64,000 bases of DNA, from positions 1,086-65,085 of IMG/VR virus record IMGVR_UViG_3300008110_000072; one strand, given 5' to 3'. Within the stretch, counting starts at the first letter, position 1, and every line of letters begins with the position of its first letter. The notes beneath the pieces were generated by a model. That model was not told the DNA's origin and did no database searches. It worked only from the letters and a program-made list of their open reading frames with translations. The stretch comes from a virus. Lineage: Duplodnaviria > Caudoviricetes. Made by a program: the position numbers and the translations under genes. Positions 1 through 64,000 of the stretch are shown piece after piece.

Positions 1-169
1 ATCTGTTACATACAATTCTTTTTGTTCTGCCATACGGCAAATGTATTTTGAAATATTGGAATTATGTATGCATAAACACGACAAATTGAAAAAAAAATCC
101 GATGAATCTTCACCGGACCTTTATCGTTTCATCACCAAAATAAAATGTTCAACAGGCCGCAAAGCTAAA

Positions 170-1195
170 CTATGTTCTGCACCTGCCCTTGCTTATCTCG
201 TAATTTTTTACAAAAAAATCTCCGTTTTTGTACACGCTAATGTGTGCGAATCCGTTTTCACTATCGCTGATTATATTGTAGTCGGGACTAAGCTCGCAAA
301 GGCATCCGGTTACAAACGCTTCCTCTTCATAAGTTTTGGTTGCGTTGCGTTTTTTATAGTAGTCGCGTCTGTGTAGGTGGGACATAATAACGCTTTGCCC
401 CGCTTTGGCTAACGCTCGTTTTGCGGGGTGCATTCCGCCCTTTATCAGATGATGCCCGTGGGTGATAAGCAATCTACCAGCCATCACCAAAACATTGTCT
501 GCTATAATGGTTATATTCTTTTCCTTTAGTTTTAGCCGGGATTCAAGAGAGAAGTAATTGTCCTCCCACACCTGCGTGGCGTATTGCTGCAACCATTTCT
601 CCCATCGTATATCGTGGTTGCCCTTGAGCCAGTATATAGGAATTTCTGGGAACGCCAGTCTAAGTTTTGTAAGAAACAGGTCTGCCGCGTCAAACTCCTG
701 CGGAACGCTGCGCTTTCGCATGTCTGTTTCGTGCTTGCTGATTCTATGAAAGTCTATAACATCTCCGTTAAGCAGAATGCAATTGATTTGATTATCCTGA
801 TTCTGCCCATATTCAATAGCTGTCGTGAGGCTGTTTGTACAATGGTAGGGGATGTGTATATCGCTCATTAAAAGAATCTCTGTACAATTTTTCGGGAGAG
901 CAAATGCCTTCCTTTCGGTTTGATAGGACTTTGGAAGTCCGTACGGATTATATGGTCGTGCGCTCTTCATATAGTATGGCGATTTCTCTACGCTTGAGTT
1001 TTGACTATTCCTTATTCCGCTCTTGCCTTCTATGTATCTAAGACATGAACGGGCGTTTTCAACGGAAGAAAAAATTAAAGGATTTTTTTTATACAGGAGC
1101 CGCGCAAGGGCTGCTGTTGGCATTTCTGCGCCATATTTGTCTCTGTATTCTTTTGCTATATCGGCCTTATACATTTCAATTGTGCCGTCATGCAA
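170..1195 (-). CDS. Calcineurin-like metallophosphoesterase (start may be ATG at 1174)
   Basis: Motifs SDIHIP, NGDVID, GNHD, HGH, HLH in the canonical order. Confidence 0.85.
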   Translation of the reverse strand: MHDGTIEMYKADIAKEYRDKYGAEMPTAALARLLYKKNPLIFSSVENARSCLRYIEGKSGIRNSQNSSVEKSPYYMKSARPYNPYGLPKSYQTERKAFALPKNCTEILLMSDIHIPYHCTNSLTTAIEYGQNQDNQINCILLNGDVIDFHRISKHETDMRKRSVPQEFDAADLFLTKLRLAFPEIPIYWLKGNHDIRWEKWLQQYATQVWEDNYFSLESRLKLKEKNITIIADNVLVMAGRLLITHGHHLIKGGMHPAKRALAKAGQSVIMSHLHRRDYYKKRNATKTYEEEAFVTGCLCELSPDYNIISDSENGFAHISVYKNGDFFVKNYEISKGRCRT

Positions 1196-1207
1196 GTGAT
1201 GTTTTTG

Positions 1208-1402
1208 CTACAGAGATGTCTTGTCCTCTTTTACAGATATTATATCTGCATTTTTAATAACATATGCGGAATCGTCCAGAAGGGCGGTTTTTATTATTTC
1301 TATTGCCTCCCCGCTATTATATGAATCGCAATCCTGCAGGAGCTGTGATACATCCCAGTCATCTTCTGTAAGGATGTATGTGAGTGTCACCTTTAAATTC
1401 AT
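1208..1402 (-). CDS. Small acidic hypothetical protein
   Basis: 64-aa ORF filling the gap, same orientation as neighbours, ATG with AT-rich leader. Confidence 0.6.
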   Translation of the reverse strand: MNLKVTLTYILTEDDWDVSQLLQDCDSYNSGEAIEIIKTALLDDSAYVIKNADIISVKEDKTSL

Positions 1403-1432
1403 AACTCAAATATATACACAATATTAAAAATA

Positions 1433-1461
1433 AAAAACCGGAGCATAGCCCCGGTTCTTTA
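1433..1461 (-). terminator. Putative intrinsic terminator
   Basis: AACCGG..CCGGTT stem followed by a T-run on the minus strand, downstream of the Gp157 gene. Confidence 0.5.
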
Positions 1462-1512
1462 CTAAGTAACCTATTAGGATTCGTTTATACACACATTACC
1501 CGCAAAGATATG

Positions 1513-2013
1513 TCATTTGATTTGCACGCTATACTTGGTTTTCATCGAAGCCCCGTTCACCTCAACTCCGTTTTTAATGGCTTCGCTGATAAGCGATTTG
1601 CTTATTTCGTGCTTTGTGATGAGGAAGCGGCTGTCAATAGCCTTCTCGTCATCAATAGACACGGATTCGCTCCTGCGTGTGCTTAGTGCAAGCGTGGCCG
1701 TGTTAAAGCGTCTTACGCCTTTTGCATCCTCCTGCCCGAATAAAAGCATTGCTTGCGTGAGAGATTCCCGTAGGCGTGTGGAGCTATTGTCCTTTGACTT
1801 TTTTAACTCTTGCAGTCTTTTGATTTCGGCTGCAATAACATCCACCTCGCTATCGAGTTTCATAATCATATACGCGTAGCCCTCTGCTTTCTTAGCAAAT
1901 GCATCGCGTGTGATTTGCAGGGCTTCCAACACCTCCGGTGTGGCTTCCCCTCCGCTCTCCTCCAATAACGCGATAATGGAGGCTTGGTCTTGAGTTATTT
2001 CGTATAAGTTCAT
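1513..2013 (-). CDS. Siphovirus Gp157 family protein
   Basis: MNLYEIT start, coiled coil (AEIKRLQELKK), C-terminal KxxIxEAIKNGxEVxGA typical of Gp157. Confidence 0.85.
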   Translation of the reverse strand: MNLYEITQDQASIIALLEESGGEATPEVLEALQITRDAFAKKAEGYAYMIMKLDSEVDVIAAEIKRLQELKKSKDNSSTRLRESLTQAMLLFGQEDAKGVRRFNTATLALSTRRSESVSIDDEKAIDSRFLITKHEISKSLISEAIKNGVEVNGASMKTKYSVQIK

Positions 2014-2025
2014 AAGTGTGCTGTA

Positions 2026-2784
2026 TTAAAATGGAAGGTCGTCATAGCCGTTATCCTGCTGCTGCATCTCGCGCTTGTTGTCGTAGTGATACGCCTCTTC
2101 GTTCTTCATAGCGGGCGCAGCTTTTGCGGGAGATATATGTGCGGCTGTATCTTCAACCACCGCAGCGCGTGTATCTTCCTCCGCTTGCTTGCTAAAGTAT
2201 CCGGCAAGGTAATCCTTGATTGTGTCGTATGCTTTGTCGGCCATTTCCCCATCGGATGCCGTAAGGCTGCTCTTCCATTCAAACTTAGGCGTGGTATATT
2301 TAACAGCGCCATTCTTCTCGTCATTATATCCGGTGATAGCCACCCACTCGTCAGGCAATCTGTTCTTGCACTTGTTTGTGAAGTCGCCCCAACGCGCCAC
2401 AACAGCGCCCTTCATGCTGATGTTTGCAATACTACCATCGCCGAGCATTACATATAAGGACTTGTGGTAGTTACCGCCCTGCAGCTTGTCTTTTATATCT
2501 CTATACAATCCTGCAGCAATGTGTCCGCCCTTAAAGCTTTTCACATTCAACACCTCGTTAAGGTTGTTCACCTCGTTGGAATAGATTCCGGATTCCGAAG
2601 CTCCGTGCCACCCTTTAATCGTGTGCAGTTCTTTCAGAACGACAAACTTGAATGGGCTTTTGATAAACTTGTTTTGTCCAGCCTCCTTGTCATAGTATTT
2701 GAACTGGCCGTTGTTGCTGTCCCACTCCAGAAACTTCTGTGCGGGGTTTGAGCTTACGCTCTTGAATTCGTCTTTGCGTGACAT
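2026..2784 (-). CDS. Putative ssDNA-binding / strand-annealing protein
   Basis: Acidic C-terminal DDLPF tail; adjacent to Gp157 in the replication module. Confidence 0.55.
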   Translation of the reverse strand: MSRKDEFKSVSSNPAQKFLEWDSNNGQFKYYDKEAGQNKFIKSPFKFVVLKELHTIKGWHGASESGIYSNEVNNLNEVLNVKSFKGGHIAAGLYRDIKDKLQGGNYHKSLYVMLGDGSIANISMKGAVVARWGDFTNKCKNRLPDEWVAITGYNDEKNGAVKYTTPKFEWKSSLTASDGEMADKAYDTIKDYLAGYFSKQAEEDTRAAVVEDTAAHISPAKAAPAMKNEEAYHYDNKREMQQQDNGYDDLPF

Positions 2785-2812
2785 AAATTATGTGATAGAA
2801 TTAAACATGAAA

Positions 2813-2844
2813 CAAATGTAGGCAGGGGGAATTTGTTTACCAAA
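2813..2844 (-). promoter_or_regulatory. Bacteroidota sigma-70-type promoter
   Basis: TTTG-N20-TACATTTG on the minus strand just upstream of ORF 2026-2784. Confidence 0.7.
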
Positions 2845-2920
2845 CATCTTCGATAAATTTCTGAAATATTTTTGCCGAATGTATATTATTTGTAGAGCAG
2901 CAAAAAAATTTGCGTTGATG

Positions 2921-2954
2921 TTTGCACATGTAATCGGGCGTGTTCTTATATTTG
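2921..2954 (+). promoter_or_regulatory. Divergent Bacteroidota-type promoter for the replication operon
   Basis: TTTG-N22-TATATTTG. Confidence 0.55.
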
Positions 2955-2969
2955 TTGTGCCGAAAGGTG

Positions 2970-3064
2970 GGAGAGTAGAGGCTCCGAAGTAAAAACATTA
3001 TTTGTCCTTTGTCCGCTGAGTAGGGTCCTCTACCCCGAAAGGCGAACAAAGGACTTTTTTATTT
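2970..3064 (+). promoter_or_regulatory. Structured leader / attenuator of the initiator gene
   Basis: Hairpin GGAG-loop-CTCC displaying GTAGAGG; stem GTCCTTTGT/ACAAAGGAC plus T-run enclosing the complementary CCTCTAC. Confidence 0.55.
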
Positions 3065-3066
3065 TC

Positions 3067-3954
3067 ATGCAAATTGTTTCATTGAACAATCACATAGTTC
3101 GGAAAGCATTACATCTTTCCCTGAACGAAATGGCGGTGCTTTGCGATATAAAGCAAATGAGCCAGAATCCGGAGTACGGATATACCTGCATAAAGAGTAA
3201 AGACAAGATAGCAGATTGGCTTGACCTGTCGAGGGCAACGGTTTTCAATGCTATTAAAGCATTAGAGATTCGCGGGTACATTGAACGCACAAACATTGGC
3301 GTGCGACCTACCAAATTTATCTACGACCTTGACATGTGCCAAGAAGAGATAGGGCTTTACATCCAAAAAGGAGACCTCACTTTCATCACAAAAAAGGTTG
3401 AACAACTGTTAGACGGACAGTCTAAAAATTATACTACCACAGTACAAAATTTAGACGGTGACAGTCTAAATTTTAGACTACCACAGTCTAAAAATTATAC
3501 TCAAGATATACATATAGATACACATAAAGAAAAGAAAGAGATAAATAGTGAATTGCATGAAAAAATTCAGGCAATTGTCAGCCGCATCAACGAGCATGCG
3601 GGGACAAGTTTTAGAGCCGAAACAAGGGAGAGCAACAAGCTTATATCTGCGCGACTAAAAACATATTCGCTTGACGAGGCATTGCTTGTTGTAGATGCGA
3701 TGGCCGACAAGTGGCTCGGCACAGACATGAAGCAATACTATACACCTGTAACCCTGTTCAGAGAAAGTAACTTTGAAAAGTATTTACAGCATGCCAACAC
3801 CAACAGCACTAAGCGGGGCGCACATGTGGACAATCCAGATTATAAATTAGGCAAGATGCGCTACCGCCCACAATCAGAATTTGGAAGTTATACACAATAT
3901 TTAAAAAACTGCAATGAATACGGACACACACCAAAACAAGAAGGCCATGATTAA
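3067..3954 (+). CDS. Lambda-O-like replication initiator (N-terminal wHTH, conserved phage C-terminal domain)
   Basis: HTH SKDKIADWLDLSRATVFNAIKALEIRGYI; C-terminal INEHAGTSF..LISARLK..YYTPVTLF..NFEKYL; internal iterons. Confidence 0.8.
   Translation: MQIVSLNNHIVRKALHLSLNEMAVLCDIKQMSQNPEYGYTCIKSKDKIADWLDLSRATVFNAIKALEIRGYIERTNIGVRPTKFIYDLDMCQEEIGLYIQKGDLTFITKKVEQLLDGQSKNYTTTVQNLDGDSLNFRLPQSKNYTQDIHIDTHKEKKEINSELHEKIQAIVSRINEHAGTSFRAETRESNKLISARLKTYSLDEALLVVDAMADKWLGTDMKQYYTPVTLFRESNFEKYLQHANTNSTKRGAHVDNPDYKLGKMRYRPQSEFGSYTQYLKNCNEYGHTPKQEGHD
3417..3501. repeat. Four 22-bp-period palindromic iterons (putative origin)
   Basis: ACAGTCTAAAAATTATACT-like units starting at 3417, 3439, 3461, 3483; the third contains AGTCTAAA-T-TTTAGACT. 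Confidence 0.8.
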
Positions 3955-5860
3955 AGTAACCGCCTACAAGGACATTTACGAAAAACGCAATGGGCATCAC
4001 ATTCCAATCACCACAGCCCTTTCCCGTATACGGGATGGCAAGAGCCGGGAAAAGATTCTCGCTATACGAAGCACAGCAGACCCGTCTGCCGTAGACCAAT
4101 TAAAGAAATCCCTCCCCTCGATTTGCTTTAGCGGCACATTCAGCGAGAGATTTGATAACAAGCTTATCGAACACAGCGGATATATATGCTGCGACCTTGA
4201 CGACATTCCGCATGATGAATTGCAGGACATGAAGCAGAAGGTGGCGCAGCTTAGCTATGTATATGCCGTGTGGATAAGCCCACGCGGGAACGGGCTAAAG
4301 TTCCTTGTGCGTATTGCTAAGCCCGAAAAGCACCGCGAACACTTTGCTGCGCTCACGCAATACTTTCAGGATATATCCGGCAAGTGGGATGGCAGCAGTG
4401 TAAACGAGAGCCGCGTTTGCTTTGAAAGCTGGGACGAGGACATTATCATCAAGGATGATGTGAAGCCGTTCACAGAGGTGTATATCACCACAAAGGAGGT
4501 GAGCAGGGAAATGGTGGATGGAGACGAAACATTCAAGCGGCTCCTGACATGGCTCACCAACAAAGGCAAATCCTTCGCATCCGGAGAGCGCAACAACTTT
4601 CTATTCCGCCTTGCGAGCGCATGCTGCAGGTTTGGTATATCAGAGGAGAACTGCTTCTATTATTGCGACAGCAACTTCATTAGCGGGCAGAGCGACTTCA
4701 CTAAGCGCGAATGCAAGATAGTGATTGCCTCCGCGTATAGAGCCAATGCGAGTAAGTCTGGGAGCGCAACATTCGACAAGGACATTCTGGTTGAGAAGAA
4801 GAGCATGCAGGAGGTGGCTCTTGAAACTCCGCAGGAGATATACGATGAAACCATTCGTCCGGCGGATGTAATCTTCGCAGACGATGTGCAGGACGGCATC
4901 ATGTCTCTATACAACAACGGATACGAAAGACTGGAGGGAATAGGCGTGCGCGAGATAGACACGCATTACAAGATGAAGCGTGGGGAACTAACGCTGCTGT
5001 CGGGTATAGGAAACATGGGTAAGAGCCAAATCAACAAGTGGATGCTCCTGATGCATGCAGTGCTATACAAGCGCAAGTTTGCCATATTCGCTCCGGAGGA
5101 TAATCCCGCAGAGGAATTCTACAACGACCTCATCGAGATAGTGCTTGGAGCGGACTGCGTATATAGTCCTGAGTTCCCGAATAAACCCAGACCAACACTG
5201 GGGCTATACATGATGGTGAGGGAGTGGGTGAACGAGCATTTTATATTCATCCACCCGGAGAAGAGCGCCCCCACCCCGGAGTATATACGGGAGCGCTTTC
5301 TTGAGTTAATTATTAAGAAGCGCGTTGATGGCTGCATCATTGACCCGTGGAATCAGCTCACCAACAACTACGAGTTATACGGCGGGCGTGATGACAAGTA
5401 TCTGGAGGTGCAGCTTGCCGAGTTCTCCAGATTCGCGCAGCAGAACGAGGTGTATATGATAATCGTGGCTCACCCTAAGAGCCTGAAGAAAGTGGGCGAG
5501 GACTATCCATGTCCGGATGTGTTCGACCTTGCCGGAGGCGCAATGTGGAATAACAAGTGCCACAACATTCTGATATATCACCGCCCGCACAACTGCTCAG
5601 ATGTAAACAGCCCTGCGTGTGAGTTTCACGCCAAGAAGATTAAGAAGCAGAAGGTGGTGGGGAAGAAAGGCTTTAGCGAGTTTCGGTTTGACTTTGCCAC
5701 ACGCAGGTATGTGTTTGAGAACAATCGCGACCCAATGTCCGAGGCGGTGGCCGCAAAGCTAAATTGGGCTATATGGGAAAAACCTAAATCTAATTATACA
5801 AAACATGAAGAGATTATTCACACCCCTCTCCCGCCCGATGATGACGAAGTTCCCTTCTAA
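3947..5860 (+). CDS. Primase-helicase fusion (VirE-N/BT4734-like primase, PriCT, Twinkle/DnaB-like SF4 helicase)
   Basis: KKSLPSICFSGTF, DLD, SPRGNGLK; GERNNFLF; Walker A GIGNMGKS, IIDPWN, VAHP. Confidence 0.85.
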   Translation: MIKVTAYKDIYEKRNGHHIPITTALSRIRDGKSREKILAIRSTADPSAVDQLKKSLPSICFSGTFSERFDNKLIEHSGYICCDLDDIPHDELQDMKQKVAQLSYVYAVWISPRGNGLKFLVRIAKPEKHREHFAALTQYFQDISGKWDGSSVNESRVCFESWDEDIIIKDDVKPFTEVYITTKEVSREMVDGDETFKRLLTWLTNKGKSFASGERNNFLFRLASACCRFGISEENCFYYCDSNFISGQSDFTKRECKIVIASAYRANASKSGSATFDKDILVEKKSMQEVALETPQEIYDETIRPADVIFADDVQDGIMSLYNNGYERLEGIGVREIDTHYKMKRGELTLLSGIGNMGKSQINKWMLLMHAVLYKRKFAIFAPEDNPAEEFYNDLIEIVLGADCVYSPEFPNKPRPTLGLYMMVREWVNEHFIFIHPEKSAPTPEYIRERFLELIIKKRVDGCIIDPWNQLTNNYELYGGRDDKYLEVQLAEFSRFAQQNEVYMIIVAHPKSLKKVGEDYPCPDVFDLAGGAMWNNKCHNILIYHRPHNCSDVNSPACEFHAKKIKKQKVVGKKGFSEFRFDFATRRYVFENNRDPMSEAVAAKLNWAIWEKPKSNYTKHEEIIHTPLPPDDDEVPF

Positions 5861-5968
5861 GAAAGGGAGAACCAAAGAGGTTTGTCTGATGATTGCAGAA
5901 ATTCATCGTATGGACGCTTTGATTTATCAAAATTATACTAAATTTGCCAAGCAACAATTTTTAAATAC

Positions 5969-6202
5969 ATGGAAAACACAAAAGCAATAACTGCCCTCAC
6001 AGACGAGGGGAAAGTGGTGAACGAGGTTGCCGCCTATCTCACCAAGCATGGGAAGTTCAACGCAATTAAGATTGCGAACATGGTGTTTGAAGCACTGGAG
6101 AAAAACAACACCCGCGATATAGAAGACGCGGAAAAGGAAATCATCCGGCAGTGTATAGACAACATGCGCACCCTTGCTATATGGGAGAAATGGGGAGAAT
6201 GA
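5969..6202 (+). CDS. Hypothetical protein
   Basis: 77-aa ORF preceded by TAAATTTG (5939-5946). Confidence 0.65.
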   Translation: MENTKAITALTDEGKVVNEVAAYLTKHGKFNAIKIANMVFEALEKNNTRDIEDAEKEIIRQCIDNMRTLAIWEKWGE

Positions 6203-6203
6203 T

Positions 6204-6362
6204 ATGATGACGATGCTTGTTAAATATTTGCTCCTACTATTTGGAACGATAGCATTCTGGGGGATATTCACCAGCGAGACAGACGAGCGCAGGTGGAAGT
6301 TTGCGGCATATACAGCTATATGTCTGGTTGTAGCTTTATGCACATGGCCTTTCTTACAATAG
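6204..6362 (+). CDS. Small two-TM membrane protein
   Basis: Two hydrophobic segments; tightly packed between neighbours; exact start uncertain. Confidence 0.5.
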   Translation: MMTMLVKYLLLLFGTIAFWGIFTSETDERRWKFAAYTAICLVVALCTWPFLQ

Positions 6363-6742
6363 ATTTCGATAACGAATCAGACAAGCGCAAGCTGTTTGAG
6401 TTTCTAAAACAACTGCGCGGGAGGCACACGCTCTCGTTTGAGCGCGTAAAGCAATCCCGTAGTCAGGCGCAAAACAAATACTATTGGGGTGTTATAGTTC
6501 CCACGCTTGCCAGCGAGTTCGGGTATTTCAAGGACGAGATGCACGAACTCCTGCGCAAGAAATTTTTGGGATATACAAAGGAGAATCCCCTTACGGGCGA
6601 GATGGAAATGTTTGCTATGTCCACCACCAAGCTCAGCACAGCCGAGATGGAAATATATCTGGAGAATATACGAACTTGGGCTTTGTCGGAATTTAGTGTA
6701 TACTTGCCGCTTCCAAACGAGATTTTGGGCGAATGGCAGTAG
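6344..6742 (+). CDS. NinB/Orf-like protein
   Basis: RSQAQNKYYW, MHELLRKKF, STTKLSTAEMxxY..I motifs. Confidence 0.7.
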   Translation: MAFLTIDFDNESDKRKLFEFLKQLRGRHTLSFERVKQSRSQAQNKYYWGVIVPTLASEFGYFKDEMHELLRKKFLGYTKENPLTGEMEMFAMSTTKLSTAEMEIYLENIRTWALSEFSVYLPLPNEILGEWQ

Positions 6743-7119
6743 CAAAGAAACGAATCCTAAAGGAGCGCACACGCAACGGAGGCACGGAGACGCAGGCCAA
6801 GCACATGGGCAATATACGCGGGGTGCTTAGGCGCATGACCCGATTCTGGAAACCGAAGAAGATGGCTCTTGATGCTGTATGCGTGCGGAGTATATCAAAC
6901 GGGGTAAAGGTGAATCGCTACCAGTGCAAGCATTGCCAGAATTATTACCCCCTGAAAAGCGTAGAGGTAAATCATATAATCCCGGCGGGCAGTTTGAAAT
7001 CGTATAAAGACCTCCCAGATTTTTGCGAGCGACTATTCGTTGAGGATATAAACCTCTTGGAAGTGCTATGCAAGGAATGCCATGCACGGGTTACAAAACA
7101 ACAACGAGAAGAAGACTAA
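6733..7119 (+). CDS. HNH endonuclease
   Basis: CKHC..EVNHIIP..NLLEVLCKECH. Confidence 0.75.
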   Translation: MAVAKKRILKERTRNGGTETQAKHMGNIRGVLRRMTRFWKPKKMALDAVCVRSISNGVKVNRYQCKHCQNYYPLKSVEVNHIIPAGSLKSYKDLPDFCERLFVEDINLLEVLCKECHARVTKQQREED

Positions 7120-7514
7120 TGGAAAAGCAAATCAAACAAGTGGCAGCGTTTCACCGCGCCTTCGGACATCCGGTGGCATCATCGCTCAAGCATCTCACTC
7201 CGGATAGGCTTGTGCTGCGGCACACGCTGCTCACAGAGGAGGCAATGGAGATGCTCCAAGCGGGCGTAAAGGGCGACCTTGTAGGCGTGGCAGACGCGAT
7301 TACGGATTGCTTGTATATCTTGTTTGGAACGGCTCACGAATACGGCTTGGGCGATAAGCTTTGCAGGCTTTTTGAAGAAGTGCATCGCAGCAACATGAGC
7401 AAGTTAGATTCTGTTGGCATGCCGATATACAGAGAGGACGGGAAGGTGATGAAGAGCGACCAGTATAGGCCACCGAATCTAAAGGATATTGTCTGGGATG
7501 ATTCGGATGTATAA
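7119..7514 (+). CDS. MazG-like (PRA-PH/YcdX-type) NTP pyrophosphohydrolase
   Basis: FHRAFG, EEAMEM, DAITD, EVHRSNMSK, REDGKVMK. Confidence 0.85.
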   Translation: MEKQIKQVAAFHRAFGHPVASSLKHLTPDRLVLRHTLLTEEAMEMLQAGVKGDLVGVADAITDCLYILFGTAHEYGLGDKLCRLFEEVHRSNMSKLDSVGMPIYREDGKVMKSDQYRPPNLKDIVWDDSDV

Positions 7515-7547
7515 TAAAAAAGGGCAGCCCGTTTGGGCCGCCCTTCA
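7515..7547. terminator. Terminator between convergent units
   Basis: AAAAAAGGGCAGCCC-GTTT-GGGCCGCCCTT; T-run on the minus strand. Confidence 0.65.
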
Positions 7548-7570
7548 CACATGCAGAGGCGTGTAGCCTC

Positions 7571-7816
7571 TCACCACCACTTCATTTGTTTCTCGTATAG
7601 ATAGAGGCTGTGCGTAAGCGCACACGCAAGTATCCACACAAAGCTGCCCCCCATCAAGAAGATGTGGACATCCACACAGCAATCCTGCCATAGAGGCTCA
7701 CGCAGGAGCGTGTTGTTTGTGCCGTGCAGGTAGAGCAATACACCATATCCGATGCCCCCAATAATGGCGCAAGCGATAGATGCGATTCTGTAAAATTTAA
7801 TCATAATCATAAACAC
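7571..7816 (-). CDS. Small membrane protein
   Basis: Two hydrophobic helices; last ORF of the early region. Confidence 0.5.
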   Translation of the reverse strand: MFMIMIKFYRIASIACAIIGGIGYGVLLYLHGTNNTLLREPLWQDCCVDVHIFLMGGSFVWILACALTHSLYLYEKQMKWW

Positions 7817-7840
7817 TTATGTAAATATAATAGAATAAAA

Positions 7841-7880
7841 CATAGGTGATGCAAATCGCGTGATAATGGCATCACCTATG
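7841..7880. other. 12-bp inverted repeat (hairpin)
   Basis: CATAGGTGATGC..GCATCACCTATG, intergenic. Confidence 0.55.
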
Positions 7881-8027
7881 TATGTGTATGTCAGCTTAAT
7901 CGTTTGTCAATAAAGTCCTTTGCATACTTGATTGGAATGAATAAGCTGATGCCGCCAACCCATAGCAGTGCTAATGTGTTTCCCCAGAAAATCAGCACCA
8001 GAAAAAGCAATAAGCATATATACAATT

Positions 8028-8228
8028 TCATGGCTTCGGAGTTACGCGGGTGATTTCCTCCCACCGGAGGAGAAACGACTTACGGATGCCATTGCATGAT
8101 ATGTTTACGCCACGCCCGCTCTTGTCGTATCCGTACACAATGCTTTTGCTCCGGTGCGGACGATACGCAATTTGGATTTGGAAATGCACCACATCTCCTA
8201 TCCGGACATTCTCTTGTGTATACATCAT
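8028..8228 (-). CDS. Hypothetical early protein
   Basis: Start overlaps the stop of 8225-8482 (ATGA-type coupling). Confidence 0.5.
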   Translation of the reverse strand: MMYTQENVRIGDVVHFQIQIAYRPHRSKSIVYGYDKSGRGVNISCNGIRKSFLLRWEEITRVTPKP

Positions 8229-8482
8229 TTCCGTGAGTTGTATATGGTGGCCTTGCATAGGTGTATGTCCACGAGTGCGTTGTATAGCATGTCTTCCTGC
8301 TGCGTCTCAAATCCAGTGATGCTTGGCACTTTGAATTCCCAATAGCGCCCACGCCTTTTGAGCGGGAGCGCCTTGCTTGGGTTGTCGGGCATTGTATACC
8401 ACCACCGCCCACGGGTGTGCGCGCTTGCACGCTGAAGCTTGGTAATGCTGTCGCTTGGTTTGATGATTATATCTTCTTTCAT
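8225..8482 (-). CDS. Hypothetical early protein
   Basis: 4-bp overlap coupling with 8479-8748. Confidence 0.6.
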   Translation of the reverse strand: MKEDIIIKPSDSITKLQRASAHTRGRWWYTMPDNPSKALPLKRRGRYWEFKVPSITGFETQQEDMLYNALVDIHLCKATIYNSRK

Positions 8483-8748
8483 TTTTTTCTTCTGTATTCG
8501 TTATACATCTCTGTCCACTTGGCAAGTTCCTCATGCCCGCGCTCGGCTGCAATCCATCCGGATAGGTCGCGCACATCGAAATAATACTTGTCAAGCACAT
8601 TGTCTGCGATTCCGGTTTGCGATATTGCATGCGTGCATAGCATCTCCATGTCCTTTGTAGCCTCGCTCCCGTCAAGCGGGAGATTGCTCAGAAGCCTATA
8701 CAACATCTGTCGGGCAAGGCTTGTATAATACTTTGGAGATTTGTTCAT
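8479..8748 (-). CDS. Hypothetical early protein
   Basis: 4-bp overlaps on both sides. Confidence 0.65.
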   Translation of the reverse strand: MNKSPKYYTSLARQMLYRLLSNLPLDGSEATKDMEMLCTHAISQTGIADNVLDKYYFDVRDLSGWIAAERGHEELAKWTEMYNEYRRKK

Positions 8749-8930
8749 GGACGGCTGATTTTAAATGAAACATTAACAATCTTGTTCGCTCCGTGCCGCA
8801 TCACCTTGTTGTGATACATGTCAAGAACGCACACGCTCTTGTCTGTCTTCTTGAATACAATCTGCGGCCTATGCTTGCGGTTGTAGACAATAGACCCGAT
8901 TGGGATTTCTCCCCATTTTAGTTGGTTCAT
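8745..8930 (-). CDS. Hypothetical early protein (MNQLKWG...)
   Basis: ATG 16 nt after tRNA-like element 1; the longer ORF-track start runs through the repeat. Confidence 0.6.
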   Translation of the reverse strand: MNQLKWGEIPIGSIVYNRKHRPQIVFKKTDKSVCVLDMYHNKVMRHGANKIVNVSFKISRP

Positions 8931-8946
8931 ATATATTTTGGTTTGG

Positions 8947-9039
8947 TAATCTGCCAATATCGGCATTGCTCCGGAGGCGGGAATCGAACCCGCCCTCACA
9001 TACGCATTTAGCGTATCTGACATGCCACATGTCTCCGGA
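8947..9039 (-). ncRNA. tRNA-like element 1 (near-cloverleaf) plus downstream hairpin
   Basis: TCCGGAG..GCGGG-TTCGATT-CCCGC-CTCCGGA-GCAA-TGCCGATATTGGCA-GATTA, with two internal hairpins. Confidence 0.75.
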
Positions 9040-9047
9040 TGCGGGGA

Positions 9048-9443
9048 TTATATATCCCCAATAAATTTGCGAGCGCCAGAAGCCTCCAGATATAACGACC
9101 TTGCGCCCTCGGTCATGTTATCGTAGTCCGCCTTGAGGATGTGTGCCACGCAATGCTCCCACCACTCCAACTGCGGCTTGTCGCCCACATATACCACCTG
9201 CTCAAATATCCGTGCGCTGTATCCCTTTTCCGATGTCTTGGTTATAGTGCCAACTATATACTTATGGTTGCCACCTATAAACCCACTATCCAAACCACGC
9301 AAGAATTGCAGCTTATTGTGCATGTCTTCGTGGTTGGTTATTTCCACGCCTGTGTAGTTGAACTTGATGCTGCTATCGGTGGTTGGATAATACACCATGC
9401 CGTAGCTGAATTTGTCCTGCGATTGCTCTTTTAAGTTTTCCAT
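9048..9443 (-). CDS. Hypothetical early protein
   Basis: 131-aa ORF; stop 8 nt before element 1. Confidence 0.7.
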   Translation of the reverse strand: MENLKEQSQDKFSYGMVYYPTTDSSIKFNYTGVEITNHEDMHNKLQFLRGLDSGFIGGNHKYIVGTITKTSEKGYSARIFEQVVYVGDKPQLEWWEHCVAHILKADYDNMTEGARSLYLEASGARKFIGDI

Positions 9444-9484
9444 TTGTATAAAGTGTTAAAGTGTGAATTGTAAATGTCTGAATA

Positions 9485-9531
9485 AAATTTGATTTGTCCA
9501 AAAAAAATAAATTTGATTTGTCCAAAAAAAA
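9485..9531. repeat. Tandem duplication of about 24 bp in an A-tract intergenic region
   Basis: AAATTTGATTTGTCCAAAAAAAA occurs twice. Confidence 0.7.
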
Positions 9532-9638
9532 TATTTGTTCAGCCCGAAAAAGAAATCGTTTGCCGAAAAATACCTTTGGTAAAAAACAAGGCGGGGGCAA
9601 AAATTTTCGCAAGGAAAAAATCTGCCCCCTACCTGCAT

Positions 9639-9929
9639 CTATATGCGTGTCCAAGTTAGCTGCGCATCACGCCACGCATCATCCTCATCGGTTTTCCACG
9701 AGAAGTATAAAGTTTCGGTGAGAGGCTCGAAGCGTATATCGGTTTCCGGCTTAATGTGCAAGAATTCCGTGCCGTAGTGGTCGCACAGCAATTGCTGTAT
9801 TTGAAATGCGGCATTGCGTTCATCGTTGTCCGCTTTCATGTTGAGAACGCCTATCAGGTCGCCCTCATCGCTCCATAGCGCAGGGATGCTTCCGGAAATG
9901 CGCCTAATCATAATGCTTGGTTTGTTCAT
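9639..9929 (-). CDS. Hypothetical early protein
   Basis: MNKPSI start 1 nt after the upstream stop. Confidence 0.6.
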   Translation of the reverse strand: MNKPSIMIRRISGSIPALWSDEGDLIGVLNMKADNDERNAAFQIQQLLCDHYGTEFLHIKPETDIRFEPLTETLYFSWKTDEDDAWRDAQLTWTRI

Positions 9930-9930
9930 A

Positions 9931-10122
9931 TTAGATATACGGATTTGGTTGTAAAACATTTATTGCGTTATCGAGTGCCTGTATAGCATCCCATAGGTAT
10001 GCCTCTGTGGCCTCCTCCTTCACCACGCCTTTTTCGGGGTGGAGGTTTTGCTGCAAAACGGCAAGGTTGTTTTTGAGCATATACAATTCCTGAATTGTAT
10101 CGTGTAATTGCTGTGGTGTCAT
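9931..10122 (-). CDS. Hypothetical early protein
   Basis: MTPQQ start with TATACAC leader. Confidence 0.55.
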   Translation of the reverse strand: MTPQQLHDTIQELYMLKNNLAVLQQNLHPEKGVVKEEATEAYLWDAIQALDNAINVLQPNPYI

Positions 10123-10133
10123 GTGTATACGAA

Positions 10134-10391
10134 TTAAATTACTGGTAAAACATATTCTTCTCCGGATGCAGATGCCCCGCACATCGCACCCCCATCATTG
10201 CCCTCGTCATCACGCATCGGGAGTATATAGCTGCCATCCGTGAATATAATCACCGGTGGGTTGCAATACCACGCCATGCCCCTCATCTCCTCGTCTGTGA
10301 GATAGCGCACCTCTGCAATGGTTTTGCCTACGAGCGTTTTGTTTGCAAGGTCAATCCAACGCTTGCGTACATCAAACTTTTGTGTGTTCAT
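10134..10391 (-). CDS. Hypothetical early protein (LVGKTI..PMRDDEGNDGGA type)
   Basis: ATG 16 nt after element 2; sequence resembles a recurrent small phage protein type. Confidence 0.7.
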   Translation of the reverse strand: MNTQKFDVRKRWIDLANKTLVGKTIAEVRYLTDEEMRGMAWYCNPPVIIFTDGSYILPMRDDEGNDGGAMCGASASGEEYVLPVI

Positions 10392-10407
10392 ATAAACTTT
10401 GTATAAG

Positions 10408-10484
10408 TAATCTGCCATATGGCATTGCCCCGGATGAGGGAATCGAACCCTGCGTATGTATACGCCCGCCTCTCGGCATCCGGC
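10408..10484 (-). ncRNA. tRNA-like element 2 (divergent)
   Basis: CCGGATG..AGGG-TTCGATT-CCCT-CATCCGG-GGCAA-TGCCATATGGCA-GATTA. Confidence 0.7.
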
Positions 10485-10492
10485 TGTGTATA

Positions 10493-10987
10493 TTAGCTAT
10501 GCATGTCTACAAACACCACCCAACGCTCGCCCCCCTCGTGTATGTAATCATCCACTTGTGTAACACCAGTGTGGTCAAAGTGGCAATAGTAGAAGTTATC
10601 GCGTAATACATCAAACCCGATTGCGCTCCCGCCTCGCCCATGTGTTTGGCACAGATATTCGGCTAAGTGTTTTAAACTCCATAATTCATAGTTATCCCAT
10701 TCATATATGTTGGTTTCGCCCGCTCTAAATTTGTCTGCCGCCACATTCCCATATCCCTCGTCTGCAAACCATGTTTTATAAATATTGTTGCAGTCGTCTA
10801 TGGTCATGTTTTCTTTTGGCTGATAGCGACCCTCTCCCGTGCTGTATACGGAATTGCTTTGGCTTACAGCCCCACACATCTCTCTCCAATTGTTTTCGTT
10901 GCCCCAATCAGATATAAAGGTTGTGGCTCTTTCGCACGCTTCTGCTCCTGAGTTAGCGTGCAACACGATGAAATGTAAATTGTGCAT
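10493..10987 (-). CDS. Hypothetical early protein (ends VFVDMHS)
   Basis: Bounded by elements 3 and 2. Confidence 0.7.
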   Translation of the reverse strand: MHNLHFIVLHANSGAEACERATTFISDWGNENNWREMCGAVSQSNSVYSTGEGRYQPKENMTIDDCNNIYKTWFADEGYGNVAADKFRAGETNIYEWDNYELWSLKHLAEYLCQTHGRGGSAIGFDVLRDNFYYCHFDHTGVTQVDDYIHEGGERWVVFVDMHS

Positions 10988-11003
10988 ATAAACTTTGTAT
11001 AAG

Positions 11004-11070
11004 TAATCTGCCATATGGCATTGCTCCGGAGGCGGGAATCGAACCCGCCTTTACGCCCTTGCGCTCCGGA
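11004..11070 (-). ncRNA. tRNA-like element 3
   Basis: TCCGGAG-CGCAAGGGCG-TAAAG-GCGGG-TTCGATT-CCCGC-CTCCGGA-GCAA-TGCCATATGGCA-GATTA. Confidence 0.8.
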
Positions 11071-11076
11071 TGTGTC

Positions 11077-11460
11077 TTACGCCCCTCCCAACATGCGCCT
11101 TTCATGCGCCTCGTATCTTGCATCTATATACGCTTGGCGCTCGTATTCCCGCACCTGCTGCGCCTCGTCTGGATACTCCGCACGGAAGTAGTCCCAATTT
11201 ATTTCGTCCACTACGCTCCTGCCATTGCATCGGTTGCACATTACATGGAAGTTGCCCGCATCGTAATCCTGCAAGCCCTCCCAATCGCCCTCCTCACGCA
11301 TGGTGTCGAGCATCTTCTGCTCGTCCAATCCGTATTCAAAGACGATTCCCTCGCCATTGCACTCAGGGCATAGTATACGCTTAGCGGGCAGGTAGATGGT
11401 GCGTGGCGTGTCTGTAATCTCGCAGTACAGCGCAGGGTGTGTAAATGCTACTTTTTTCAT
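11077..11460 (-). CDS. Zinc-finger protein (two CxxCxG motifs)
   Basis: CPECNGEG and CNRCNGR; bounded by elements 4 and 3. Confidence 0.7.
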   Translation of the reverse strand: MKKVAFTHPALYCEITDTPRTIYLPAKRILCPECNGEGIVFEYGLDEQKMLDTMREEGDWEGLQDYDAGNFHVMCNRCNGRSVVDEINWDYFRAEYPDEAQQVREYERQAYIDARYEAHERRMLGGA

Positions 11461-11476
11461 ATATGTTTTGCTTGTA

Positions 11477-11545
11477 TAATCTGCCGATATTGGCATTGCT
11501 CCGGAGGCGGGAATCGAACCCGCCTTTACGCCCTTGCGCTCCGGA
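11477..11545 (-). ncRNA. tRNA-like element 4
   Basis: Same core as element 3; hairpin TGCCAATATCGGCA. Confidence 0.8.
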
Positions 11546-11552
11546 TAGCATT

Positions 11553-11942
11553 TTACATGCTGTATACGCGGAATCCACCGCCAGTGCCGAGTACATGGTC
11601 GCGCCATGCCTCGCAATTCTCCTTGCCCACCCAATTCACCATCTTGCGCACCTCGTCCACAGACATACGCACCGGAGCGTTCTCGCCCTCGTCATTGCTG
11701 CCTATAATCACTCCGTTGCCGCATATCGGGTAAGCCCAATCGGACATTATATATCCGCCCTCAAACTCGTTATACAAGCCCTCGTCATCAACAAACAGCG
11801 TGTCGCTCTCGTTGAATTGCACGGGGCAAGCGAATGTGCTTACGCCCTCTCCGAGCAGGGGATATATGTCCCGATGATTTGTGCCGCTGATTTCGGCCTC
11901 GTACACTTCGCGCTTTGCGCTGTCAATCACAATCACTTTCAT
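11553..11942 (-). CDS. DUF3846-like protein
   Basis: MKVIVID..LFVDDEGL..PICGNGVIIG..EGE pattern. Confidence 0.7.
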   Translation of the reverse strand: MKVIVIDSAKREVYEAEISGTNHRDIYPLLGEGVSTFACPVQFNESDTLFVDDEGLYNEFEGGYIMSDWAYPICGNGVIIGSNDEGENAPVRMSVDEVRKMVNWVGKENCEAWRDHVLGTGGGFRVYSM

Positions 11943-11955
11943 AAATATATATTGG

Positions 11956-12210
11956 TTAAAATTTGCCTGAGTTGTTATATGCCCAATCGTGAACAAACTC
12001 GTGAATTGCATCTTGCACCTCGTCGAGGTCGAGCACTTCGTCATCGTCCGTATAGTTGCTCTCCCAATCAATGCGCTCGTCATAGTTATCTATCCGGTGT
12101 GTAATGGTGAGGGATAATTCCACCTCTTTGCTGCCGTATACAAGAACGGCCTCTAAGCTTATGCGCTTGGTTGTCCCAACCAACTCCGCATCGTTTACGA
12201 TTATTTCCAT
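11956..12210 (-). CDS. Acidic hypothetical protein
   Basis: ATG with ACACAC leader; D/E-rich. Confidence 0.65.
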   Translation of the reverse strand: MEIIVNDAELVGTTKRISLEAVLVYGSKEVELSLTITHRIDNYDERIDWESNYTDDDEVLDLDEVQDAIHEFVHDWAYNNSGKF

Positions 12211-12217
12211 GTGTGTG

Positions 12218-12424
12218 TTAGTAAGTTATTTCTTGAATTTTCTTTACGGCCTCTTGTATAATCTGCTCGTCAGTGCGCTTGTCCATTGCCTTGTATAGCG
12301 TGTCTGCACACTGGTCATAAACCCCCCAAATCAGGGGGGCTTTGGCGTTATACATTTTTATCATCGCTCTGTCAGCGCAGAAATTGCGCAAGCCTCGCAG
12401 GTCGTGGATTAGGTGTGGGTACAT
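12218..12424 (-). CDS. Hypothetical early protein (MYPHLIH...)
   Basis: Starts 1 nt after the upstream stop. Confidence 0.55.
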   Translation of the reverse strand: MYPHLIHDLRGLRNFCADRAMIKMYNAKAPLIWGVYDQCADTLYKAMDKRTDEQIIQEAVKKIQEITY

Positions 12425-12425
12425 A

Positions 12426-12638
12426 TTATTTTGCGTGAGTTTTGATTGTGCCTTCGATACTTTCCCATGCACGAGATACGGCATACGATTCATCAACATC
12501 GCTGAACATGACATCGCTATATGCGTGTCCGTAGTAGCGGTCGAGCCATTGGTGTTGGTCTTGCGGAAGGATTGACTTTGCCCGCTGCACTTCGTAATTG
12601 AGCGCTCTGAGTGTGGTGGGGGGATTTGTAGGTAACAT
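12426..12638 (-). CDS. Hypothetical early protein (MLPTNPP...)
   Basis: ATG 23 nt after element 5. Confidence 0.55.
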   Translation of the reverse strand: MLPTNPPTTLRALNYEVQRAKSILPQDQHQWLDRYYGHAYSDVMFSDVDESYAVSRAWESIEGTIKTHAK

Positions 12639-12661
12639 AAGCGTAAATTGTTTTGTGTGTA

Positions 12662-12730
12662 TAATCTGCAAAATTGCATTGCTCCGGAAGCGGGAATCGA
12701 ACCCGCCATATACGCCCTTGCGTTTCCGGA
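12662..12730 (-). ncRNA. tRNA-like element 5
   Basis: Compensatory acceptor TCCGGAA/TTCCGGA; hairpin TGCAATTTTGCA. Confidence 0.8.
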
Positions 12731-12745
12731 GGTGGGCATCACGCC

Positions 12746-12964
12746 CTATAACCCATTGAACTCTTTGTTTTCGCCCACCATTCTGCGGAGGTAGTGATTC
12801 ATGGTGTTGCATAGCACCTCAGCCATATGCACCCATTCAAGTTCAGGCTCAGATTCATGCACGGAGGCAAAGTCGTTATACATGAGGCGGCACACAATAT
12901 CGCCCGAAGGATTTTTTACAAGGATTTCTCCTTTAAGGAACGGATTTTTTTCGTATGTATACAT
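12746..12964 (-). CDS. Hypothetical early protein
   Basis: Bounded by elements 6 and 5 (alternative start 12970). Confidence 0.6.
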   Translation of the reverse strand: MYTYEKNPFLKGEILVKNPSGDIVCRLMYNDFASVHESEPELEWVHMAEVLCNTMNHYLRRMVGENKEFNGL

Positions 12965-12979
12965 AAACATTTGGTTTGG

Positions 12980-13048
12980 TAATCTGCCATATGGCATTGC
13001 TCCGGAAGCGGGAATCGAACCCGCCATATACGCCCTTGCGTTTCCGGA
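12980..13048 (-). ncRNA. tRNA-like element 6
   Basis: Core identical to element 5; hairpin TGCCATATGGCA. Confidence 0.8.
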
Positions 13049-13055
13049 TGCGCCC

Positions 13056-13286
13056 TCAGCTAGGGCTTGTATAGAAGTGTGCAAGTGCAATCGCTGCCAC
13101 CTTGCTGATGTTGCGCCTTATGCCCACCACTTGTATGAGTGCGGGGAGCGACAGGTCTTTACACACCTCGGCAAAGGCCATGCCCTCTGCAAGCTTGTGT
13201 ATAGGATTGGCGTTGGCAGGAAGCGAGTTCTTGCGTAGGTGTGCCACCACTGCGGGGGTGAGCATGCCGTGTTCTGTGTAGGTCAT
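13056..13286 (-). CDS. Hypothetical early protein (MTYTEHG...)
   Basis: Downstream of a consensus promoter; stop 7 nt before element 6. Confidence 0.6.
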   Translation of the reverse strand: MTYTEHGMLTPAVVAHLRKNSLPANANPIHKLAEGMAFAEVCKDLSLPALIQVVGIRRNISKVAAIALAHFYTSPS

Positions 13287-13318
13287 GTGTATAAACGACA
13301 AAGTGTGAAACGAAAGGA

Positions 13319-13351
13319 CAAATGTAATGTGGCGGGAAAACGAAATGCAAA
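13319..13351 (-). promoter_or_regulatory. Bacteroidota sigma-70-type promoter
   Basis: TTTG-N21-TACATTTG, with upstream A/T tracts. Confidence 0.75.
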
Positions 13352-13452
13352 TTTTTTTTCGACAAAAGCCGGAAAAAGTTTCGATTTGCTGCTTATTATC
13401 TAAGATAAAGGATGCGAAAAAATTTTTTACAATTTTCATTTTGCTCCTTACC

Positions 13453-13623
13453 TCAGTCTGCATCCCTCTCGTGATACAGCAGGAGCGCAGCCATTGCGCT
13501 GTATACGCAAAGGAAGAAGCACTCAGCCACGATATATTCCGGGCTGATATACATCAGGACAAGGGTGAAAAATACGGCTACAACGCACAGAAACGCGAGG
13601 CCATTGCGGAGAAAGTTAGGCAT
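13453..13623 (-). CDS. Small two-TM membrane protein
   Basis: Hydrophobic; ATG 18 nt after element 7. Confidence 0.6.
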   Translation of the reverse strand: MPNFLRNGLAFLCVVAVFFTLVLMYISPEYIVAECFFLCVYSAMAALLLYHERDAD

Positions 13624-13641
13624 GTGTATATAATTTGTGTA

Positions 13642-13715
13642 TAATCTGCGCACCATTACGCATTGCTCCGGAGGCGGGAATCGAACCCGCCTTGTATACG
13701 CCCTTGCGCTCCGGA
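13642..13715 (-). ncRNA. tRNA-like element 7
   Basis: Core as element 3; hairpin variant TGCGTAATGGTGCGCA. Confidence 0.8.
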
Positions 13716-13724
13716 TGTGGGGTG

Positions 13725-14015
13725 TTACCCCATATAGCTGGTATCAAACCCGTTATTGCGTAAGCAATCTAAAATGCATTCGGGAAGAGAAAACACGCCA
13801 TCGTAATCAACCAACATCTTGTTTTCATCAAACCATAGGCCGCCCTCCGCATACCACTCGCCACCGCCCGTGGCTATGTCATACATTTCAAACCACCCGT
13901 AGGAGTTATCCTCCCGCACACCCACCTCCACACGGAGTGTAACCTCCTCATGTTTAAGCGTGCCAAATGAGTTTTCTAATGACAAATGCTCCACCGCTTC
14001 GAATATAAATTCCAT
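13725..14015 (-). CDS. Acidic hypothetical protein (YAEGGLWF..LVDYDGVFSLP)
   Basis: Bounded by elements 8 and 7. Confidence 0.7.
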   Translation of the reverse strand: MEFIFEAVEHLSLENSFGTLKHEEVTLRVEVGVREDNSYGWFEMYDIATGGGEWYAEGGLWFDENKMLVDYDGVFSLPECILDCLRNNGFDTSYMG

Positions 14016-14035
14016 AACTTTTTTTGGTTTGTGTA

Positions 14036-14124
14036 TAATCTGCAAAATTGCATTGCTCCGGAGGCGGGAATCGAACCCGCTATACAGCACACACACACAA
14101 GGCTGTATACGCCAACGCTCCGGA
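14036..14124 (-). ncRNA. tRNA-like element 8
   Basis: Core plus inserted helix TATACAGC..GCTGTATA with a (GT)n loop. Confidence 0.8.
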
Positions 14125-14134
14125 TGTGTGGGGC

Positions 14135-14458
14135 TTAGCGCCCCTCTTCGGTTTCCGTTATCCGGATGATTTCAAGCGGGTGCATGGTGTTTGTATATCC
14201 ACTGATACTTTGGCCGTTGTATACATCGTTTTTAACTATGCTAATAGTTAAGTGTCTGTTGTTATACCAAAGTTTGTAGTAATATTTTGTGCCAATTAAC
14301 AGGCCGTGCAATTCACTTGCAAGGGCAAGGCCACGCGACATTCCATGACACGCTGATTCGTGTAGGTGTTGGTATTCAAACAGCAGGGAAATAATTCCTT
14401 TGATTGGCTGCTCTTTAAGAGCGCTTGTTGTAAGGCCGACTAATTTAGCTTGTAACAT
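14135..14458 (-). CDS. Hypothetical early protein
   Basis: MLQAKL start; stop 10 nt before element 8. Confidence 0.55.
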   Translation of the reverse strand: MLQAKLVGLTTSALKEQPIKGIISLLFEYQHLHESACHGMSRGLALASELHGLLIGTKYYYKLWYNNRHLTISIVKNDVYNGQSISGYTNTMHPLEIIRITETEEGR

Positions 14459-14491
14459 AATTGTATACGAAGTATAAGAGTGAAACAAAAA

Positions 14492-14722
14492 TTAACGGAT
14501 AACTACGGCTGTGTTGGTTTCATCATGTGTATACAACACGGGGATGGTGTCGCCTACATGATAGGCCGTGTCAATGTGCAGGGCGTATACAACACCCCCT
14601 CCCAGAGGGCGCACAATACGCTTGCAATTGTGTGGACGCTTGATTGTGGCAAGCGGGGTGTGTGATTGCTCACATGATGCGAGAGATGCGAGGGCGAGGA
14701 CGAAAACGATAGCTTTGAACAT
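14492..14722 (-). CDS. Small putative lipoprotein
   Basis: Signal peptide MFKAIVFVLALASLAS-C with lipobox-like LASC. Confidence 0.65.
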   Translation of the reverse strand: MFKAIVFVLALASLASCEQSHTPLATIKRPHNCKRIVRPLGGGVVYALHIDTAYHVGDTIPVLYTHDETNTAVVIR

Positions 14723-14739
14723 ATATATTTTGGTTTGTA

Positions 14740-14816
14740 TAATCTGCCATATGGCATTGCTCCGGAGAGGGGATTCGAACCCCTATACAGCTATGCTGTA
14801 TACGCCTTGCTCCGGA
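14740..14816 (-). ncRNA. tRNA-like element 9
   Basis: Compensatory T-stem AGGGG-TTCGAAT-CCCCT; helix TATACAGC-ATA-GCTGTATA. Confidence 0.8.
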
Positions 14817-14828
14817 GGGCGGAACGGG

Positions 14829-15689
14829 CTATTGCCCGTCTTCGATAAGTCCCGCTGCTTTGAGCATGTCGGGCAAGTTCCATGTGTTGCGATTTGTCAT
14901 CGTGATGGGCGAGATGATGATTTCGTCATTCTTGCGCTCCACAGAGGGCGTGTTTGTGTTCAGGAAGTGCTTGTGTGTGTCGTGCCACGCACAGAACCCG
15001 CACTCCTCACCGAGGGCTGTGCCAGTCATGCCCATAAGCATGGCGCGGTTCATGGGTGTGCTGAGTGCGCTGACGAGTGTATACGGGTCGAGAGGCTGCC
15101 CATAATCGCATACATTGATTTTCCACAAATAATGCCACCGCTTGCCGTTGCCATGAGCATCACCGCCCCACTCAAATATAATGCGAACATTATATTTCGC
15201 GAGGGCTGCCGTATACAAGTCGGCAATCATCATATATTTTTCGGTTGCCTCACGAGCATCCACACCTGCTGACATGCCGTGTATAACGCGGATGGTGAGG
15301 TTGGACTTTATACATTCTTCGGGCTGAATTGTATAGAAGCACTCAGGCTGACCTTGCATGTATGCATCCACATCGAGAATTTCTCCGCATGTGTCCCGCA
15401 CAAAATTCATTTCGTGCGAGGGGCTTGCCGGAATATTAAGTTCCGAAGGCTTGTATAATTTCTGCACATCGGGCAATGCCCCACCATAGGTGTTAAGGTG
15501 CATCAGCATTGTTTCGGCTGTCTTGTATATGCCTGCACCCACCCAATCGCCCTGCCATGCACGGCGTATGTGTTCGGAAATATTGGGTAGAACATTGCTA
15601 ATCAGGTCTTTATACGACATTTCTGCGTTTTGCGGCAAGCCCGTAGCGGTGGGCTTGCTTGCGTTGCGGGTGTTAGTGCGCTTTGCCAT
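14829..15689 (-). CDS. Partner of the AAA+ ATPase (CobT/vWA-like, degenerate)
   Basis: Directly downstream of the ATPase; DVDAYMQGQPECF motif; K..GQPLD segment. Confidence 0.5.
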   Translation of the reverse strand: MAKRTNTRNASKPTATGLPQNAEMSYKDLISNVLPNISEHIRRAWQGDWVGAGIYKTAETMLMHLNTYGGALPDVQKLYKPSELNIPASPSHEMNFVRDTCGEILDVDAYMQGQPECFYTIQPEECIKSNLTIRVIHGMSAGVDAREATEKYMMIADLYTAALAKYNVRIIFEWGGDAHGNGKRWHYLWKINVCDYGQPLDPYTLVSALSTPMNRAMLMGMTGTALGEECGFCAWHDTHKHFLNTNTPSVERKNDEIIISPITMTNRNTWNLPDMLKAAGLIEDGQ

Positions 15690-15713
15690 GTGTGTGTTAT
15701 ATGTGTGAGGAAA

Positions 15714-16910
15714 TTATTTGCGAAGGTTCTGTGGAAGGTTTGCCTCAATCGCACGCTTGTATACAACGCTTGCGTCATATCCGAGGCTGAAAAGCTTCTC
15801 AACACGCTGAATATCACGCATCGACATTATCCAACCTGACTTGCCGGCAAGCCTATCGCGCTCAGCCCACACCATTTCACACGCTTGCTTGCTGAAGCGT
15901 GCAGCCTCCAGTGTGCGGTCGTATCCTGCGAATATACACACGAGGCGATTTTTGGCCGATGCATCGAGCGGGTTACGGCCTACATACGCCTCCGTAGCGC
16001 CATTGCCGAAGGTGTTGGCTGTGGCTATACAGATGAAATCAGGATGCTTTTTCACCATGCCACACGGGAATGCAGCCGTGTCATTTGCGAGACACATGTT
16101 TAAGGAACACAGCAAGTTAGGGTTTGCATTGTCGGCTTCATCGAGCATGAAAATCCCGCCCTCGCTATACATGCGGTAGAACTCCGTGGGTATGTATTCA
16201 CCCGTGATTGGCGACATCATGCCAAATAGCTCACTTTTAAGCGATTGCGAAGAAAACGACATGGCTGCAAACGGCCTGCCAAGCGCCTCCGCCACTTGCT
16301 TGCCTATGTGTGATTTGCCTGTGCCTGCGGGGCCGTGTATATACACATGCTCGTTGAGATTCACCCACTCCAACACCTCGGCAAAAGCCTCGTGTGTAGC
16401 GCCTACGCTGTGTGAGGTTTCGTCAAGCCTCCGGACGACGATTTCTAAAGCCGAAGGCTTCGGCGCGTGGATGTGTATAAGCTTGCACACCTGCTCGATT
16501 TGCTCGTCTGACAAGGTGTTGGAGGGCTGACTTGACACGCCTAACAAGCTTATAGCTTGCTGCATCAAAGTGGCTGCCGTTACGGCTGAATCGGTTGCGG
16601 GGACAGCACCTTGTGCCGTGGCCGCTACATGTGTGTTTGACATATGTGTGTGTGTTGGAGATACATTTTCAACGGCCTCTGAAACAGCTACGCTGTTCGC
16701 AGGCGCTTTCTTGCGGGCTGCTACGATTGCCTGTGTAAGGGCAACTTTGCCGGATTGCGTTTTGTGGCATGTAATGCCAAGCGCGCTACAAACCTGCCGG
16801 AAATCGGCAAATTCGCCGGATAATTTATTATCCGTTGCCCACATTTGGGCTGTTTGAGATTGTGAAGGGACACGGAGCATCCCGATGCGAGTGTTGTGTG
16901 TGTTGGACAT
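15714..16910 (-). CDS. MoxR/CobS-like AAA+ ATPase
   Basis: Walker A GPAGTGKS, Walker B MLDEAD, KHPDFICIATANT, LDASAKNR. Confidence 0.85.
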   Translation of the reverse strand: MSNTHNTRIGMLRVPSQSQTAQMWATDNKLSGEFADFRQVCSALGITCHKTQSGKVALTQAIVAARKKAPANSVAVSEAVENVSPTHTHMSNTHVAATAQGAVPATDSAVTAATLMQQAISLLGVSSQPSNTLSDEQIEQVCKLIHIHAPKPSALEIVVRRLDETSHSVGATHEAFAEVLEWVNLNEHVYIHGPAGTGKSHIGKQVAEALGRPFAAMSFSSQSLKSELFGMMSPITGEYIPTEFYRMYSEGGIFMLDEADNANPNLLCSLNMCLANDTAAFPCGMVKKHPDFICIATANTFGNGATEAYVGRNPLDASAKNRLVCIFAGYDRTLEAARFSKQACEMVWAERDRLAGKSGWIMSMRDIQRVEKLFSLGYDASVVYKRAIEANLPQNLRK

Positions 16911-16957
16911 GTGTTAGTGTGTGTGTTTCGAGGGCTGCCGACTGCCGGAAGCCGCTG

Positions 16958-16991
16958 CAAATATACGGCGAATCCGGTGCTGAAAGTCAAT
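16958..16991 (-). promoter_or_regulatory. Putative promoter of the early operon
   Basis: TATATTTG -7 box at 16958-16965 with ATTG about 22 nt upstream, then A/T tracts. Confidence 0.6.
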
Positions 16992-17468
16992 AGCCATGTA
17001 AGAAAATCCGATAAAGTGCAGCATTTTTTGGACGAGGGAAAAAGGTATACATAGTATAAAGGGCGAAAAATCGGCTGGTGGAAATTGAAAAAAAGTGAAT
17101 GGCATGTAAGGTTATTTCCTCTGATTTTGGCTGTCAGCGGCCTTCGCGCGTGATGTATACGCGACATATACGCGTGATGTATACGCTATACGCACGCGTT
17201 GCACGGCCTGTGCAGCGTGTTTCGTGTGGCGTGTGCTGTGCAAACGGGCTGTGTACGGATGCTCAGCGGGTGTTATACGCCACCCAGTATACGGCTAAAG
17301 TGTTGATGCTCAGCGGTTTCGGTTTCGGGTTTCCGCTTGCGTATACGCAGGACAGCGTAGCTGTTTCGTGTGCTGTGCTGCGTGGCGGGATTGTATACGG
17401 GTACACGGGTGTGGGATTCGCGTTCCGGGCGGCGCGCGCACGCGGGGGCGCTGGGGGGGGAACCCTCA

Positions 17469-17520
17469 TTCCATATATCCATACGCATTTCTGATTCCAT
17501 ACATCCATACGCATTCTTGA
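17469..17520. repeat. 26-bp tandem repeat x2
   Basis: TTCCATATATCCATACGCATTTCTGA / TTCCATACATCCATACGCATTCTTGA. Confidence 0.75.
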
Positions 17521-17726
17521 TAGCACATCCGCCCACATCGCTTCGCCGGTGTTCCGTAGGGGGTACACGGCTTAGGGCATTCACTTTGCGTGTGTAAGAC
17601 ATGCGCGGGGGCGTGTAAGAATCATGTAAGAACCTGCACACTTTTTAGGTATAATTTCATATAGATAGAATAGATAGAGAGGGGTGGTGTAAATAGGTGT
17701 TTTATAACAAGTTACGAAGATAGAAC

Positions 17727-17803
17727 TACTCGTGTACGAGTATTTAACGCTCGTGTACGAGTAGGGGGGTATGGTAGACGAGTAGCGAATACTCTTTTGA
17801 GTA
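17727..17803. repeat. Phased palindromic operator/iteron array
   Basis: CTCGTGTACGAGTA twice; ACGAGTA at 17736, 17757, 17778 (21-bp period); TACTC-TTTT-GAGTA. Confidence 0.7.
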
Positions 17804-17850
17804 GTAGTTTTTGGAAAAAGCTGTATATTTGTAGTAAATTTTTAATACAA

Positions 17851-18354
17851 ATGGCTACAAAGAAAAACTTACGGATTTTGTCCTACGAAGGGGACAACGG
17901 GGAAAAGAGGTTTCAAACCGAGACGCAGTATTACAGCATTCCTTTTAAGGGGGACGAGTTTTACATGGTGTATTATAAGTATATGGCCCCGTTGTTTCGC
18001 ATAAAGAGCCTGCACGATGTGAAAGTGTTGTGGCAGCTCACGCAGTATGCGGAGTTTGGGACAGGCATTGTGGTGCTGTCTCCAGAGAGGCGCAAACACA
18101 TTGCTCATGTTACAGGCATTGGATTGAATAATCTCCCCAAGCATCTCAAGAGTTTGAGCAATCTGGGGCTGATATACGGCAGCAGGAACGATTATGTGCT
18201 TAGCCCGGTGGTGTTTTGGCGTGGAAGTAATAAGGACCGCGCAGATTTCTTTGAAACGGACGAGGGGCGCAGGGTGGTGCTGGAGTTTAGGAAGGTGACC
18301 GAGGACGGAGAGGAGATGCCGGAGGACAGGAGGACGACATTTTCAGAGGAATAA
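17851..18354 (+). CDS. RepL-like winged-helix protein
   Basis: EFYMVY, HTH IAHVTGIGLNNLPKHLKSLSNLGLI, YVLSPVVFWRG; TATATTTG at 17824-17831. Confidence 0.7.
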   Translation: MATKKNLRILSYEGDNGEKRFQTETQYYSIPFKGDEFYMVYYKYMAPLFRIKSLHDVKVLWQLTQYAEFGTGIVVLSPERRKHIAHVTGIGLNNLPKHLKSLSNLGLIYGSRNDYVLSPVVFWRGSNKDRADFFETDEGRRVVLEFRKVTEDGEEMPEDRRTTFSEE

Positions 18355-18367
18355 TGTATATTTGTGT

Positions 18368-18679
18368 ATGATGCAGAATTTAAGGCCATATTCCTACGAC
18401 ATGGATGCCATAATGGGCATGAGCAGGGAGCAGCTTGAAAGCGTTATGCGGGCAAATGAACACGAAGTGCTGGAGCTGTATAACGAAAACACACAATTGC
18501 GTGAAAAAATCAAGAAGCTGGAGGCAGATGTCCGTGGATTGGTTCTCCAGATGTCGTCCTTGGAACAGGTAAAAATTGAGCATAAAGCCTCTAAAGGGGT
18601 GTGGCAGACAATTTCTGTTGCAATGGCTGCAATTGGTGCTATATTTGGGGCAATATTCTTTAATCGGGACAACAAGTAA
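18368..18679 (+). CDS. Coiled-coil protein with C-terminal TM helix
   Basis: Heptad pattern followed by a hydrophobic tail. Confidence 0.65.
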   Translation: MMQNLRPYSYDMDAIMGMSREQLESVMRANEHEVLELYNENTQLREKIKKLEADVRGLVLQMSSLEQVKIEHKASKGVWQTISVAMAAIGAIFGAIFFNRDNK

Positions 18680-18737
18680 AAAGTGTTTTTCATGATTATT
18701 TTAATAGTGTTTTAGTGTGTAAAACGAATGTCAAACT

Positions 18738-18762
18738 GGGGGCTTTTTAAGCCCCTATTTTG
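18738..18762 (+). terminator. Putative intrinsic terminator
   Basis: GGGGCTT..AAGCCCC followed by TATTTT. Confidence 0.55.
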
Positions 18763-18790
18763 TTTACATAAAGTAAAAAATATACATTTG
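18759..18790 (+). promoter_or_regulatory. Bacteroidota-type promoter
   Basis: TTTG-N20-TACATTTG upstream of 18807. Confidence 0.7.
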
Positions 18791-18806
18791 CCCAATAAAT
18801 GTATAT

Positions 18807-19436
18807 ATGACAGAAATCGAATGGAGCAAAGACATTGTAATGCCGAAGTATTACATTGTCAAAGTGGCCGGAATGCGGGAAGATGAAGTGGAGATTAAGG
18901 GCGAAAACGGAGAGCGTATAACGCTTAAAGTGCCAATCACACGCAATGACCCTGTTAGCGGCCTGACAGAAGAGGGAGTGGTGAGAAACATCCCAAGAGA
19001 CGGCAATCCAGAGCTGCTTGACAAAAAAATAAAGTTCTGGTTTACAAATACGGAATTCACAATGAAGAGCGGCATCTCCATAAAGGGCCATGTTCTTGTG
19101 CCGGAATACGACATTGTGCAGGTGGAGGACGAAATGTACGGCGAATACATCTATTGCAAGCCGATAGAAAAGAGGTATGGCTCGCTATATCTGCCCACAA
19201 TACAGGAAATAAGCTATGATAGCATGCAGGCTCCCAAGCAGGAGTGGAGCGATGTGTACATTGACAAGGGGATTATTGCCCGAAAGAATAAACACTTCCC
19301 CGAAGGAACGGCTGTATTCTGGGGCAATCCAAACAGAGCGCGTCAAAACTGGGAGAACGGATTTCTTTTAAAGGCGAAGTATATTGAGGCGACAGGAGAA
19401 GGCGTGCATTATATAGAATATGTAAAAGGAACCTGA
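18807..19436 (+). CDS. Putative tandem GroES-like co-chaperonin
   Basis: Two beta-rich repeats (IVKV..EEGVVRNIP..K..F; YIYCKPIE..GSLYLP..KGII..G..VFW). Confidence 0.5.
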   Translation: MTEIEWSKDIVMPKYYIVKVAGMREDEVEIKGENGERITLKVPITRNDPVSGLTEEGVVRNIPRDGNPELLDKKIKFWFTNTEFTMKSGISIKGHVLVPEYDIVQVEDEMYGEYIYCKPIEKRYGSLYLPTIQEISYDSMQAPKQEWSDVYIDKGIIARKNKHFPEGTAVFWGNPNRARQNWENGFLLKAKYIEATGEGVHYIEYVKGT

Positions 19437-19437
19437 T

Positions 19438-19698
19438 ATGCCACCGCTCAAGAACATCCCGTTGTATACAAAACCGAAGGGAAGGCCGTGCAGGTATGAC
19501 TTTTCGCCATTCAAGAACGCAAGCCATATGGCAATTGTTATTGAATGCGCCCCAACGGAGAACATATACAACAGCATCAAAAGCAGTTTTTCCCGATGGA
19601 GGAAGCGAAACAATATATCTTCCGGCTTTGTGTTTGACATATACGAGGACAACATAACAATATGGAGGAGGCTCCCAAGAGAAAGCATCACACCCTGA
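19438..19698 (+). CDS. Small basic protein, possibly DNA-binding
   Basis: KNIPL..GRPCRYDF..ITIWR pattern. Confidence 0.6.
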   Translation: MPPLKNIPLYTKPKGRPCRYDFSPFKNASHMAIVIECAPTENIYNSIKSSFSRWRKRNNISSGFVFDIYEDNITIWRRLPRESITP

Positions 19699-20120
19699 CG
19701 AATGAATATTTTTTACGAGTGGGGGAAAGCAAATCAGGAAGGCTGCCGTTCTACGGAATCGAGCATTATCTCCTACACGGCTGGCAGTTCTATCCAAACG
19801 CACACACAAATGTTGTTGTAAGGTCATGGAAAATCCTAAGAAAGTTCAAGCGAATCCGGGCAAAGGTGAGCGTGCGAACAGCGGAGATGTATGGGAAGAA
19901 GGGGGTGATGATATACAGGCGTTCAAAAAGATTTGGAGACGCGTCTTTAATAAACGCATTGGCTGTTACGAAATTTATGTCGCAAACAGTAATTACCTTG
20001 TAGCTACGGGCCTGACAGACAAGAGCGATAGCTTCCTTGTTGGCACGATTCCGCTCATGGTAAAACTTTTGCACAGCTTTTGCAAGGGATGTACAAATGG
20101 AAAAATAGATGTAGAAACAT

Positions 20121-20651
20121 ATGAAGAAGCAAAAAAGCTCATCAAGGAATGGCGAAAACAGCAGCCCGTTAGCACAAGAACCAACCAACGCAAAAAGCAA
20201 AGCGGAAAAATGGGTAGAGTTGATTTACAGCAACTCCCTTTCTCCGACAATGAGCTGGAGCAAACGGGTGGAGGAAGTTACGCGGATGCTGAACTATTGC
20301 CCTGACGAAATGGAGGTGAGGGATTTAAGCATTGCTTATTTCCGCACAAACAGAAAGTATGAAACATATTGGAGCTTGGTGGTGATGAAGCACAATGTAT
20401 GCAACAGCCTGCGTGAGGTGGAAGCCTCAGAGGAGGGAGCATCCAATGAAAACACCAGCTATAAAGCCAAGCTTGAAAATGCCATGAAGCTTTCTGCCAT
20501 TGAGCTTGAAATAGAAAAAAGAGAGGTTGAGTTGTTTAAGGGCAACAATGAAATAAAAGAGGAGCTTCTTCGTGTTGCCGGAAAGGGCAAGTCTAAGTAT
20601 GACGGCGCGAGCCTTCACGACCAGTTGATAAATGGGAAGGGATATGAATAG
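20121..20651 (+). CDS. Hypothetical helical protein (terminase small subunit candidate)
   Basis: 176 aa, helical, upstream of TerL; no diagnostic motif. Confidence 0.4.
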   Translation: MKKQKSSSRNGENSSPLAQEPTNAKSKAEKWVELIYSNSLSPTMSWSKRVEEVTRMLNYCPDEMEVRDLSIAYFRTNRKYETYWSLVVMKHNVCNSLREVEASEEGASNENTSYKAKLENAMKLSAIELEIEKREVELFKGNNEIKEELLRVAGKGKSKYDGASLHDQLINGKGYE

Positions 20652-20922
20652 CGATAAATGTATTCCCATAGTTGTAGAAGGCAAGCGCAAAAAGCCCAGA
20701 AGAAGGCCATCGCCTATGTATAGAAACCGATGGTATCAATTGCAAAGGGGGCAGATTTCAAGGGTGAGTATATATAATTGGAATGCCCGATGTAATACGC
20801 CCCCCAAGCAATACATTCACAGGGTGTACAGAGATTTGTACAGAGTGATTGAAACAGACAAAACAGGATTTACGGTGATATGCCTGCAAGAAAGAGAAAG
20901 GTGGCCCTCGCGGACGGCATAG
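20644..20922 (+). CDS. Small basic hypothetical protein
   Basis: Coupled to the preceding ORF. Confidence 0.45.
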   Translation: MNSDKCIPIVVEGKRKKPRRRPSPMYRNRWYQLQRGQISRVSIYNWNARCNTPPKQYIHRVYRDLYRVIETDKTGFTVICLQERERWPSRTA

Positions 20923-21308
20923 TGCTGTATGGCGTTGGCCTGAAATCCGTGGTGAAATACTTTGTCACGCACATCCCTGAGAAGGATGCGTACAAGCTGC
21001 AGGTGATAGGAGAGCGCGGCAGGAAAAGCTATTTTACGACAAAGCAAAAGCTATTCCTTGAAGGAGATACGCTGTATAAGCATGGCTATCGAATATATAT
21101 GCACTCCGCTGCAATAGAAAAAAAATATGTTTCATATCTTGTCAAGCACAATCTGCACAGCAAGCTAAAAAAAATATACAATATAATGGAAAGGATAAAC
21201 GATTTGAGTGACAGCAAGATGCTTGCCCTTTCCTTGGTTTGCGATGAGATGATACGCGAGGCCGCAAAAATTGACAGACGAATAAAGAAAAGCTATGACG
21301 ATATCTGA
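20880..21308 (+). CDS. Basic hypothetical protein
   Basis: 142 aa; overlaps the TerL start. Confidence 0.6.
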   Translation: MPARKRKVALADGIVLYGVGLKSVVKYFVTHIPEKDAYKLQVIGERGRKSYFTTKQKLFLEGDTLYKHGYRIYMHSAAIEKKYVSYLVKHNLHSKLKKIYNIMERINDLSDSKMLALSLVCDEMIREAAKIDRRIKKSYDDI

Positions 21309-23535
21309 AAACAAATTCATCCGGGACGGGCGGATTGTAGAAACCATATACAACTTAGAGTGTATAAGCCCGCCCATTCCAAAAAATCTTGAAGAGATAG
21401 ACGGATATGGCAATCCCAAAGCAAAGTTTGAGCGCACCAAGCTCCCGGCATTTATGTTGGAGCGCAGGTATAAGAAAGACGAAAAAGGGAATGACCTGCC
21501 TATTGTAGACTGGACTGAGCTGCAAAAGCAATACGCCCTGCGTGAGTTTCAGAAGATATATCAGGACGGGCATTGGTGTTACATTCGTGGCGAGCTGACA
21601 TGGATTACGCCGTGGATGTATTTCGGCCTCAATTATTGGTTTCCTGCATCAGAAACCTCCACAGGGCATCTGGAGTATCGCGATAGACAGCGGCGCATAT
21701 TGATGTATATGTGGAATATATTCCAGCATCACAAAGAACTTGGCGTTGTATATCTGAAGGGAAGGCGTGATGGAGCTACGATGTGGATGCACCTGATGGC
21801 ATTCTGGTTTGTCAGCCGTAGCAACGACCAGTTTGTTGGACTTTCGGCTTCCGACCTCCGTTTGTCAGAGGAGAACTTTGACGAGTTTCTTGCAGACCCA
21901 CTAAAGAGGTTGCCAGATTGGCTTTTGCCTTTGTATACGCTGAACAAAACCGACCTTACGCTCCGCAAAAAGGAGGCGATGGTGGGGGCAGTAAGTACAT
22001 TGGAGGCTGGGAAGGGAGGCCGCGTCAGGCTACGCGCTCTTACGCGCAGGGGCTTTGACGGAAAGCGCGTAAACTTCCTGTTCCCCGATGAATCTGGTAA
22101 GTGGACAAGTGTTAATGTGTGGAACTGGTGGTTAAAGCAGCAGCGCACGCTAATGTCAAAGGGAAAGCGTATAGGCTTCTCTGTATTCCCCACAACAACA
22201 GAAGAGATTGAAGAGGGAGGAAAAGAGTTTAAAAAGCTTTGGGACAACAGCGATAACGCAACAAAAAAGGAGGGAAAGTATCCTACGACATTTTCTAAAC
22301 TCCGGCAGTTGTTCATCCCGGCATACGATGGATTGCCGGGCTGGGTGGGTCCGTACGGAGAATCCATTATAGACTATCCGGATGACGAGCAGTGGGAGTG
22401 GATGAAGCTGGAGAATCCACGAGATGCGGAACGCATAGGAGCGCGGGAGTATCTGGAGCGCGAAGCTAATCAGTGTCTTGAAACGGGAGACGAGCAGGCG
22501 TATTGGGAAATCAAACGCCAAAACCCGTTTACGCCAAGCGAGGCATTCAGCAGTTTGAACCAGAACTGCCCGTTTGATACAACAATCCTGCAGAACCTGA
22601 AGATGATGGCCGACACACCAGAGGTGCAGGGGCTTATACGAAAGGGGTATTTCTATTGGCTGGACATCAAAACAAAAACCCAAGTGGCGTGGCGTGATGA
22701 CAAAAACGGTCCAATAGAGCGAACATGGGAGCCGCAGCCTGAAACCATAAACAAAGTAAAGTTTATACGCGGCATAAAGCACCCAGTGAACAACAAAGTG
22801 GGCGTAATAGGCGTAGACCCGTACAATAAAGCAAACATCAAGAGCAAGGGGTCAAAGATGGCGGTGCATGGCAAGCTATTCTTCAACTACGACTACGAGC
22901 AGCTTAACCAGACGCACCGGGACAAGTATAAAGTGGATATGGCGGGCTATTGGCCTACACCAAGCATCTTTTTTCGGTATGTATACAGAAGCACGGACAT
23001 GACATATGACCTCGACCAGCTTCTTATGGCTGCCCATTATTATTCAATGCCAATAGCAATTGAAAATAACACAGCAGAAAACCTTAAAAACCATTTTATA
23101 CAAAGGGGCATGAGCGGGTATCTGCTTACGGAGGCAGAGATAATGAATATAGAGAACCCCAACAATAGCGAGCTGGAGACGATTGGTATATTCACGGGCG
23201 TTGATAGCGGAGGGAATGATGTGCCAAGACTGGGAAGCAGCTATCACAATGACTTTTTGCGAGGCACTGGTATATATCTAAAGGAGTTCTCGTATAATAT
23301 ATGGGAACAGCCAAGAAGGTATCCATTTTTGGAAAGTATACAAGATAACATGAACTTCAATATAGCTGACAGAACGCAGTACGATAGCACTATGAGCCAG
23401 CTAATTATGAGTATAGCTGAGTTCAATATGAACGACTACGGCAACCCGTTAAAATATGTTGAATCTCAAAAGAGCAGGGTGAGAAGATTCTTCCCGCGAG
23501 GATTTATTGTTCGGAAATTTGCGCATCCATATTAA
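21295..23535 (+). CDS. terL: Terminase large subunit (crAss-like type)
   Basis: LKGRRDGAT Walker A variant, FPDESGKW Walker B, GVDPY nuclease motif, IENN, RTQYD. Confidence 0.9.
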   Translation: MTISENKFIRDGRIVETIYNLECISPPIPKNLEEIDGYGNPKAKFERTKLPAFMLERRYKKDEKGNDLPIVDWTELQKQYALREFQKIYQDGHWCYIRGELTWITPWMYFGLNYWFPASETSTGHLEYRDRQRRILMYMWNIFQHHKELGVVYLKGRRDGATMWMHLMAFWFVSRSNDQFVGLSASDLRLSEENFDEFLADPLKRLPDWLLPLYTLNKTDLTLRKKEAMVGAVSTLEAGKGGRVRLRALTRRGFDGKRVNFLFPDESGKWTSVNVWNWWLKQQRTLMSKGKRIGFSVFPTTTEEIEEGGKEFKKLWDNSDNATKKEGKYPTTFSKLRQLFIPAYDGLPGWVGPYGESIIDYPDDEQWEWMKLENPRDAERIGAREYLEREANQCLETGDEQAYWEIKRQNPFTPSEAFSSLNQNCPFDTTILQNLKMMADTPEVQGLIRKGYFYWLDIKTKTQVAWRDDKNGPIERTWEPQPETINKVKFIRGIKHPVNNKVGVIGVDPYNKANIKSKGSKMAVHGKLFFNYDYEQLNQTHRDKYKVDMAGYWPTPSIFFRYVYRSTDMTYDLDQLLMAAHYYSMPIAIENNTAENLKNHFIQRGMSGYLLTEAEIMNIENPNNSELETIGIFTGVDSGGNDVPRLGSSYHNDFLRGTGIYLKEFSYNIWEQPRRYPFLESIQDNMNFNIADRTQYDSTMSQLIMSIAEFNMNDYGNPLKYVESQKSRVRRFFPRGFIVRKFAHPY

Positions 23536-23787
23536 AAATATCAGGTCGAGCCTTTCTAAGAACGGTTTCAATACCGTCCAGAAGGCGTTCTACATCGCTC
23601 TTTTTGGGAGCTGGTGATGGCCTTTTGTTTTGTTGTGATGGTTTATAGTGGTATACAAAATGTATAGCCATATCGGACTGCAGCGAAGTGTTGTAATAGT
23701 GTACCATAGGCGGCGAAAGTAAACAAAAAACATCTCTTTTTATAATGGGAAAAGTTGTGTTAATTTGTAATTGATTCTGCAGGCGTT

Positions 23788-24492
23788 ATGTTGCCAAGAT
23801 TAATATCCACAATTTTCACATATTTGAACGCTGGCGGTTATTACAAAACGGCCACAGAGATTCAAAACGCCATTAATACAGCGCAGACACAGCTATACAA
23901 AAAGCTTCGTGGCAACTTGTCTGAATACGGGCCATCCAGACCAAAGGCTCAAATAAATTTTCAGGAAACTAATACAACGGCTGATGCTTTAAGCGAACTG
24001 TATAGGGTGTATTATCTTCCTTATAATGGCAGTGGAGTTGTTTCGGTGTCTTCTACAGACAATCGCATGGTGGATGTTGTTCAGATTATTGAAATTTGTT
24101 ATGATTCAAAAAAGGTGTTCTATCCGGTGAACATAGTGCCTGATAATCAATATCTTTTAATGAAGGGCAACGAGGTGTTATATCCGCAGAATGGCGCAGA
24201 AATAAAAAGACCTCTTGGAAGAATGGCTGGATTCCTTGAGTTTGAAATATTCCCAAGTGTATATTTTGCTGCTCAGGCACGCGTTCTTACGCTTCCAACA
24301 AATGTTGAGTTTCAGCTTATAGATAATGATGTAGACCCTATCCCAGAGCTTGCACCGGGATATATAGATACAGATTTTACGGAAGAGAAGTTTAACAACC
24401 TTTTGTTTTTGACGCTTAATAGCTTAGGCTTTAATATAAGCAACGGGCTTTTGGTACAAGGAACAGCTCAAAAAGAGTTTAAAGAACTATGA
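23788..24492 (+). CDS. Putative tail ring / head-tail connector protein
   Basis: EIQNAINTAQ..L resembles crAss-like ring proteins; first gene of the structural operon. Confidence 0.55.
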   Translation: MLPRLISTIFTYLNAGGYYKTATEIQNAINTAQTQLYKKLRGNLSEYGPSRPKAQINFQETNTTADALSELYRVYYLPYNGSGVVSVSSTDNRMVDVVQIIEICYDSKKVFYPVNIVPDNQYLLMKGNEVLYPQNGAEIKRPLGRMAGFLEFEIFPSVYFAAQARVLTLPTNVEFQLIDNDVDPIPELAPGYIDTDFTEEKFNNLLFLTLNSLGFNISNGLLVQGTAQKEFKEL

Positions 24493-25094
24493 CCGCCGGA
24501 TATTTAGCAGACCAACTGATATTAATGTTCACTGGTGGGCGACCCACCGTAGAGGGCATTTACAAAGAAGAGGTGGAAGCCCTTGTGCGCGAGGCGTTGG
24601 CCGCTGTTGCGGTGGAGGACTATTATGCACATTACAAGCAGGAGAATCAAAGCACCACAATCAATGGCGCTTGGCAAACCACTCTTCCATTAACGCTAAC
24701 ATTTAGTCCGGTGTACGGATATTATACGGCAGATTTGCCAAAAGATTTTATCGTGCTGCCTAAAAATAAAGGCGTGGTGTCTATTATGGCAGAGGGCAAA
24801 AGACTGGACCAGATTGAGTGGGAGCGGTATCCAGCTTTAAAAAGCGGGACTTTGCTGTATTTTGCAGGAAAATATTTTTATGCTGTAGTAGCTGGCAAGA
24901 TTGTCATCCTGCCTGCATGCAACGAGAAGGTGAAGTTTACGCAAATTCTTGCTACGCTTGCGCTGTCAAATGATGCAACGATTACAGACGCACAAGCCTT
25001 CTTAGTGTTTGCCAAAGTGATGCCAATCATGCAGATGCGCTATCGGATTAAGCCGGATATGGTGACAAACGAAAACCCAGACTTTAATACATAA
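24489..25094 (+). CDS. Putative tail ring protein
   Basis: Size, synteny, C-terminal PDMVTN. Confidence 0.5.
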   Translation: MTAGYLADQLILMFTGGRPTVEGIYKEEVEALVREALAAVAVEDYYAHYKQENQSTTINGAWQTTLPLTLTFSPVYGYYTADLPKDFIVLPKNKGVVSIMAEGKRLDQIEWERYPALKSGTLLYFAGKYFYAVVAGKIVILPACNEKVKFTQILATLALSNDATITDAQAFLVFAKVMPIMQMRYRIKPDMVTNENPDFNT

Positions 25095-25846
25095 TGGCAA
25101 ACATATTACAAAATGCTGATGAGCTTGCCGATGTAGCAATGCTTGAGTTGGGGGTTCCAACATATGAAAGCACAAAGTTTAAATCATTTGCTTTAGACTT
25201 TATACGGATGCTTCGTATAGATGGAAAAACAGGAATAGCCAACGAGCAAAAAACTGTTTATTACGATTTCTCCCAGACGGGGTACAAAACCGTTGCGCTT
25301 CCAAATGACTTTGTTGAGTTCATCACCGTAGGGACGCAGCTTGGCCGTTATATAAAAGCTCTTGCAATAAACGCCCACCTTACAGACCATAAAATAAAAC
25401 CCCAAACCGGATTGCTTACAAGAAGCGATAACATGATTTGGTATTGGGGTAATCTCTGGGGGCTGGGTACAAGCTTGTGGGGTCCGATGGGGCAGGTGCA
25501 AGCATATGGTAATGGGGGCGACTATGGCGACTTTAATATAGACTGGGAGAATAGAAAGCTTATTCTTAGTCCTACATTTGGCTATACAAACATTGTTCTC
25601 AAGTATATGAGCAATTGTCTGGAGCCGGGCAGCGAATCCTGCATTCACCCATATTTCATTGCCGCGTTTAAAGAATATATCAAAATGAAATATTTTGAGA
25701 ACAGGGGCGACCAGAGATTTCTTATACATAAGGCAAATTATGTCGAAGAATATCGGTATGCGTGGCGGAAGAAAAACCGCAAAAAGACGCAGGATATTGT
25801 TAAGATTATTGACAGAACCAGAGGATATAGGAACGCGTATTTCTAA
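25094..25846 (+). CDS. Putative tail tubular / ring protein
   Basis: VALPNDFV, IVLKYMS, IHPY..AFKEYI typical of crAss-like tail tubular proteins. Confidence 0.6.
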   Translation: MANILQNADELADVAMLELGVPTYESTKFKSFALDFIRMLRIDGKTGIANEQKTVYYDFSQTGYKTVALPNDFVEFITVGTQLGRYIKALAINAHLTDHKIKPQTGLLTRSDNMIWYWGNLWGLGTSLWGPMGQVQAYGNGGDYGDFNIDWENRKLILSPTFGYTNIVLKYMSNCLEPGSESCIHPYFIAAFKEYIKMKYFENRGDQRFLIHKANYVEEYRYAWRKKNRKKTQDIVKIIDRTRGYRNAYF

Positions 25847-25851
25847 TATAT

Positions 25852-27588
25852 ATGGCAGAAGATTTATCAGCATTAGAACTTGTCCCAAGGGGTGTAGAAG
25901 GAACCGGAAAAGCTGTAGTTCTTGGGAATGAGCCTGTAGTACAGAGCTTAGCCAGATTATCCAGCAGAATGGATAATCTACAAAGGCTCAAGCTATATGC
26001 GGACGCAAAAAGGGCGCAGGCAAAACAAAAGGAAGTAAAACAAGAATACGACAAAACTCCGTTCCCAGTTGGAGCAATTGAGGGCGGCGTGCTTGGCGGG
26101 TGGAATACAGCCGAAACAGAAAAAACGCTAAATAATTTATTGCAGCAGTTTCAATCAAAAAACCCAACAGAAAAACAACCAATTATAACAAAGTTTGGAC
26201 TTGAGCAGGCAAAGCAGAATTCGTATGTAAAAAATGTAAATGCTGCACTTCCAAAAGTTCAGGACGATATATACAAACTTGGATATAACACCGGGACAAC
26301 CGAGTTGGCTAATGCGGAAAAAGCATATCTGCAAAGCATGGATGTTGCGGCTAATCAATATGCACGAGAAAATAATATTACTGACCCTGATGAGATACGG
26401 AAACTAAGAAACAATTTAGTTGTTCAAAACAACTTTGTTGATTTCTATGCTAACAGGGTAAAAACAAATCCAGAAAACATCGACCTAAATCGTTTTGGCA
26501 AACGCATATACGATGTGCTTGGAGAAACAAGCAGGCAGGTGATTATGCCGGATGGAACAGGGATGTCGATTAACAGAAATAATCTGCTCACGGAAAAAGG
26601 CAATTTAGATACAGAAAAATTAAAGCTTGCAATCAATGCAGATAGCGAGGATAGCCGCATGTTCAATTTGGCTACTACGCAGTATTTAAAATCAGCAGCT
26701 AATACAACAGGAGATAAAAAAGCTGCTGATGCTGTAAAGGCATTGTTTGACAACAATTTTGATTTAAATAAACTAAGCACAGACGAGCAAAACCTTATAT
26801 CAAATAAGGTGATGCCAGCAGCGCAAAACGCTGTATTGCAAAGGATGTTTGCAGGAAAGGGCAAATTTGAAACAAAGAGCGACCTGCTGTCTACAAAACA
26901 AAGGGAGTTTGACATTGAATTAGGCAAGGCAAAGGCTGGAGAAACTTCCTCATATGGACCTATGACTGTTACGGTGACAACAAAAGCCGTTACGCAAGGA
27001 CCAAGTGGGCCTGTTGTTCAAAAAGATGCAAGCGGTAGAGATGTCGTGCTTGAGCTTCCAAACATTAATCTTGGAAATGTTCAAACAAAAACGCTCACCG
27101 GGTCAAACAAGTTTAGGTTTAACACAGGAAGTCGAATGTATTTCACAGGAGCAGTGTCCGATAAAAACAAAGCATTGCTTGGTAAGCCATCGCCAACGGG
27201 AAGCTATTTGTCGTTCCAGCCGTTTGAAACCTCAAATGCATCTGTAATAGAAAACGATGTATACGCAACGCAGGCCAATCCGGAATTTAAAGCAACATCA
27301 GGGAAAGTGTTTAATCTTCCAAAGGGAACAATTGTAAATGCGGGTACATATGGTGCTAAGCCCATAGGAAGAAGATTAGCCCTTATTGACGCAGATGATT
27401 ATATAAAAACCCTTAACGAAAGAGACCAAGAAAAAATCCGTAAAAGCGGCGAAGATTTCAAGGGTGTAAAAATTATTATTAGCACAGATGACAATCCGCA
27501 ATTCCTTTCTAAGTTTGACGGACAGTATTCCACTCCAAAAAAAACCCAAGCAAATAGAAGTATTACGCGTTTAAAAAATATAAAGTGA
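25852..27588 (+). CDS. Putative internal virion (ejection) protein
   Basis: 578 aa helical, precedes the giant proteins. Confidence 0.5.
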   Translation: MAEDLSALELVPRGVEGTGKAVVLGNEPVVQSLARLSSRMDNLQRLKLYADAKRAQAKQKEVKQEYDKTPFPVGAIEGGVLGGWNTAETEKTLNNLLQQFQSKNPTEKQPIITKFGLEQAKQNSYVKNVNAALPKVQDDIYKLGYNTGTTELANAEKAYLQSMDVAANQYARENNITDPDEIRKLRNNLVVQNNFVDFYANRVKTNPENIDLNRFGKRIYDVLGETSRQVIMPDGTGMSINRNNLLTEKGNLDTEKLKLAINADSEDSRMFNLATTQYLKSAANTTGDKKAADAVKALFDNNFDLNKLSTDEQNLISNKVMPAAQNAVLQRMFAGKGKFETKSDLLSTKQREFDIELGKAKAGETSSYGPMTVTVTTKAVTQGPSGPVVQKDASGRDVVLELPNINLGNVQTKTLTGSNKFRFNTGSRMYFTGAVSDKNKALLGKPSPTGSYLSFQPFETSNASVIENDVYATQANPEFKATSGKVFNLPKGTIVNAGTYGAKPIGRRLALIDADDYIKTLNERDQEKIRKSGEDFKGVKIIISTDDNPQFLSKFDGQYSTPKKTQANRSITRLKNIK

Positions 27589-27589
27589 T

Positions 27590-30500
27590 ATGGCCGAAAA
27601 AGTCGAAGAACAGGTGGTAGCACAAAGCGAGGGGGATGGCAAAAAAGTCGCCCCTAAGTCCAATGAGCAAATTGGGGAGGAGAATCGTATAGGGTTGTAT
27701 AATGAAATCCTTAAATTAAAAGAACCCGGCTTTAGTGATGAGTATAAAAAGATAGGCTATAAGAAGTTTAATAGCTTGCTACAAAACGACAGGCAGTTCC
27801 AATCCGATTTGCTTGCCGACCTTAACGACCGTGGATTTAATATCAATCCGGAAAACTTTACAGCAGCATATACAAAACAAGCTCCTGTAGCTGTATACGA
27901 TTTTAGCAAAACCCAAGAAGCAACGCCCGCGCCGGAAGTAACCAAAGAAGACGAAGGCTTTTTTGGCACTGTTAAAAACATGGCAAAATGGGCATACAAT
28001 TACGGAAAGGACTTTTATAAAACAGTAAAAAGAGACATATACACAGGACAGGCGCAAAGCGGGGCGCAGGTTGAGGATTTTCTCGCGGGCAAGGTTGATA
28101 CCGACAATCTTGCCCATTATCTTAAAAAGGCACACGAAGTCGGTAATATTCAAATTGAAGCAGAATACGCAAAAGACGAAGGCGCATTAAAAGATGCCGG
28201 AGACTTTATTGCAATGCTTGGCCCCGCAATAGTTGGGTCGTTTTCAAGCATGGCTGCAGCAGGATGGAAAAAAATGGCTGGAATTACAGCGGCTGGAGCT
28301 GGAGCCGGAGCAGCATATGGAGCCACAGCTGGAGCGGCAGCGGGTGGTGTTGGCGCTGCCCCCGGTGCATTAGCCGGGGCAATAACGGGAGCGGGTCGTG
28401 GCGCTCAAACAGCAATGGTGCAACAAGGATATAACCTTGAATTTGTTGGAAGCGTTATAGATGAGCTAACCGAAAAAGGAGCAATCAATCCAGATGCGGA
28501 TGAAAAAACGCTGAAAAAACAATTAGATGCTGCGTTTGCAAATAAGGAATTGATGAAGCCCATATACGAGAAGGCCAACACAAGGGCTGGAATAATTATG
28601 GGCGTTGATGTTCTTGCGTCAGGTATTGGCGGCAAGGTGGTGGGAACCCTTCGCAGAGCAGCCATGTCAAAACCAGTTGCCAGAACAACTATTGGGCGTG
28701 TTCTACAGCAGTCTGCACAAGCGGCAGCTCAATCAGCTCCTGCACGGGTGGCTGTTAAAATGGCTGAACGCGCAGCGGATGTGGGCGCAAAGTTTGCTAA
28801 AACAAAAGTGGGCAAGTCTGTTGATGCGTTAGATGTTTTGGATATAGCATCTGGTGCTGGAGGGGAAGCATTAGCTCAGCTTAAAACTGAAGGCAAAATA
28901 GATTGGAAAGAGGTGGCTCTGGAAGGGGGCGCAGAGGGTAGCTATATAAAAGCATTGCGTGCGCTTGGAGACATTGGAAATAGGAAACAAGAGTTATTAG
29001 GATTGCCACAAGCACGCACGCCAGAGGCGCTTCCAAGCGGTCCAGACAAGGAGTTTGGCCCAGTAACGCAAGAAGAGTTTGATGCGTATAGAAAAGGCAA
29101 TATAACTCCTGAGCGAGCTGCTGGTATAACAACAGATGTTGATATAGCCATTGAAGACCCTTCGCACTTAGAAAAGCTTAAAACAGAAAATCCGTTATAT
29201 GCAGAGATGGTGACAGATGCTTTTAACAAGCATATTGTCGCTGTAGAAAATCAAAAGCTATATAATGTAGCCCTTGACGATGTAGCAGAGCTTCATGGCA
29301 AAACTGCAGAAGATGTAAAGGCTGCAATCACACCAAATACGCCTACATTCAATCAAAAGATTGCAGACGATTTTAGAAATAGTTTTAGTGTCCTACAAAA
29401 ACAATACAGAGAGAAAGCGCAAAATGATAGTGAAAACGCAGCAGGGGTATCAGGTGAAGGCGGAATCGGGACGAAACCTGAGCAAGCCCAATCTCAGCAA
29501 GGAGCAGGCCAAGAAGCGGCTGGCGATGGTGGAATATTTCAAGAGGCGGAAGGGGAAGCAAGGTTAGCTGAAATAGACGAGCTGCTTGCCGATGATGACG
29601 CATTTTTTGCAGAAAACAACGATAGGCTTCTTAGCCCGGAAGAGCGAGCAGACCTTGTAAAAGAAAGGGAAAGCATAGCCGGACCACAAGCGGCTGCACC
29701 TACGGGCCTTTCTACGGGAGCAACGCCAGCGGCAGCTCCGGCAGAAGTTGTGACAGGTGCTACCCCAGCAAAGGGGGGCGCAGTAGCTTCGGCAACTCCC
29801 GTGCAACAAGCTGCTTCGTCCGCTGCTCCAGTAACTTCTGTTCCAACAGCAGGGGTAAAAAAAGAGGTAAAGGTTGATGAAAACGAAAGAAACGAATATG
29901 GGCAGCTTATTAATTTGCCAAAAATTGAAAAATCAGGACAAGTCGAAACCGCTTCTCTTAATATTGAAAAAGGAGTTTTTACATCAAACAAATCATATGT
30001 TCCTTCATCATACGATGTTATAAAACTTGAAATTTCAAAGGATGGGAAAACGGCTTTGTTTACGGTAGACACCTCAATGAAGCGTGGCATAGGTGACCTT
30101 CAAACAAATTTAGGAGGACTTAATCCTTTTGTATCGTATAGAAAAGTTGGTGGTGATGTATTTGGAATAGAAAATGTAGAACCCGGAGTAGCCGAAAAAC
30201 AACAAGATGGTTCTTGGAAGGTGATTCGTAAGGGTGCTGTAAATATCACTGGAAGAAAAAATGTTACAGAAAAAAACAGAGAAGGAGAGGCGGAATCTCC
30301 TTGGACCCCTGAACTATTAGCAAAAAGGTATAAACCGCAAGCCGTTGCTGCTCCTACAGAGGAAACAAAAGAAACTGAGGCCGTATCAGAAACCGCAGCT
30401 CCAACCCCAGAGCAAAGAGCTGAATATGGACTTGAGCCATTGCGTCCAACTTATAGAGGTGCTTCTATGGCAGAATGGCAAGAAGTGCAGGGGGGTAAGA

Positions 30501-32407
30501 AGTTTAGCAGCAAAGAGGGGTTTGGCGATAACGAGGCGAATGTAACATGGGTTACAGACAATAAGGAATATAGCCAACAGCAATTGGAGAAAAACGATGA
30601 TGGCGTATTAATCGAGTTCAAGCCAGAAGCTATTGATAAAAGTAGTGTTGAAAGCGGTCAGCAAGGGGATGAAACCGGAGTGAGGCTTGGAAGAGACTTG
30701 GATATAAACGATGTTTTGCGTGTCACCGATAAAAACGGAAATGTTATATACGAAGCTACGGCAGCAGTAGAAACCGCAGCTCCAACCGAAACGGGGACAA
30801 AGCCATCAAAAAAGGCAAAGCCAACTCCAGCAAAACCTGCCGCAGGGCCATCTACAGAAGCCGCAGCAAAGCCCGCTGCAAAAGAAATTAAAGCAGCCGA
30901 TGTAGAAGTGCGGAAGGGTAAGACACATGCCACAGATGGCGTATACGAAGCCGTATACAAAAACAAAGTGATTGGCAAGCTGCGCTTCAATAAAGAAAAG
31001 AAAGTGTGGGAGGATTTGTCCGGAGACGAGTTTGCTGCTAAGAAAGATGCGGTGGGCAAGTTTGTGCTTCAGTATAACATGAAGCAGGAAGGGAAAGAAA
31101 CGCCTACAACAAAAAAGCCTGCAGTGAAAAAAGAAAAAGCAGGCGCAGTTAAAGAAGAGGAAATCCCAGTGGTGGAGGCTGAGGTGGTGGAGGAAGAAAC
31201 TACACCAGAAGGGGAAACGAAAGAAGGGCTTGGTGTAATTCCTACATTGGTTAAAAGTGATTACGACAGAAGTGGGGACCTCACCGATGCTGGGTTTGAA
31301 AAAGCTACACGAATCCTAAAAGGCATAATTGATAAAGTAGCTGCAAAAGCTGGATTGCCACCTAAGAGAATTTACGAGGCATTTGATATGACCTCAGATG
31401 GCAAGAAATACATCAGCATGGAAAAAGGAATCAGAGAGGTTCAGGTAACAAATTTCAAGGATGTAGTAACAGCCGTTAAACGGATAGCATTTGATGCATT
31501 CCCCGGCAAGGAGGATGAACTTAACGAGCAAATCAATAAACATGTAGACGAGTTTTATGATGCGCATTTAGAGGGCAGAGACTTTGAAAGAAATCCCGCG
31601 CTGAATAAAGTGTTAAGGGTTATAAATGATATAAATGATATATGGGCCGGAACGGTAGCAAAAGCAGAAGCGCTGGTTGCAAAAGGGAAGCCAGAAACAA
31701 AACCAGAAGCCAAAGGCGAAGCAAAACCCACTGGTAAAGTAGAATCAAAACCTGAACCAACCCGAATTACAACTACCGAAAAGAAAACAAATCCGTCATT
31801 TGAATCAATGATAGATTTTGAAACGGATGGGGGTGTACTTGAAATAGGCAAAAGGCCAAATGCCATCAGGTATTCTATTTTAAATCTTAAAGTAGACGAG
31901 GATAAAAGAAGGCAAGGCATAGCAACAAGATTGTTAAAAGAAGCATTAGACAGAACAAATGGTCAATTATCCGGCATGGCTGGTAATGACGGGTCTGTTG
32001 AAATGAATTATAAACTTGGAATGCGAGCTGTTGATGCTAACGGCAACTATCTTACATTACAAGAAACAAAAATTGCAAGAGCAAACAGTGCTGGTGAATC
32101 AATTTTGATGATGTTACCGGAGGACAAAAGGGGAATTGATTACAAGCCTTTTGCAAAACAAAAAACCAAAACGGCCGCAAAAACAGCAGAAACAAAGCCA
32201 GCAGAAACTGCCGCTCCTGCAAAAGTTCCATCGTTCTCCGAGTTTGATGCCATATCCGCAGACCGTAGTAAAATGAAAGAGGCTAAGGCGGCATTTATTG
32301 AAAAGCACGGGCAACTTGCATATGATGCTATGAAAGAAATATCTGCTAACTTTACGAAAATTACCAAAGCCCTTCAGGCAAAAGAAATTCTTACTAAAAA
32401 GTGTTAA
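27590..32407 (+). CDS. Giant virion/ejection protein with TM-like Gly/Ala segment, ART-like and GNAT-like domains
   Basis: GAGAGAAYGATAGAAAGG segment; TYRG..VTWVT..GVLIEF; LKVDEDKRRQGIATRLL. Confidence 0.65.
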   Translation: MAEKVEEQVVAQSEGDGKKVAPKSNEQIGEENRIGLYNEILKLKEPGFSDEYKKIGYKKFNSLLQNDRQFQSDLLADLNDRGFNINPENFTAAYTKQAPVAVYDFSKTQEATPAPEVTKEDEGFFGTVKNMAKWAYNYGKDFYKTVKRDIYTGQAQSGAQVEDFLAGKVDTDNLAHYLKKAHEVGNIQIEAEYAKDEGALKDAGDFIAMLGPAIVGSFSSMAAAGWKKMAGITAAGAGAGAAYGATAGAAAGGVGAAPGALAGAITGAGRGAQTAMVQQGYNLEFVGSVIDELTEKGAINPDADEKTLKKQLDAAFANKELMKPIYEKANTRAGIIMGVDVLASGIGGKVVGTLRRAAMSKPVARTTIGRVLQQSAQAAAQSAPARVAVKMAERAADVGAKFAKTKVGKSVDALDVLDIASGAGGEALAQLKTEGKIDWKEVALEGGAEGSYIKALRALGDIGNRKQELLGLPQARTPEALPSGPDKEFGPVTQEEFDAYRKGNITPERAAGITTDVDIAIEDPSHLEKLKTENPLYAEMVTDAFNKHIVAVENQKLYNVALDDVAELHGKTAEDVKAAITPNTPTFNQKIADDFRNSFSVLQKQYREKAQNDSENAAGVSGEGGIGTKPEQAQSQQGAGQEAAGDGGIFQEAEGEARLAEIDELLADDDAFFAENNDRLLSPEERADLVKERESIAGPQAAAPTGLSTGATPAAAPAEVVTGATPAKGGAVASATPVQQAASSAAPVTSVPTAGVKKEVKVDENERNEYGQLINLPKIEKSGQVETASLNIEKGVFTSNKSYVPSSYDVIKLEISKDGKTALFTVDTSMKRGIGDLQTNLGGLNPFVSYRKVGGDVFGIENVEPGVAEKQQDGSWKVIRKGAVNITGRKNVTEKNREGEAESPWTPELLAKRYKPQAVAAPTEETKETEAVSETAAPTPEQRAEYGLEPLRPTYRGASMAEWQEVQGGKKFSSKEGFGDNEANVTWVTDNKEYSQQQLEKNDDGVLIEFKPEAIDKSSVESGQQGDETGVRLGRDLDINDVLRVTDKNGNVIYEATAAVETAAPTETGTKPSKKAKPTPAKPAAGPSTEAAAKPAAKEIKAADVEVRKGKTHATDGVYEAVYKNKVIGKLRFNKEKKVWEDLSGDEFAAKKDAVGKFVLQYNMKQEGKETPTTKKPAVKKEKAGAVKEEEIPVVEAEVVEEETTPEGETKEGLGVIPTLVKSDYDRSGDLTDAGFEKATRILKGIIDKVAAKAGLPPKRIYEAFDMTSDGKKYISMEKGIREVQVTNFKDVVTAVKRIAFDAFPGKEDELNEQINKHVDEFYDAHLEGRDFERNPALNKVLRVINDINDIWAGTVAKAEALVAKGKPETKPEAKGEAKPTGKVESKPEPTRITTTEKKTNPSFESMIDFETDGGVLEIGKRPNAIRYSILNLKVDEDKRRQGIATRLLKEALDRTNGQLSGMAGNDGSVEMNYKLGMRAVDANGNYLTLQETKIARANSAGESILMMLPEDKRGIDYKPFAKQKTKTAAKTAETKPAETAAPAKVPSFSEFDAISADRSKMKEAKAAFIEKHGQLAYDAMKEISANFTKITKALQAKEILTKKC
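29424..29567 (+). CDS. Overprinted small basic protein MIVKTQQGYQVKAESGRNL..AKKRLAMVEYFK
   Basis: Alternative frame inside the giant gene; resembles a recurrent small phage protein type. Confidence 0.55.
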   Translation: MIVKTQQGYQVKAESGRNLSKPNLSKEQAKKRLAMVEYFKRRKGKQG

Positions 32408-32409
32408 GC

Positions 32410-32901
32410 ATGAATCTTAAATCTCTTCTTTCCTCACATGATATGGAGCTGTTAAACGAGGCGGCTCAACACGAATTATATGCAAGCAACTATTATAAAT
32501 ATGTTGCCGCTTGCATGCAGAGGGCGGGTTTATTCGGCGCACAGAAGTTTTTTGAAAAAGAATCTGGAGACGAGATTGAACACTATTATCTCCTGCGGGA
32601 TTTTGTCAATGATATGGGGGCTGAGATAGAAACTCCAGCCATTGACGAGCCAAAGCCTCTTAAAGAAGATGATTGCCTGAAGTGCGTTCTGGAGGCGGCA
32701 TACCAACTGGAGTTGGAGCTATACGAATTCTATTCAAAATTTTATACCACAGCAAAAGCCCCGGCAATACAGGTGGCGCTTATTGAGTTTGTCAATATAC
32801 AGCGCAAGTCTGTTGGGGAATATGGCGACCTTCTTGCAAGGTTTGCTAAGGCTTCGGATATATTGATTTTTGATAAAGAACTCGGAAAGCTTGCGAAATG
32901 A
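32410..32901 (+). CDS. Non-haem ferritin-like protein
   Basis: LNEAAQHELYASNYY, G..KFF..ES.DE.EH, LELE, FVNIQ..SV.E ferroxidase pattern. Confidence 0.85.
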   Translation: MNLKSLLSSHDMELLNEAAQHELYASNYYKYVAACMQRAGLFGAQKFFEKESGDEIEHYYLLRDFVNDMGAEIETPAIDEPKPLKEDDCLKCVLEAAYQLELELYEFYSKFYTTAKAPAIQVALIEFVNIQRKSVGEYGDLLARFAKASDILIFDKELGKLAK

Positions 32902-35900
32902 AAGATTGTTTATACACCCCCAAAAACTCAAAGAAGGACTACAGCTACGATGAGTTCCGCGCATATTTATTAAGGAATCATTCGTGGTGGAGCGATGTGG
33001 CAAAAGACCTTGCGCCATCTGTATTGTCGTATAAACAAGCGACAGCAGCTTCTGTATCTGCCGCCCCTACAACAGAGGGTAAACCAACGGCCACGCCCAC
33101 ATCAACTCAAACAGCTAAAAATAAGGTGGTGCTTTCTAAGACCACCCAAAGGATTAAGGCTGGGTTTGATGCGATTACAAAGGCAATGGGATTAAAGCCA
33201 AAGGTGGAGTTCTTATCTGCTGAGCAAGCAAAACAAATGCTTGCAACAAGGAACGACCTGAACAAACTAATTGCCGGATATAAAATGACACGGCAGGATT
33301 TGCAGGCCGCTATAAAGTTTGGTATTGCAAATGAATTAGAGCAGAAGGGATATTCCGCTTCAGATATTAAGTTGCAAACCGGGTGGGAGCGTGGAGCGGA
33401 CGGAGACTGGAGGTTTGAAATTGGCGATGCAAAAATTAAAAAATCAGCATTTCAAAATATTATTGAGAACAACGAATGGATGTTCGACAATTTAGAAATG
33501 GCCGAGCAAAATCCCGAAATGTTTGAAACAACTTTTAGGCTTGGGGATTTAATAGGGGCAAATAGCGAGATTTTTAAAAAATATCCCGAAGCAAAACAAC
33601 TAACGGTAGTTGTTCATCCGCTTTCTGGAGATGATGGCGGAACAGAATATGGCGATTATATACATTCAAAAAAACTCATTAACATTTATTTAAGAGGAAT
33701 GGATATAGGGGATATTACTGTAGATGATATAGAATCATCCCTAAACCACGAACTTCAACATTTTATACAAAGGCAGGAGGGATTTTCCGCGGGCAGTACG
33801 CCATCAGCATTTGAATTTGATACGCCAGTTGGTGAATCAACAAAAGATTGGGCGTGGAAGCTATATCAACATTTAGCAGGAGAAACGGAGGCAAGAAATG
33901 TTCAAAAAAGAAGGGGGATGTCTGCTGCTCAAAAGCTTGCATCATTGCTTGAGGAAACGGAAGATGTGCCACGAATCAATCAAATAAAAGGTATTAAACC
34001 AGTTGGATTATTATGGACAGAAGGTGTTGATTTTACAATTGGTCCGAATGGTGAAATTATTTCTGGTGCAAGCGAAGAGTGGGAGAGTTTTAAACAGGGC
34101 TTTAACTGGAAAGAATTTGATAGTGATTATACGGACTACGAATATTTAAAATCTCCAGATGGCAGAGTTCTTGGTTTTGTTGCAAAAACACCTGAAGGCG
34201 GCTATCAAATATATATAGACCCAACAGCAGTGGGGTCCGAAACTCCTATACATGAAATCGCTGGACATATATTCCTGCCTCTTATAAAAGAGGTGGCTCC
34301 GGAAGTATACAATCGAGGAGTGGAGCTTGTAAAAGGAAGTGAATACGAAAAGCGTTTGAAGGGGCTTGGGTATGCGTTTAAAACCAAAGAAGAAACATAT
34401 GCCGAGGCATTGGCGCAAGCAGTGGGTGATAGGGGCGCAAAGCTTACAGCGTCCTTAAAAGATAAGTTTTTGGAATGGCTTAAAACCATGTGGCAAAAGG
34501 TGGGTGATATTTTAAAGATTAATATCACTCCAGAAAAGCTACAAAGCATGAAGCTTGGGGAGTTTGCTGATTTCATTGCTGGCAGTATTGTATACGGGCA
34601 AGAGTTGTCTGAGATGGAGGCATCGCCTATGGTGGCTCCTCCCGGAAACACCTTGTTTACGCCAGAGCAGGCAGATGCGTTAATCGAGCAAAACATTAAC
34701 ACGGCCTACGAAACAGTAATCACTACAAATCCAAAGATGGCAACACTGGGCCGGGATGCATATAGAATGCAAGCAGCCAAGAAAATTGCCGACAACTACA
34801 ACAACATTATCGCTGCTATCAAGCAGGATGTTAAAGCCTACCTGACCAAAGGAGGAAGTGGTATACAGAAGTATACTGGAGCTGCTGCCGAGTTCATTAA
34901 GACAATTGCCACTGAAGTGAAAAAAGCTGCAATTATTGCAGCAATTGCTATAAGCGGAATTGTTGGAACAATGAAGGCAATGGACACCAATGCGTTTGTT
35001 GCTGCAGCTAATTCTATAAAAACGGAACTTGTAAACAGTGGAATTCTATCTCCGGCTGTTGCAAAGGAAAGTGCTACGCAAATCAAAAATGAAATAGCAA
35101 AAGCGTTTGAGGGAGCAACAGATGGCAAATCGAACAAGCCCTCTGCTCCTCCAATCGAAGCAATTGTATTTGCTGCAGCAATTCCTATTGCTACCAGAAA
35201 ACGCGTATATGCAGCTATAAAGGGCATGAACTTAGCAGATGCTAAGGAGGCCGCAACAAATGTGATGCAGCAGGATGGCGTATCTCAGGAAGATATTAAT
35301 GCTGTAAACGCACAAATTGATGAGCGGTATGGCGCTGTAAGCGATGCACAATTACTTGCTAATCACATAGAGAAGCTGCGTGCTGCGCAAAAACTTACGG
35401 CTGCTCAGGCAAAATCTTTAATGCATCATTTCAGAAACTTTCTGAATAGCGAAGAGGATTTGCAAGAAGCAATGGAGTTTGTTGATAGGCTTTCCGAGCA
35501 AAAGAACTTAATGGAAAAGCTTGCAAAAGCTAAGGTTGCCTTCCGCAAACTAAAGAGTATACGCAATAGTAAAAAGCTCACCATATACGACAAGCAACTT
35601 GCTGGGAAGCTGGCAACACCAAAATACTATCTTCTGTCTGAAGAGGAAATGGATAAGGTGATTGCAATGGCAAATGACTTCTATGATAGTCGCCTATCCA
35701 GCAAAGCGGGCAGGTATACAGCAGAGGAGATGATAAACTTCTTTGACGAGGTTGGAGCAAAAAGACCAAAAAGAACCCGCCGCACCACTGGAAGCAGGAG
35801 GGCCACCACTGTGGCTATGCTCCAGTTTTCTGTTGAACAAGCATTGGCGGATTTTGCACGCAGGTTGCCGCTTGCCGCCGAGTTGTCCCGCATGGACCTG

Positions 35901-38525
35901 TCTGTACTTGGCAAAGACAAAGACACCTTGCAGCGCATATTAAACTCGCTCAAAGCGTTTGATGAAACAGGAATCGTATACGACCTCGGCAACATTGTAG
36001 AAACAGTGAGGGCATTAAACGATGCTAAGAAGCTGCGGCAATCCCCTATAATTGCAAAACTTCAAAGACTTGCTGCCGGAGGAATATCTACAAAGCTGCA
36101 GTTTCAAGGAATGAATGCGGCAGATGTTCGCCGTATATTGTTTGGCGGATGGGATAGAAAGGCCGCCGCAACAACCGCAGACAACAATCGTCAAAGGCTT
36201 GAAATAGATGTTAAGTTTGACAAGCTTGATATAAATCTGGAGGACAGGTTTGTGCTTGGCGCATACGCATTCTTTAAAGAGCTAAGCGGCAACCAGTCTG
36301 CCAGTTTAAAAGCAGATGTGCTTGCAGACCAGATGAATGATTTGCAGTCGCGCATAGAAAATGCGGCCCTTTACGGCAGCGATAGCGAATCCGTAAACAT
36401 GTATCGCCACTACTATACAGGAGCAACACAAGCTCTTGTAAAACTCGGCGTAATTAGCAGAGTGGGGGACAAGTGGAAAGGTAATGAGGATTTTAATATA
36501 GAGGCAAATGTCAGCGATAAAGTGAAGCAGGCATGGGAGTATAGCAGAGAGATTCTTCAAAGCAAATTCCCAGAATATGCTGCTGCTATGCAATCGTATC
36601 ATGGCCGGAGCTTTGACGAAATTGAATCCTACTGGCCCAGAACATTTATCCGTACAGCGGAGCGTTCATCAGAATTGGAAGATGTATCTACCCAGCTACC
36701 GGAAATGGGCAATCTTGGAGGAGAGGGAGTTGGGCAAAGCAAAGAGATTGCAAATAGAAACCGTGGCCGCAGCCTGATGCCAAGAATGGGAGGTTTCTAT
36801 GTGCTGGATGGATACGAGACGCTTGTAAATGGTTTGTGGGACATAAACGCTACGGCTAACATGTCTGCCGAATACGCATATACAAATGCGTTGGTAAACA
36901 AAACCACGCTGGTAGAAAATCAAGAAACAAACACTGCGCTCAAAAAGTATATGGTGAGCAGTATACGCGGTATACTGAAAGACCCGCTGCTGTTTGTTGA
37001 TACCCGGAATGATTGGCAGAAGGCTACAAGCATTTTAATGAATGCAGCCACCACAACAATCCTGAATAACTTTACGCAATTGGCTAAGCAGCCAATGGCA
37101 ATCACACAGGGGTTTGTAACCAATCCTAAATCCTCTTGGCAGGCCATAAAGCTGTTAGCAATGGCTATAAAAAATCCTGAGCTTCAAACGGCGTTAAATA
37201 AATTCTTTAACAACACAAGCGAGCCGTATACAAGCCAGCTTGCGCACATTGAGCTTGAGACGGCATATCAGGTGCAGCCTAATAAGTATGTGCGCACGGT
37301 GAATAACGCATTGGATTTTCTTCGCCCGCAAACGCTTATAGCGGCCAACCGTTTTACGCAGCGTGTGCTATTGCTTAGTGAATACTTAGCAGAGCGTGGG
37401 TATTCAAATGATGGCATGAAAATACTGCAGGATGCCGCAAATGGATTTGATGCCACGGCTCTTGCTGCGGCAGAAAACAATGCAGAAGCAGCTAACAGCA
37501 CAGCCAACAGACACTTCCTTCCAATGGAGTTAAAGGAGGCCAAGCAAATGAAGAAGTTCCTTTACTTTTTAGGGACATACACATTCGTTGCCGTGAACGA
37601 GTTTTTCAATAATGTAAACATTATTGTAAGCCCCGGATATACGGCATATCAAAAACGCGTAGCATGGACGCAGGCGGGAGGATTTGTCCTGCAACAAATC
37701 ATGTTCCAGATTGTTTCAAAATCTATATACGAAGGCATCCGCGAAATGGGTAGGGACTTGGATTGGCTGGAAGAGGAAGACCCAGAAGCAAAGAAAGAAC
37801 GGCGTGAAAAGTATTGGTATCAAACTCCAGCGCAAGTGTTTATGGATATAGCTACCGGATGGCTTCCATCTGTGTATAGCGACAGTATAAAGCTAAGCAC
37901 AAACTGGTTTGTAGAATACATGCAGGATAAGTTTGCTGAGACGGAAGAGGATGCCAAAAAGAAAGTGGAACTTATATTTAAGCGGGCAGACCAACTACCG
38001 GGACCAATAGGTGTGGTAGTGCCTATGCTTGAAAATGTTTGGAAAGCTGCAGAATCAAAAGATGCAGAATACTTGGCGTATACAATGGGTATGGCGGCCT
38101 CTATGGCTCTGCAGTTGGGTGATGCGTATTACATCCTAAAACTGAAGTCGCAGGCTGTAAAGGGGCTGCTATCCGCAGAGGGTAATGAGGATGTGTTTAA
38201 AGCTATGCGTCACACGAATCCATCACAATACAAATCGTATGTAGACGAGGTGAGGCGTGCTGGAGTTCCGGATGAAGTGTTGCACTATATGGCATGGAAG
38301 GAAGGCGAGAGTGGATATTATGTTCCTGCCAAAAACGCGGCAAGATTTTACAAGCTATTCCAGCAAAACTATAACGAAGAGTATAGCTATTTAAAAGGCA
38401 ATAGCGAGGGCATGTCTGACACAAAAATTAAACAGAGTGCCAGAAACGCTGCTGCCGCATCTACGCAATACGAATTCGACCCAGTTGAAATTGATTTAAC
38501 AGAAATCCTCAAAAGCAAAAAATGA
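32898..38525 (+). CDS. Giant polyvalent virion protein (LPD23-like plus two zincin-like motifs)
   Basis: TGWERGADGDWRFEI; HELQHFIQRQEGF..AGETEARNVQ; TPIHEIAGH..EALA. Confidence 0.7.
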   Translation: MKDCLYTPKNSKKDYSYDEFRAYLLRNHSWWSDVAKDLAPSVLSYKQATAASVSAAPTTEGKPTATPTSTQTAKNKVVLSKTTQRIKAGFDAITKAMGLKPKVEFLSAEQAKQMLATRNDLNKLIAGYKMTRQDLQAAIKFGIANELEQKGYSASDIKLQTGWERGADGDWRFEIGDAKIKKSAFQNIIENNEWMFDNLEMAEQNPEMFETTFRLGDLIGANSEIFKKYPEAKQLTVVVHPLSGDDGGTEYGDYIHSKKLINIYLRGMDIGDITVDDIESSLNHELQHFIQRQEGFSAGSTPSAFEFDTPVGESTKDWAWKLYQHLAGETEARNVQKRRGMSAAQKLASLLEETEDVPRINQIKGIKPVGLLWTEGVDFTIGPNGEIISGASEEWESFKQGFNWKEFDSDYTDYEYLKSPDGRVLGFVAKTPEGGYQIYIDPTAVGSETPIHEIAGHIFLPLIKEVAPEVYNRGVELVKGSEYEKRLKGLGYAFKTKEETYAEALAQAVGDRGAKLTASLKDKFLEWLKTMWQKVGDILKINITPEKLQSMKLGEFADFIAGSIVYGQELSEMEASPMVAPPGNTLFTPEQADALIEQNINTAYETVITTNPKMATLGRDAYRMQAAKKIADNYNNIIAAIKQDVKAYLTKGGSGIQKYTGAAAEFIKTIATEVKKAAIIAAIAISGIVGTMKAMDTNAFVAAANSIKTELVNSGILSPAVAKESATQIKNEIAKAFEGATDGKSNKPSAPPIEAIVFAAAIPIATRKRVYAAIKGMNLADAKEAATNVMQQDGVSQEDINAVNAQIDERYGAVSDAQLLANHIEKLRAAQKLTAAQAKSLMHHFRNFLNSEEDLQEAMEFVDRLSEQKNLMEKLAKAKVAFRKLKSIRNSKKLTIYDKQLAGKLATPKYYLLSEEEMDKVIAMANDFYDSRLSSKAGRYTAEEMINFFDEVGAKRPKRTRRTTGSRRATTVAMLQFSVEQALADFARRLPLAAELSRMDLSVLGKDKDTLQRILNSLKAFDETGIVYDLGNIVETVRALNDAKKLRQSPIIAKLQRLAAGGISTKLQFQGMNAADVRRILFGGWDRKAAATTADNNRQRLEIDVKFDKLDINLEDRFVLGAYAFFKELSGNQSASLKADVLADQMNDLQSRIENAALYGSDSESVNMYRHYYTGATQALVKLGVISRVGDKWKGNEDFNIEANVSDKVKQAWEYSREILQSKFPEYAAAMQSYHGRSFDEIESYWPRTFIRTAERSSELEDVSTQLPEMGNLGGEGVGQSKEIANRNRGRSLMPRMGGFYVLDGYETLVNGLWDINATANMSAEYAYTNALVNKTTLVENQETNTALKKYMVSSIRGILKDPLLFVDTRNDWQKATSILMNAATTTILNNFTQLAKQPMAITQGFVTNPKSSWQAIKLLAMAIKNPELQTALNKFFNNTSEPYTSQLAHIELETAYQVQPNKYVRTVNNALDFLRPQTLIAANRFTQRVLLLSEYLAERGYSNDGMKILQDAANGFDATALAAAENNAEAANSTANRHFLPMELKEAKQMKKFLYFLGTYTFVAVNEFFNNVNIIVSPGYTAYQKRVAWTQAGGFVLQQIMFQIVSKSIYEGIREMGRDLDWLEEEDPEAKKERREKYWYQTPAQVFMDIATGWLPSVYSDSIKLSTNWFVEYMQDKFAETEEDAKKKVELIFKRADQLPGPIGVVVPMLENVWKAAESKDAEYLAYTMGMAASMALQLGDAYYILKLKSQAVKGLLSAEGNEDVFKAMRHTNPSQYKSYVDEVRRAGVPDEVLHYMAWKEGESGYYVPAKNAARFYKLFQQNYNEEYSYLKGNSEGMSDTKIKQSARNAAAASTQYEFDPVEIDLTEILKSKK

Positions 38526-41500
38526 TACACAGAATCAATAGTGTAGCCCCGGATGTGGACGACCGGGTGATTAAGCCTAATCAAGCACGCAGTGTTAAAA
38601 ACCTGCGTTTTGGGTCGTCTGATGATGATAGCAATTTAAGTGGTGGCATACTGGTAAACGGGATAGAAGAAAAGACTGTAGCAAATCAGGCAATTAATCC
38701 ATATGCCGCAGAGGGGTTTTCTGGAGCCGATAGTAAACCAAAAGCACTTGGCTATTTTATTGATTATGAGGGAGGCAAAATATATGTAGCAATATATCGC
38801 GAAAGCCCCGTTGCTGGTCAATATGATAATCGCCACCAGATTGTGCAGATAGATATTAAAACAGACGCTGCTACGCCAGTGGTTGTAGGACAGTGGCTGA
38901 ACTTCCAAAAAGATTCATCTGTATCAATTGCGTATATAGACGGTAAAATCTACTGGACGGATAATATTAACGAGCCGCGAATGGTGAATGTAAATAAAGC
39001 CATAGCGACATACACTAATACAACCAGTAATCCACTGGATATGGGCCAAAAGTTCTATCCGTTAATAATTCCGGGTGAGCAGTTTCCGGCTTTGTGGGCC
39101 TATAGTCAAATAAAAAGAACGCCACAGGGAGTTATGGAGATTGTATATAATAATACAACCTTTCCGCCAAATGGTACTTTTAACTATTATTGGATTACGC
39201 TTGATAGTAGCATTCCAAAATATTTAAACCGCAACTGGATTGTAGATACGCCATATCAGTTTTCATATTATTATGTATATGACAACAACGAGGAAAGCAG
39301 GCTTGCTCCGTGGACTAAAGCCGTGTACCAAACATCAAATCTTACAATAAGCATTCCATCGAGCGAGTTTTATTATCTTAATTTGTATACAAACACAATT
39401 GTAAAAGAGGTGGTGTTTGTAATGAGACAGGGGTACGAAGGGTTAATATACAACATATACAAATTTAAACTTAGTGATGTTGCATGGCCGCCTACTTCTG
39501 GGAATATAGACTGGTTCCCAATTAAATATAAAATAAATAGAATTGATGGCGTGGATAAAACCCCAACGCCTGCGGATGTGTATTTGCAAAGATATGATAG
39601 CGTACCATTACTATCGCGTAATAACACAATTGCTAATAATATTCTCAATCACGCAAATGTAAAGCTGGATTACGAAACATATGGAACTATAAAATTTACA
39701 GCAGCCGCTTCTCAGGATAAAACACAAAAACAAAAAATTACGGTTGGATATACGCCGGAATCGCAATTTGACTTAGATGTATACAAAACATTTCGTCCGG
39801 GTTCCACATATACAATCGGAATGCAGCTAATTGATGAGTATGGAAGATGTTCACCGGTTATAAATACCCAATCCGTAAGCATTCCAAATCCCAAATATGG
39901 GTGTTCACTACTTGCAATTGTTCAAGACAGAATTACTGGTGTAAAATATTATAGACCAAATTCATCAGATGTAATTACAGATGATATTGGCGGTAAGGTT
40001 AATACTTGGCCGAATGTTTATAATGTATACAATATAGATATAACAGTAAGCGGAAGCTTGCCATCGTATGCAAAATATGTACGGTTTTGTATGACAAAAA
40101 ATCAAAGTGTACAATTTTTTCATAAAACATTTGCGCGGCTGTATTATTGGTATCAACACAATCAAGAAGAATCTATTTTTATTGAATCCTATTTGGCAAT
40201 AAAAAACTATATAAACTTTAATAGTCAGGGAGATATTCTTAAAAACACTCAAAGAATAAATACGGACGCTAAATATGTTTTTAGAGGTTATGGATTAGAA
40301 CTATGTGATAATGTTCCATTTATTTATAATAGCGCGGAAGAACAGTATGTAAGGATAGCAAGAACCATTCAGGCTGCCCAAGATATAAATGTAACTGCAA
40401 CCTCCCTTAATGAAACAGTAGAATTTCTTGAATACAAAATAGCGGGAGTTGAGGGCGGTAGTGTTCTATTATTGGAAGAGGGGTTTAGCGATATAAAATT
40501 TTACGCAGGGTATCAATTCGGTACTATAAATAAAATTCAACCATGTTACCATATAATTGAAATATATACAAAAAAGAAAGAGCAAGAGGTTGTTTTTTAC
40601 GAAGTCCCAGCCAAAAATATTACCGACAACACATATAAAATATATGGCGATTGCTATTTATCATATGTCCAAAAAGACATATTGCCCCAAAGCATTCCAA
40701 GATATACATTAAAAAATTATGATACAACAAAACAAATATGGATTTGCGAGGAGAATCAGGCGTACTCCGATAGCGGATATACATACACTGGGTATTTTTA
40801 TTCAATGAATCCAACAAACATATATAATGAAAAATGGAATTCGGATTTAGGATTAGAAAATATTGCAGACACTGGGACAACCGTTCCTACAAAATATCCA
40901 TATAGCATCGTATTTAGCGATAGTTATAATGTAGGTAGTAAAATAAATAATTTAAATAGGTTTAACCCTCTTAACATACGGCAAACCCCTGCAGAAAACG
41001 GTGAGCTAACAAGTTTGGTTTTGACCAATGCCCAACAAGACCAGCCCGGTGTGCTGCTTGCTATTGGGACGCTTGGAGTGAGCAGCTTTTATTACAATGC
41101 CGTACAACTTACAAATGTAGACGGAACAACCAATCTCGCTACAACAGACCAGCACTTAGCCTCGCAACGCCCACTTATCGGGCAGTTTGGCACAAGCAAC
41201 CAGCTTAGCATAAGCAAAACAACTTTTGGTAATGTATATTGGTGGAGCGATGTAGTGAATGATTTTATTCGTTATAGCCGCGCTGGGTTGGAAAGGCTTG
41301 GGCTTACATATATGTTTGCCAACAAGGCTCGTATAGATGCGCAAGACAAAAAGGTAATTACTGGCTATGACTTCCTTATGGATGAGGCCGTAATGATTCC
41401 AGATGGCGGCAACGCATTTGTGTTCAGCGAAAGGTTTAAAACTTTTCAAGGGTACAGGGAATATTTTGATGGATTGCAGGCAACGCCAGAAATGATGATT

Positions 41501-41929
41501 GGAACGCCTACAAAAACCTATTTCTTCCTAAACGGATTACTGCATGCCTCATCTGTAGATGCAGAAGAGAACAAATTCTTTGGCGTGAAGTATAATCCTG
41601 TGATTGAAATTATTACAAACGAATACCCCACCGTAATTAAACAATGGAATTCTGTGCGCGTGTTTGGGCCTAAGCCAGTGTATACGCAGCTTAAAGTTGG
41701 TACAGCAGAAGGCTTCTATCACCAGACAGAAATAAAAAATAGCTGGTGGATTAAGCGTAAGGGCGAGTACGATGCAGCAGTGCGCAGAAGCACAGTGGGT
41801 GGGGGTGATGGAATGGATGGGAAAGTTATGGAAAGTAGGATTTTATATTCTACCTTTGTATTCGATGCAAATGATTTTGATAAATTAAATTTTATTGAAA
41901 TTAAATCTAACACAGCAGTTACTCAATAG
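38522..41929 (+). CDS. Tail stabilisation / muzzle protein (P22 gp10-like, crAss type)
   Basis: DVDDRVI..N.R start, IYWTDNINEPR, YQFSYYYVY...ES, GMQLIDEYGR, WIKRKGEY. Confidence 0.8.
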   Translation: MIHRINSVAPDVDDRVIKPNQARSVKNLRFGSSDDDSNLSGGILVNGIEEKTVANQAINPYAAEGFSGADSKPKALGYFIDYEGGKIYVAIYRESPVAGQYDNRHQIVQIDIKTDAATPVVVGQWLNFQKDSSVSIAYIDGKIYWTDNINEPRMVNVNKAIATYTNTTSNPLDMGQKFYPLIIPGEQFPALWAYSQIKRTPQGVMEIVYNNTTFPPNGTFNYYWITLDSSIPKYLNRNWIVDTPYQFSYYYVYDNNEESRLAPWTKAVYQTSNLTISIPSSEFYYLNLYTNTIVKEVVFVMRQGYEGLIYNIYKFKLSDVAWPPTSGNIDWFPIKYKINRIDGVDKTPTPADVYLQRYDSVPLLSRNNTIANNILNHANVKLDYETYGTIKFTAAASQDKTQKQKITVGYTPESQFDLDVYKTFRPGSTYTIGMQLIDEYGRCSPVINTQSVSIPNPKYGCSLLAIVQDRITGVKYYRPNSSDVITDDIGGKVNTWPNVYNVYNIDITVSGSLPSYAKYVRFCMTKNQSVQFFHKTFARLYYWYQHNQEESIFIESYLAIKNYINFNSQGDILKNTQRINTDAKYVFRGYGLELCDNVPFIYNSAEEQYVRIARTIQAAQDINVTATSLNETVEFLEYKIAGVEGGSVLLLEEGFSDIKFYAGYQFGTINKIQPCYHIIEIYTKKKEQEVVFYEVPAKNITDNTYKIYGDCYLSYVQKDILPQSIPRYTLKNYDTTKQIWICEENQAYSDSGYTYTGYFYSMNPTNIYNEKWNSDLGLENIADTGTTVPTKYPYSIVFSDSYNVGSKINNLNRFNPLNIRQTPAENGELTSLVLTNAQQDQPGVLLAIGTLGVSSFYYNAVQLTNVDGTTNLATTDQHLASQRPLIGQFGTSNQLSISKTTFGNVYWWSDVVNDFIRYSRAGLERLGLTYMFANKARIDAQDKKVITGYDFLMDEAVMIPDGGNAFVFSERFKTFQGYREYFDGLQATPEMMIGTPTKTYFFLNGLLHASSVDAEENKFFGVKYNPVIEIITNEYPTVIKQWNSVRVFGPKPVYTQLKVGTAEGFYHQTEIKNSWWIKRKGEYDAAVRRSTVGGGDGMDGKVMESRILYSTFVFDANDFDKLNFIEIKSNTAVTQ

Positions 41930-41931
41930 AT

Positions 41932-42720
41932 ATGCCTCCTGAATATTCACCTTCTGATTATGCGCTACTTGGTCGTAGCGGATTGTCTAACGCAGATATT
42001 GCTGGATTAACAGGTCAATCGTTACGGCTCAACTGGCCTATGGCTGGAGCTGCATTGTTATCTGTAATCCCAAGCATATATCAATCATATGAGCAAGGAA
42101 AAGAATTAAAGCGTCTTAAAAAAGAGGGGCCACAGGATGTAACTCCAGAAGCCTTTAAAACATATCAATCTCAGGTAGCCAGAGAGGCGCTTAGTAGCAG
42201 ATTACCGGGAGAAGGAATTGCAAGAGACGAAATCACTCGTCAGCAGGCAATGACGCAAGCCAATATACAGCGTATGTCGCAAAACCCCGCACAGGCATTG
42301 CGTGCAGCAATGGCTCTAAATCAGCAAGGCGTGGCGGCTCGCAACCAGCTTACAATGGCTGGAGCGCGTGACCAAGCTCGCAGAAGAGCGATTGCTAACG
42401 AGGCTATGATGAAACGGGCAATGTTTCAGGAACAGGGAAGAAAGGAATATGCTGCCACAATTGGTGCTTTGGAAGCTGCAAAAATGCAAAACATAAATAA
42501 AGCTGTGCAGGGCGGACTTTCTGGATTGCTTAATTCGTTTGTCTTGGGCGGAGCGCGACAAGCTGCACCTCTGCCCCCACCTCCACCGGGCGCGACTGGC
42601 GGATTTACTACAACTGAAACCGGAAATGCAATTTACCAGCAGCCTTCGTATATAGGCATGGTGGGCAATACATTTGGAGGCAAGGATATACCATACGAAG
42701 ACACCGTACTATTTAGATAA
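41932..42720 (+). CDS. Putative internal virion (pilot/ejection) protein
   Basis: Ala/Gln-rich helical with hydrophobic ends. Confidence 0.5.
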   Translation: MPPEYSPSDYALLGRSGLSNADIAGLTGQSLRLNWPMAGAALLSVIPSIYQSYEQGKELKRLKKEGPQDVTPEAFKTYQSQVAREALSSRLPGEGIARDEITRQQAMTQANIQRMSQNPAQALRAAMALNQQGVAARNQLTMAGARDQARRRAIANEAMMKRAMFQEQGRKEYAATIGALEAAKMQNINKAVQGGLSGLLNSFVLGGARQAAPLPPPPPGATGGFTTTETGNAIYQQPSYIGMVGNTFGGKDIPYEDTVLFR

Positions 42721-42722
42721 TA

Positions 42723-45065
42723 ATGTACAGCCCAGATTTAACCGTTCCGTTTGAGGAAAAGAAAGACAAAGAGTACGGGCTACGCTTTGCTCGCGGGTTG
42801 GAGATGATGCATCTTCAGCAAGTTGCTTTGTTTAACAGTCCTCGGAGGAGGTGGGCGGAAAATTATCAATATGCTCTTGCAAACCAGTCGGTGTTGCGCA
42901 CTATACGCCCGATAGAAAATATATCGGGCAATGATGCGTTTACGCTTCCCGGAGCCGACCTTCGGAATGTGCATATAGCTCCGGCAATTGTGGATGCCAT
43001 AAATGGAAAAATGAATCGCATGCAGTTCAAGCCAAAGGTCACCATGATTGATGCGGTGAGCATGAACAAGCGCGATGAAATCCGGAGCAAAGCCGAAATC
43101 GTAATGATGCTCAAGAAAATGGGCTTTGAAACGGAAGAGGCAATGAAGGTGTATAATCTTACGCCAGAAGATGTTCCAATCGACCAAACAGAACTGGAGC
43201 TGAAAATGCAGATGGCTCCTCAGTTGCAGGCCGAATCTGCGCTGGAGCTTGGTATAGAATATGTAAGCCACGACAGCAAGCAAGAGGTGCTTGCTAAAAT
43301 GGTGGATAACGACCTTATCATCACATCGAATGGCGGATATTGGATTGACCGCACCGGAGGTAAACGCGTTATAAAAAGGCTTGACCCGCTAAATTCTGGA
43401 TGGAGTTTTAGCATGGTGGAAGATGCGCGAGATGTTGTGTTCGCATATACAATCGAGGCAGTTCCTATTACAAAGGTGATGTATGATGCCGCAGGATATT
43501 TGTCTCCAGAGGAGATGAAGCTTGTTCGCGGAGGTCGCTTTGACCTTATGTACAACTGGCTGTACACATGGAGCGCATTTTCAGAGGGCAGCACTCCGAT
43601 ATACAGCAGCACATATGTAGACTATGCACTGGTGATGTACTTCGAGTTTATCAGCGTAGATGATTTCTATGGCATGATAGACAAAAAGGGCCGGGCAAAA
43701 ACTGGATATACTGAAGACCCAAAAGCTAAGACGGTATTAAAAACCAAAACGCAAAATGTGTTTGGCGGAAAGTATATATGCGGCACAGGTCTGATATACG
43801 ACTATGGCGTAAAAGAATCAATCCGCCAGCCAATCACCAGCAATCCTGAAAATGTATACAGAACCAATCCTGCAAAAAGCTATGGAAGCTTTATTATATA
43901 TCAGGCCAACATGGTGCAGGGCCAGAACAAATCTGTAATCGACCGGGCCAAAAAACACATTGACATCATCCAGCAAACCGTAGAAAAGATTGATGTATAC
44001 ACTAAGGAGTTCATCCCTTGGATGACGGTGATAGACAAGGCGGCTCTCGCGGATTTTGCCACAGAAGAGAATGATGAGGAGATTACGCAAGACGACCTTA
44101 TTACAACAGCCCTGACAAAGGGGATTATCACTGTTGATTCGGGCAACCTGCGCGGAATAGCTACATCCTCCGGCAAGTCAATTGTACAGATTATTGCAAA
44201 TCAGGGAGGGCCAAATTTGCAATTGTTATTTAGCTTGCTTCAACAGCATATAGCAATGCTGCGTGATATAATTGGTATACCAAATGTTGAGCTTGGCGCT
44301 GCTCCAGTTTCTGAGCAGGGCAAATATGTTACGCAGGCTCAGCTTACCGGAAGTGATAATGTATTGCGTGGATTGATGTTTGCCAAGCTGCAATTGCACC
44401 AAAACCTCTGGGAGAATATTATGTACGACCTGATTGCTAACGGAGCGCAGGGCGTAATGAATAACAAAGTGTTCTCTATACAGCAGGGCAATCCGGATGA
44501 AATCATTCCAAACCTGAAGGTGGAGATTGCCCCAAGCGAACAACAATGGGGTGAGCTATACGCATTGGCAAATCAGGCTCTTGCTGCTGGAACAATTACG
44601 CTGGACCAAGTTGCCTATCTTAAAATGATAGACAATTACAATCAAGCGTATGCGTATCTGGCATTGCAGGAGAAGAAGGGCAAAATGCAGCAAATGCAAA
44701 ATGTCACAGCTAATGCAGAGGCGAATGCTAAAATACAGTCTGATGTTGCCGCCGTAGCTCAGCAGGGCAAGGAGAACTTAGAAAAGATAAAAATACAAGG
44801 CGACATTATAAAAGAGGTGGCAAAGTCGCTTATACAGAATCCAGCAAACGCATCCGCCGTGCAAGCAATTATGCCTTTAATGCTTATGTTTGCAACCAGC
44901 GAACAGCAACAGGCAATGGCCGCACAGATGCAACAACAGATGGCTCCGCAAGCACAGGGCGCTCCACAAGAGCAGCAACAAATGTCTCCAGAAGAGCAGG
45001 CTATGATAGAACAGCAGATGGCTCAGGAGCAGCAGATGCCACCACAGGAACAGCAAACATTATAA
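42723..45065 (+). CDS. Portal protein
   Basis: 780 aa; EEKKDKEYG, IDAVS..KR, RLDPLN, LRDIIGI; Q-rich tail; upstream of scaffold and MCP. Confidence 0.85.
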   Translation: MYSPDLTVPFEEKKDKEYGLRFARGLEMMHLQQVALFNSPRRRWAENYQYALANQSVLRTIRPIENISGNDAFTLPGADLRNVHIAPAIVDAINGKMNRMQFKPKVTMIDAVSMNKRDEIRSKAEIVMMLKKMGFETEEAMKVYNLTPEDVPIDQTELELKMQMAPQLQAESALELGIEYVSHDSKQEVLAKMVDNDLIITSNGGYWIDRTGGKRVIKRLDPLNSGWSFSMVEDARDVVFAYTIEAVPITKVMYDAAGYLSPEEMKLVRGGRFDLMYNWLYTWSAFSEGSTPIYSSTYVDYALVMYFEFISVDDFYGMIDKKGRAKTGYTEDPKAKTVLKTKTQNVFGGKYICGTGLIYDYGVKESIRQPITSNPENVYRTNPAKSYGSFIIYQANMVQGQNKSVIDRAKKHIDIIQQTVEKIDVYTKEFIPWMTVIDKAALADFATEENDEEITQDDLITTALTKGIITVDSGNLRGIATSSGKSIVQIIANQGGPNLQLLFSLLQQHIAMLRDIIGIPNVELGAAPVSEQGKYVTQAQLTGSDNVLRGLMFAKLQLHQNLWENIMYDLIANGAQGVMNNKVFSIQQGNPDEIIPNLKVEIAPSEQQWGELYALANQALAAGTITLDQVAYLKMIDNYNQAYAYLALQEKKGKMQQMQNVTANAEANAKIQSDVAAVAQQGKENLEKIKIQGDIIKEVAKSLIQNPANASAVQAIMPLMLMFATSEQQQAMAAQMQQQMAPQAQGAPQEQQQMSPEEQAMIEQQMAQEQQMPPQEQQTL

Positions 45066-45072
45066 TATATAT

Positions 45073-46116
45073 ATGAACGAGGATAATTTCCTGTTTGATT
45101 TTAGAGAAAATCCTGCTCCGGAAGAGCAGCAAACAGAAGCTGTTGAACAACAGCAAACAGAAACGATTGAAGGCTCCGAAGCCATTGCACCGGAAGGCGG
45201 GCAAGAATTGGAGCAACAAACGCAATCAATGGAAGAGCTTTTGGCGAGAATCGCCGAGCTGGAATCTTCACAACAAGTAGTTGAAAGAATCCCGCAAGAA
45301 GCCCTTGCTATTTTACAAGACAAGAACGCACTGAAAGAATTGGCAAAGGACTACGAAACTATGCCAATGATGGATTTGCTTAAAGAGGAGTTTCTTGACA
45401 AGAACCAAAAAGTGCTTGCATCTAATCCAGATTTGGATGTGGATATGGCCTTCAGGAGATTCCTGCAAAAGACTTACAATGCGGACATCGAACCCGCTAT
45501 TGATGAAAACTTTGGATTGGATGAGTATGATTATGCTCTGCTAAAGTCACAGGTGGACGAATTAAGGGATGCTAAGATTCAGAAGCAAGCGAGTTTGCAG
45601 TCAGCATTACGCACTGCCCCTTCAGGTGAGACAGATTCGGCTGCAACACAAGAGCAGCAAAGCGTAAATGGCGAGGATGAGTTCCAGCAAGCCATGCGCG
45701 AGTATGAACAGAGGCTCAATTCCTATGTAGAGACTGGGTTGAAAAATATCAGCCCGTCTGCGCCAGTTAGTATGCCCGATGGTATACAGCTTCCGGCTAT
45801 AGGGGAGGATGTATTGCGTAATATGATTAACACGCTTTCGGCTGAACAGCTACCGTTAATTGTTGCCGATGACAATAATGTATATCCCAACCTTTCTTTA
45901 TTGCGAGAACTTGCAGAATATCGGGAGTTGCAAAAAAATCTTCCGCAAATGTTAGCATCGTATAAAGAAAAAATCGTAGCGGAAGCATACGAAAATATTA
46001 AGAAAGGGATTGCAAATAAGGCAGATACATCAACAGCTCCTTCAAATCCATACACCGGAGATATTATAAGCCCACCCAACATGGGACAAAATATTATCAC
46101 GGGATTCAAATTTTAA
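45073..46116 (+). CDS. Putative scaffolding protein
   Basis: Acidic helical protein between portal and MCP. Confidence 0.65.
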   Translation: MNEDNFLFDFRENPAPEEQQTEAVEQQQTETIEGSEAIAPEGGQELEQQTQSMEELLARIAELESSQQVVERIPQEALAILQDKNALKELAKDYETMPMMDLLKEEFLDKNQKVLASNPDLDVDMAFRRFLQKTYNADIEPAIDENFGLDEYDYALLKSQVDELRDAKIQKQASLQSALRTAPSGETDSAATQEQQSVNGEDEFQQAMREYEQRLNSYVETGLKNISPSAPVSMPDGIQLPAIGEDVLRNMINTLSAEQLPLIVADDNNVYPNLSLLRELAEYRELQKNLPQMLASYKEKIVAEAYENIKKGIANKADTSTAPSNPYTGDIISPPNMGQNIITGFKF

Positions 46117-46153
46117 TTAATTTTGTCGTACAACTTAATCTACTTAACAGAAA

Positions 46154-47587
46154 ATGGCTTTAGAATTCAATGGTGGAAATGCGGTAAGTCCGTTTAGTGC
46201 CGCCGATATGACCTACTCCGCCTTTGCGGACACCGTGGCCCTCACCCGTAAGTTTCACCGTCAAATCATGGAGCGTATCCCTGATGCAAACTATCTGAAA
46301 GATGGCTTGCTGGAGGATGTGATTGCCGGAGGTGGACTTCTTGGTGTGGCATCTGACACCGTAAATGTATATCACGCAGAACAGGAATCTGTAGTGAGCA
46401 ACATCAAGGTGATTGCAAAAGCTGCAGTTGCTGGTTTTACAAACAAACTCAAACTGACAATTGATGGCGAGCTTATTAAAACCGACTATTTTATTTATGC
46501 GCTTGTTGGACAAATCTTTTCTACAAACAGCAATAATGTTCAGATTGTTGTTGAAAGCGTAGACCCATCAATAGTTGCCGGAAATGATTATGAAATCGTT
46601 GTTGCCGCTGCCACAGGCGTAGCTTTGACAAACTTTATTGCTGCAAATGATGTTCTTCGCCCTCTTGGTAGTGTGACTGGAGCTAACAGCGAATTTGGTA
46701 CTGGTAGTGTTCGCGGATGGAGCCGTTTTGGCGTGGAGTTTCAAACTCAGGAAACTGTTGCCGGTCCTCTTCCAACCAACGCATATAATCAGACATTTGA
46801 ATTTACAATGGCTAATGGACAGAATGTCCTTGCGCCTCGCGTTCTTTTGGATGCCTATGTGCGTGACGATTTGAAGAAGATGGCGCAAATCATTGCCGGA
46901 ACCGGAGAAAACCTTGGTGGCAACCAAACCACTATGGGTATTTTTAAAACCATTCAAACATATGGTCAAACCGCTGATTATACAAAAGCTGCCCTGACTT
47001 GGGATGCATTTTTGACAATCAACGACTACCTTCGTAATCGCGGTGCTGGCACAGAGCGTGACCTTTGGTTGGGCGCTAAAGTTTTTGATACAATCACTGT
47101 AAACTTTAAAACTGATTTTGACCTTGCGCTTCGCTATGTAAATGCCGATGGTAATCTTGGAGATGCACACACCAGTCTTGGTGTAGGTTTCGCTCAGTTT
47201 GCGTCCTCTGAAGTGACATATACCATGAAGAGAATGAATGAGCTTAGCCATCCGCGCATTTTCTCCAACGCTACTGCGGTTCCGGCTAATGCTGCAGCTC
47301 TTGCAAATCAGTATTATGCAAACTGTTTTATGATTCTTCCAACTACTAAGGTAAAGATTCAGAACGGTTTGACCTCTCGCACGCAGGCTGTTGAAGCCCC
47401 AATGATGCGTATCCTTCAGCTTGAGGCTCCAGTAACCGTTGGAGGTCCAAAAGTTATGAAGCGTGTATACAATCAGGCGGGTGCTGAACTCGGAAAGGAA
47501 AACTACCGCGTAACAATGCGTCAGGATTTTGCTCTGCAAATGATGCTCGCATATAAGTGTTACTTTGGTGGATTTACCGCTGCCTAA
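46154..47587 (+). CDS. Major capsid protein
   Basis: 477 aa after the scaffold; biased codon usage; GIFKTI..G motif; followed by a strong terminator. Confidence 0.8.
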   Translation: MALEFNGGNAVSPFSAADMTYSAFADTVALTRKFHRQIMERIPDANYLKDGLLEDVIAGGGLLGVASDTVNVYHAEQESVVSNIKVIAKAAVAGFTNKLKLTIDGELIKTDYFIYALVGQIFSTNSNNVQIVVESVDPSIVAGNDYEIVVAAATGVALTNFIAANDVLRPLGSVTGANSEFGTGSVRGWSRFGVEFQTQETVAGPLPTNAYNQTFEFTMANGQNVLAPRVLLDAYVRDDLKKMAQIIAGTGENLGGNQTTMGIFKTIQTYGQTADYTKAALTWDAFLTINDYLRNRGAGTERDLWLGAKVFDTITVNFKTDFDLALRYVNADGNLGDAHTSLGVGFAQFASSEVTYTMKRMNELSHPRIFSNATAVPANAAALANQYYANCFMILPTTKVKIQNGLTSRTQAVEAPMMRILQLEAPVTVGGPKVMKRVYNQAGAELGKENYRVTMRQDFALQMMLAYKCYFGGFTAA

Positions 47588-47600
47588 TTAGCAGATTGTA

Positions 47601-47646
47601 AAAAAATAAAGAGGGGGCGGCATTTGCTTGCCCTCTTTTTTTATTT
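47601..47646 (+). terminator. Intrinsic terminator after MCP
   Basis: AAAGAGGG..CCCTCTTT flanked by A-run and T-run. Confidence 0.8.
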
Positions 47647-47655
47647 ATATATTTG
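47623..47655 (+). promoter_or_regulatory. Bacteroidota-type promoter overlapping the terminator
   Basis: TTTG-N21-TATATTTG. Confidence 0.6.
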
Positions 47656-47679
47656 CAGTAAAACAACAAGTATATATAT

Positions 47680-48654
47680 ATGATAGGCCAACAAATTATA
47701 ACAAGAGAGTATAACAACTACTCAGATGCACTTAGAAGCAAGCTGCGTGTACTGCAGCCCGGAGAGGTGGTTAAAGTAAAACTACATGATAGCCACTGGT
47801 CTAATGTGACAGAAACGCGTTTTGCGAGCATGGATTCAAACAATCCGATTCCCGGCATGGCAAATATTGTAAGGAAAAAAATTGGAACATATTATTTGGG
47901 AACCGGGCCTTGGACAGTGATGGATGGGAACAAAATGATTCAGGTAGGATTTCTTGAATCTATTGACTTAAATGGAAAACCACAGTGGAGGCAGAGAGCC
48001 TTTGTTGATGGGGAGCATTTTTTTTACGGAGATAGCATGGCAGATGTGCAGGATTTTTTAGCATTTCAGCTTCATCCTGAAGTAAAAAAAGAAAACCAAA
48101 CGGGTTCGTATAAGTTTTATATAGACAATCCAGAGGAAACCAGCGACAATAGCTTGCAGAAAATTAAATGGAGAACGGCTATACAAAACGCTGTGCTTGG
48201 CGTAACCGATGAGCAGCTTAAACGCTTGGCCTCTCCACAGGTGTATGGAAAGTCTATGTTCAACAAACCAACACACACCACGCCAAAGTCTATACGCGGA
48301 TATATTGCGGGATTGCTTACAAATGATAGCGGATATAAAGTCGTAGAAGGCGTGCTTCGCAACCTTAAAGAAGTGGAAGATATTGACCTTTTAATTAAGG
48401 CTTTAAATGCGGGCAAGATTATTATCAGCGAAACCAACATTAAACGAAATGATAACTTTTTGCTTGGTACTCTTGCTTCGCCAATTATGGGTAACACAGA
48501 AGAAAAGGCAATTGAGCTATACGAAATGTTCAAAGCAAATCCGGAGTGGGATAAGGACATTTTTGAGTGGCTGCGTGAAGACGCGGGCAAAACTCCATCC
48601 GGAGCAAAACGCGGAAGGACGGCTGGAATAACAACAGATAAAGAGGAAATCTAA
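47680..48654 (+). CDS. Conserved post-MCP protein (crAss gene-75-like position)
   Basis: Synteny; FQLHP motif. Confidence 0.5.
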   Translation: MIGQQIITREYNNYSDALRSKLRVLQPGEVVKVKLHDSHWSNVTETRFASMDSNNPIPGMANIVRKKIGTYYLGTGPWTVMDGNKMIQVGFLESIDLNGKPQWRQRAFVDGEHFFYGDSMADVQDFLAFQLHPEVKKENQTGSYKFYIDNPEETSDNSLQKIKWRTAIQNAVLGVTDEQLKRLASPQVYGKSMFNKPTHTTPKSIRGYIAGLLTNDSGYKVVEGVLRNLKEVEDIDLLIKALNAGKIIISETNIKRNDNFLLGTLASPIMGNTEEKAIELYEMFKANPEWDKDIFEWLREDAGKTPSGAKRGRTAGITTDKEEI

Positions 48655-48682
48655 GTTAGCTATGGTTTAAAAATTGAGTAAC

Positions 48683-48713
48683 AAGCCCCGTGTTTTGCAT
48701 GGGGCTTTGTTTT
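48683..48713 (+). terminator. Putative terminator
   Basis: AAGCCCC..GGGGCTT followed by TGTTTT. Confidence 0.6.
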
Positions 48714-48719
48714 ATAAAT

Positions 48720-49127
48720 ATGGAAGAACAAATTCTCGCCCCCAACCGATGTGCGTTTCAGTTTTTCTTAGGAGACGAAATCCCATCAATTCATTTGCAT
48801 GAGATGATGAGTTTGGCGCACATGTATAGCGAAATAATCGGCCCCGTGATAATGGTGTGTACAGAGCGCGGGTATGATTTTTTGGTTAGAAACAAGCTTG
48901 ATGAATTGTATATAGACTTTGGCGTGTGCGATACGGAAGAAAGTGTTTGGGGGTTGATAAGCCATTTGAAAGAAAACAATCAACTTGTTGAGGACGATAT
49001 TATAAACAATTTAGAAAATTGTTCTCAAAATATCCGTAATTTGTATAGTCTTTATACGGTTCCTGATGAGCTAAAGCAATTGATTAATCAGGCAATTGAA
49101 AAAGAAACAGCTAAGAATTCGATATAA
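48720..49127 (+). CDS. Hypothetical protein
   Basis: MEEQ start; coupled to the next ORF. Confidence 0.6.
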   Translation: MEEQILAPNRCAFQFFLGDEIPSIHLHEMMSLAHMYSEIIGPVIMVCTERGYDFLVRNKLDELYIDFGVCDTEESVWGLISHLKENNQLVEDDIINNLENCSQNIRNLYSLYTVPDELKQLINQAIEKETAKNSI

Positions 49128-49327
49128 TGGATACGATAGAAAGTCTCTACCAGAAATATGTAAACAGCCTGCAGCACGATATAGAAAGGGGCTGCGCTGG
49201 ATTAACGGACAAAACGCAGCAATTGCTTGCTTTTTATCAGGAGGTGCAATACCGTCAAAGCGCACAGGTAAATGACACTGTAACCGCAGACCAACTGCTT
49301 GAGTATACATATCAAAACTATGAATAG
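49127..49327 (+). CDS. Hypothetical protein
   Basis: TAATG stop/start coupling. Confidence 0.6.
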   Translation: MDTIESLYQKYVNSLQHDIERGCAGLTDKTQQLLAFYQEVQYRQSAQVNDTVTADQLLEYTYQNYE

Positions 49328-49377
49328 TATATAAATTTTATTTGTAAATTTGCCATTGCAGTTAAAACTCGTCACAC

Positions 49378-50211
49378 ATGCCAACTCCAGCTAAAGTAAA
49401 TCTTCCGGGCATCACATATGCGAAGGCGACACCGGAAAACATATTAGTTGCCAGCAATCCTACTGGAGGGGCTGCAACAGACCTTCAAGATATTATCAAC
49501 CCAATTACACTGGCTACAGGAAAGATTACTACGGTGGCGGGTAATACGGCTGTTGTCGGAATTGGCACTGAGTTCGATATAGATTTTTCCGTAAACGATT
49601 ATTTGTTTGCGTTTGATACATTTGATACAACCCCCACCCTTATTGGTAAAATTGTAGCTATTGGCGGGGCTGGCTCAATGACACTTAGTGCAGGAGCGCC
49701 AGACACTATTTCTGCTCCGGGTGTATATGCGGGCAAGACAAATATTCTTCTTAGCACTCAGGACAATGTAATTATGCGCGTCCCTACTGTTGTAACAAAC
49801 GGCGTGCTTTATATTCCCAACTGGAAAGAATGGTTGAAAGGAAGTAAAATTTTTGGTAGCTGGAATCAGGAGATTACAAATCGACTTGAAAGATTAAGCT
49901 TGGTTGGGGTTCCAACAGAGGAAGCCCCGTCTCCAGCAAATGTTCAGTATACAATTACGCCATACACCCCGTGGCAAAATCGAACAGTGATTTCTTCAGG
50001 TGGGGCGCGTAATGTTCTATATTTCCCAAGTACATCTGCTTTCCCAAGTTTTGTATATGCGCTTCTAAATCCGTATGGAGCAACATCAGAGGCTCTTGCA
50101 AGCAACACCTTATACAGATTTGGTGTAAATCCAGAGTTTAATCAAAACTGCATTGTGTCTGGTGTTGATTATCCAGCAACAGAACTGCAAGCTGCGGGTT
50201 ATTTTCCATAA
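49378..50211 (+). CDS. Structural (tail/decoration) protein
   Basis: Thr/Gly-rich, V.GIGT.F..DF motif; TAAATTTG at 49345-49352. Confidence 0.55.
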   Translation: MPTPAKVNLPGITYAKATPENILVASNPTGGAATDLQDIINPITLATGKITTVAGNTAVVGIGTEFDIDFSVNDYLFAFDTFDTTPTLIGKIVAIGGAGSMTLSAGAPDTISAPGVYAGKTNILLSTQDNVIMRVPTVVTNGVLYIPNWKEWLKGSKIFGSWNQEITNRLERLSLVGVPTEEAPSPANVQYTITPYTPWQNRTVISSGGARNVLYFPSTSAFPSFVYALLNPYGATSEALASNTLYRFGVNPEFNQNCIVSGVDYPATELQAAGYFP

Positions 50212-50226
50212 ACAATTAATTGAGCT

Positions 50227-51084
50227 ATGCCTAATAATACTTATAATACCGAGGTAAACTATTACAGAATCAACGCCAACAACACCAATATTGCGGTGAG
50301 TGCGAGCGGCGCTGATGGAAGCCCAAATGAAGAAATTGCACCACCAACAAGTAGTGGTGGAAGTGGGTTTTTGAATAAAGCAGGAGATGTGATTAATGGA
50401 CTTGGCACAAGCTTTAATGTTTTTTCGCCCGGTCAATATGTATATTTTATTAACAACTCTGGCGCAAATGTTTTGCTTGGTCAGATTTCGTCAATAGGCG
50501 GACCCACAGCTCTTACACTTGTTGCAGGCAGCTACACAGGCCAATTGCCCGCCACCGGAAATATAATTACGGCAAGCTATAGCTTAATCACAACAACCGA
50601 ATCATTTTATATTCGTGTAGCCACGGAAAAAACAAGCAACACGCTAAGTTCTTCCGAGGCTAATATTCCATTATTGACATCTTGGAGGCTTGCAAATAAT
50701 GCCACCTCTGCCAATCAGCCAAGCGTTACGCAGATACAGCAGTATAGCACAGTTGGAACACCAACAAGCATTGCGCCAACGCCAATACAAGTGCAGTTTA
50801 CGCTGGAGGTAATGAATCAGTTCCCAGCATTCACTGGTCAAACAACAAGTTCAAGAAGCTGGAATAGCGTAGATGAGATACCAGATTATATATGGTTAAA
50901 AGCTGTTGTAAAAGGCGGAACATCAAGCCTAAGCGGACAAACAATGTATCGCATTACAACGGAAGAAACGATTGACGCGCTCGTAGTTACTCCCGGATTT
51001 TCAAACCAAACGCTTATAAACAGCGGGTATTTTAATGTAACAAATACAACAACCGCTGGCCCCGGTGATGTGGGAGGTAATTAA
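50227..51084 (+). CDS. Structural protein, paralog of 49378-50211
   Basis: Shared G.GT.F..F, L.G.I..IGG, IP..W, S.VG.PT..AP.P..VQ.T, LS..T.YR motifs. Confidence 0.6.
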   Translation: MPNNTYNTEVNYYRINANNTNIAVSASGADGSPNEEIAPPTSSGGSGFLNKAGDVINGLGTSFNVFSPGQYVYFINNSGANVLLGQISSIGGPTALTLVAGSYTGQLPATGNIITASYSLITTTESFYIRVATEKTSNTLSSSEANIPLLTSWRLANNATSANQPSVTQIQQYSTVGTPTSIAPTPIQVQFTLEVMNQFPAFTGQTTSSRSWNSVDEIPDYIWLKAVVKGGTSSLSGQTMYRITTEETIDALVVTPGFSNQTLINSGYFNVTNTTTAGPGDVGGN

Positions 51085-51107
51085 TTTGACGCATAACATA
51101 TACAAAT

Positions 51108-52031
51108 GTGGCTAAGATTTCATTTTTTAGAACACAAGGTAGGAAAGCGTCATATATAAATACGCTTCAGAACACTCCTCTTTTCCTTACGGGGAGGGTG
51201 TCTGATAGCTTCTACATTACACTTGCCGAAACCAGTGTATTTCTTACTGGCAACAAAAAACAATCATTTTTTAATACCGTAGGAGACTATCCTGTTTTTT
51301 TGACAGCAAACAAGAATATCGCGTTTGTAGTTACACCAGACCCAAATATCCCAAGGCTTTTAAAGCCAAAATCATCGCTTGAAATAAATGCGGCACAAAC
51401 GCAAATTACATTGCATGATGAAACCGGATATTATGACCCTGATGACCCAAATCTAAACCCCGGAGGTTTTAATCCGGATAGTGCCGACTACAGCCCATAT
51501 AGGCCCAAGAGAGATGCTGTCTATTTGTGGACGGTGTATAAAATAAGAAGCCGCCCAGATAGCGAAGGTTACGGGAACAACACCAAAACACCCGTATCGC
51601 AGGCACAGCAAGAGGACGACCCATACGCATACCCTCTCACCCTACCCACCGAAACGGTAAACAACACCACCTCGGTTATAAAAGGATTGTATGAGGTGAT
51701 AATGATTGTAGCTCCGTTTGGCGCTACCTACCCGTATGGAGATGTAAACCTTGCCCAGCAAGCAGCAACATATCCTAATTATTATGTTGTTAGCAACTAC
51801 GCTATTATAGACGGTCCAGTTATTAATTGCCTAAACCAAATGCGGTATAAATACTTGCAGAGTGTAATATGCGGAAGGTGTGATGAAAAGTATTTAGAAG
51901 TGTACGCTATATATGTCGGCTTGCTCAATGCTATGCAGGCGGGCGAGTGGGATACAGCAAATGAATACTACGCCAGCTTGCAAAACATTTGTAAAGAAGA
52001 GGGATGTGATACCTGTTCATGTGATTGTTAA
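51108..52031 (+). CDS. Structural protein with N-terminal FLT repeats and Cys-rich C-terminus
   Basis: GTG start; D.TG.Y...NPGG; CGRC..CDTCSCDC. Confidence 0.55.
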   Translation: MAKISFFRTQGRKASYINTLQNTPLFLTGRVSDSFYITLAETSVFLTGNKKQSFFNTVGDYPVFLTANKNIAFVVTPDPNIPRLLKPKSSLEINAAQTQITLHDETGYYDPDDPNLNPGGFNPDSADYSPYRPKRDAVYLWTVYKIRSRPDSEGYGNNTKTPVSQAQQEDDPYAYPLTLPTETVNNTTSVIKGLYEVIMIVAPFGATYPYGDVNLAQQAATYPNYYVVSNYAIIDGPVINCLNQMRYKYLQSVICGRCDEKYLEVYAIYVGLLNAMQAGEWDTANEYYASLQNICKEEGCDTCSCDC

Positions 52032-52043
52032 TTAGTATATATT

Positions 52044-55000
52044 ATGCCAACTTTTCTTGACGATTTAGCAAATTATAACGCAAAAGCATCGCTCGCCATA
52101 TCTAATGCTGTGGCAGATGGGAGTGTAGAAAAGGCAAATATGATGAGCAGCCTAAAGACGGTTGCTAATGATACAACACTTGACGAGGATGTAAGGCTTA
52201 AAGCCCTTACAACACTTATAAATGTAGGAAATCTGCTTGATGCGCCAATCCCTCCATATTTCCCGCTGACGCAGACATATGCAAACGCGCTTACTTATGC
52301 GGGCATACATAATGAACTTGAGGGACTAAATGAGGGAGACTATCAGCATTTAACTGAATCAGAAAAGTCGTCTCTACTGAACAAAGCAAGCCTGTCTGAT
52401 ATTACATGGGCCAACTTGCAGGGCAGTTATACAAACAATATACCATTTGCTGCAATCCTTGATGGAAAGCAAGCGGCGTTGTCTGGAACTGGCTATGTAA
52501 AAGCGAATGGGCTAAACATCACATACGATAACAGCACCTTCCTTACTGATGTAACGGGAATACTGGTAGGAGCTGCTGCTGGTGGTGAGTTACAGGGCAA
52601 CTATCCCAACCCCACTTTAAATGGACTATCTGTAATTGGCAAAGTCCTCACTGGATTCACTGGGGCGGCAATGCCGATTACGCCTATATTAGCGTCAGAT
52701 TCAATTTTGTCTGCTATACAGAAGCTAAATAACAATATAGCCAATCTATCAAGCAATCCGTCTGGCGTATCCACTGTTGCTCTTACGAACAATGCGTCTT
52801 CGGTTTTTTCAACCACTACTGCAGCACAGGGAGGGCCAGCCGCAACATTAAATATTTCTCTGCAGACGCAAAACAAAAATTTGTTTTTAGCATCCAGCAG
52901 CACGACCAATGGACAGGTTCCTGCATTTAGGGCTATACAAGTGGATGACCTTCCTGCAACTGGGAATCCAGCCACTACTATAGGCGGTTCTACAACAATC
53001 CCTGTCATAGCAATTGATGCGAAAGGTAGGGTGACCAGCTTGACATCTGCTGCAGCCGCTACGGGTGGAATTGTAAACACGGTTAATATGACCGTGCCAT
53101 CCAATAGCCCTACAATATTTACAGCAACAGGAGGGGGTAGCAGCTCCACGGTGAATGTTGGATTTGGATTGGCAACGCAGGTGAAGAACACCTTTTTTGC
53201 CGGGCCTGCTACAGGTTCTAATGCAACTCCTCAATTTAGGGCTTTACAACTATCTGATATAAGCTTTGATATACCGTATACGCAAGTGGGCGGTCTTAAA
53301 GACCAGTTGGACTTAAAGCTCGGCGTAGGTTTGGGGACAAGTCAAATTTTAATTGGTAACGGCTCATTACAAGCAGCTCAGGCAAAAGTAGGTGGTGATT
53401 TAGAAGTGTATTACGATACAATACAAGACACCAATACGGCTGTTTTCACTATAAAATCCTCTTCGGTTACTTATTCAAAATTTCAAAATATTCCCAGTTC
53501 TGCCGGAAATGCAATACGACCTATTTTGCTTGGTCGATTTTATGCTGGACAGGGAGAGATGCAAGAGCTTACATTAAGTAGCGATTTTACTTTAAATCCA
53601 ATTAGCGGCCAAATAGGCTTACTTACGCCAAACCCTCCGGCATTAAACGATGTAGGCGACCTTTTAACATCCACCGGAGCAAATGTCTTAACGAGACTGT
53701 CATTACCGCAGCCAAACAATGACGGGTATTTGCTAATGCCTTATGCAGCAGCCGCAAACCCTGCGTGTGGATTAATATGGGGAGAGGTGATGGGAGATAT
53801 ATCGTATACAGTGGATAACACCACAACACCCGGAACTCCATTTGGTGCGTTTAGTATAGGCGCTAACAAAGTAACGCTTAGCAAAATTCAAACGATTGAT
53901 GACCAAAGAATATTAGGCAACATTTCCGGTGGGGCAGCAATTCCTGCTGAGCTTACCCCGCAACAAGTGGTGGATATGCTCCCATTGCAAGATGCATTAT
54001 CCGGAACAACCAAAGGTGTTGTGCCTCCATCAAACTTTACACCAGCCTCCGGATATACAAAAGACGACTATTTCCTTACAGCAAATAATGGATGGTCGTT
54101 AGGCGGTGGCGGTGGTGGTGGTACGCCCGGCGGAGCTGCATGGCAGTTTCAATATAATGATAATGGAACCGCTTTTGCTGGGTCTGCAAATTTGGCGGCA
54201 ACCAATGCTGGAGATGTTCTTGCCACTTCTGGCTATTTTGGTATAGTGGATGATGCAACAACTCCCACTGTTGGTGTATATATATCTGCACCAGATGTCA
54301 CCGTTGCTGGGTTGGACTGGTCTATACCAGCAACAAATGCAAATGATATATTTGTTGGAGAGGCGTTTCAACAAACCCTTACAAACAAAACGCTTAATAG
54401 TCCTATAATAGGAACTGGAGCTGGACAGGGACATTTACACCTGCACACCATAAACAACAACCCTCCTATAAGTCCAACTGCCGATTACATTACATTATTC
54501 GCAGATGATAGTCCTAAAAGAGTTGGATTTCAATTTGGGCTGGACGGCTTTGCAAGCTATTTCCAGTTCGATGCAACAGCAACAAGCAAGACATATACAT
54601 TCCCGGATGCCACAGGAACTGTTGCCCTGATTGACGCAAGCAATGTTTTAAATATCCCTAAATTAGGAAGCACATCAGGAGCAATTGCTCTTGGAGGAGG
54701 TACATCAGGAACAATAACGCTTCAGGCTCCCGCTACGGTTACTGCTGGGCAGGATGTATATACGCTCCCAAGCACCTATCCGGGAGCGGCTTCGGGATGG
54801 TTTTTAACATCTAATTTATCGGGAGGTCTTTCTTGGGTGTCCGTAACAGGAGGAGGAGATGTGACGAGTACAGCAACAGGAACGCCACAAGGCAACTTTG
54901 CCGTGTTTGATAGTAACACAGGAAAGGTGATAACCACTTCCTCTGTAGCCTCATTAGGGGCATCTCCTTCAGGCCGTGCTACATTTAACAATGGGGTGGA

Positions 55001-56336
55001 TGTAGGCGTAAGCGGCCCAGCAGGAACAACAGGAACGCTTGTGTTTCGTAGTTCTGCTAATGTTGGACGCACAATTATTCAAGCGGCAAGCACACCAGCA
55101 GCTACAGATATTTTTTACTATCTACCTTCAGGACAAGCAACCGGAGCGGGTCAAATCCTTGCCAATGACGGCAGCGGGAATCTCTCATGGACGGCAGCAG
55201 GAGCGGGGAATATGATATTGGCTTCTACGCAAACAAACACAGGGGCTAAAACATTCAATTCAGGAACATTAGTTCTTGCTGGAGCCAGTTCAGGAACTAC
55301 AATCTTGAACGCCTCTGCTACAGCATCAGGAACTGTTACACTGCCCGCCTTAACAGGAACTGTAGCCCTTCTTGAAAACACCCAAACATTTACAGGAGCG
55401 AAGATATTTGATGGAACAGGCGGAACAATAACATTTAGTCGTGCCGCTTCTTCTGGCTCTGCCATAACTATTTCAGGACAAGGAACCCAAATAACGCCCC
55501 AAGTGGTCTTTTCGGGAGCTACAATGAACTGGATAAATTTTGGGAGTAATGGCCTCGATGCGCCTACTCACACGGGAGCAGCGGGGGCATCAAGGAGTGC
55601 AGGAACTAAGATAGCGATACGTCCGGTTAACGGAGCGTCCTCTCTTGATAACGCAATTGGAATGGAGAACGCAGGAATGTGGCTTTCGGGGTTCAGCGGA
55701 ATCAGGTTTTATCCAGACAGCTCAACAACGGCTGCTGGACAATGGAAATATGTCGCTAGCAGTGTTAGGGGGATAGAGCTGAATGCTCCATCCGAAACAA
55801 GCAATATAACAACGCCTCAACTGCTTATTTCGGGCTCAAACGCTCAATGGATGAATTTAAGTGGAGCAAATGGTGCACCAGCAGTCTCACAATCAAGGTC
55901 TGTTGGGACTAAAATTGTGCTTAGATTGAATACGGGAACTTTAATTGATGGAGCAATAGGATTTGACAACGCATCCGGCCCTTGGATTTGCTCAAACTCA
56001 AACATAGACTTTTATGCAGGAAGTGTTGCATCTGTAACGGGCAGATTTAGCTCTGCTGGATTAACGCTCCCCACAGTAGGCACCGGTATTTTAATTAAGG
56101 AAGGCACTAATGCTACAATGGGGGTAACAGCGGCTATGACCGCAGGGACCATTACTGTTAGCACAACAAAGGTGACAACAAATTCACGAATATTTTTGAC
56201 AGCACAAACAACAGGAGGAACACCGGGAGCGTTAAGAGTTAGCGCAAGAACCGCTGGAACAAGTTTTACAATAACATCTTCTTCTACAGCAGACACATCA
56301 ACCGTAGCTTGGATAATTATAGAACCAGCCCCTTAA
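52044..56336 (+). CDS. Tail fibre protein
   Basis: 1430 aa G/T/S/A-rich; GGELQGNYPNP, P.FRA repeats, QTLTNKTL, YTLPS, GNLSW. Confidence 0.85.
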   Translation: MPTFLDDLANYNAKASLAISNAVADGSVEKANMMSSLKTVANDTTLDEDVRLKALTTLINVGNLLDAPIPPYFPLTQTYANALTYAGIHNELEGLNEGDYQHLTESEKSSLLNKASLSDITWANLQGSYTNNIPFAAILDGKQAALSGTGYVKANGLNITYDNSTFLTDVTGILVGAAAGGELQGNYPNPTLNGLSVIGKVLTGFTGAAMPITPILASDSILSAIQKLNNNIANLSSNPSGVSTVALTNNASSVFSTTTAAQGGPAATLNISLQTQNKNLFLASSSTTNGQVPAFRAIQVDDLPATGNPATTIGGSTTIPVIAIDAKGRVTSLTSAAAATGGIVNTVNMTVPSNSPTIFTATGGGSSSTVNVGFGLATQVKNTFFAGPATGSNATPQFRALQLSDISFDIPYTQVGGLKDQLDLKLGVGLGTSQILIGNGSLQAAQAKVGGDLEVYYDTIQDTNTAVFTIKSSSVTYSKFQNIPSSAGNAIRPILLGRFYAGQGEMQELTLSSDFTLNPISGQIGLLTPNPPALNDVGDLLTSTGANVLTRLSLPQPNNDGYLLMPYAAAANPACGLIWGEVMGDISYTVDNTTTPGTPFGAFSIGANKVTLSKIQTIDDQRILGNISGGAAIPAELTPQQVVDMLPLQDALSGTTKGVVPPSNFTPASGYTKDDYFLTANNGWSLGGGGGGGTPGGAAWQFQYNDNGTAFAGSANLAATNAGDVLATSGYFGIVDDATTPTVGVYISAPDVTVAGLDWSIPATNANDIFVGEAFQQTLTNKTLNSPIIGTGAGQGHLHLHTINNNPPISPTADYITLFADDSPKRVGFQFGLDGFASYFQFDATATSKTYTFPDATGTVALIDASNVLNIPKLGSTSGAIALGGGTSGTITLQAPATVTAGQDVYTLPSTYPGAASGWFLTSNLSGGLSWVSVTGGGDVTSTATGTPQGNFAVFDSNTGKVITTSSVASLGASPSGRATFNNGVDVGVSGPAGTTGTLVFRSSANVGRTIIQAASTPAATDIFYYLPSGQATGAGQILANDGSGNLSWTAAGAGNMILASTQTNTGAKTFNSGTLVLAGASSGTTILNASATASGTVTLPALTGTVALLENTQTFTGAKIFDGTGGTITFSRAASSGSAITISGQGTQITPQVVFSGATMNWINFGSNGLDAPTHTGAAGASRSAGTKIAIRPVNGASSLDNAIGMENAGMWLSGFSGIRFYPDSSTTAAGQWKYVASSVRGIELNAPSETSNITTPQLLISGSNAQWMNLSGANGAPAVSQSRSVGTKIVLRLNTGTLIDGAIGFDNASGPWICSNSNIDFYAGSVASVTGRFSSAGLTLPTVGTGILIKEGTNATMGVTAAMTAGTITVSTTKVTTNSRIFLTAQTTGGTPGALRVSARTAGTSFTITSSSTADTSTVAWIIIEPAP

Positions 56337-56340
56337 CAAT

Positions 56341-56712
56341 ATGAGCAACTACAACATCATCGTCCCCATCAGCAACGAGCCTGTGTATGGCTTCAAGCGG
56401 ACAGCAACAATGGCATCATTGCAAATCAATGCCATGCCTTGGACAGGCCGAAACATCAATTTGGTGACACAGGTAGATTATTTCGACCAGAATGACCTCC
56501 CCATTGACATCATTCCTCCAAAGATAGTTAGCCTCATTGCCGACAACAGCACCTGCGTGGACGACAAGGGTAATCCCGTTCCATGCGACAGCCCCGATGC
56601 CGTGATGACAGAGTTTGAATACTACATGAGCCTCCTCAGTACGCCTGTCGTCATTGAAACGCTCGTAGTAGCCAAAATACAGCAAGCAGACGCAGCCGGA
56701 CGATTTAACTAA
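56341..56712 (+). CDS. Putative tail-fibre-associated protein
   Basis: Directly after the fibre; ends ADAAGRFN. Confidence 0.5.
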   Translation: MSNYNIIVPISNEPVYGFKRTATMASLQINAMPWTGRNINLVTQVDYFDQNDLPIDIIPPKIVSLIADNSTCVDDKGNPVPCDSPDAVMTEFEYYMSLLSTPVVIETLVVAKIQQADAAGRFN

Positions 56713-56718
56713 TAAGCC

Positions 56719-56952
56719 ATGAAAGGAGATAAGAAATACACCGCAACCATTGGAGGGAAAACCCGTTCCTTCGGAGCGAAGGGCTACAGCATTTCTCCAG
56801 GAACACCAAAGGGCGACAATTATTGTGCCCGTTCCTCCGGCATTAAGAAATGCGCCAATCCTCCTTGTGCCAATGACCTTTCGCGCAAAGCGTGGGGGTG
56901 TCGTGGAAAGAAAAGTATAAAAAGCTTAGCTGTAAGCTTCAGAAGAGTATAA
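56719..56952 (+). CDS. Small basic protein (FGAKGY..YCARS.GI..W.C type)
   Basis: Recurrent phage small-protein pattern. Confidence 0.65.
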   Translation: MKGDKKYTATIGGKTRSFGAKGYSISPGTPKGDNYCARSSGIKKCANPPCANDLSRKAWGCRGKKSIKSLAVSFRRV

Positions 56953-57000
56953 ATATTTCTGTGGTGAATTATATTTGCAAACAAATCAATATATATAGAT

Positions 57001-57411
57001 ATGAAGGTTAAGTATAAAAACATCCTTGTCTTGCAAAATTTTAATGAGGCAGTGGGTAAGCTAAATTTCTCTACGGAGGATTTTGCTGTAATTGGAAGGC
57101 TTTCAAAGCTTTCTAAAAAGATGAATTCAAAGGTGGAAGAATTGCAGGAGCTAATCGAAGACCTGCGTCTTGACCATTGCATGAAGGATGGGCAAAAGAT
57201 TGTACGCGAAAACGGACAGCTCCAGTGGACCGTAGACGGAGAGCGTGCTTTTAGAAAAGCGTATAAGGCACTGCTTGAAAAAGAAGTGGAGCTTGATGAT
57301 TTTACGCAAATCAACTACGCTGACATCATGTCTTTGCTTCCAAAAGGACAAGTGGCCGAGTGGGAAGAGGTGAAGGAAAATCTCGGAGAATTTTTCGTAT
57401 ACATTCCTTAA
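57001..57411 (+). CDS. Hypothetical protein
   Basis: TATATTTG at 56970-56977; 136 aa helical. Confidence 0.65.
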   Translation: MKVKYKNILVLQNFNEAVGKLNFSTEDFAVIGRLSKLSKKMNSKVEELQELIEDLRLDHCMKDGQKIVRENGQLQWTVDGERAFRKAYKALLEKEVELDDFTQINYADIMSLLPKGQVAEWEEVKENLGEFFVYIP

Positions 57412-57418
57412 ATTAGCG

Positions 57419-57607
57419 ATGGGCAAACGGGGCGTTGAATTTCAAGAGTGCATGACGGTGTTTTTAAGCATCCTCAGCGGACTGGCTGGTGTATATGGAT
57501 TATATACAGGCTACACCAGTAAACAGATTCCTACTGTGCTTTGGGTGAGCGCCCTGTTCACCATTAACTACTGGCTTTGTTTTTATCGTTTTTATAATAA
57601 GAAATGA
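57419..57607 (+). CDS. Small two-TM protein
   Basis: Two hydrophobic helices. Confidence 0.5.
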   Translation: MGKRGVEFQECMTVFLSILSGLAGVYGLYTGYTSKQIPTVLWVSALFTINYWLCFYRFYNKK

Positions 57608-57852
57608 AACTGGACGAAATTCTCAAAGCTAAGTTGCAGGTGTACGATACAGTTAAGGATAGCCCTTTAATTTTATACATCACCTTTTACGAGCCTATAC
57701 ACGAATGGCTTTCTACGATTGCGCACGACTGGAACCCAATCCTGCAGTTTGTGCTAAATATTATAGCAATCATCTGGGGCGTAACGCGCCTTATCCCTAT
57801 CTTTAAAAAGTGGATAAAAGGGGAACCTGTAACCAATGAAGATATGCGATGA
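57604..57852 (+). CDS. Holin-like membrane protein
   Basis: TM helix with basic C-terminus; lysis context. Confidence 0.45.
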   Translation: MKLDEILKAKLQVYDTVKDSPLILYITFYEPIHEWLSTIAHDWNPILQFVLNIIAIIWGVTRLIPIFKKWIKGEPVTNEDMR

Positions 57853-58436
57853 ATACCAACGCAATAATTATAGGAATGATTGCCGTAGTTATGTTCGGCA
57901 TGGTTTATAGTTATTGCGCTATACGGGAGGAGAATCGCGTTCTAAAGCAAGATGTTGGCGGCCTTCACACCGCGCTCAGCGCATCAATAGACACAAGCAG
58001 GAATCAATACGCACAAATGCGTGCAAAGGTGGAGACGATTGTATTGTCTGACGATGCCACCTCAAAAGTGCTTGAGAAAGAAATCAAGCAAATCAAAAAC
58101 AATTTCGGCGTAAAGCTTAACGGGATAGAATCCTATACAAAGGCTGGCGTAAAGTATGCCGTGCCTGTTGTGTTGAAGTCCCGCGACACAGTGATTATAA
58201 ACAATCTTGAAAAAGTGTACACCATATCCGGACCGTCAGGCAGTGGGGTGTTGTATACAAAAGGAGATAGTTTGCTTGGAGGGATTACACTTGCTGATAC
58301 AATAAGAATTTCTGTAAGCAAGGGCAAGAGAGACAAATGGTGGAAGTTTTGGACTAAAAGGCCGCTTGTTACAAATGCATTTATGAGCAATCCATCAGGA
58401 GCTATTGTTTCACTTAACTCTATTCTCGTCAAATGA
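57849..58436 (+). CDS. Putative Rz-like (i-spanin) protein
   Basis: N-terminal TM, coiled coil, RDTVI, KWWKFW, NP motif typical of Bacteroidota phage lysis-region proteins. Confidence 0.55.
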   Translation: MNTNAIIIGMIAVVMFGMVYSYCAIREENRVLKQDVGGLHTALSASIDTSRNQYAQMRAKVETIVLSDDATSKVLEKEIKQIKNNFGVKLNGIESYTKAGVKYAVPVVLKSRDTVIINNLEKVYTISGPSGSGVLYTKGDSLLGGITLADTIRISVSKGKRDKWWKFWTKRPLVTNAFMSNPSGAIVSLNSILVK

Positions 58437-59437
58437 ACGCGCCACTGGTTGATAAGATGAGGCACATTCGCGGCATGCAAGCAGCTATGCGCGGAAAGGT
58501 GATATACAAAGACGAGGGCGACAAGTTTGTTGGCGGAGGAGATTGGGAAATCGTCACCACTTTTAAGGGTAAGAGCCACGAACAAGGTGGCATAGACTTG
58601 GAGGTGAGCGATGGATATGTACGGAGAATTTCCGGCGTAGACGATGCAGATGATATTGCAGACTGGGGGCGTTTCTGGAAGGATGTAGGAGCTACAGCAT
58701 ATGGTATAGGTGAAGGGGTGCTTGATACAGTGACATTTGGCGCTACAGACCCATTAACAGATTGGGGGTATAAACAACTACAAGACCTTGGCGGAAGCAC
58801 GGAAGACGAGAAGCGTGAGCAAGACAGCTTGCGCGGATATGGCACTACGGCTGGAGCTATCACCGGAGGTATTATTACTGGAGGTGCTACCACTGGTAGT
58901 GCTATACAACAAGGCTCAAAAGGGTTGGGCGAGGGTGTAGCAAAAGGAAGCCCTGATAGCAAGTTTGCTCAACAGGTTGGTATATGGCTCCCCGCTGCTG
59001 GGGCTGTTGCCGGAATGATTGTCGGGAATCAAGGATACGGCGGGAATACACCGGGCATGAGTAAGGCTGGGTTATCTATGACCGGGAAGAGTGGTACAAA
59101 CTATAGTACACTGCAAACGCTTGCTAAATACGGAGCTTATGCAGGAAGGGCATATAGTATGCTTAGTCCAGTATTAAACGCCCGTCAGCAGCAAATGCCT
59201 TCTTATGTTCCGACAAGAGGTGTGGGAGGGGGATTCCCTTCCGGAATGTTTAATACAAGGTCTGCTACAGAGGCGGTACAGGGTGGTGGTGGTATGAGCG
59301 CACCAATTACATTTGGTGGAGCGACAGGAAGAGGAGATGGCGTAGCAGACACTCCGCAGGAAGATTTGTTCTACGCGCAAGTGCCTATGCGGGAGGAAAC
59401 CTTAGCTCGGCTGGCTCGATATAATGTTAATGTATAA
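58433..59437 (+). CDS. Gly-rich virion cargo-like protein
   Basis: GKSHEQGG motif; glycine-zipper segments. Confidence 0.55.
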   Translation: MNAPLVDKMRHIRGMQAAMRGKVIYKDEGDKFVGGGDWEIVTTFKGKSHEQGGIDLEVSDGYVRRISGVDDADDIADWGRFWKDVGATAYGIGEGVLDTVTFGATDPLTDWGYKQLQDLGGSTEDEKREQDSLRGYGTTAGAITGGIITGGATTGSAIQQGSKGLGEGVAKGSPDSKFAQQVGIWLPAAGAVAGMIVGNQGYGGNTPGMSKAGLSMTGKSGTNYSTLQTLAKYGAYAGRAYSMLSPVLNARQQQMPSYVPTRGVGGGFPSGMFNTRSATEAVQGGGGMSAPITFGGATGRGDGVADTPQEDLFYAQVPMREETLARLARYNVNV

Positions 59438-59441
59438 AAAC

Positions 59442-60368
59442 ATGGCACAGAAGACAAAGTTAGAAGTGGAAGGTGGCGAGCTGCTGATAAAAAGCAGCAA
59501 GGGTATAATGGCTGTTATACCAAAGTCTCACACGCCGCATGTCAGGAAGCTTATAGAGGAGAAGAACTTTGCGGCTGTTGATAAATTTGTACAGAGTTTG
59601 CAGCCGTTGAAGCGTAACCCAAATGCAGGGAAAGCGCAGGACGGAGTTGTAATTCCACCGTCAAAAATTGTATCTAAGCCTGATGCAACAGATGTGGCTA
59701 CTCCCGGTATTGTCCGAATGAACTATATTATATCTAAAAGAATTGCTGATAATGAAAAATTAAATAAACAGCAGAAAGAATTAAATATAGCGCCCGTGAA
59801 GGATGTAGTTGTTGATGCTACTTATAACAAAACAATTCCAATTCCCCCAGAAGAAGACGCAAGAAAGCCCATTGAACAAACGCCACCGCTTAAAACATAT
59901 ATGGTAAGGGGTATAAAAGAAGTTGGAGATTTTATTGGTGTTAAAAAATTAAAAAAAGGAGGACACCCTAACGAAACATATAGCGATGTTGTTTATAGGC
60001 TCTCACACACGCCCGGCACGATTGCAAATAAAATTGAACAAGAAAACCCCAAAGGTTTGTCATTAATGGCTGGGATTGGAGAAGCCGTCTTAGACCCAGT
60101 GAACGCATTGCCATTAGGAGCTGCTGCTCAGCAGGGATTTAAATACTTAGCAGCAAATGCAGCAAGGTTACCAAAGCTTGCGGCTGCTCTTACACGAATG
60201 AGCAAATTGGGGAAACCTGCTGATATGGTAAATACTGGGAATGATGCATGGGAATCTAATAAAGAATATGAAAGTAGACCAGAACCCGCAAAAGAAGCTA
60301 TGACTAATAAAGAAAAAGAATTGGTTGATGAGGTTATAAAAAATATTAAGAAACGAAATGAAAAGTAG
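59442..60368 (+). CDS. Virion cargo-like protein
   Basis: EVEGGELLI, KAQDG, LDPVNALP. Confidence 0.55.
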   Translation: MAQKTKLEVEGGELLIKSSKGIMAVIPKSHTPHVRKLIEEKNFAAVDKFVQSLQPLKRNPNAGKAQDGVVIPPSKIVSKPDATDVATPGIVRMNYIISKRIADNEKLNKQQKELNIAPVKDVVVDATYNKTIPIPPEEDARKPIEQTPPLKTYMVRGIKEVGDFIGVKKLKKGGHPNETYSDVVYRLSHTPGTIANKIEQENPKGLSLMAGIGEAVLDPVNALPLGAAAQQGFKYLAANAARLPKLAAALTRMSKLGKPADMVNTGNDAWESNKEYESRPEPAKEAMTNKEKELVDEVIKNIKKRNEK

Positions 60369-60561
60369 TTGCGGGAAAGATAAACTTGCCGAAGTGTATG
60401 CTGGCAGAAAGATGAAGGCTAAGAATGGCCTCTATTATAACATCCATGCTAAGCGCGAGCGTATAGCTGCGGGAAGCGGGGAGCGTATGCGCAAGCCCGG
60501 AGAGAAGGGAGCGCCAACAGCACAGCAGTTTAAGGAGGCCGCTAAGACAGCTAAAAAATGA
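60358..60561 (+). CDS. Small basic protein (GLY.NIHAKR.RI.AGSGE.MRKPG.KGAPT)
   Basis: Recurrent environmental phage small protein pattern. Confidence 0.7.
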   Translation: MKSSCGKDKLAEVYAGRKMKAKNGLYYNIHAKRERIAAGSGERMRKPGEKGAPTAQQFKEAAKTAKK

Positions 60562-60688
60562 AAAAGACTGGAGGAAAATCATCAAATGCCGGAGTGAAGC
60601 TTTCGTTTGGAAGGCGTAGAGAAGGCAAGCATCAGAAATCGCATGGCCCAAAGCATAAGGGCGTAAAAAAGTATAGAGGTCAGGGACG

Positions 60689-61057
60689 ATGAATAAGCTA
60701 AAAGATTTATGGGTGGAGTGGCACGAGGCGATATTAGCGCCCGTATACTTCTTTGCCTTTCTATTATTGTATAACACCATCGGGCAGTGGTTGCACGATG
60801 AAGCTGCAGCCCTATATCCTATCGGGAGGTATGTTGATATGCTTTCAATCCCCAGTAGGTATTATATTGTTGTGGTGATTGCAACGCTTGGCTTTCGTAT
60901 AAACACTCCAGCTTTATTTAAAGCCGTGTTTGGAGACAGAGCCAACGGCAAGCTGCGTGAAAACATTACAAAAGACAACCACTTCCAAACGCTATGGCTC
61001 GCATTGTTTTCGTATGGCTTGCATTTGCTTATAGCTGCTATTGTAGCGGTCAAATAG
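60689..61057 (+). CDS. Three-TM holin-like protein
   Basis: Three hydrophobic segments just upstream of the endolysin. Confidence 0.55.
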   Translation: MNKLKDLWVEWHEAILAPVYFFAFLLLYNTIGQWLHDEAAALYPIGRYVDMLSIPSRYYIVVVIATLGFRINTPALFKAVFGDRANGKLRENITKDNHFQTLWLALFSYGLHLLIAAIVAVK

Positions 61058-61503
61058 GCTGCGTAAAAGAGCAGGCCAAGCGGCTAATCGGAACACGAGA
61101 AGGGCCGATAAACAATCGTGGGCCACGCGTAGATAGTATCATACGATTTGCTGGAGGGGTTCCGGGACAAGCATGGTGTAGCTATACAATGATATACCTA
61201 TGGCGGAGGTGCGGCCTACCGCACAGCGGGACAAATGGAATGGCAATGTCATGGGCAAAGCAATCAAAAGCGTTGGGCATGCGCCCAGTAAGGCACACAG
61301 ATATATTTACTGTATATAACAGGAAGCTTAGGCGCATAGGCCATGTGGGGATGGTGTACACCGTATACCCAGAGGAATCCTTCTTCCAGAGCTTTGAGGG
61401 CAACATCAACTCGCGAGGAGACCGCGAATCTCACCGCAGTATTGCTGGCTGCCTAATACGGGAATTCAACATCTGCTCCGGAATCTACAGGTGGATTCCA
61501 TGA
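60994..61503 (+). CDS. CHAP-family endolysin with hydrophobic N-terminus
   Basis: G.RE..NNRG..V, AWCS, GHVGMV, EGN. Confidence 0.8.
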   Translation: MARIVFVWLAFAYSCYCSGQIGCVKEQAKRLIGTREGPINNRGPRVDSIIRFAGGVPGQAWCSYTMIYLWRRCGLPHSGTNGMAMSWAKQSKALGMRPVRHTDIFTVYNRKLRRIGHVGMVYTVYPEESFFQSFEGNINSRGDRESHRSIAGCLIREFNICSGIYRWIP

Positions 61504-61764
61504 CTGCAGATTGTATTCCGGCAGGTCTATAAAGTCTATTAGTTCCTGCACCGCCCGCTCGCCCTCCAGCACAATGTAAAAATTCTTTTGCCCGTCAGGC
61601 GGGAAGAGCATAATCTTATTTGACTTAGCCATCTTCACAATATACGAAGAAGCCTCTTCTCCAGATGTAATCCCAAACTTTGGGAGGTGTGCTTTAAATC
61701 TTATTGCAAATGGAGGGGAGTATGGACGGGTGTTCCCGCCTGTGGTGTATGGAATGTTGCTCAT
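61453..61764 (-). CDS. Hypothetical protein
   Basis: 103-aa ORF continuing the minus-strand block. Confidence 0.5.
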   Translation of the reverse strand: MSNIPYTTGGNTRPYSPPFAIRFKAHLPKFGITSGEEASSYIVKMAKSNKIMLFPPDGQKNFYIVLEGERAVQELIDFIDLPEYNLQSWNPPVDSGADVEFPY

Positions 61765-61768
61765 ATAT

Positions 61769-62083
61769 TTATCTAAGTGTTTCTTCGGTAAGTTTTATTG
61801 TGTCGATGTTTGTATACACCTTTATTAGCTTGCGTATTTCGTTAGCTGCGGCAACGCCCATTGCCAGCCTATCATCATCAGACATTTGTTCTGATTCCTG
61901 CAGGTTCCAGACGCGTTCTATTACGGATGCTCCGAATAGCTTTATAATTGCACGAAACGCCTCATCATCAAATCCCGGCGGGTCTGTGTGCTTCACTTCG
62001 TATTCCCAAAGCGCGTTCTCAATAATCATTAAAAGCGGCTTTAGCCTGTGTCCTATTGGTGCGGCTTCTTCTGTTGTTTCCAT
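61769..62083 (-). CDS. Hypothetical protein
   Basis: METTEE start 1 nt after the upstream stop. Confidence 0.65.
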   Translation of the reverse strand: METTEEAAPIGHRLKPLLMIIENALWEYEVKHTDPPGFDDEAFRAIIKLFGASVIERVWNLQESEQMSDDDRLAMGVAAANEIRKLIKVYTNIDTIKLTEETLR

Positions 62084-62084
62084 A

Positions 62085-62486
62085 TTATATACTGGATGCT
62101 TTGTATGGATAAAGGTCAGACAATTTAACAAATAATTGCCGTTCAAAACCCTCTGTTTTAAAATGAAGGTAGTCCCCCTTTTCCAGAACTAAGTCTTTTG
62201 GAAACAGGTATTCATCTCCTCCCTTTTCAATCAGGTGTATTGTATCAAACTTTTTAGCTGTCCGTATAACATACTCATTAAACCCATACGAGTTGTTCTT
62301 GCGAAACAAATGTTTGTCGGGGTCTCTGTTGATACGGAATGTTTTCTTAGCTTCAATAACAACGCCAAGCTCACGCTTTTTATTCTCGCTTGCAAGGTGT
62401 AGATAAAGAGTGAGCGTTTTGTTCGGAGCTGTAACAACAATAAAATAGTTGCCGTCTTTGTCCGCGTGTGTAATCGACTTGCCCAT
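62085..62486 (-). CDS. Hypothetical protein (HLFRK..SYGFN..GFERQ.F)
   Basis: Stop/start coupling with 62486-62806. Confidence 0.7.
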   Translation of the reverse strand: MGKSITHADKDGNYFIVVTAPNKTLTLYLHLASENKKRELGVVIEAKKTFRINRDPDKHLFRKNNSYGFNEYVIRTAKKFDTIHLIEKGGDEYLFPKDLVLEKGDYLHFKTEGFERQLFVKLSDLYPYKASSI

Positions 62487-62806
62487 TATTTTATAGATTT
62501 AATTGCATGTTGTATATACCATATAGCTTTTTGTAAATCCTCGCGGGCATCCGGGGTTTTCTTCCCGGCACGCATGATATATTTTAAAGCGTTGCCCAAG
62601 CTAAACTCCATCCCCCATCCCTGCGCGTCAATAATTTTAATCACCTCATATGGATTGTTCTCCCCGCCGTAGTGCGGTGGGTGGTCAATCATCTTGGACA
62701 AAATATCCTCCTCATTATCTGTGTTTATGGTTCTTAATAAGCCGTTTTTTGGAATGCCCATCTCATTCCACTCCTCCTCTGTCATGCTTTGTCTTAAATT
62801 TCCCAT
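62486..62806 (-). CDS. DUF3310 (T7 gp1.7-like nucleotide kinase family) protein
   Basis: HPPHY, GNALKYIMRAGKK..EDLQKAIWY. Confidence 0.85.
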   Translation of the reverse strand: MGNLRQSMTEEEWNEMGIPKNGLLRTINTDNEEDILSKMIDHPPHYGGENNPYEVIKIIDAQGWGMEFSLGNALKYIMRAGKKTPDAREDLQKAIWYIQHAIKSIK

Positions 62807-62885
62807 GTTTTTATACTGTTTGGTATTATACTATTTGGTATCATCTTGTCGCAAAAGTTGCCGATATTTGCGACAATAAGACCCC

Positions 62886-63380
62886 TCACGCCTCTTCATA
62901 ATGCGCACCCGGAGGGGTTGTAGAATTGTTCCTCGCTTCCGGTAGTCCCGGCTGCCAAACACCCCCGTTTCTGGGGGTGTTTCCTTTTACATCTATTATA
63001 TATTGCTCTTGTATACTTGTTGTGGAACTAATATAAAACCTCGTCCCCCATACAAACGCCTCGTGCTGCTCCTCCTTTCCGCTGTGTTTTGTTTTCACCA
63101 CCACCTGATTCTCCGGAGCAAAACGAGCCTGAAAGAGCAAGCAATCCTCGTCTTTTTTCTTTATGCCTTCCTGATATGTGTAGTTCTTGCATATCCACTC
63201 GTATAGCCGCTCGCGTTCTTCTGGTGTCATTGCGTGATAGTGCTTATCAATTACGCTTGTCCAAAACATCGAGCGTGCAATAGGGCGTGGAGGAATACAC
63301 GCCTCAACAAGAAAGCAAAACTCGATGAAGTCAATCGGGAATCTGCACGCAGTGGGGTTAGTTCCAGTATTTTTTTTCAT
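62886..63380 (-). CDS. Hypothetical protein
   Basis: IDFIEF.FLVEACIPPRPIAR segment; start uncertain. Confidence 0.6.
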   Translation of the reverse strand: MKKNTGTNPTACRFPIDFIEFCFLVEACIPPRPIARSMFWTSVIDKHYHAMTPEERERLYEWICKNYTYQEGIKKKDEDCLLFQARFAPENQVVVKTKHSGKEEQHEAFVWGTRFYISSTTSIQEQYIIDVKGNTPRNGGVWQPGLPEARNNSTTPPGAHYEEA

Positions 63381-63570
63381 AGTATTCTTTTGCGTCTTTC
63401 GTGACATCAAGTATTTCTTTGGCTTCATCGGCCACTCCCTGCCCATACGCATCCATAATCTGTATGCGCTCCATTTCTAATGCAGTCTGCAAGTCAAGGT
63501 AGTTTAAAACCTTTTGCTTCGATTGTTTGTATAGCCAATCAACTGCGGTTTGCTGTATCTCCATTGACAA
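63358..63570 (-). CDS. Small Bacteroidota-phage protein (QTAV.WL..EME..QI.DAY)
   Basis: Recurrent motif. Confidence 0.7.
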   Translation of the reverse strand: MSMEIQQTAVDWLYKQSKQKVLNYLDLQTALEMERIQIMDAYGQGVADEAKEILDVTKDAKEYYEKKYWN

Positions 63571-63769
63571 TATCTTTTAATTGATTGTAGATTCCTTCTT
63601 GTGCTACACCCCAGAACATATCGCATATAAACTCCCCACTGTTTGTATATCCCGGAGTTTCCCTAAAGAACGACTGTCTATCTGGATTTGAGGGCGTAAC
63701 ATATCTATAACAGCCATCTTTAATCGGGCATCCATCCCCCTCGCATTTGGTTATGTCGTTGCCTATCAT
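63539..63769 (-). CDS. Small Cys-rich protein (DIT.C....CP....C.RY)
   Basis: Recurrent motif. Confidence 0.7.
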   Translation of the reverse strand: MIGNDITKCEGDGCPIKDGCYRYVTPSNPDRQSFFRETPGYTNSGEFICDMFWGVAQEGIYNQLKDIVNGDTANRS

Positions 63770-63996
63770 ATCACCAGTGCATCTAAGTTTATATCATGTT
63801 CTATAAGCAAATCGTAAAACGCTGTTCGCACCAGCTCCTCGTCTATATACTTACCATCCTCGCTCTCATCGCAAATCCTGCGAAGCTTTGCGCTAAAATT
63901 CCATAGCACAAGCGCCATGTCTAAAGATTTTAAACAACGCATGTGCGCTATCTTGTCGTCTTGGTCGTTAAGGTTAAACCGGATTGTTGCTGTCAT
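63766..63996 (-). CDS. Small hypothetical protein
   Basis: M.AT..FNL..DD..H.RC.KS.DMA. Confidence 0.65.
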   Translation of the reverse strand: MTATIRFNLNDQDDKIAHMRCLKSLDMALVLWNFSAKLRRICDESEDGKYIDEELVRTAFYDLLIEHDINLDALVI

Positions 63997-64000
63997 TTTC

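What the first reader, a model, noticed from the sequence alone, without database searches (positions are those of the whole stretch)
8947..14816. Nine anticodon-less tRNA mimics punctuate the early operon: candidate phage 'tRNA-punctuation' system
Seen: nine sense-strand (minus) intergenic elements at 8947, 10408, 11004, 11477, 12662, 12980, 13642, 14036 and 14740. Consensus: TCCGGAG-[variable hairpin(s)]-GCGGG-TTCGATT-CCCGC-CTCCGGA-G-CAA. This gives a 7-bp acceptor-like stem stacked on a 5-bp/7-nt T-arm with tRNA geometry, but with CAA instead of CCA and usually no anticodon arm. Pairing is kept by compensatory changes: acceptor GAG/CTC to GAA/TTC in copies 5-6; T-stem AGGGG/CCCCT in copy 9; CCGGATG/CATCCGG in copy 2. 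Every copy begins 6-15 nt after a stop codon, and the next ATG lies 15-23 nt after its end. Established: RNase P and RNase Z recognise the acceptor+T-arm coaxial helix (mascRNA, tmRNA tRNA-like domain, mitochondrial tRNA punctuation), and T7 uses RNase III sites to cut its early transcript. Inference: host tRNA-processing enzymes cut the early polycistron into short mRNAs and release about 50-70-nt tRNA-like RNAs, which could also act as decoys for tRNA-binding or tRNA-targeting defence proteins. I do not recognise this as a described phage element.
Basis: partly seen in the sequence, partly recalled or inferred. Interest (0 to 1): 0.93.

Follow-up and report, generated by a model that had tools for sequence, protein, structure and literature searches.

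The report
tRNA-like punctuation elements in phage operon
A phage of Bacteroidota-type bacteria separates many of its small early genes with conserved mimics of the upper half of a tRNA, most likely so that the host's tRNA-trimming enzymes cut the long transcript into separate messages, something known from mitochondria but apparently not described for phages.

Summary
Nine minus-strand intergenic elements lie at 8952-14816, against 0.00 expected by chance. Each has a 7-bp acceptor stem, a variable inner hairpin and a 5-bp T stem with a canonical T loop, then N73-CAA. A second covarying hairpin and an A-rich leader follow, ending at the next ATG.

I found 40 distinct copies of this type in the window, two IMG/VR phages and freshwater metagenome contigs. 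Four related phage records hold 18 more with 13 different acceptor sequences. All keep a 12-bp acceptor+T coaxial stack and N73-C(C/A)A.

Pairing is kept by compensatory changes and G-U pairs, with almost no A-C. The elements are non-coding and always sense-oriented. They sit at 9 of the 12 long gene junctions of an operon that has its own promoter-like and terminator sites. Rfam has no match, ARAGORN of 9 a tRNA, and four literature searches found no phage precedent.

Best reading (about 0.5): sites for host RNase P, with or without RNase Z, analogous to plant-mitochondrial t-elements.

The parts
14745..14816 (-). tRNA-like element 1. Acceptor TCCGGAG/CTCCGGA, inner hairpin, T arm AGGGG-TTCGAAT-CCCCT, then G-CAA and 3' hairpin TGCC-ATAT-GGCA. 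The upstream hairpin at about 14821-14838 holds the stop codon.
   Evidence: MFE -29.5 kcal/mol, z -3.03; 77.4 bits
14041..14124 (-). tRNA-like element 2, with a long inner hairpin whose loop is a (GT)n run. T arm GCGGG-TTCGATT-CCCGC, then G-CAA and 3' hairpin TGCA-ATTT-TGCA.
   Evidence: z -2.18; 80.2 bits
13647..13715 (-). tRNA-like element 3. The 3' hairpin is 6 bp and includes a U-G pair (TGCGTA-ATGG-TGCGCA).
   Evidence: z -2.29; 91.6 bits
12985..13048 (-). tRNA-like element 4, with compensated acceptor TCCGGAA/TTCCGGA.
   Evidence: z -2.49; 91.8 bits
12667..12730 (-). tRNA-like element 5. It is nearly identical to element 4 apart from a different 3' hairpin.
   Evidence: z -2.25; 90.4 bits
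11482..11545 (-). tRNA-like element 6, the short form with a 15-nt variable region.
   Evidence: z -2.69; 83.8 bits
11009..11070 (-). tRNA-like element 7, short form.
   Evidence: z -2.70; 88.2 bits
10413..10484 (-). tRNA-like element 8. It has an 8-bp acceptor (CCGGATG/CATCCGG type) and a 4-bp T stem, so the 12-bp stack is kept. The first position is a G-G mismatch.
   Evidence: z -1.32, the weakest; 79.8 bits
8952..9039 (-). tRNA-like element 9, the most complete cloverleaf, with D-like and anticodon-like arms. ARAGORN calls it tRNA-Phe (AAA). The loops of its counterparts in related phages differ, so it is a degenerate pseudo-tRNA.
   Evidence: z -3.74; 75.5 bits
7519..7546 (-). Strong intrinsic terminator (12-bp stem followed by a T run) that ends the minus-strand operon.
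13319..13351 (-). Promoter-like site inside the operon: TTTG, 21 nt, TACATTTG. This matches the Bacteroidota -33/-7 consensus as I recall it. It lies in a 166-nt AT-rich gap that has no element.
   Evidence: the consensus is recalled, not tested
16958..16990 (-). Promoter-like site upstream of the first gene of the operon: TTG, 22 nt, TATATTTG.
   Evidence: the consensus is recalled, not tested
9444..9638 (-). 195-nt AT-rich gap without an element. It holds a terminator-like hairpin with a T run (9632-9609 and tail), followed by a direct repeat.

Best explanation
The nine elements are tRNA-derived mimics of the upper half of a tRNA, embedded in the sense strand of polycistronic transcripts of a 9.4-kb operon of small genes. 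The upper half is the acceptor stem stacked on the T arm, with a canonical T loop and N73.

Proposed mechanism:
1. Host RNase P recognises the 12-bp acceptor/T helix and cuts at the 5' end of the acceptor stem.
2. Because the tail is CAA rather than CCA, RNase Z may also cut after G73.
3. The upstream mRNA is left ending shortly after its stop codon, often just behind a GC-rich hairpin that would block 3' exonucleases.
4. The downstream mRNA begins with CAA followed at once by a hairpin, a 5'-terminal stem-loop that would hinder 5'-end-dependent decay. An A-rich leader of about 22 nt then runs to the ATG.
5. A 60-90-nt tRNA-like RNA is released at each site.

Shown here: the structure, its conservation and covariation, its position and orientation, and its restriction to one phage clade. 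Inferred: that the operon is transcribed as long RNAs, every cleavage step, and the protective role of the flanking hairpins.
For: 1. The elements are real and non-random: 9 matches against 0.00 expected.

2. The geometry is tRNA-like in 40 distinct copies.
- Acceptor pairs: 275 Watson-Crick, 4 G-U, 0 A-C and 1 mismatch of 280.
- T-stem pairs: 190 Watson-Crick, 1 G-U, 1 A-C and 8 mismatches of 200.
- Nine copies are unpaired at 49:65 (8 mismatches and the one A-C). Eight of these gain an eighth acceptor pair instead, so the 12-bp stack is kept.
- T loop: TTCGATT 32, TTCGAAT 7, TTCAAAT 1. N73: G 37, A 3. CAA: 40 of 40.

3. On alignment A1 (39 of the 40 copies; one at a contig edge was skipped), 98.3% of cells pair against 90.5% in shuffles. 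The covariation score is 0.210 against 0.060, reached by 0 of 500 shuffles, and the slid controls pair only 41-61%. RNAalifold recovers the acceptor, T stem and 3' hairpin by itself.

4. Four related phage records hold 18 more elements with 13 different acceptor 5' strands, for example CCCCTGC, AGCACG, TTCCGG and AGCCAGT. The stems split 7+5, 6+6 or 8+4, always 12 bp, followed by N73 and then CCA (10), CAA (7) or CTA (1). The detector behind these counts requires pairing, so the pair counts are not independent evidence. The diversity of the sequences is.

5. G-U is tolerated and A-C almost never, and all copies are sense to the flanking ORFs. Both point to selection on the transcribed RNA.

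6. The elements are non-coding: the frame offsets to the next ATG are 17/11/11.

7. Of 23 gene junctions, 9 carry an element (gaps 85-119 nt), 11 are short (-4 to 33 nt) and 3 are long AT-rich gaps with promoter- or terminator-like sites. A strong terminator closes the unit. The elements are therefore not needed as promoters or terminators.

8. The inner hairpins keep their pairing through compensatory changes at corresponding junctions, for example AGC/GCT against AAC/GTT and CAGC/GCTG against CGGC/GCCG.

9. Precedent: plant-mitochondrial t-elements carrying the same GGTTCRANYCC motif direct RNase P and RNase Z cuts that create mRNA ends (PMC1920247, passages read).

10. The elements persist where the genes do not. 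G003 (TerL 84% identical) shares none of the 24 operon proteins at E < 1e-4, yet has 13 T-loop elements in 4.5 kb.
Against: - There is no RNA evidence of any kind.
- Nucleotide -1 is A in 32 of 40 copies and U in only 2. As I recall, E. coli-type RNase P prefers U(-1).
- CAA keeps only one of the two C residues that pair with bacterial RNase P RNA (recalled). Relatives carry CCA (10 of 18), which from recall inhibits RNase Z. One enzyme scheme therefore does not fit all copies.
- Substrates lacking the D and anticodon arms are poorer RNase P substrates (recalled).
- The upstream protective hairpin is present in only 19 of 40 copies.
- The host, its RNases and the timing of expression are unknown.
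- The promoter calls rest on a recalled consensus.
- Within one genome the copies resemble each other more than their positional counterparts elsewhere (T stems are mostly GCGGG in the window, and GGGGG or GAGGG in other contigs). Some of the apparent conservation may therefore reflect gene conversion.
Confidence: 0.5

Rival explanations
1. The element acts in cis on the RNA and is cut on one side only, or not at all. It would stay attached as a tRNA-like 3' cap of the upstream mRNA, protecting it from exonucleases as plant-virus 3' tRNA-like structures do. Or it would stay as a structured 5' end or translation enhancer of the downstream mRNA.
For: - The spacing is tight on both sides: 0-17 nt from the stop codon and 14-31 nt to the ATG.
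- The A-rich leader with an AAACCAA-like box is conserved next to the element, even in related phages whose acceptor sequences differ.
- CCA-ending copies in G003 would resist RNase Z (for the counts; the inhibition is recalled).
Against: - The strict upper-half geometry and invariant T loop are exactly the part that processing enzymes read, and RNase P would be expected to cut any such structure.
- Nothing here distinguishes an attached element from a released one.
Confidence: 0.15
2. The elements serve mainly at the DNA level as repeated homology blocks. Recombination between them would shuffle small gene cassettes, as the PeSL promoter-terminator cassettes do in T4-type phages. Their RNA structure would be a relic of a tRNA origin.
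For: - Gene order and content between elements differ among relatives while the elements persist.
- Different element subtypes sit at corresponding junctions. Before the gene at 10987 the window has the short GCGGG type, whereas G001 and L065 have the CCGGATG type.
- Copies within one genome resemble each other.
- PeSLs are documented (PMC2839356 and PMC4122927; search listing and the start of the abstracts only).
Against: - Homology blocks need no base-pair covariation, no 12-bp stack rule, no G-U over A-C bias and no fixed strand relative to the genes. All of these are observed.
- In related phages the acceptor sequences are completely replaced while the pairing is kept.
- Recombination is more likely a side effect than the selected function.
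Confidence: 0.1
3. The released or embedded tRNA-like RNAs are themselves the product. They would be abundant mini-tRNAs that titrate or decoy host tRNA-binding factors such as modification enzymes, the CCA-adding enzyme, EF-Tu, aminoacyl-tRNA synthetases or tRNA-targeting defence nucleases.
For: - There are nine copies per genome, with a perfectly conserved T loop.
- In G003 all 8 elements with C73 have G at -1 and end in CCA. From recall, a G(-1):C73 pair is the histidine identity feature of bacterial tRNA-His and works in minihelices.
Against: - Eight of 9 copies lack an anticodon arm, so anticodon nucleases would not be decoyed.
- The fixed position at gene junctions and the conserved flanking hairpins and leader are not needed for a decoy.
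- No tRNA-related enzyme was found among the operon proteins examined (10 of 24 operon ORFs scanned against Pfam).
Confidence: 0.1
4. The element, or its 3' module of hairpin plus GATTA box, is a transcription signal. It could be a promoter for a phage RNA polymerase (N4-type hairpin promoter) or a terminator or attenuator, so that each gene is its own unit.
For: - A covarying hairpin with a conserved flank lies 14-31 nt before each ATG.
- The phage is distantly crAss-like (muzzle domain), and crAss-like phages inject an RNA polymerase (preprint 10.1101/2020.03.07.982082, passages read).
Against: - No DFDxD motif occurs in any of the five large ORFs checked, and no polymerase family hit was found.
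- The hairpin/GATTA module never occurs without the tRNA-like module in the genome.
- No T run follows either hairpin, and the terminator scan lists none of the elements on the sense strand.
- A DNA signal does not explain the acceptor covariation across a 15-40-nt variable insert or the tRNA-exact T loop.
- The same preprint reports that phi14:2 early transcripts have no common upstream motif.
Confidence: 0.07
5. The elements are decaying pseudo-tRNA genes, remnants of a former tRNA cluster, with no present function.
For: - The acceptor and N73 resemble tRNA-Asn genes picked up by the same pattern.
- One copy per genome still folds as a cloverleaf.
Against: - Decay would not preserve pairing by compensatory change, 40 of 40 CAA, the T loop, or a fixed position between ORFs across genomes whose genes are 30-80% identical or entirely replaced.
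Confidence: 0.03

Closest known systems
Plant-mitochondrial t-elements and the mitochondrial 'tRNA punctuation' model
   Same: Both are tRNA-like structures carrying the GGTTCRANYCC T-arm motif, embedded in mRNA precursors at gene boundaries. In mitochondria their ends coincide with mRNA ends made by RNase P and RNase Z (PMC1920247, passages read). The phage elements have the same motif, sit at gene boundaries and are not functional tRNAs.
   Different: The phage elements form a multi-copy family: 9 per genome at regular junctions of one operon in a bacterial virus. They are reduced to the upper half and have conserved CAA/CCA tails and dedicated flanking hairpins. Cleavage is not shown.
Phage T7 RNase III sites in the early polycistronic transcript
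   Same: Both are repeated structured RNA elements between early genes. In T7 a host RNase cuts them and leaves hairpin-protected ends (recalled knowledge, not checked here).
   Different: The enzyme would be different (RNase P/Z rather than RNase III) and so is the structure (a tRNA mimic rather than a long irregular duplex).
MALAT1 mascRNA and MEN-beta tRNA-like 3' elements
   Same: In both, a tRNA-like structure within a long transcript is used as an RNase P/RNase Z processing signal and releases a small tRNA-like RNA (recalled).
   Different: Those are eukaryotic nuclear lncRNAs with a single element at the 3' end. Rfam gives no match here.
PeSL cassettes of T4-type phages
   Same: Both are repeated composite intergenic cassettes in hyperplastic regions of small early genes, associated with cassette shuffling (PMC2839356 and PMC4122927, listing and abstract starts; shuffling here).
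   Different: PeSLs are a promoter plus a terminator stem-loop. The present elements are tRNA-shaped, show RNA covariation and have no promoter or terminator match on the sense strand.
tRNA-like domain of tmRNA
   Same: Both have an acceptor stem plus T arm without an anticodon arm. The only weak Rfam similarity is to the tmRNA T arm (11-14 bits).
   Different: There is no G3:U70 (position 3:70 is C:G in 40 of 40), no tag ORF and no pseudoknots. ARAGORN finds no tmRNA.

Membership tests
canonical tRNA gene | Cloverleaf with anticodon arm, detectable by tRNA finders | tested here: not met
   ARAGORN of 9 window copies (tRNA-Phe AAA, 8968-9039). It in L124-L127 and one doubtful tRNA-Arg in L064. 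Rfam has no tRNA match at gathering score.
canonical tRNA gene | 7-bp acceptor stem stacked on a 5-bp T stem with a T-loop consensus | tested here: met
t-elements / tRNA punctuation | Non-canonical tRNA-like structure with the GGTTCRANYCC motif inside an mRNA precursor, at a gene boundary | tested here: met
   The motif is present in 9 of 9 copies. All lie between sense ORFs, 6-15 nt after a stop codon. The motif definition comes from PMC1920247. That a precursor spans the junctions is inferred from the promoter-like and terminator sites.
t-elements / tRNA punctuation | mRNA 5' and 3' ends coincide with the ends of the element (RNase P and RNase Z cleavage) | not testable with these tools
tmRNA tRNA-like domain | G3:U70 alanine identity pair, tag reading frame and pseudoknots | tested here: not met
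   Position 3:70 is C:G in 40 of 40 copies. ARAGORN finds no tmRNA. Rfam tmRNA hits score 11-14 bits against gathering scores of 47-84.
PeSL-type promoter-terminator cassette | Repeated intergenic cassette in a region of shuffled small genes | tested here: met
PeSL-type promoter-terminator cassette | Contains an early promoter and a terminator-like stem-loop | tested here: not met
   The sigma-70/terminator scan lists no site on the minus strand inside any of the nine elements. Caveat: the scan does not model Bacteroidota promoters.
intrinsic terminator | GC-rich hairpin followed by a U run | tested here: not met
   The operon's own terminator lies at 7546-7519, and GAT plus A-rich sequence follows the element hairpins.
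N4/crAss-type virion RNA polymerase promoter | The phage encodes a virion RNA polymerase, and hairpin promoters sit upstream of early genes | tested here: inconclusive
   No D[FY]DxD motif occurs in the five large ORFs checked, and there are no polymerase hits in Pfam or PHROGs. A divergent polymerase cannot be excluded.
described Rfam RNA family | Match at gathering score to any of 4227 families | tested here: not met
   The only gathering-level hit in the window is abiF RNA at 62882-62918, which is unrelated.

The most novel reading that the evidence does not exclude
A clade of phages, probably infecting freshwater Bacteroidota, runs a true 'tRNA punctuation' system. Dedicated mimics of the tRNA upper half at gene junctions would recruit host RNase P (and RNase Z where the tail is CAA) to cut long transcripts into hairpin-capped mono- to tetracistronic mRNAs, releasing a family of 60-90-nt mini-tRNAs. 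This would be the first such system outside organelles. The released minihelices may have a second life: the G003 versions carry G(-1):C73 plus CCA, the histidine minihelix identity as I recall it. The conserved junction cassette would also serve as the recombination scaffold that lets the gene content turn over completely while the expression chassis stays.
Probability: 0.45. Interest if true: 0.9.

Novelty: new variant of a known kind. Interest (0 to 1): 0.8.

Why it matters
If cleavage is confirmed, mRNA punctuation by tRNA mimics would not be an organelle peculiarity. It would be a strategy that a bacterial virus evolved independently to exploit essential, hard-to-lose host enzymes (RNase P and RNase Z).

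It would bear on several questions:
- How phages of Bacteroidota, which lack Shine-Dalgarno-led translation, organise expression of rapidly shuffling accessory genes.
- What natural minimal substrates of bacterial RNase P look like, given 58 natural variants that share a 12-bp stack rule.
- Whether compact insulator or processing parts of this kind could be used for multi-gene constructs in Bacteroidota.

It also warns annotators that such elements are neither tRNA genes nor empty spacers.

Tried and rejected
- Rfam at gathering score and at E <= 1 gave no family. The best hits were T-arm fragments of tmRNA models and a plastid 3'UTR model on the opposite strand, at 23.6 bits against a gathering score of 68.
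- megablast of 8800-15000 against 50,697 phage records gave no match.
- The second viral contigs pattern (CCGGRGCAATGC...GCAGAT) returned 46 stretches. Apart from L001, L009 and L015, all (L020-L062) were chance matches in coding DNA.
- The genome-contig scan gave 2 single hits, both genuine tRNA-Asn genes inside tRNA arrays. The element is therefore not a cellular repeat.
- Coding potential was rejected. ORF finders extend some downstream ORFs into the element (for example the peptide AGSIPASGAM read through the T arm), but frame offsets are 17/11/11.
- A crAss-type virion polymerase was not found.
- More distant TerL relatives (L107-L112, 51-53% identity) and GenBank MW202828.1 have no upper-half elements in the stretches I held. 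G006 gave no model hit.
- The upstream stop-codon hairpin is not universal: 19 of 40 copies, mean z -1.29. I keep it as a frequent accessory only.
- Four literature searches found no report of tRNA-like punctuation in a phage. That is an absence in this library only. I did not ask for any paper's supplementary files.
- I did not run protein-database searches, structure prediction or complex prediction, because they do not bear on an RNA element.

Full report
**What the window is.** The window covers 64,000 of the 65,085 bases of a single-contig virus record that IMG/VR classes as having direct terminal repeats.
- It encodes a large terminase, a portal, a primase/helicase and a protein with a crAss 'muzzle' domain.
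- Its terminase is 23-26% identical to those of Flavobacterium, Cellulophaga, Tenacibaculum and Maribacter phages. A Bacteroidota host is therefore likely but not shown.
- A minus-strand unit of 24 small ORFs runs from 16910 to 7571 and ends at a strong intrinsic terminator at 7546-7519.
- Of 10 of its proteins scanned against Pfam, only an AAA_5 ATPase, DUF7192 (just under Pfam's cut-off: 26.3 bits against 27) and DUF3846 gave hits beyond stray sub-threshold ones. None is an RNA enzyme.

**The observation.** All nine elements exist at the stated places on the minus strand.
- A 28-nt pattern covering the T loop, the 3' acceptor strand and CAATGC matches nine times, against 0.00 in 100 shuffles.
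- A covariance model built later finds exactly nine copies in the genome.
- ARAGORN calls one of them a tRNA (Phe, AAA), and Rfam has no family for them.
- Each copy folds on its own into acceptor stem, inner hairpin(s), T arm and a separate 3' hairpin, with z-scores from -1.3 to -3.7.

**Anatomy.** In order it consists of:
1. The stop codon of the upstream ORF, often inside or next to a GC-rich hairpin (19 of 40 copies by my criterion).
2. A gap of 0-17 nt.
3. The acceptor 5' strand.
4. A variable region of 15-40 nt, with a small GG-containing hairpin and sometimes a long second hairpin.
5. The T arm.
6. The acceptor 3' strand.
7. N73, then CAA.
8. Immediately after, a hairpin with an invariant TGC/GCA base and covarying inner pairs (14 variants).
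9. GAT and an A-rich leader.
10. The ATG, 14-31 nt after the hairpin (mean 22.6).

The hairpin/GATTA module never occurs without the tRNA-like module in the genome.

**Relatives of the same type.** Pattern scans found the same element type in two IMG/VR phages and in six metagenome contigs, one of which duplicates another. The other hits were genuine tRNAs, mostly tRNA-Asn, whose acceptor stem the elements resemble.
- I parsed 40 distinct copies.
- Acceptor pairs: 275 Watson-Crick, 4 G-U, 0 A-C and 1 mismatch of 280.
- T-stem pairs: 190 Watson-Crick, 1 G-U, 1 A-C and 8 mismatches of 200.
- Nine copies are unpaired at position 49:65 (8 mismatches and the one A-C). Eight of them have an eighth acceptor pair instead, so the coaxial stack stays at 12 bp.
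- On the 39-sequence alignment, pairing and covariation exceed all 500 shuffles and all slid controls, and RNAalifold finds the same helices.
- Family copies score 62-101 bits with the model. Real tRNAs score at most 36 bits.

**Divergent relatives.** Phages related by terminase (81-84% identity) gave only weak model hits of 16-32 bits. Inspection showed the same architecture built from different sequences.
- A sequence-independent detector looked for a T-loop motif plus a 12-bp split stack. It found 8 of 9 copies in the window and at most 0.05 per shuffled control of any locus scanned (20 shuffles each).
- It found 11 in G003, 4 in G005, 1 in G007 and 2 in G002. It found none in six more distant loci (L107-L112) or in MW202828.1.
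- The 18 additional elements use 13 different acceptor 5' strands, split 7+5, 6+6 or 8+4. They are followed by N73 and then CCA (10), CAA (7) or CTA (1), and usually by a hairpin and an AAACCAA-type leader.
- In G003 all 8 elements with C73 have G at -1.
- None is called a tRNA or matches Rfam.

**Context.** Of the 23 junctions in the operon:
- 9 carry an element (gaps 85-119 nt).
- 11 are short or overlapping (-4 to 33 nt).
- 3 are long AT-rich gaps (166, 195 and 80 nt) without an element.

One long gap contains TTTG-21 nt-TACATTTG, which fits the Bacteroidota promoter consensus as I recall it. Another has a hairpin with a T run. The elements are therefore embedded in transcription units that have their own start and stop signals. 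They are non-coding and always sense-oriented.

**Evolution.**
- Gene content and order between elements differ among relatives.
- G003 shares none of the 24 operon proteins at E < 1e-4, yet has 13 T-loop elements in 4.5 kb.
- Different element subtypes can sit at corresponding junctions, and copies within a genome resemble each other.
- The elements are thus the constant chassis of a hyperplastic region. Recombination between them probably contributes to cassette turnover, as described for PeSLs in T4-type phages (listing only).

**Interpretation.** The preserved features are those read by tRNA end-processing enzymes: a 12-bp acceptor/T helix, the T loop, N73 and a C74-containing tail. The anticodon domain has been lost or has degenerated. 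The closest documented analogue is the plant-mitochondrial t-element, defined by the same T-arm motif and shown to direct RNase P and RNase Z cuts that form mRNA ends.
- I therefore favour host RNase P cleavage at the acceptor 5' end, with RNase Z cleavage after N73 where the tail is CAA.
- The flanking hairpins would stabilise the new 3' and 5' ends.
- My confidence is about 0.5, because no RNA data could be obtained. Several details are not ideal for RNase P or are inconsistent for RNase Z: A at -1, and CAA in some genomes but CCA in others.
- The rivals cannot be excluded: a cis-acting cap or enhancer, a recombination scaffold, mini-tRNA decoys, a transcription signal, or relics. Each explains fewer of the observations.

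**Novelty.** Four full-text searches found no description of such elements in phages. The crAss-like phi14:2 study reports no common motif upstream of early transcripts. The principle is known from organelles and from MALAT1. Its use as a multi-copy system in a phage operon appears new, so I class it as a new variant of a known kind.

Noticed in passing
whole window; densest at 7501-17400: The palindromic hexamer GTATAC occurs 67 times against 9.8 expected (first-order Markov). In the small-gene operon it occurs 26 times against 2.0 expected. TATACA and TGTATA occur 108 and 106 times against about 17 expected. It is found in coding and non-coding DNA, in the inner hairpins of several elements, just upstream of many ATGs, and as a cluster of GCGTATAC boxes at about 17150-17400. 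It may be a binding site for a phage protein, but it remains unexplained.
   Followed up: partly
window 62882-62918 (+): The only Rfam match at gathering score in the window is abiF RNA (RF03085): 42.9 bits against a gathering score of 37. It overlaps the 3' end of a minus-strand 188-aa ORF (62886-63452).
   Followed up: no
L124 (G003) 8674-13150: All 8 elements with C73 in this related phage have G at -1 and end in CCA. That gives a possible G(-1):C73 pair, as in bacterial tRNA-His and histidine-accepting minihelices (the identity rule is recalled).
   Followed up: partly
window 14041-14124 (-); also L009 7548, L015 493, L064 2917, L065 1064: One element subtype has an inner hairpin whose loop is a conserved (TG)n run of about 10-13 nt. 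The stem shows a compensatory change, CAGC/GCTG against CGGC/GCCG.
   Followed up: no
window 9490-9560 (-): A direct repeat of about 23 nt (T-run-GGACAAATCAAATTT, two copies) lies between a terminator-like hairpin and the gene at 9443. A similar AT-rich control region at 13290-13450 is conserved in G001.
   Followed up: no
window 17440-17540 (-): Two tandem copies of an approximately 25-nt motif (AATGCGTATGGAT.TATGGAAT) followed by a C/G-rich run lie in the divergent intergenic region between the minus-strand and plus-strand gene blocks. They could be an origin or a regulatory region.
   Followed up: no
window 52044-56336 (+): A 1430-aa protein ends in a K1 capsule-specific polysaccharide lyase C-terminal domain (PF24146, E = 4.5e-25). 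It is probably a tailspike with an intramolecular chaperone or depolymerase.
   Followed up: no
window 11009-11020 and 10413-10424 (-): In two copies the ATG inside the 3' hairpin (CATATGG) is in frame with the downstream ORF, giving a possible MADYLYKVY N-terminal extension. The frame is not kept in the other copies, so this is probably fortuitous.
   Followed up: partly
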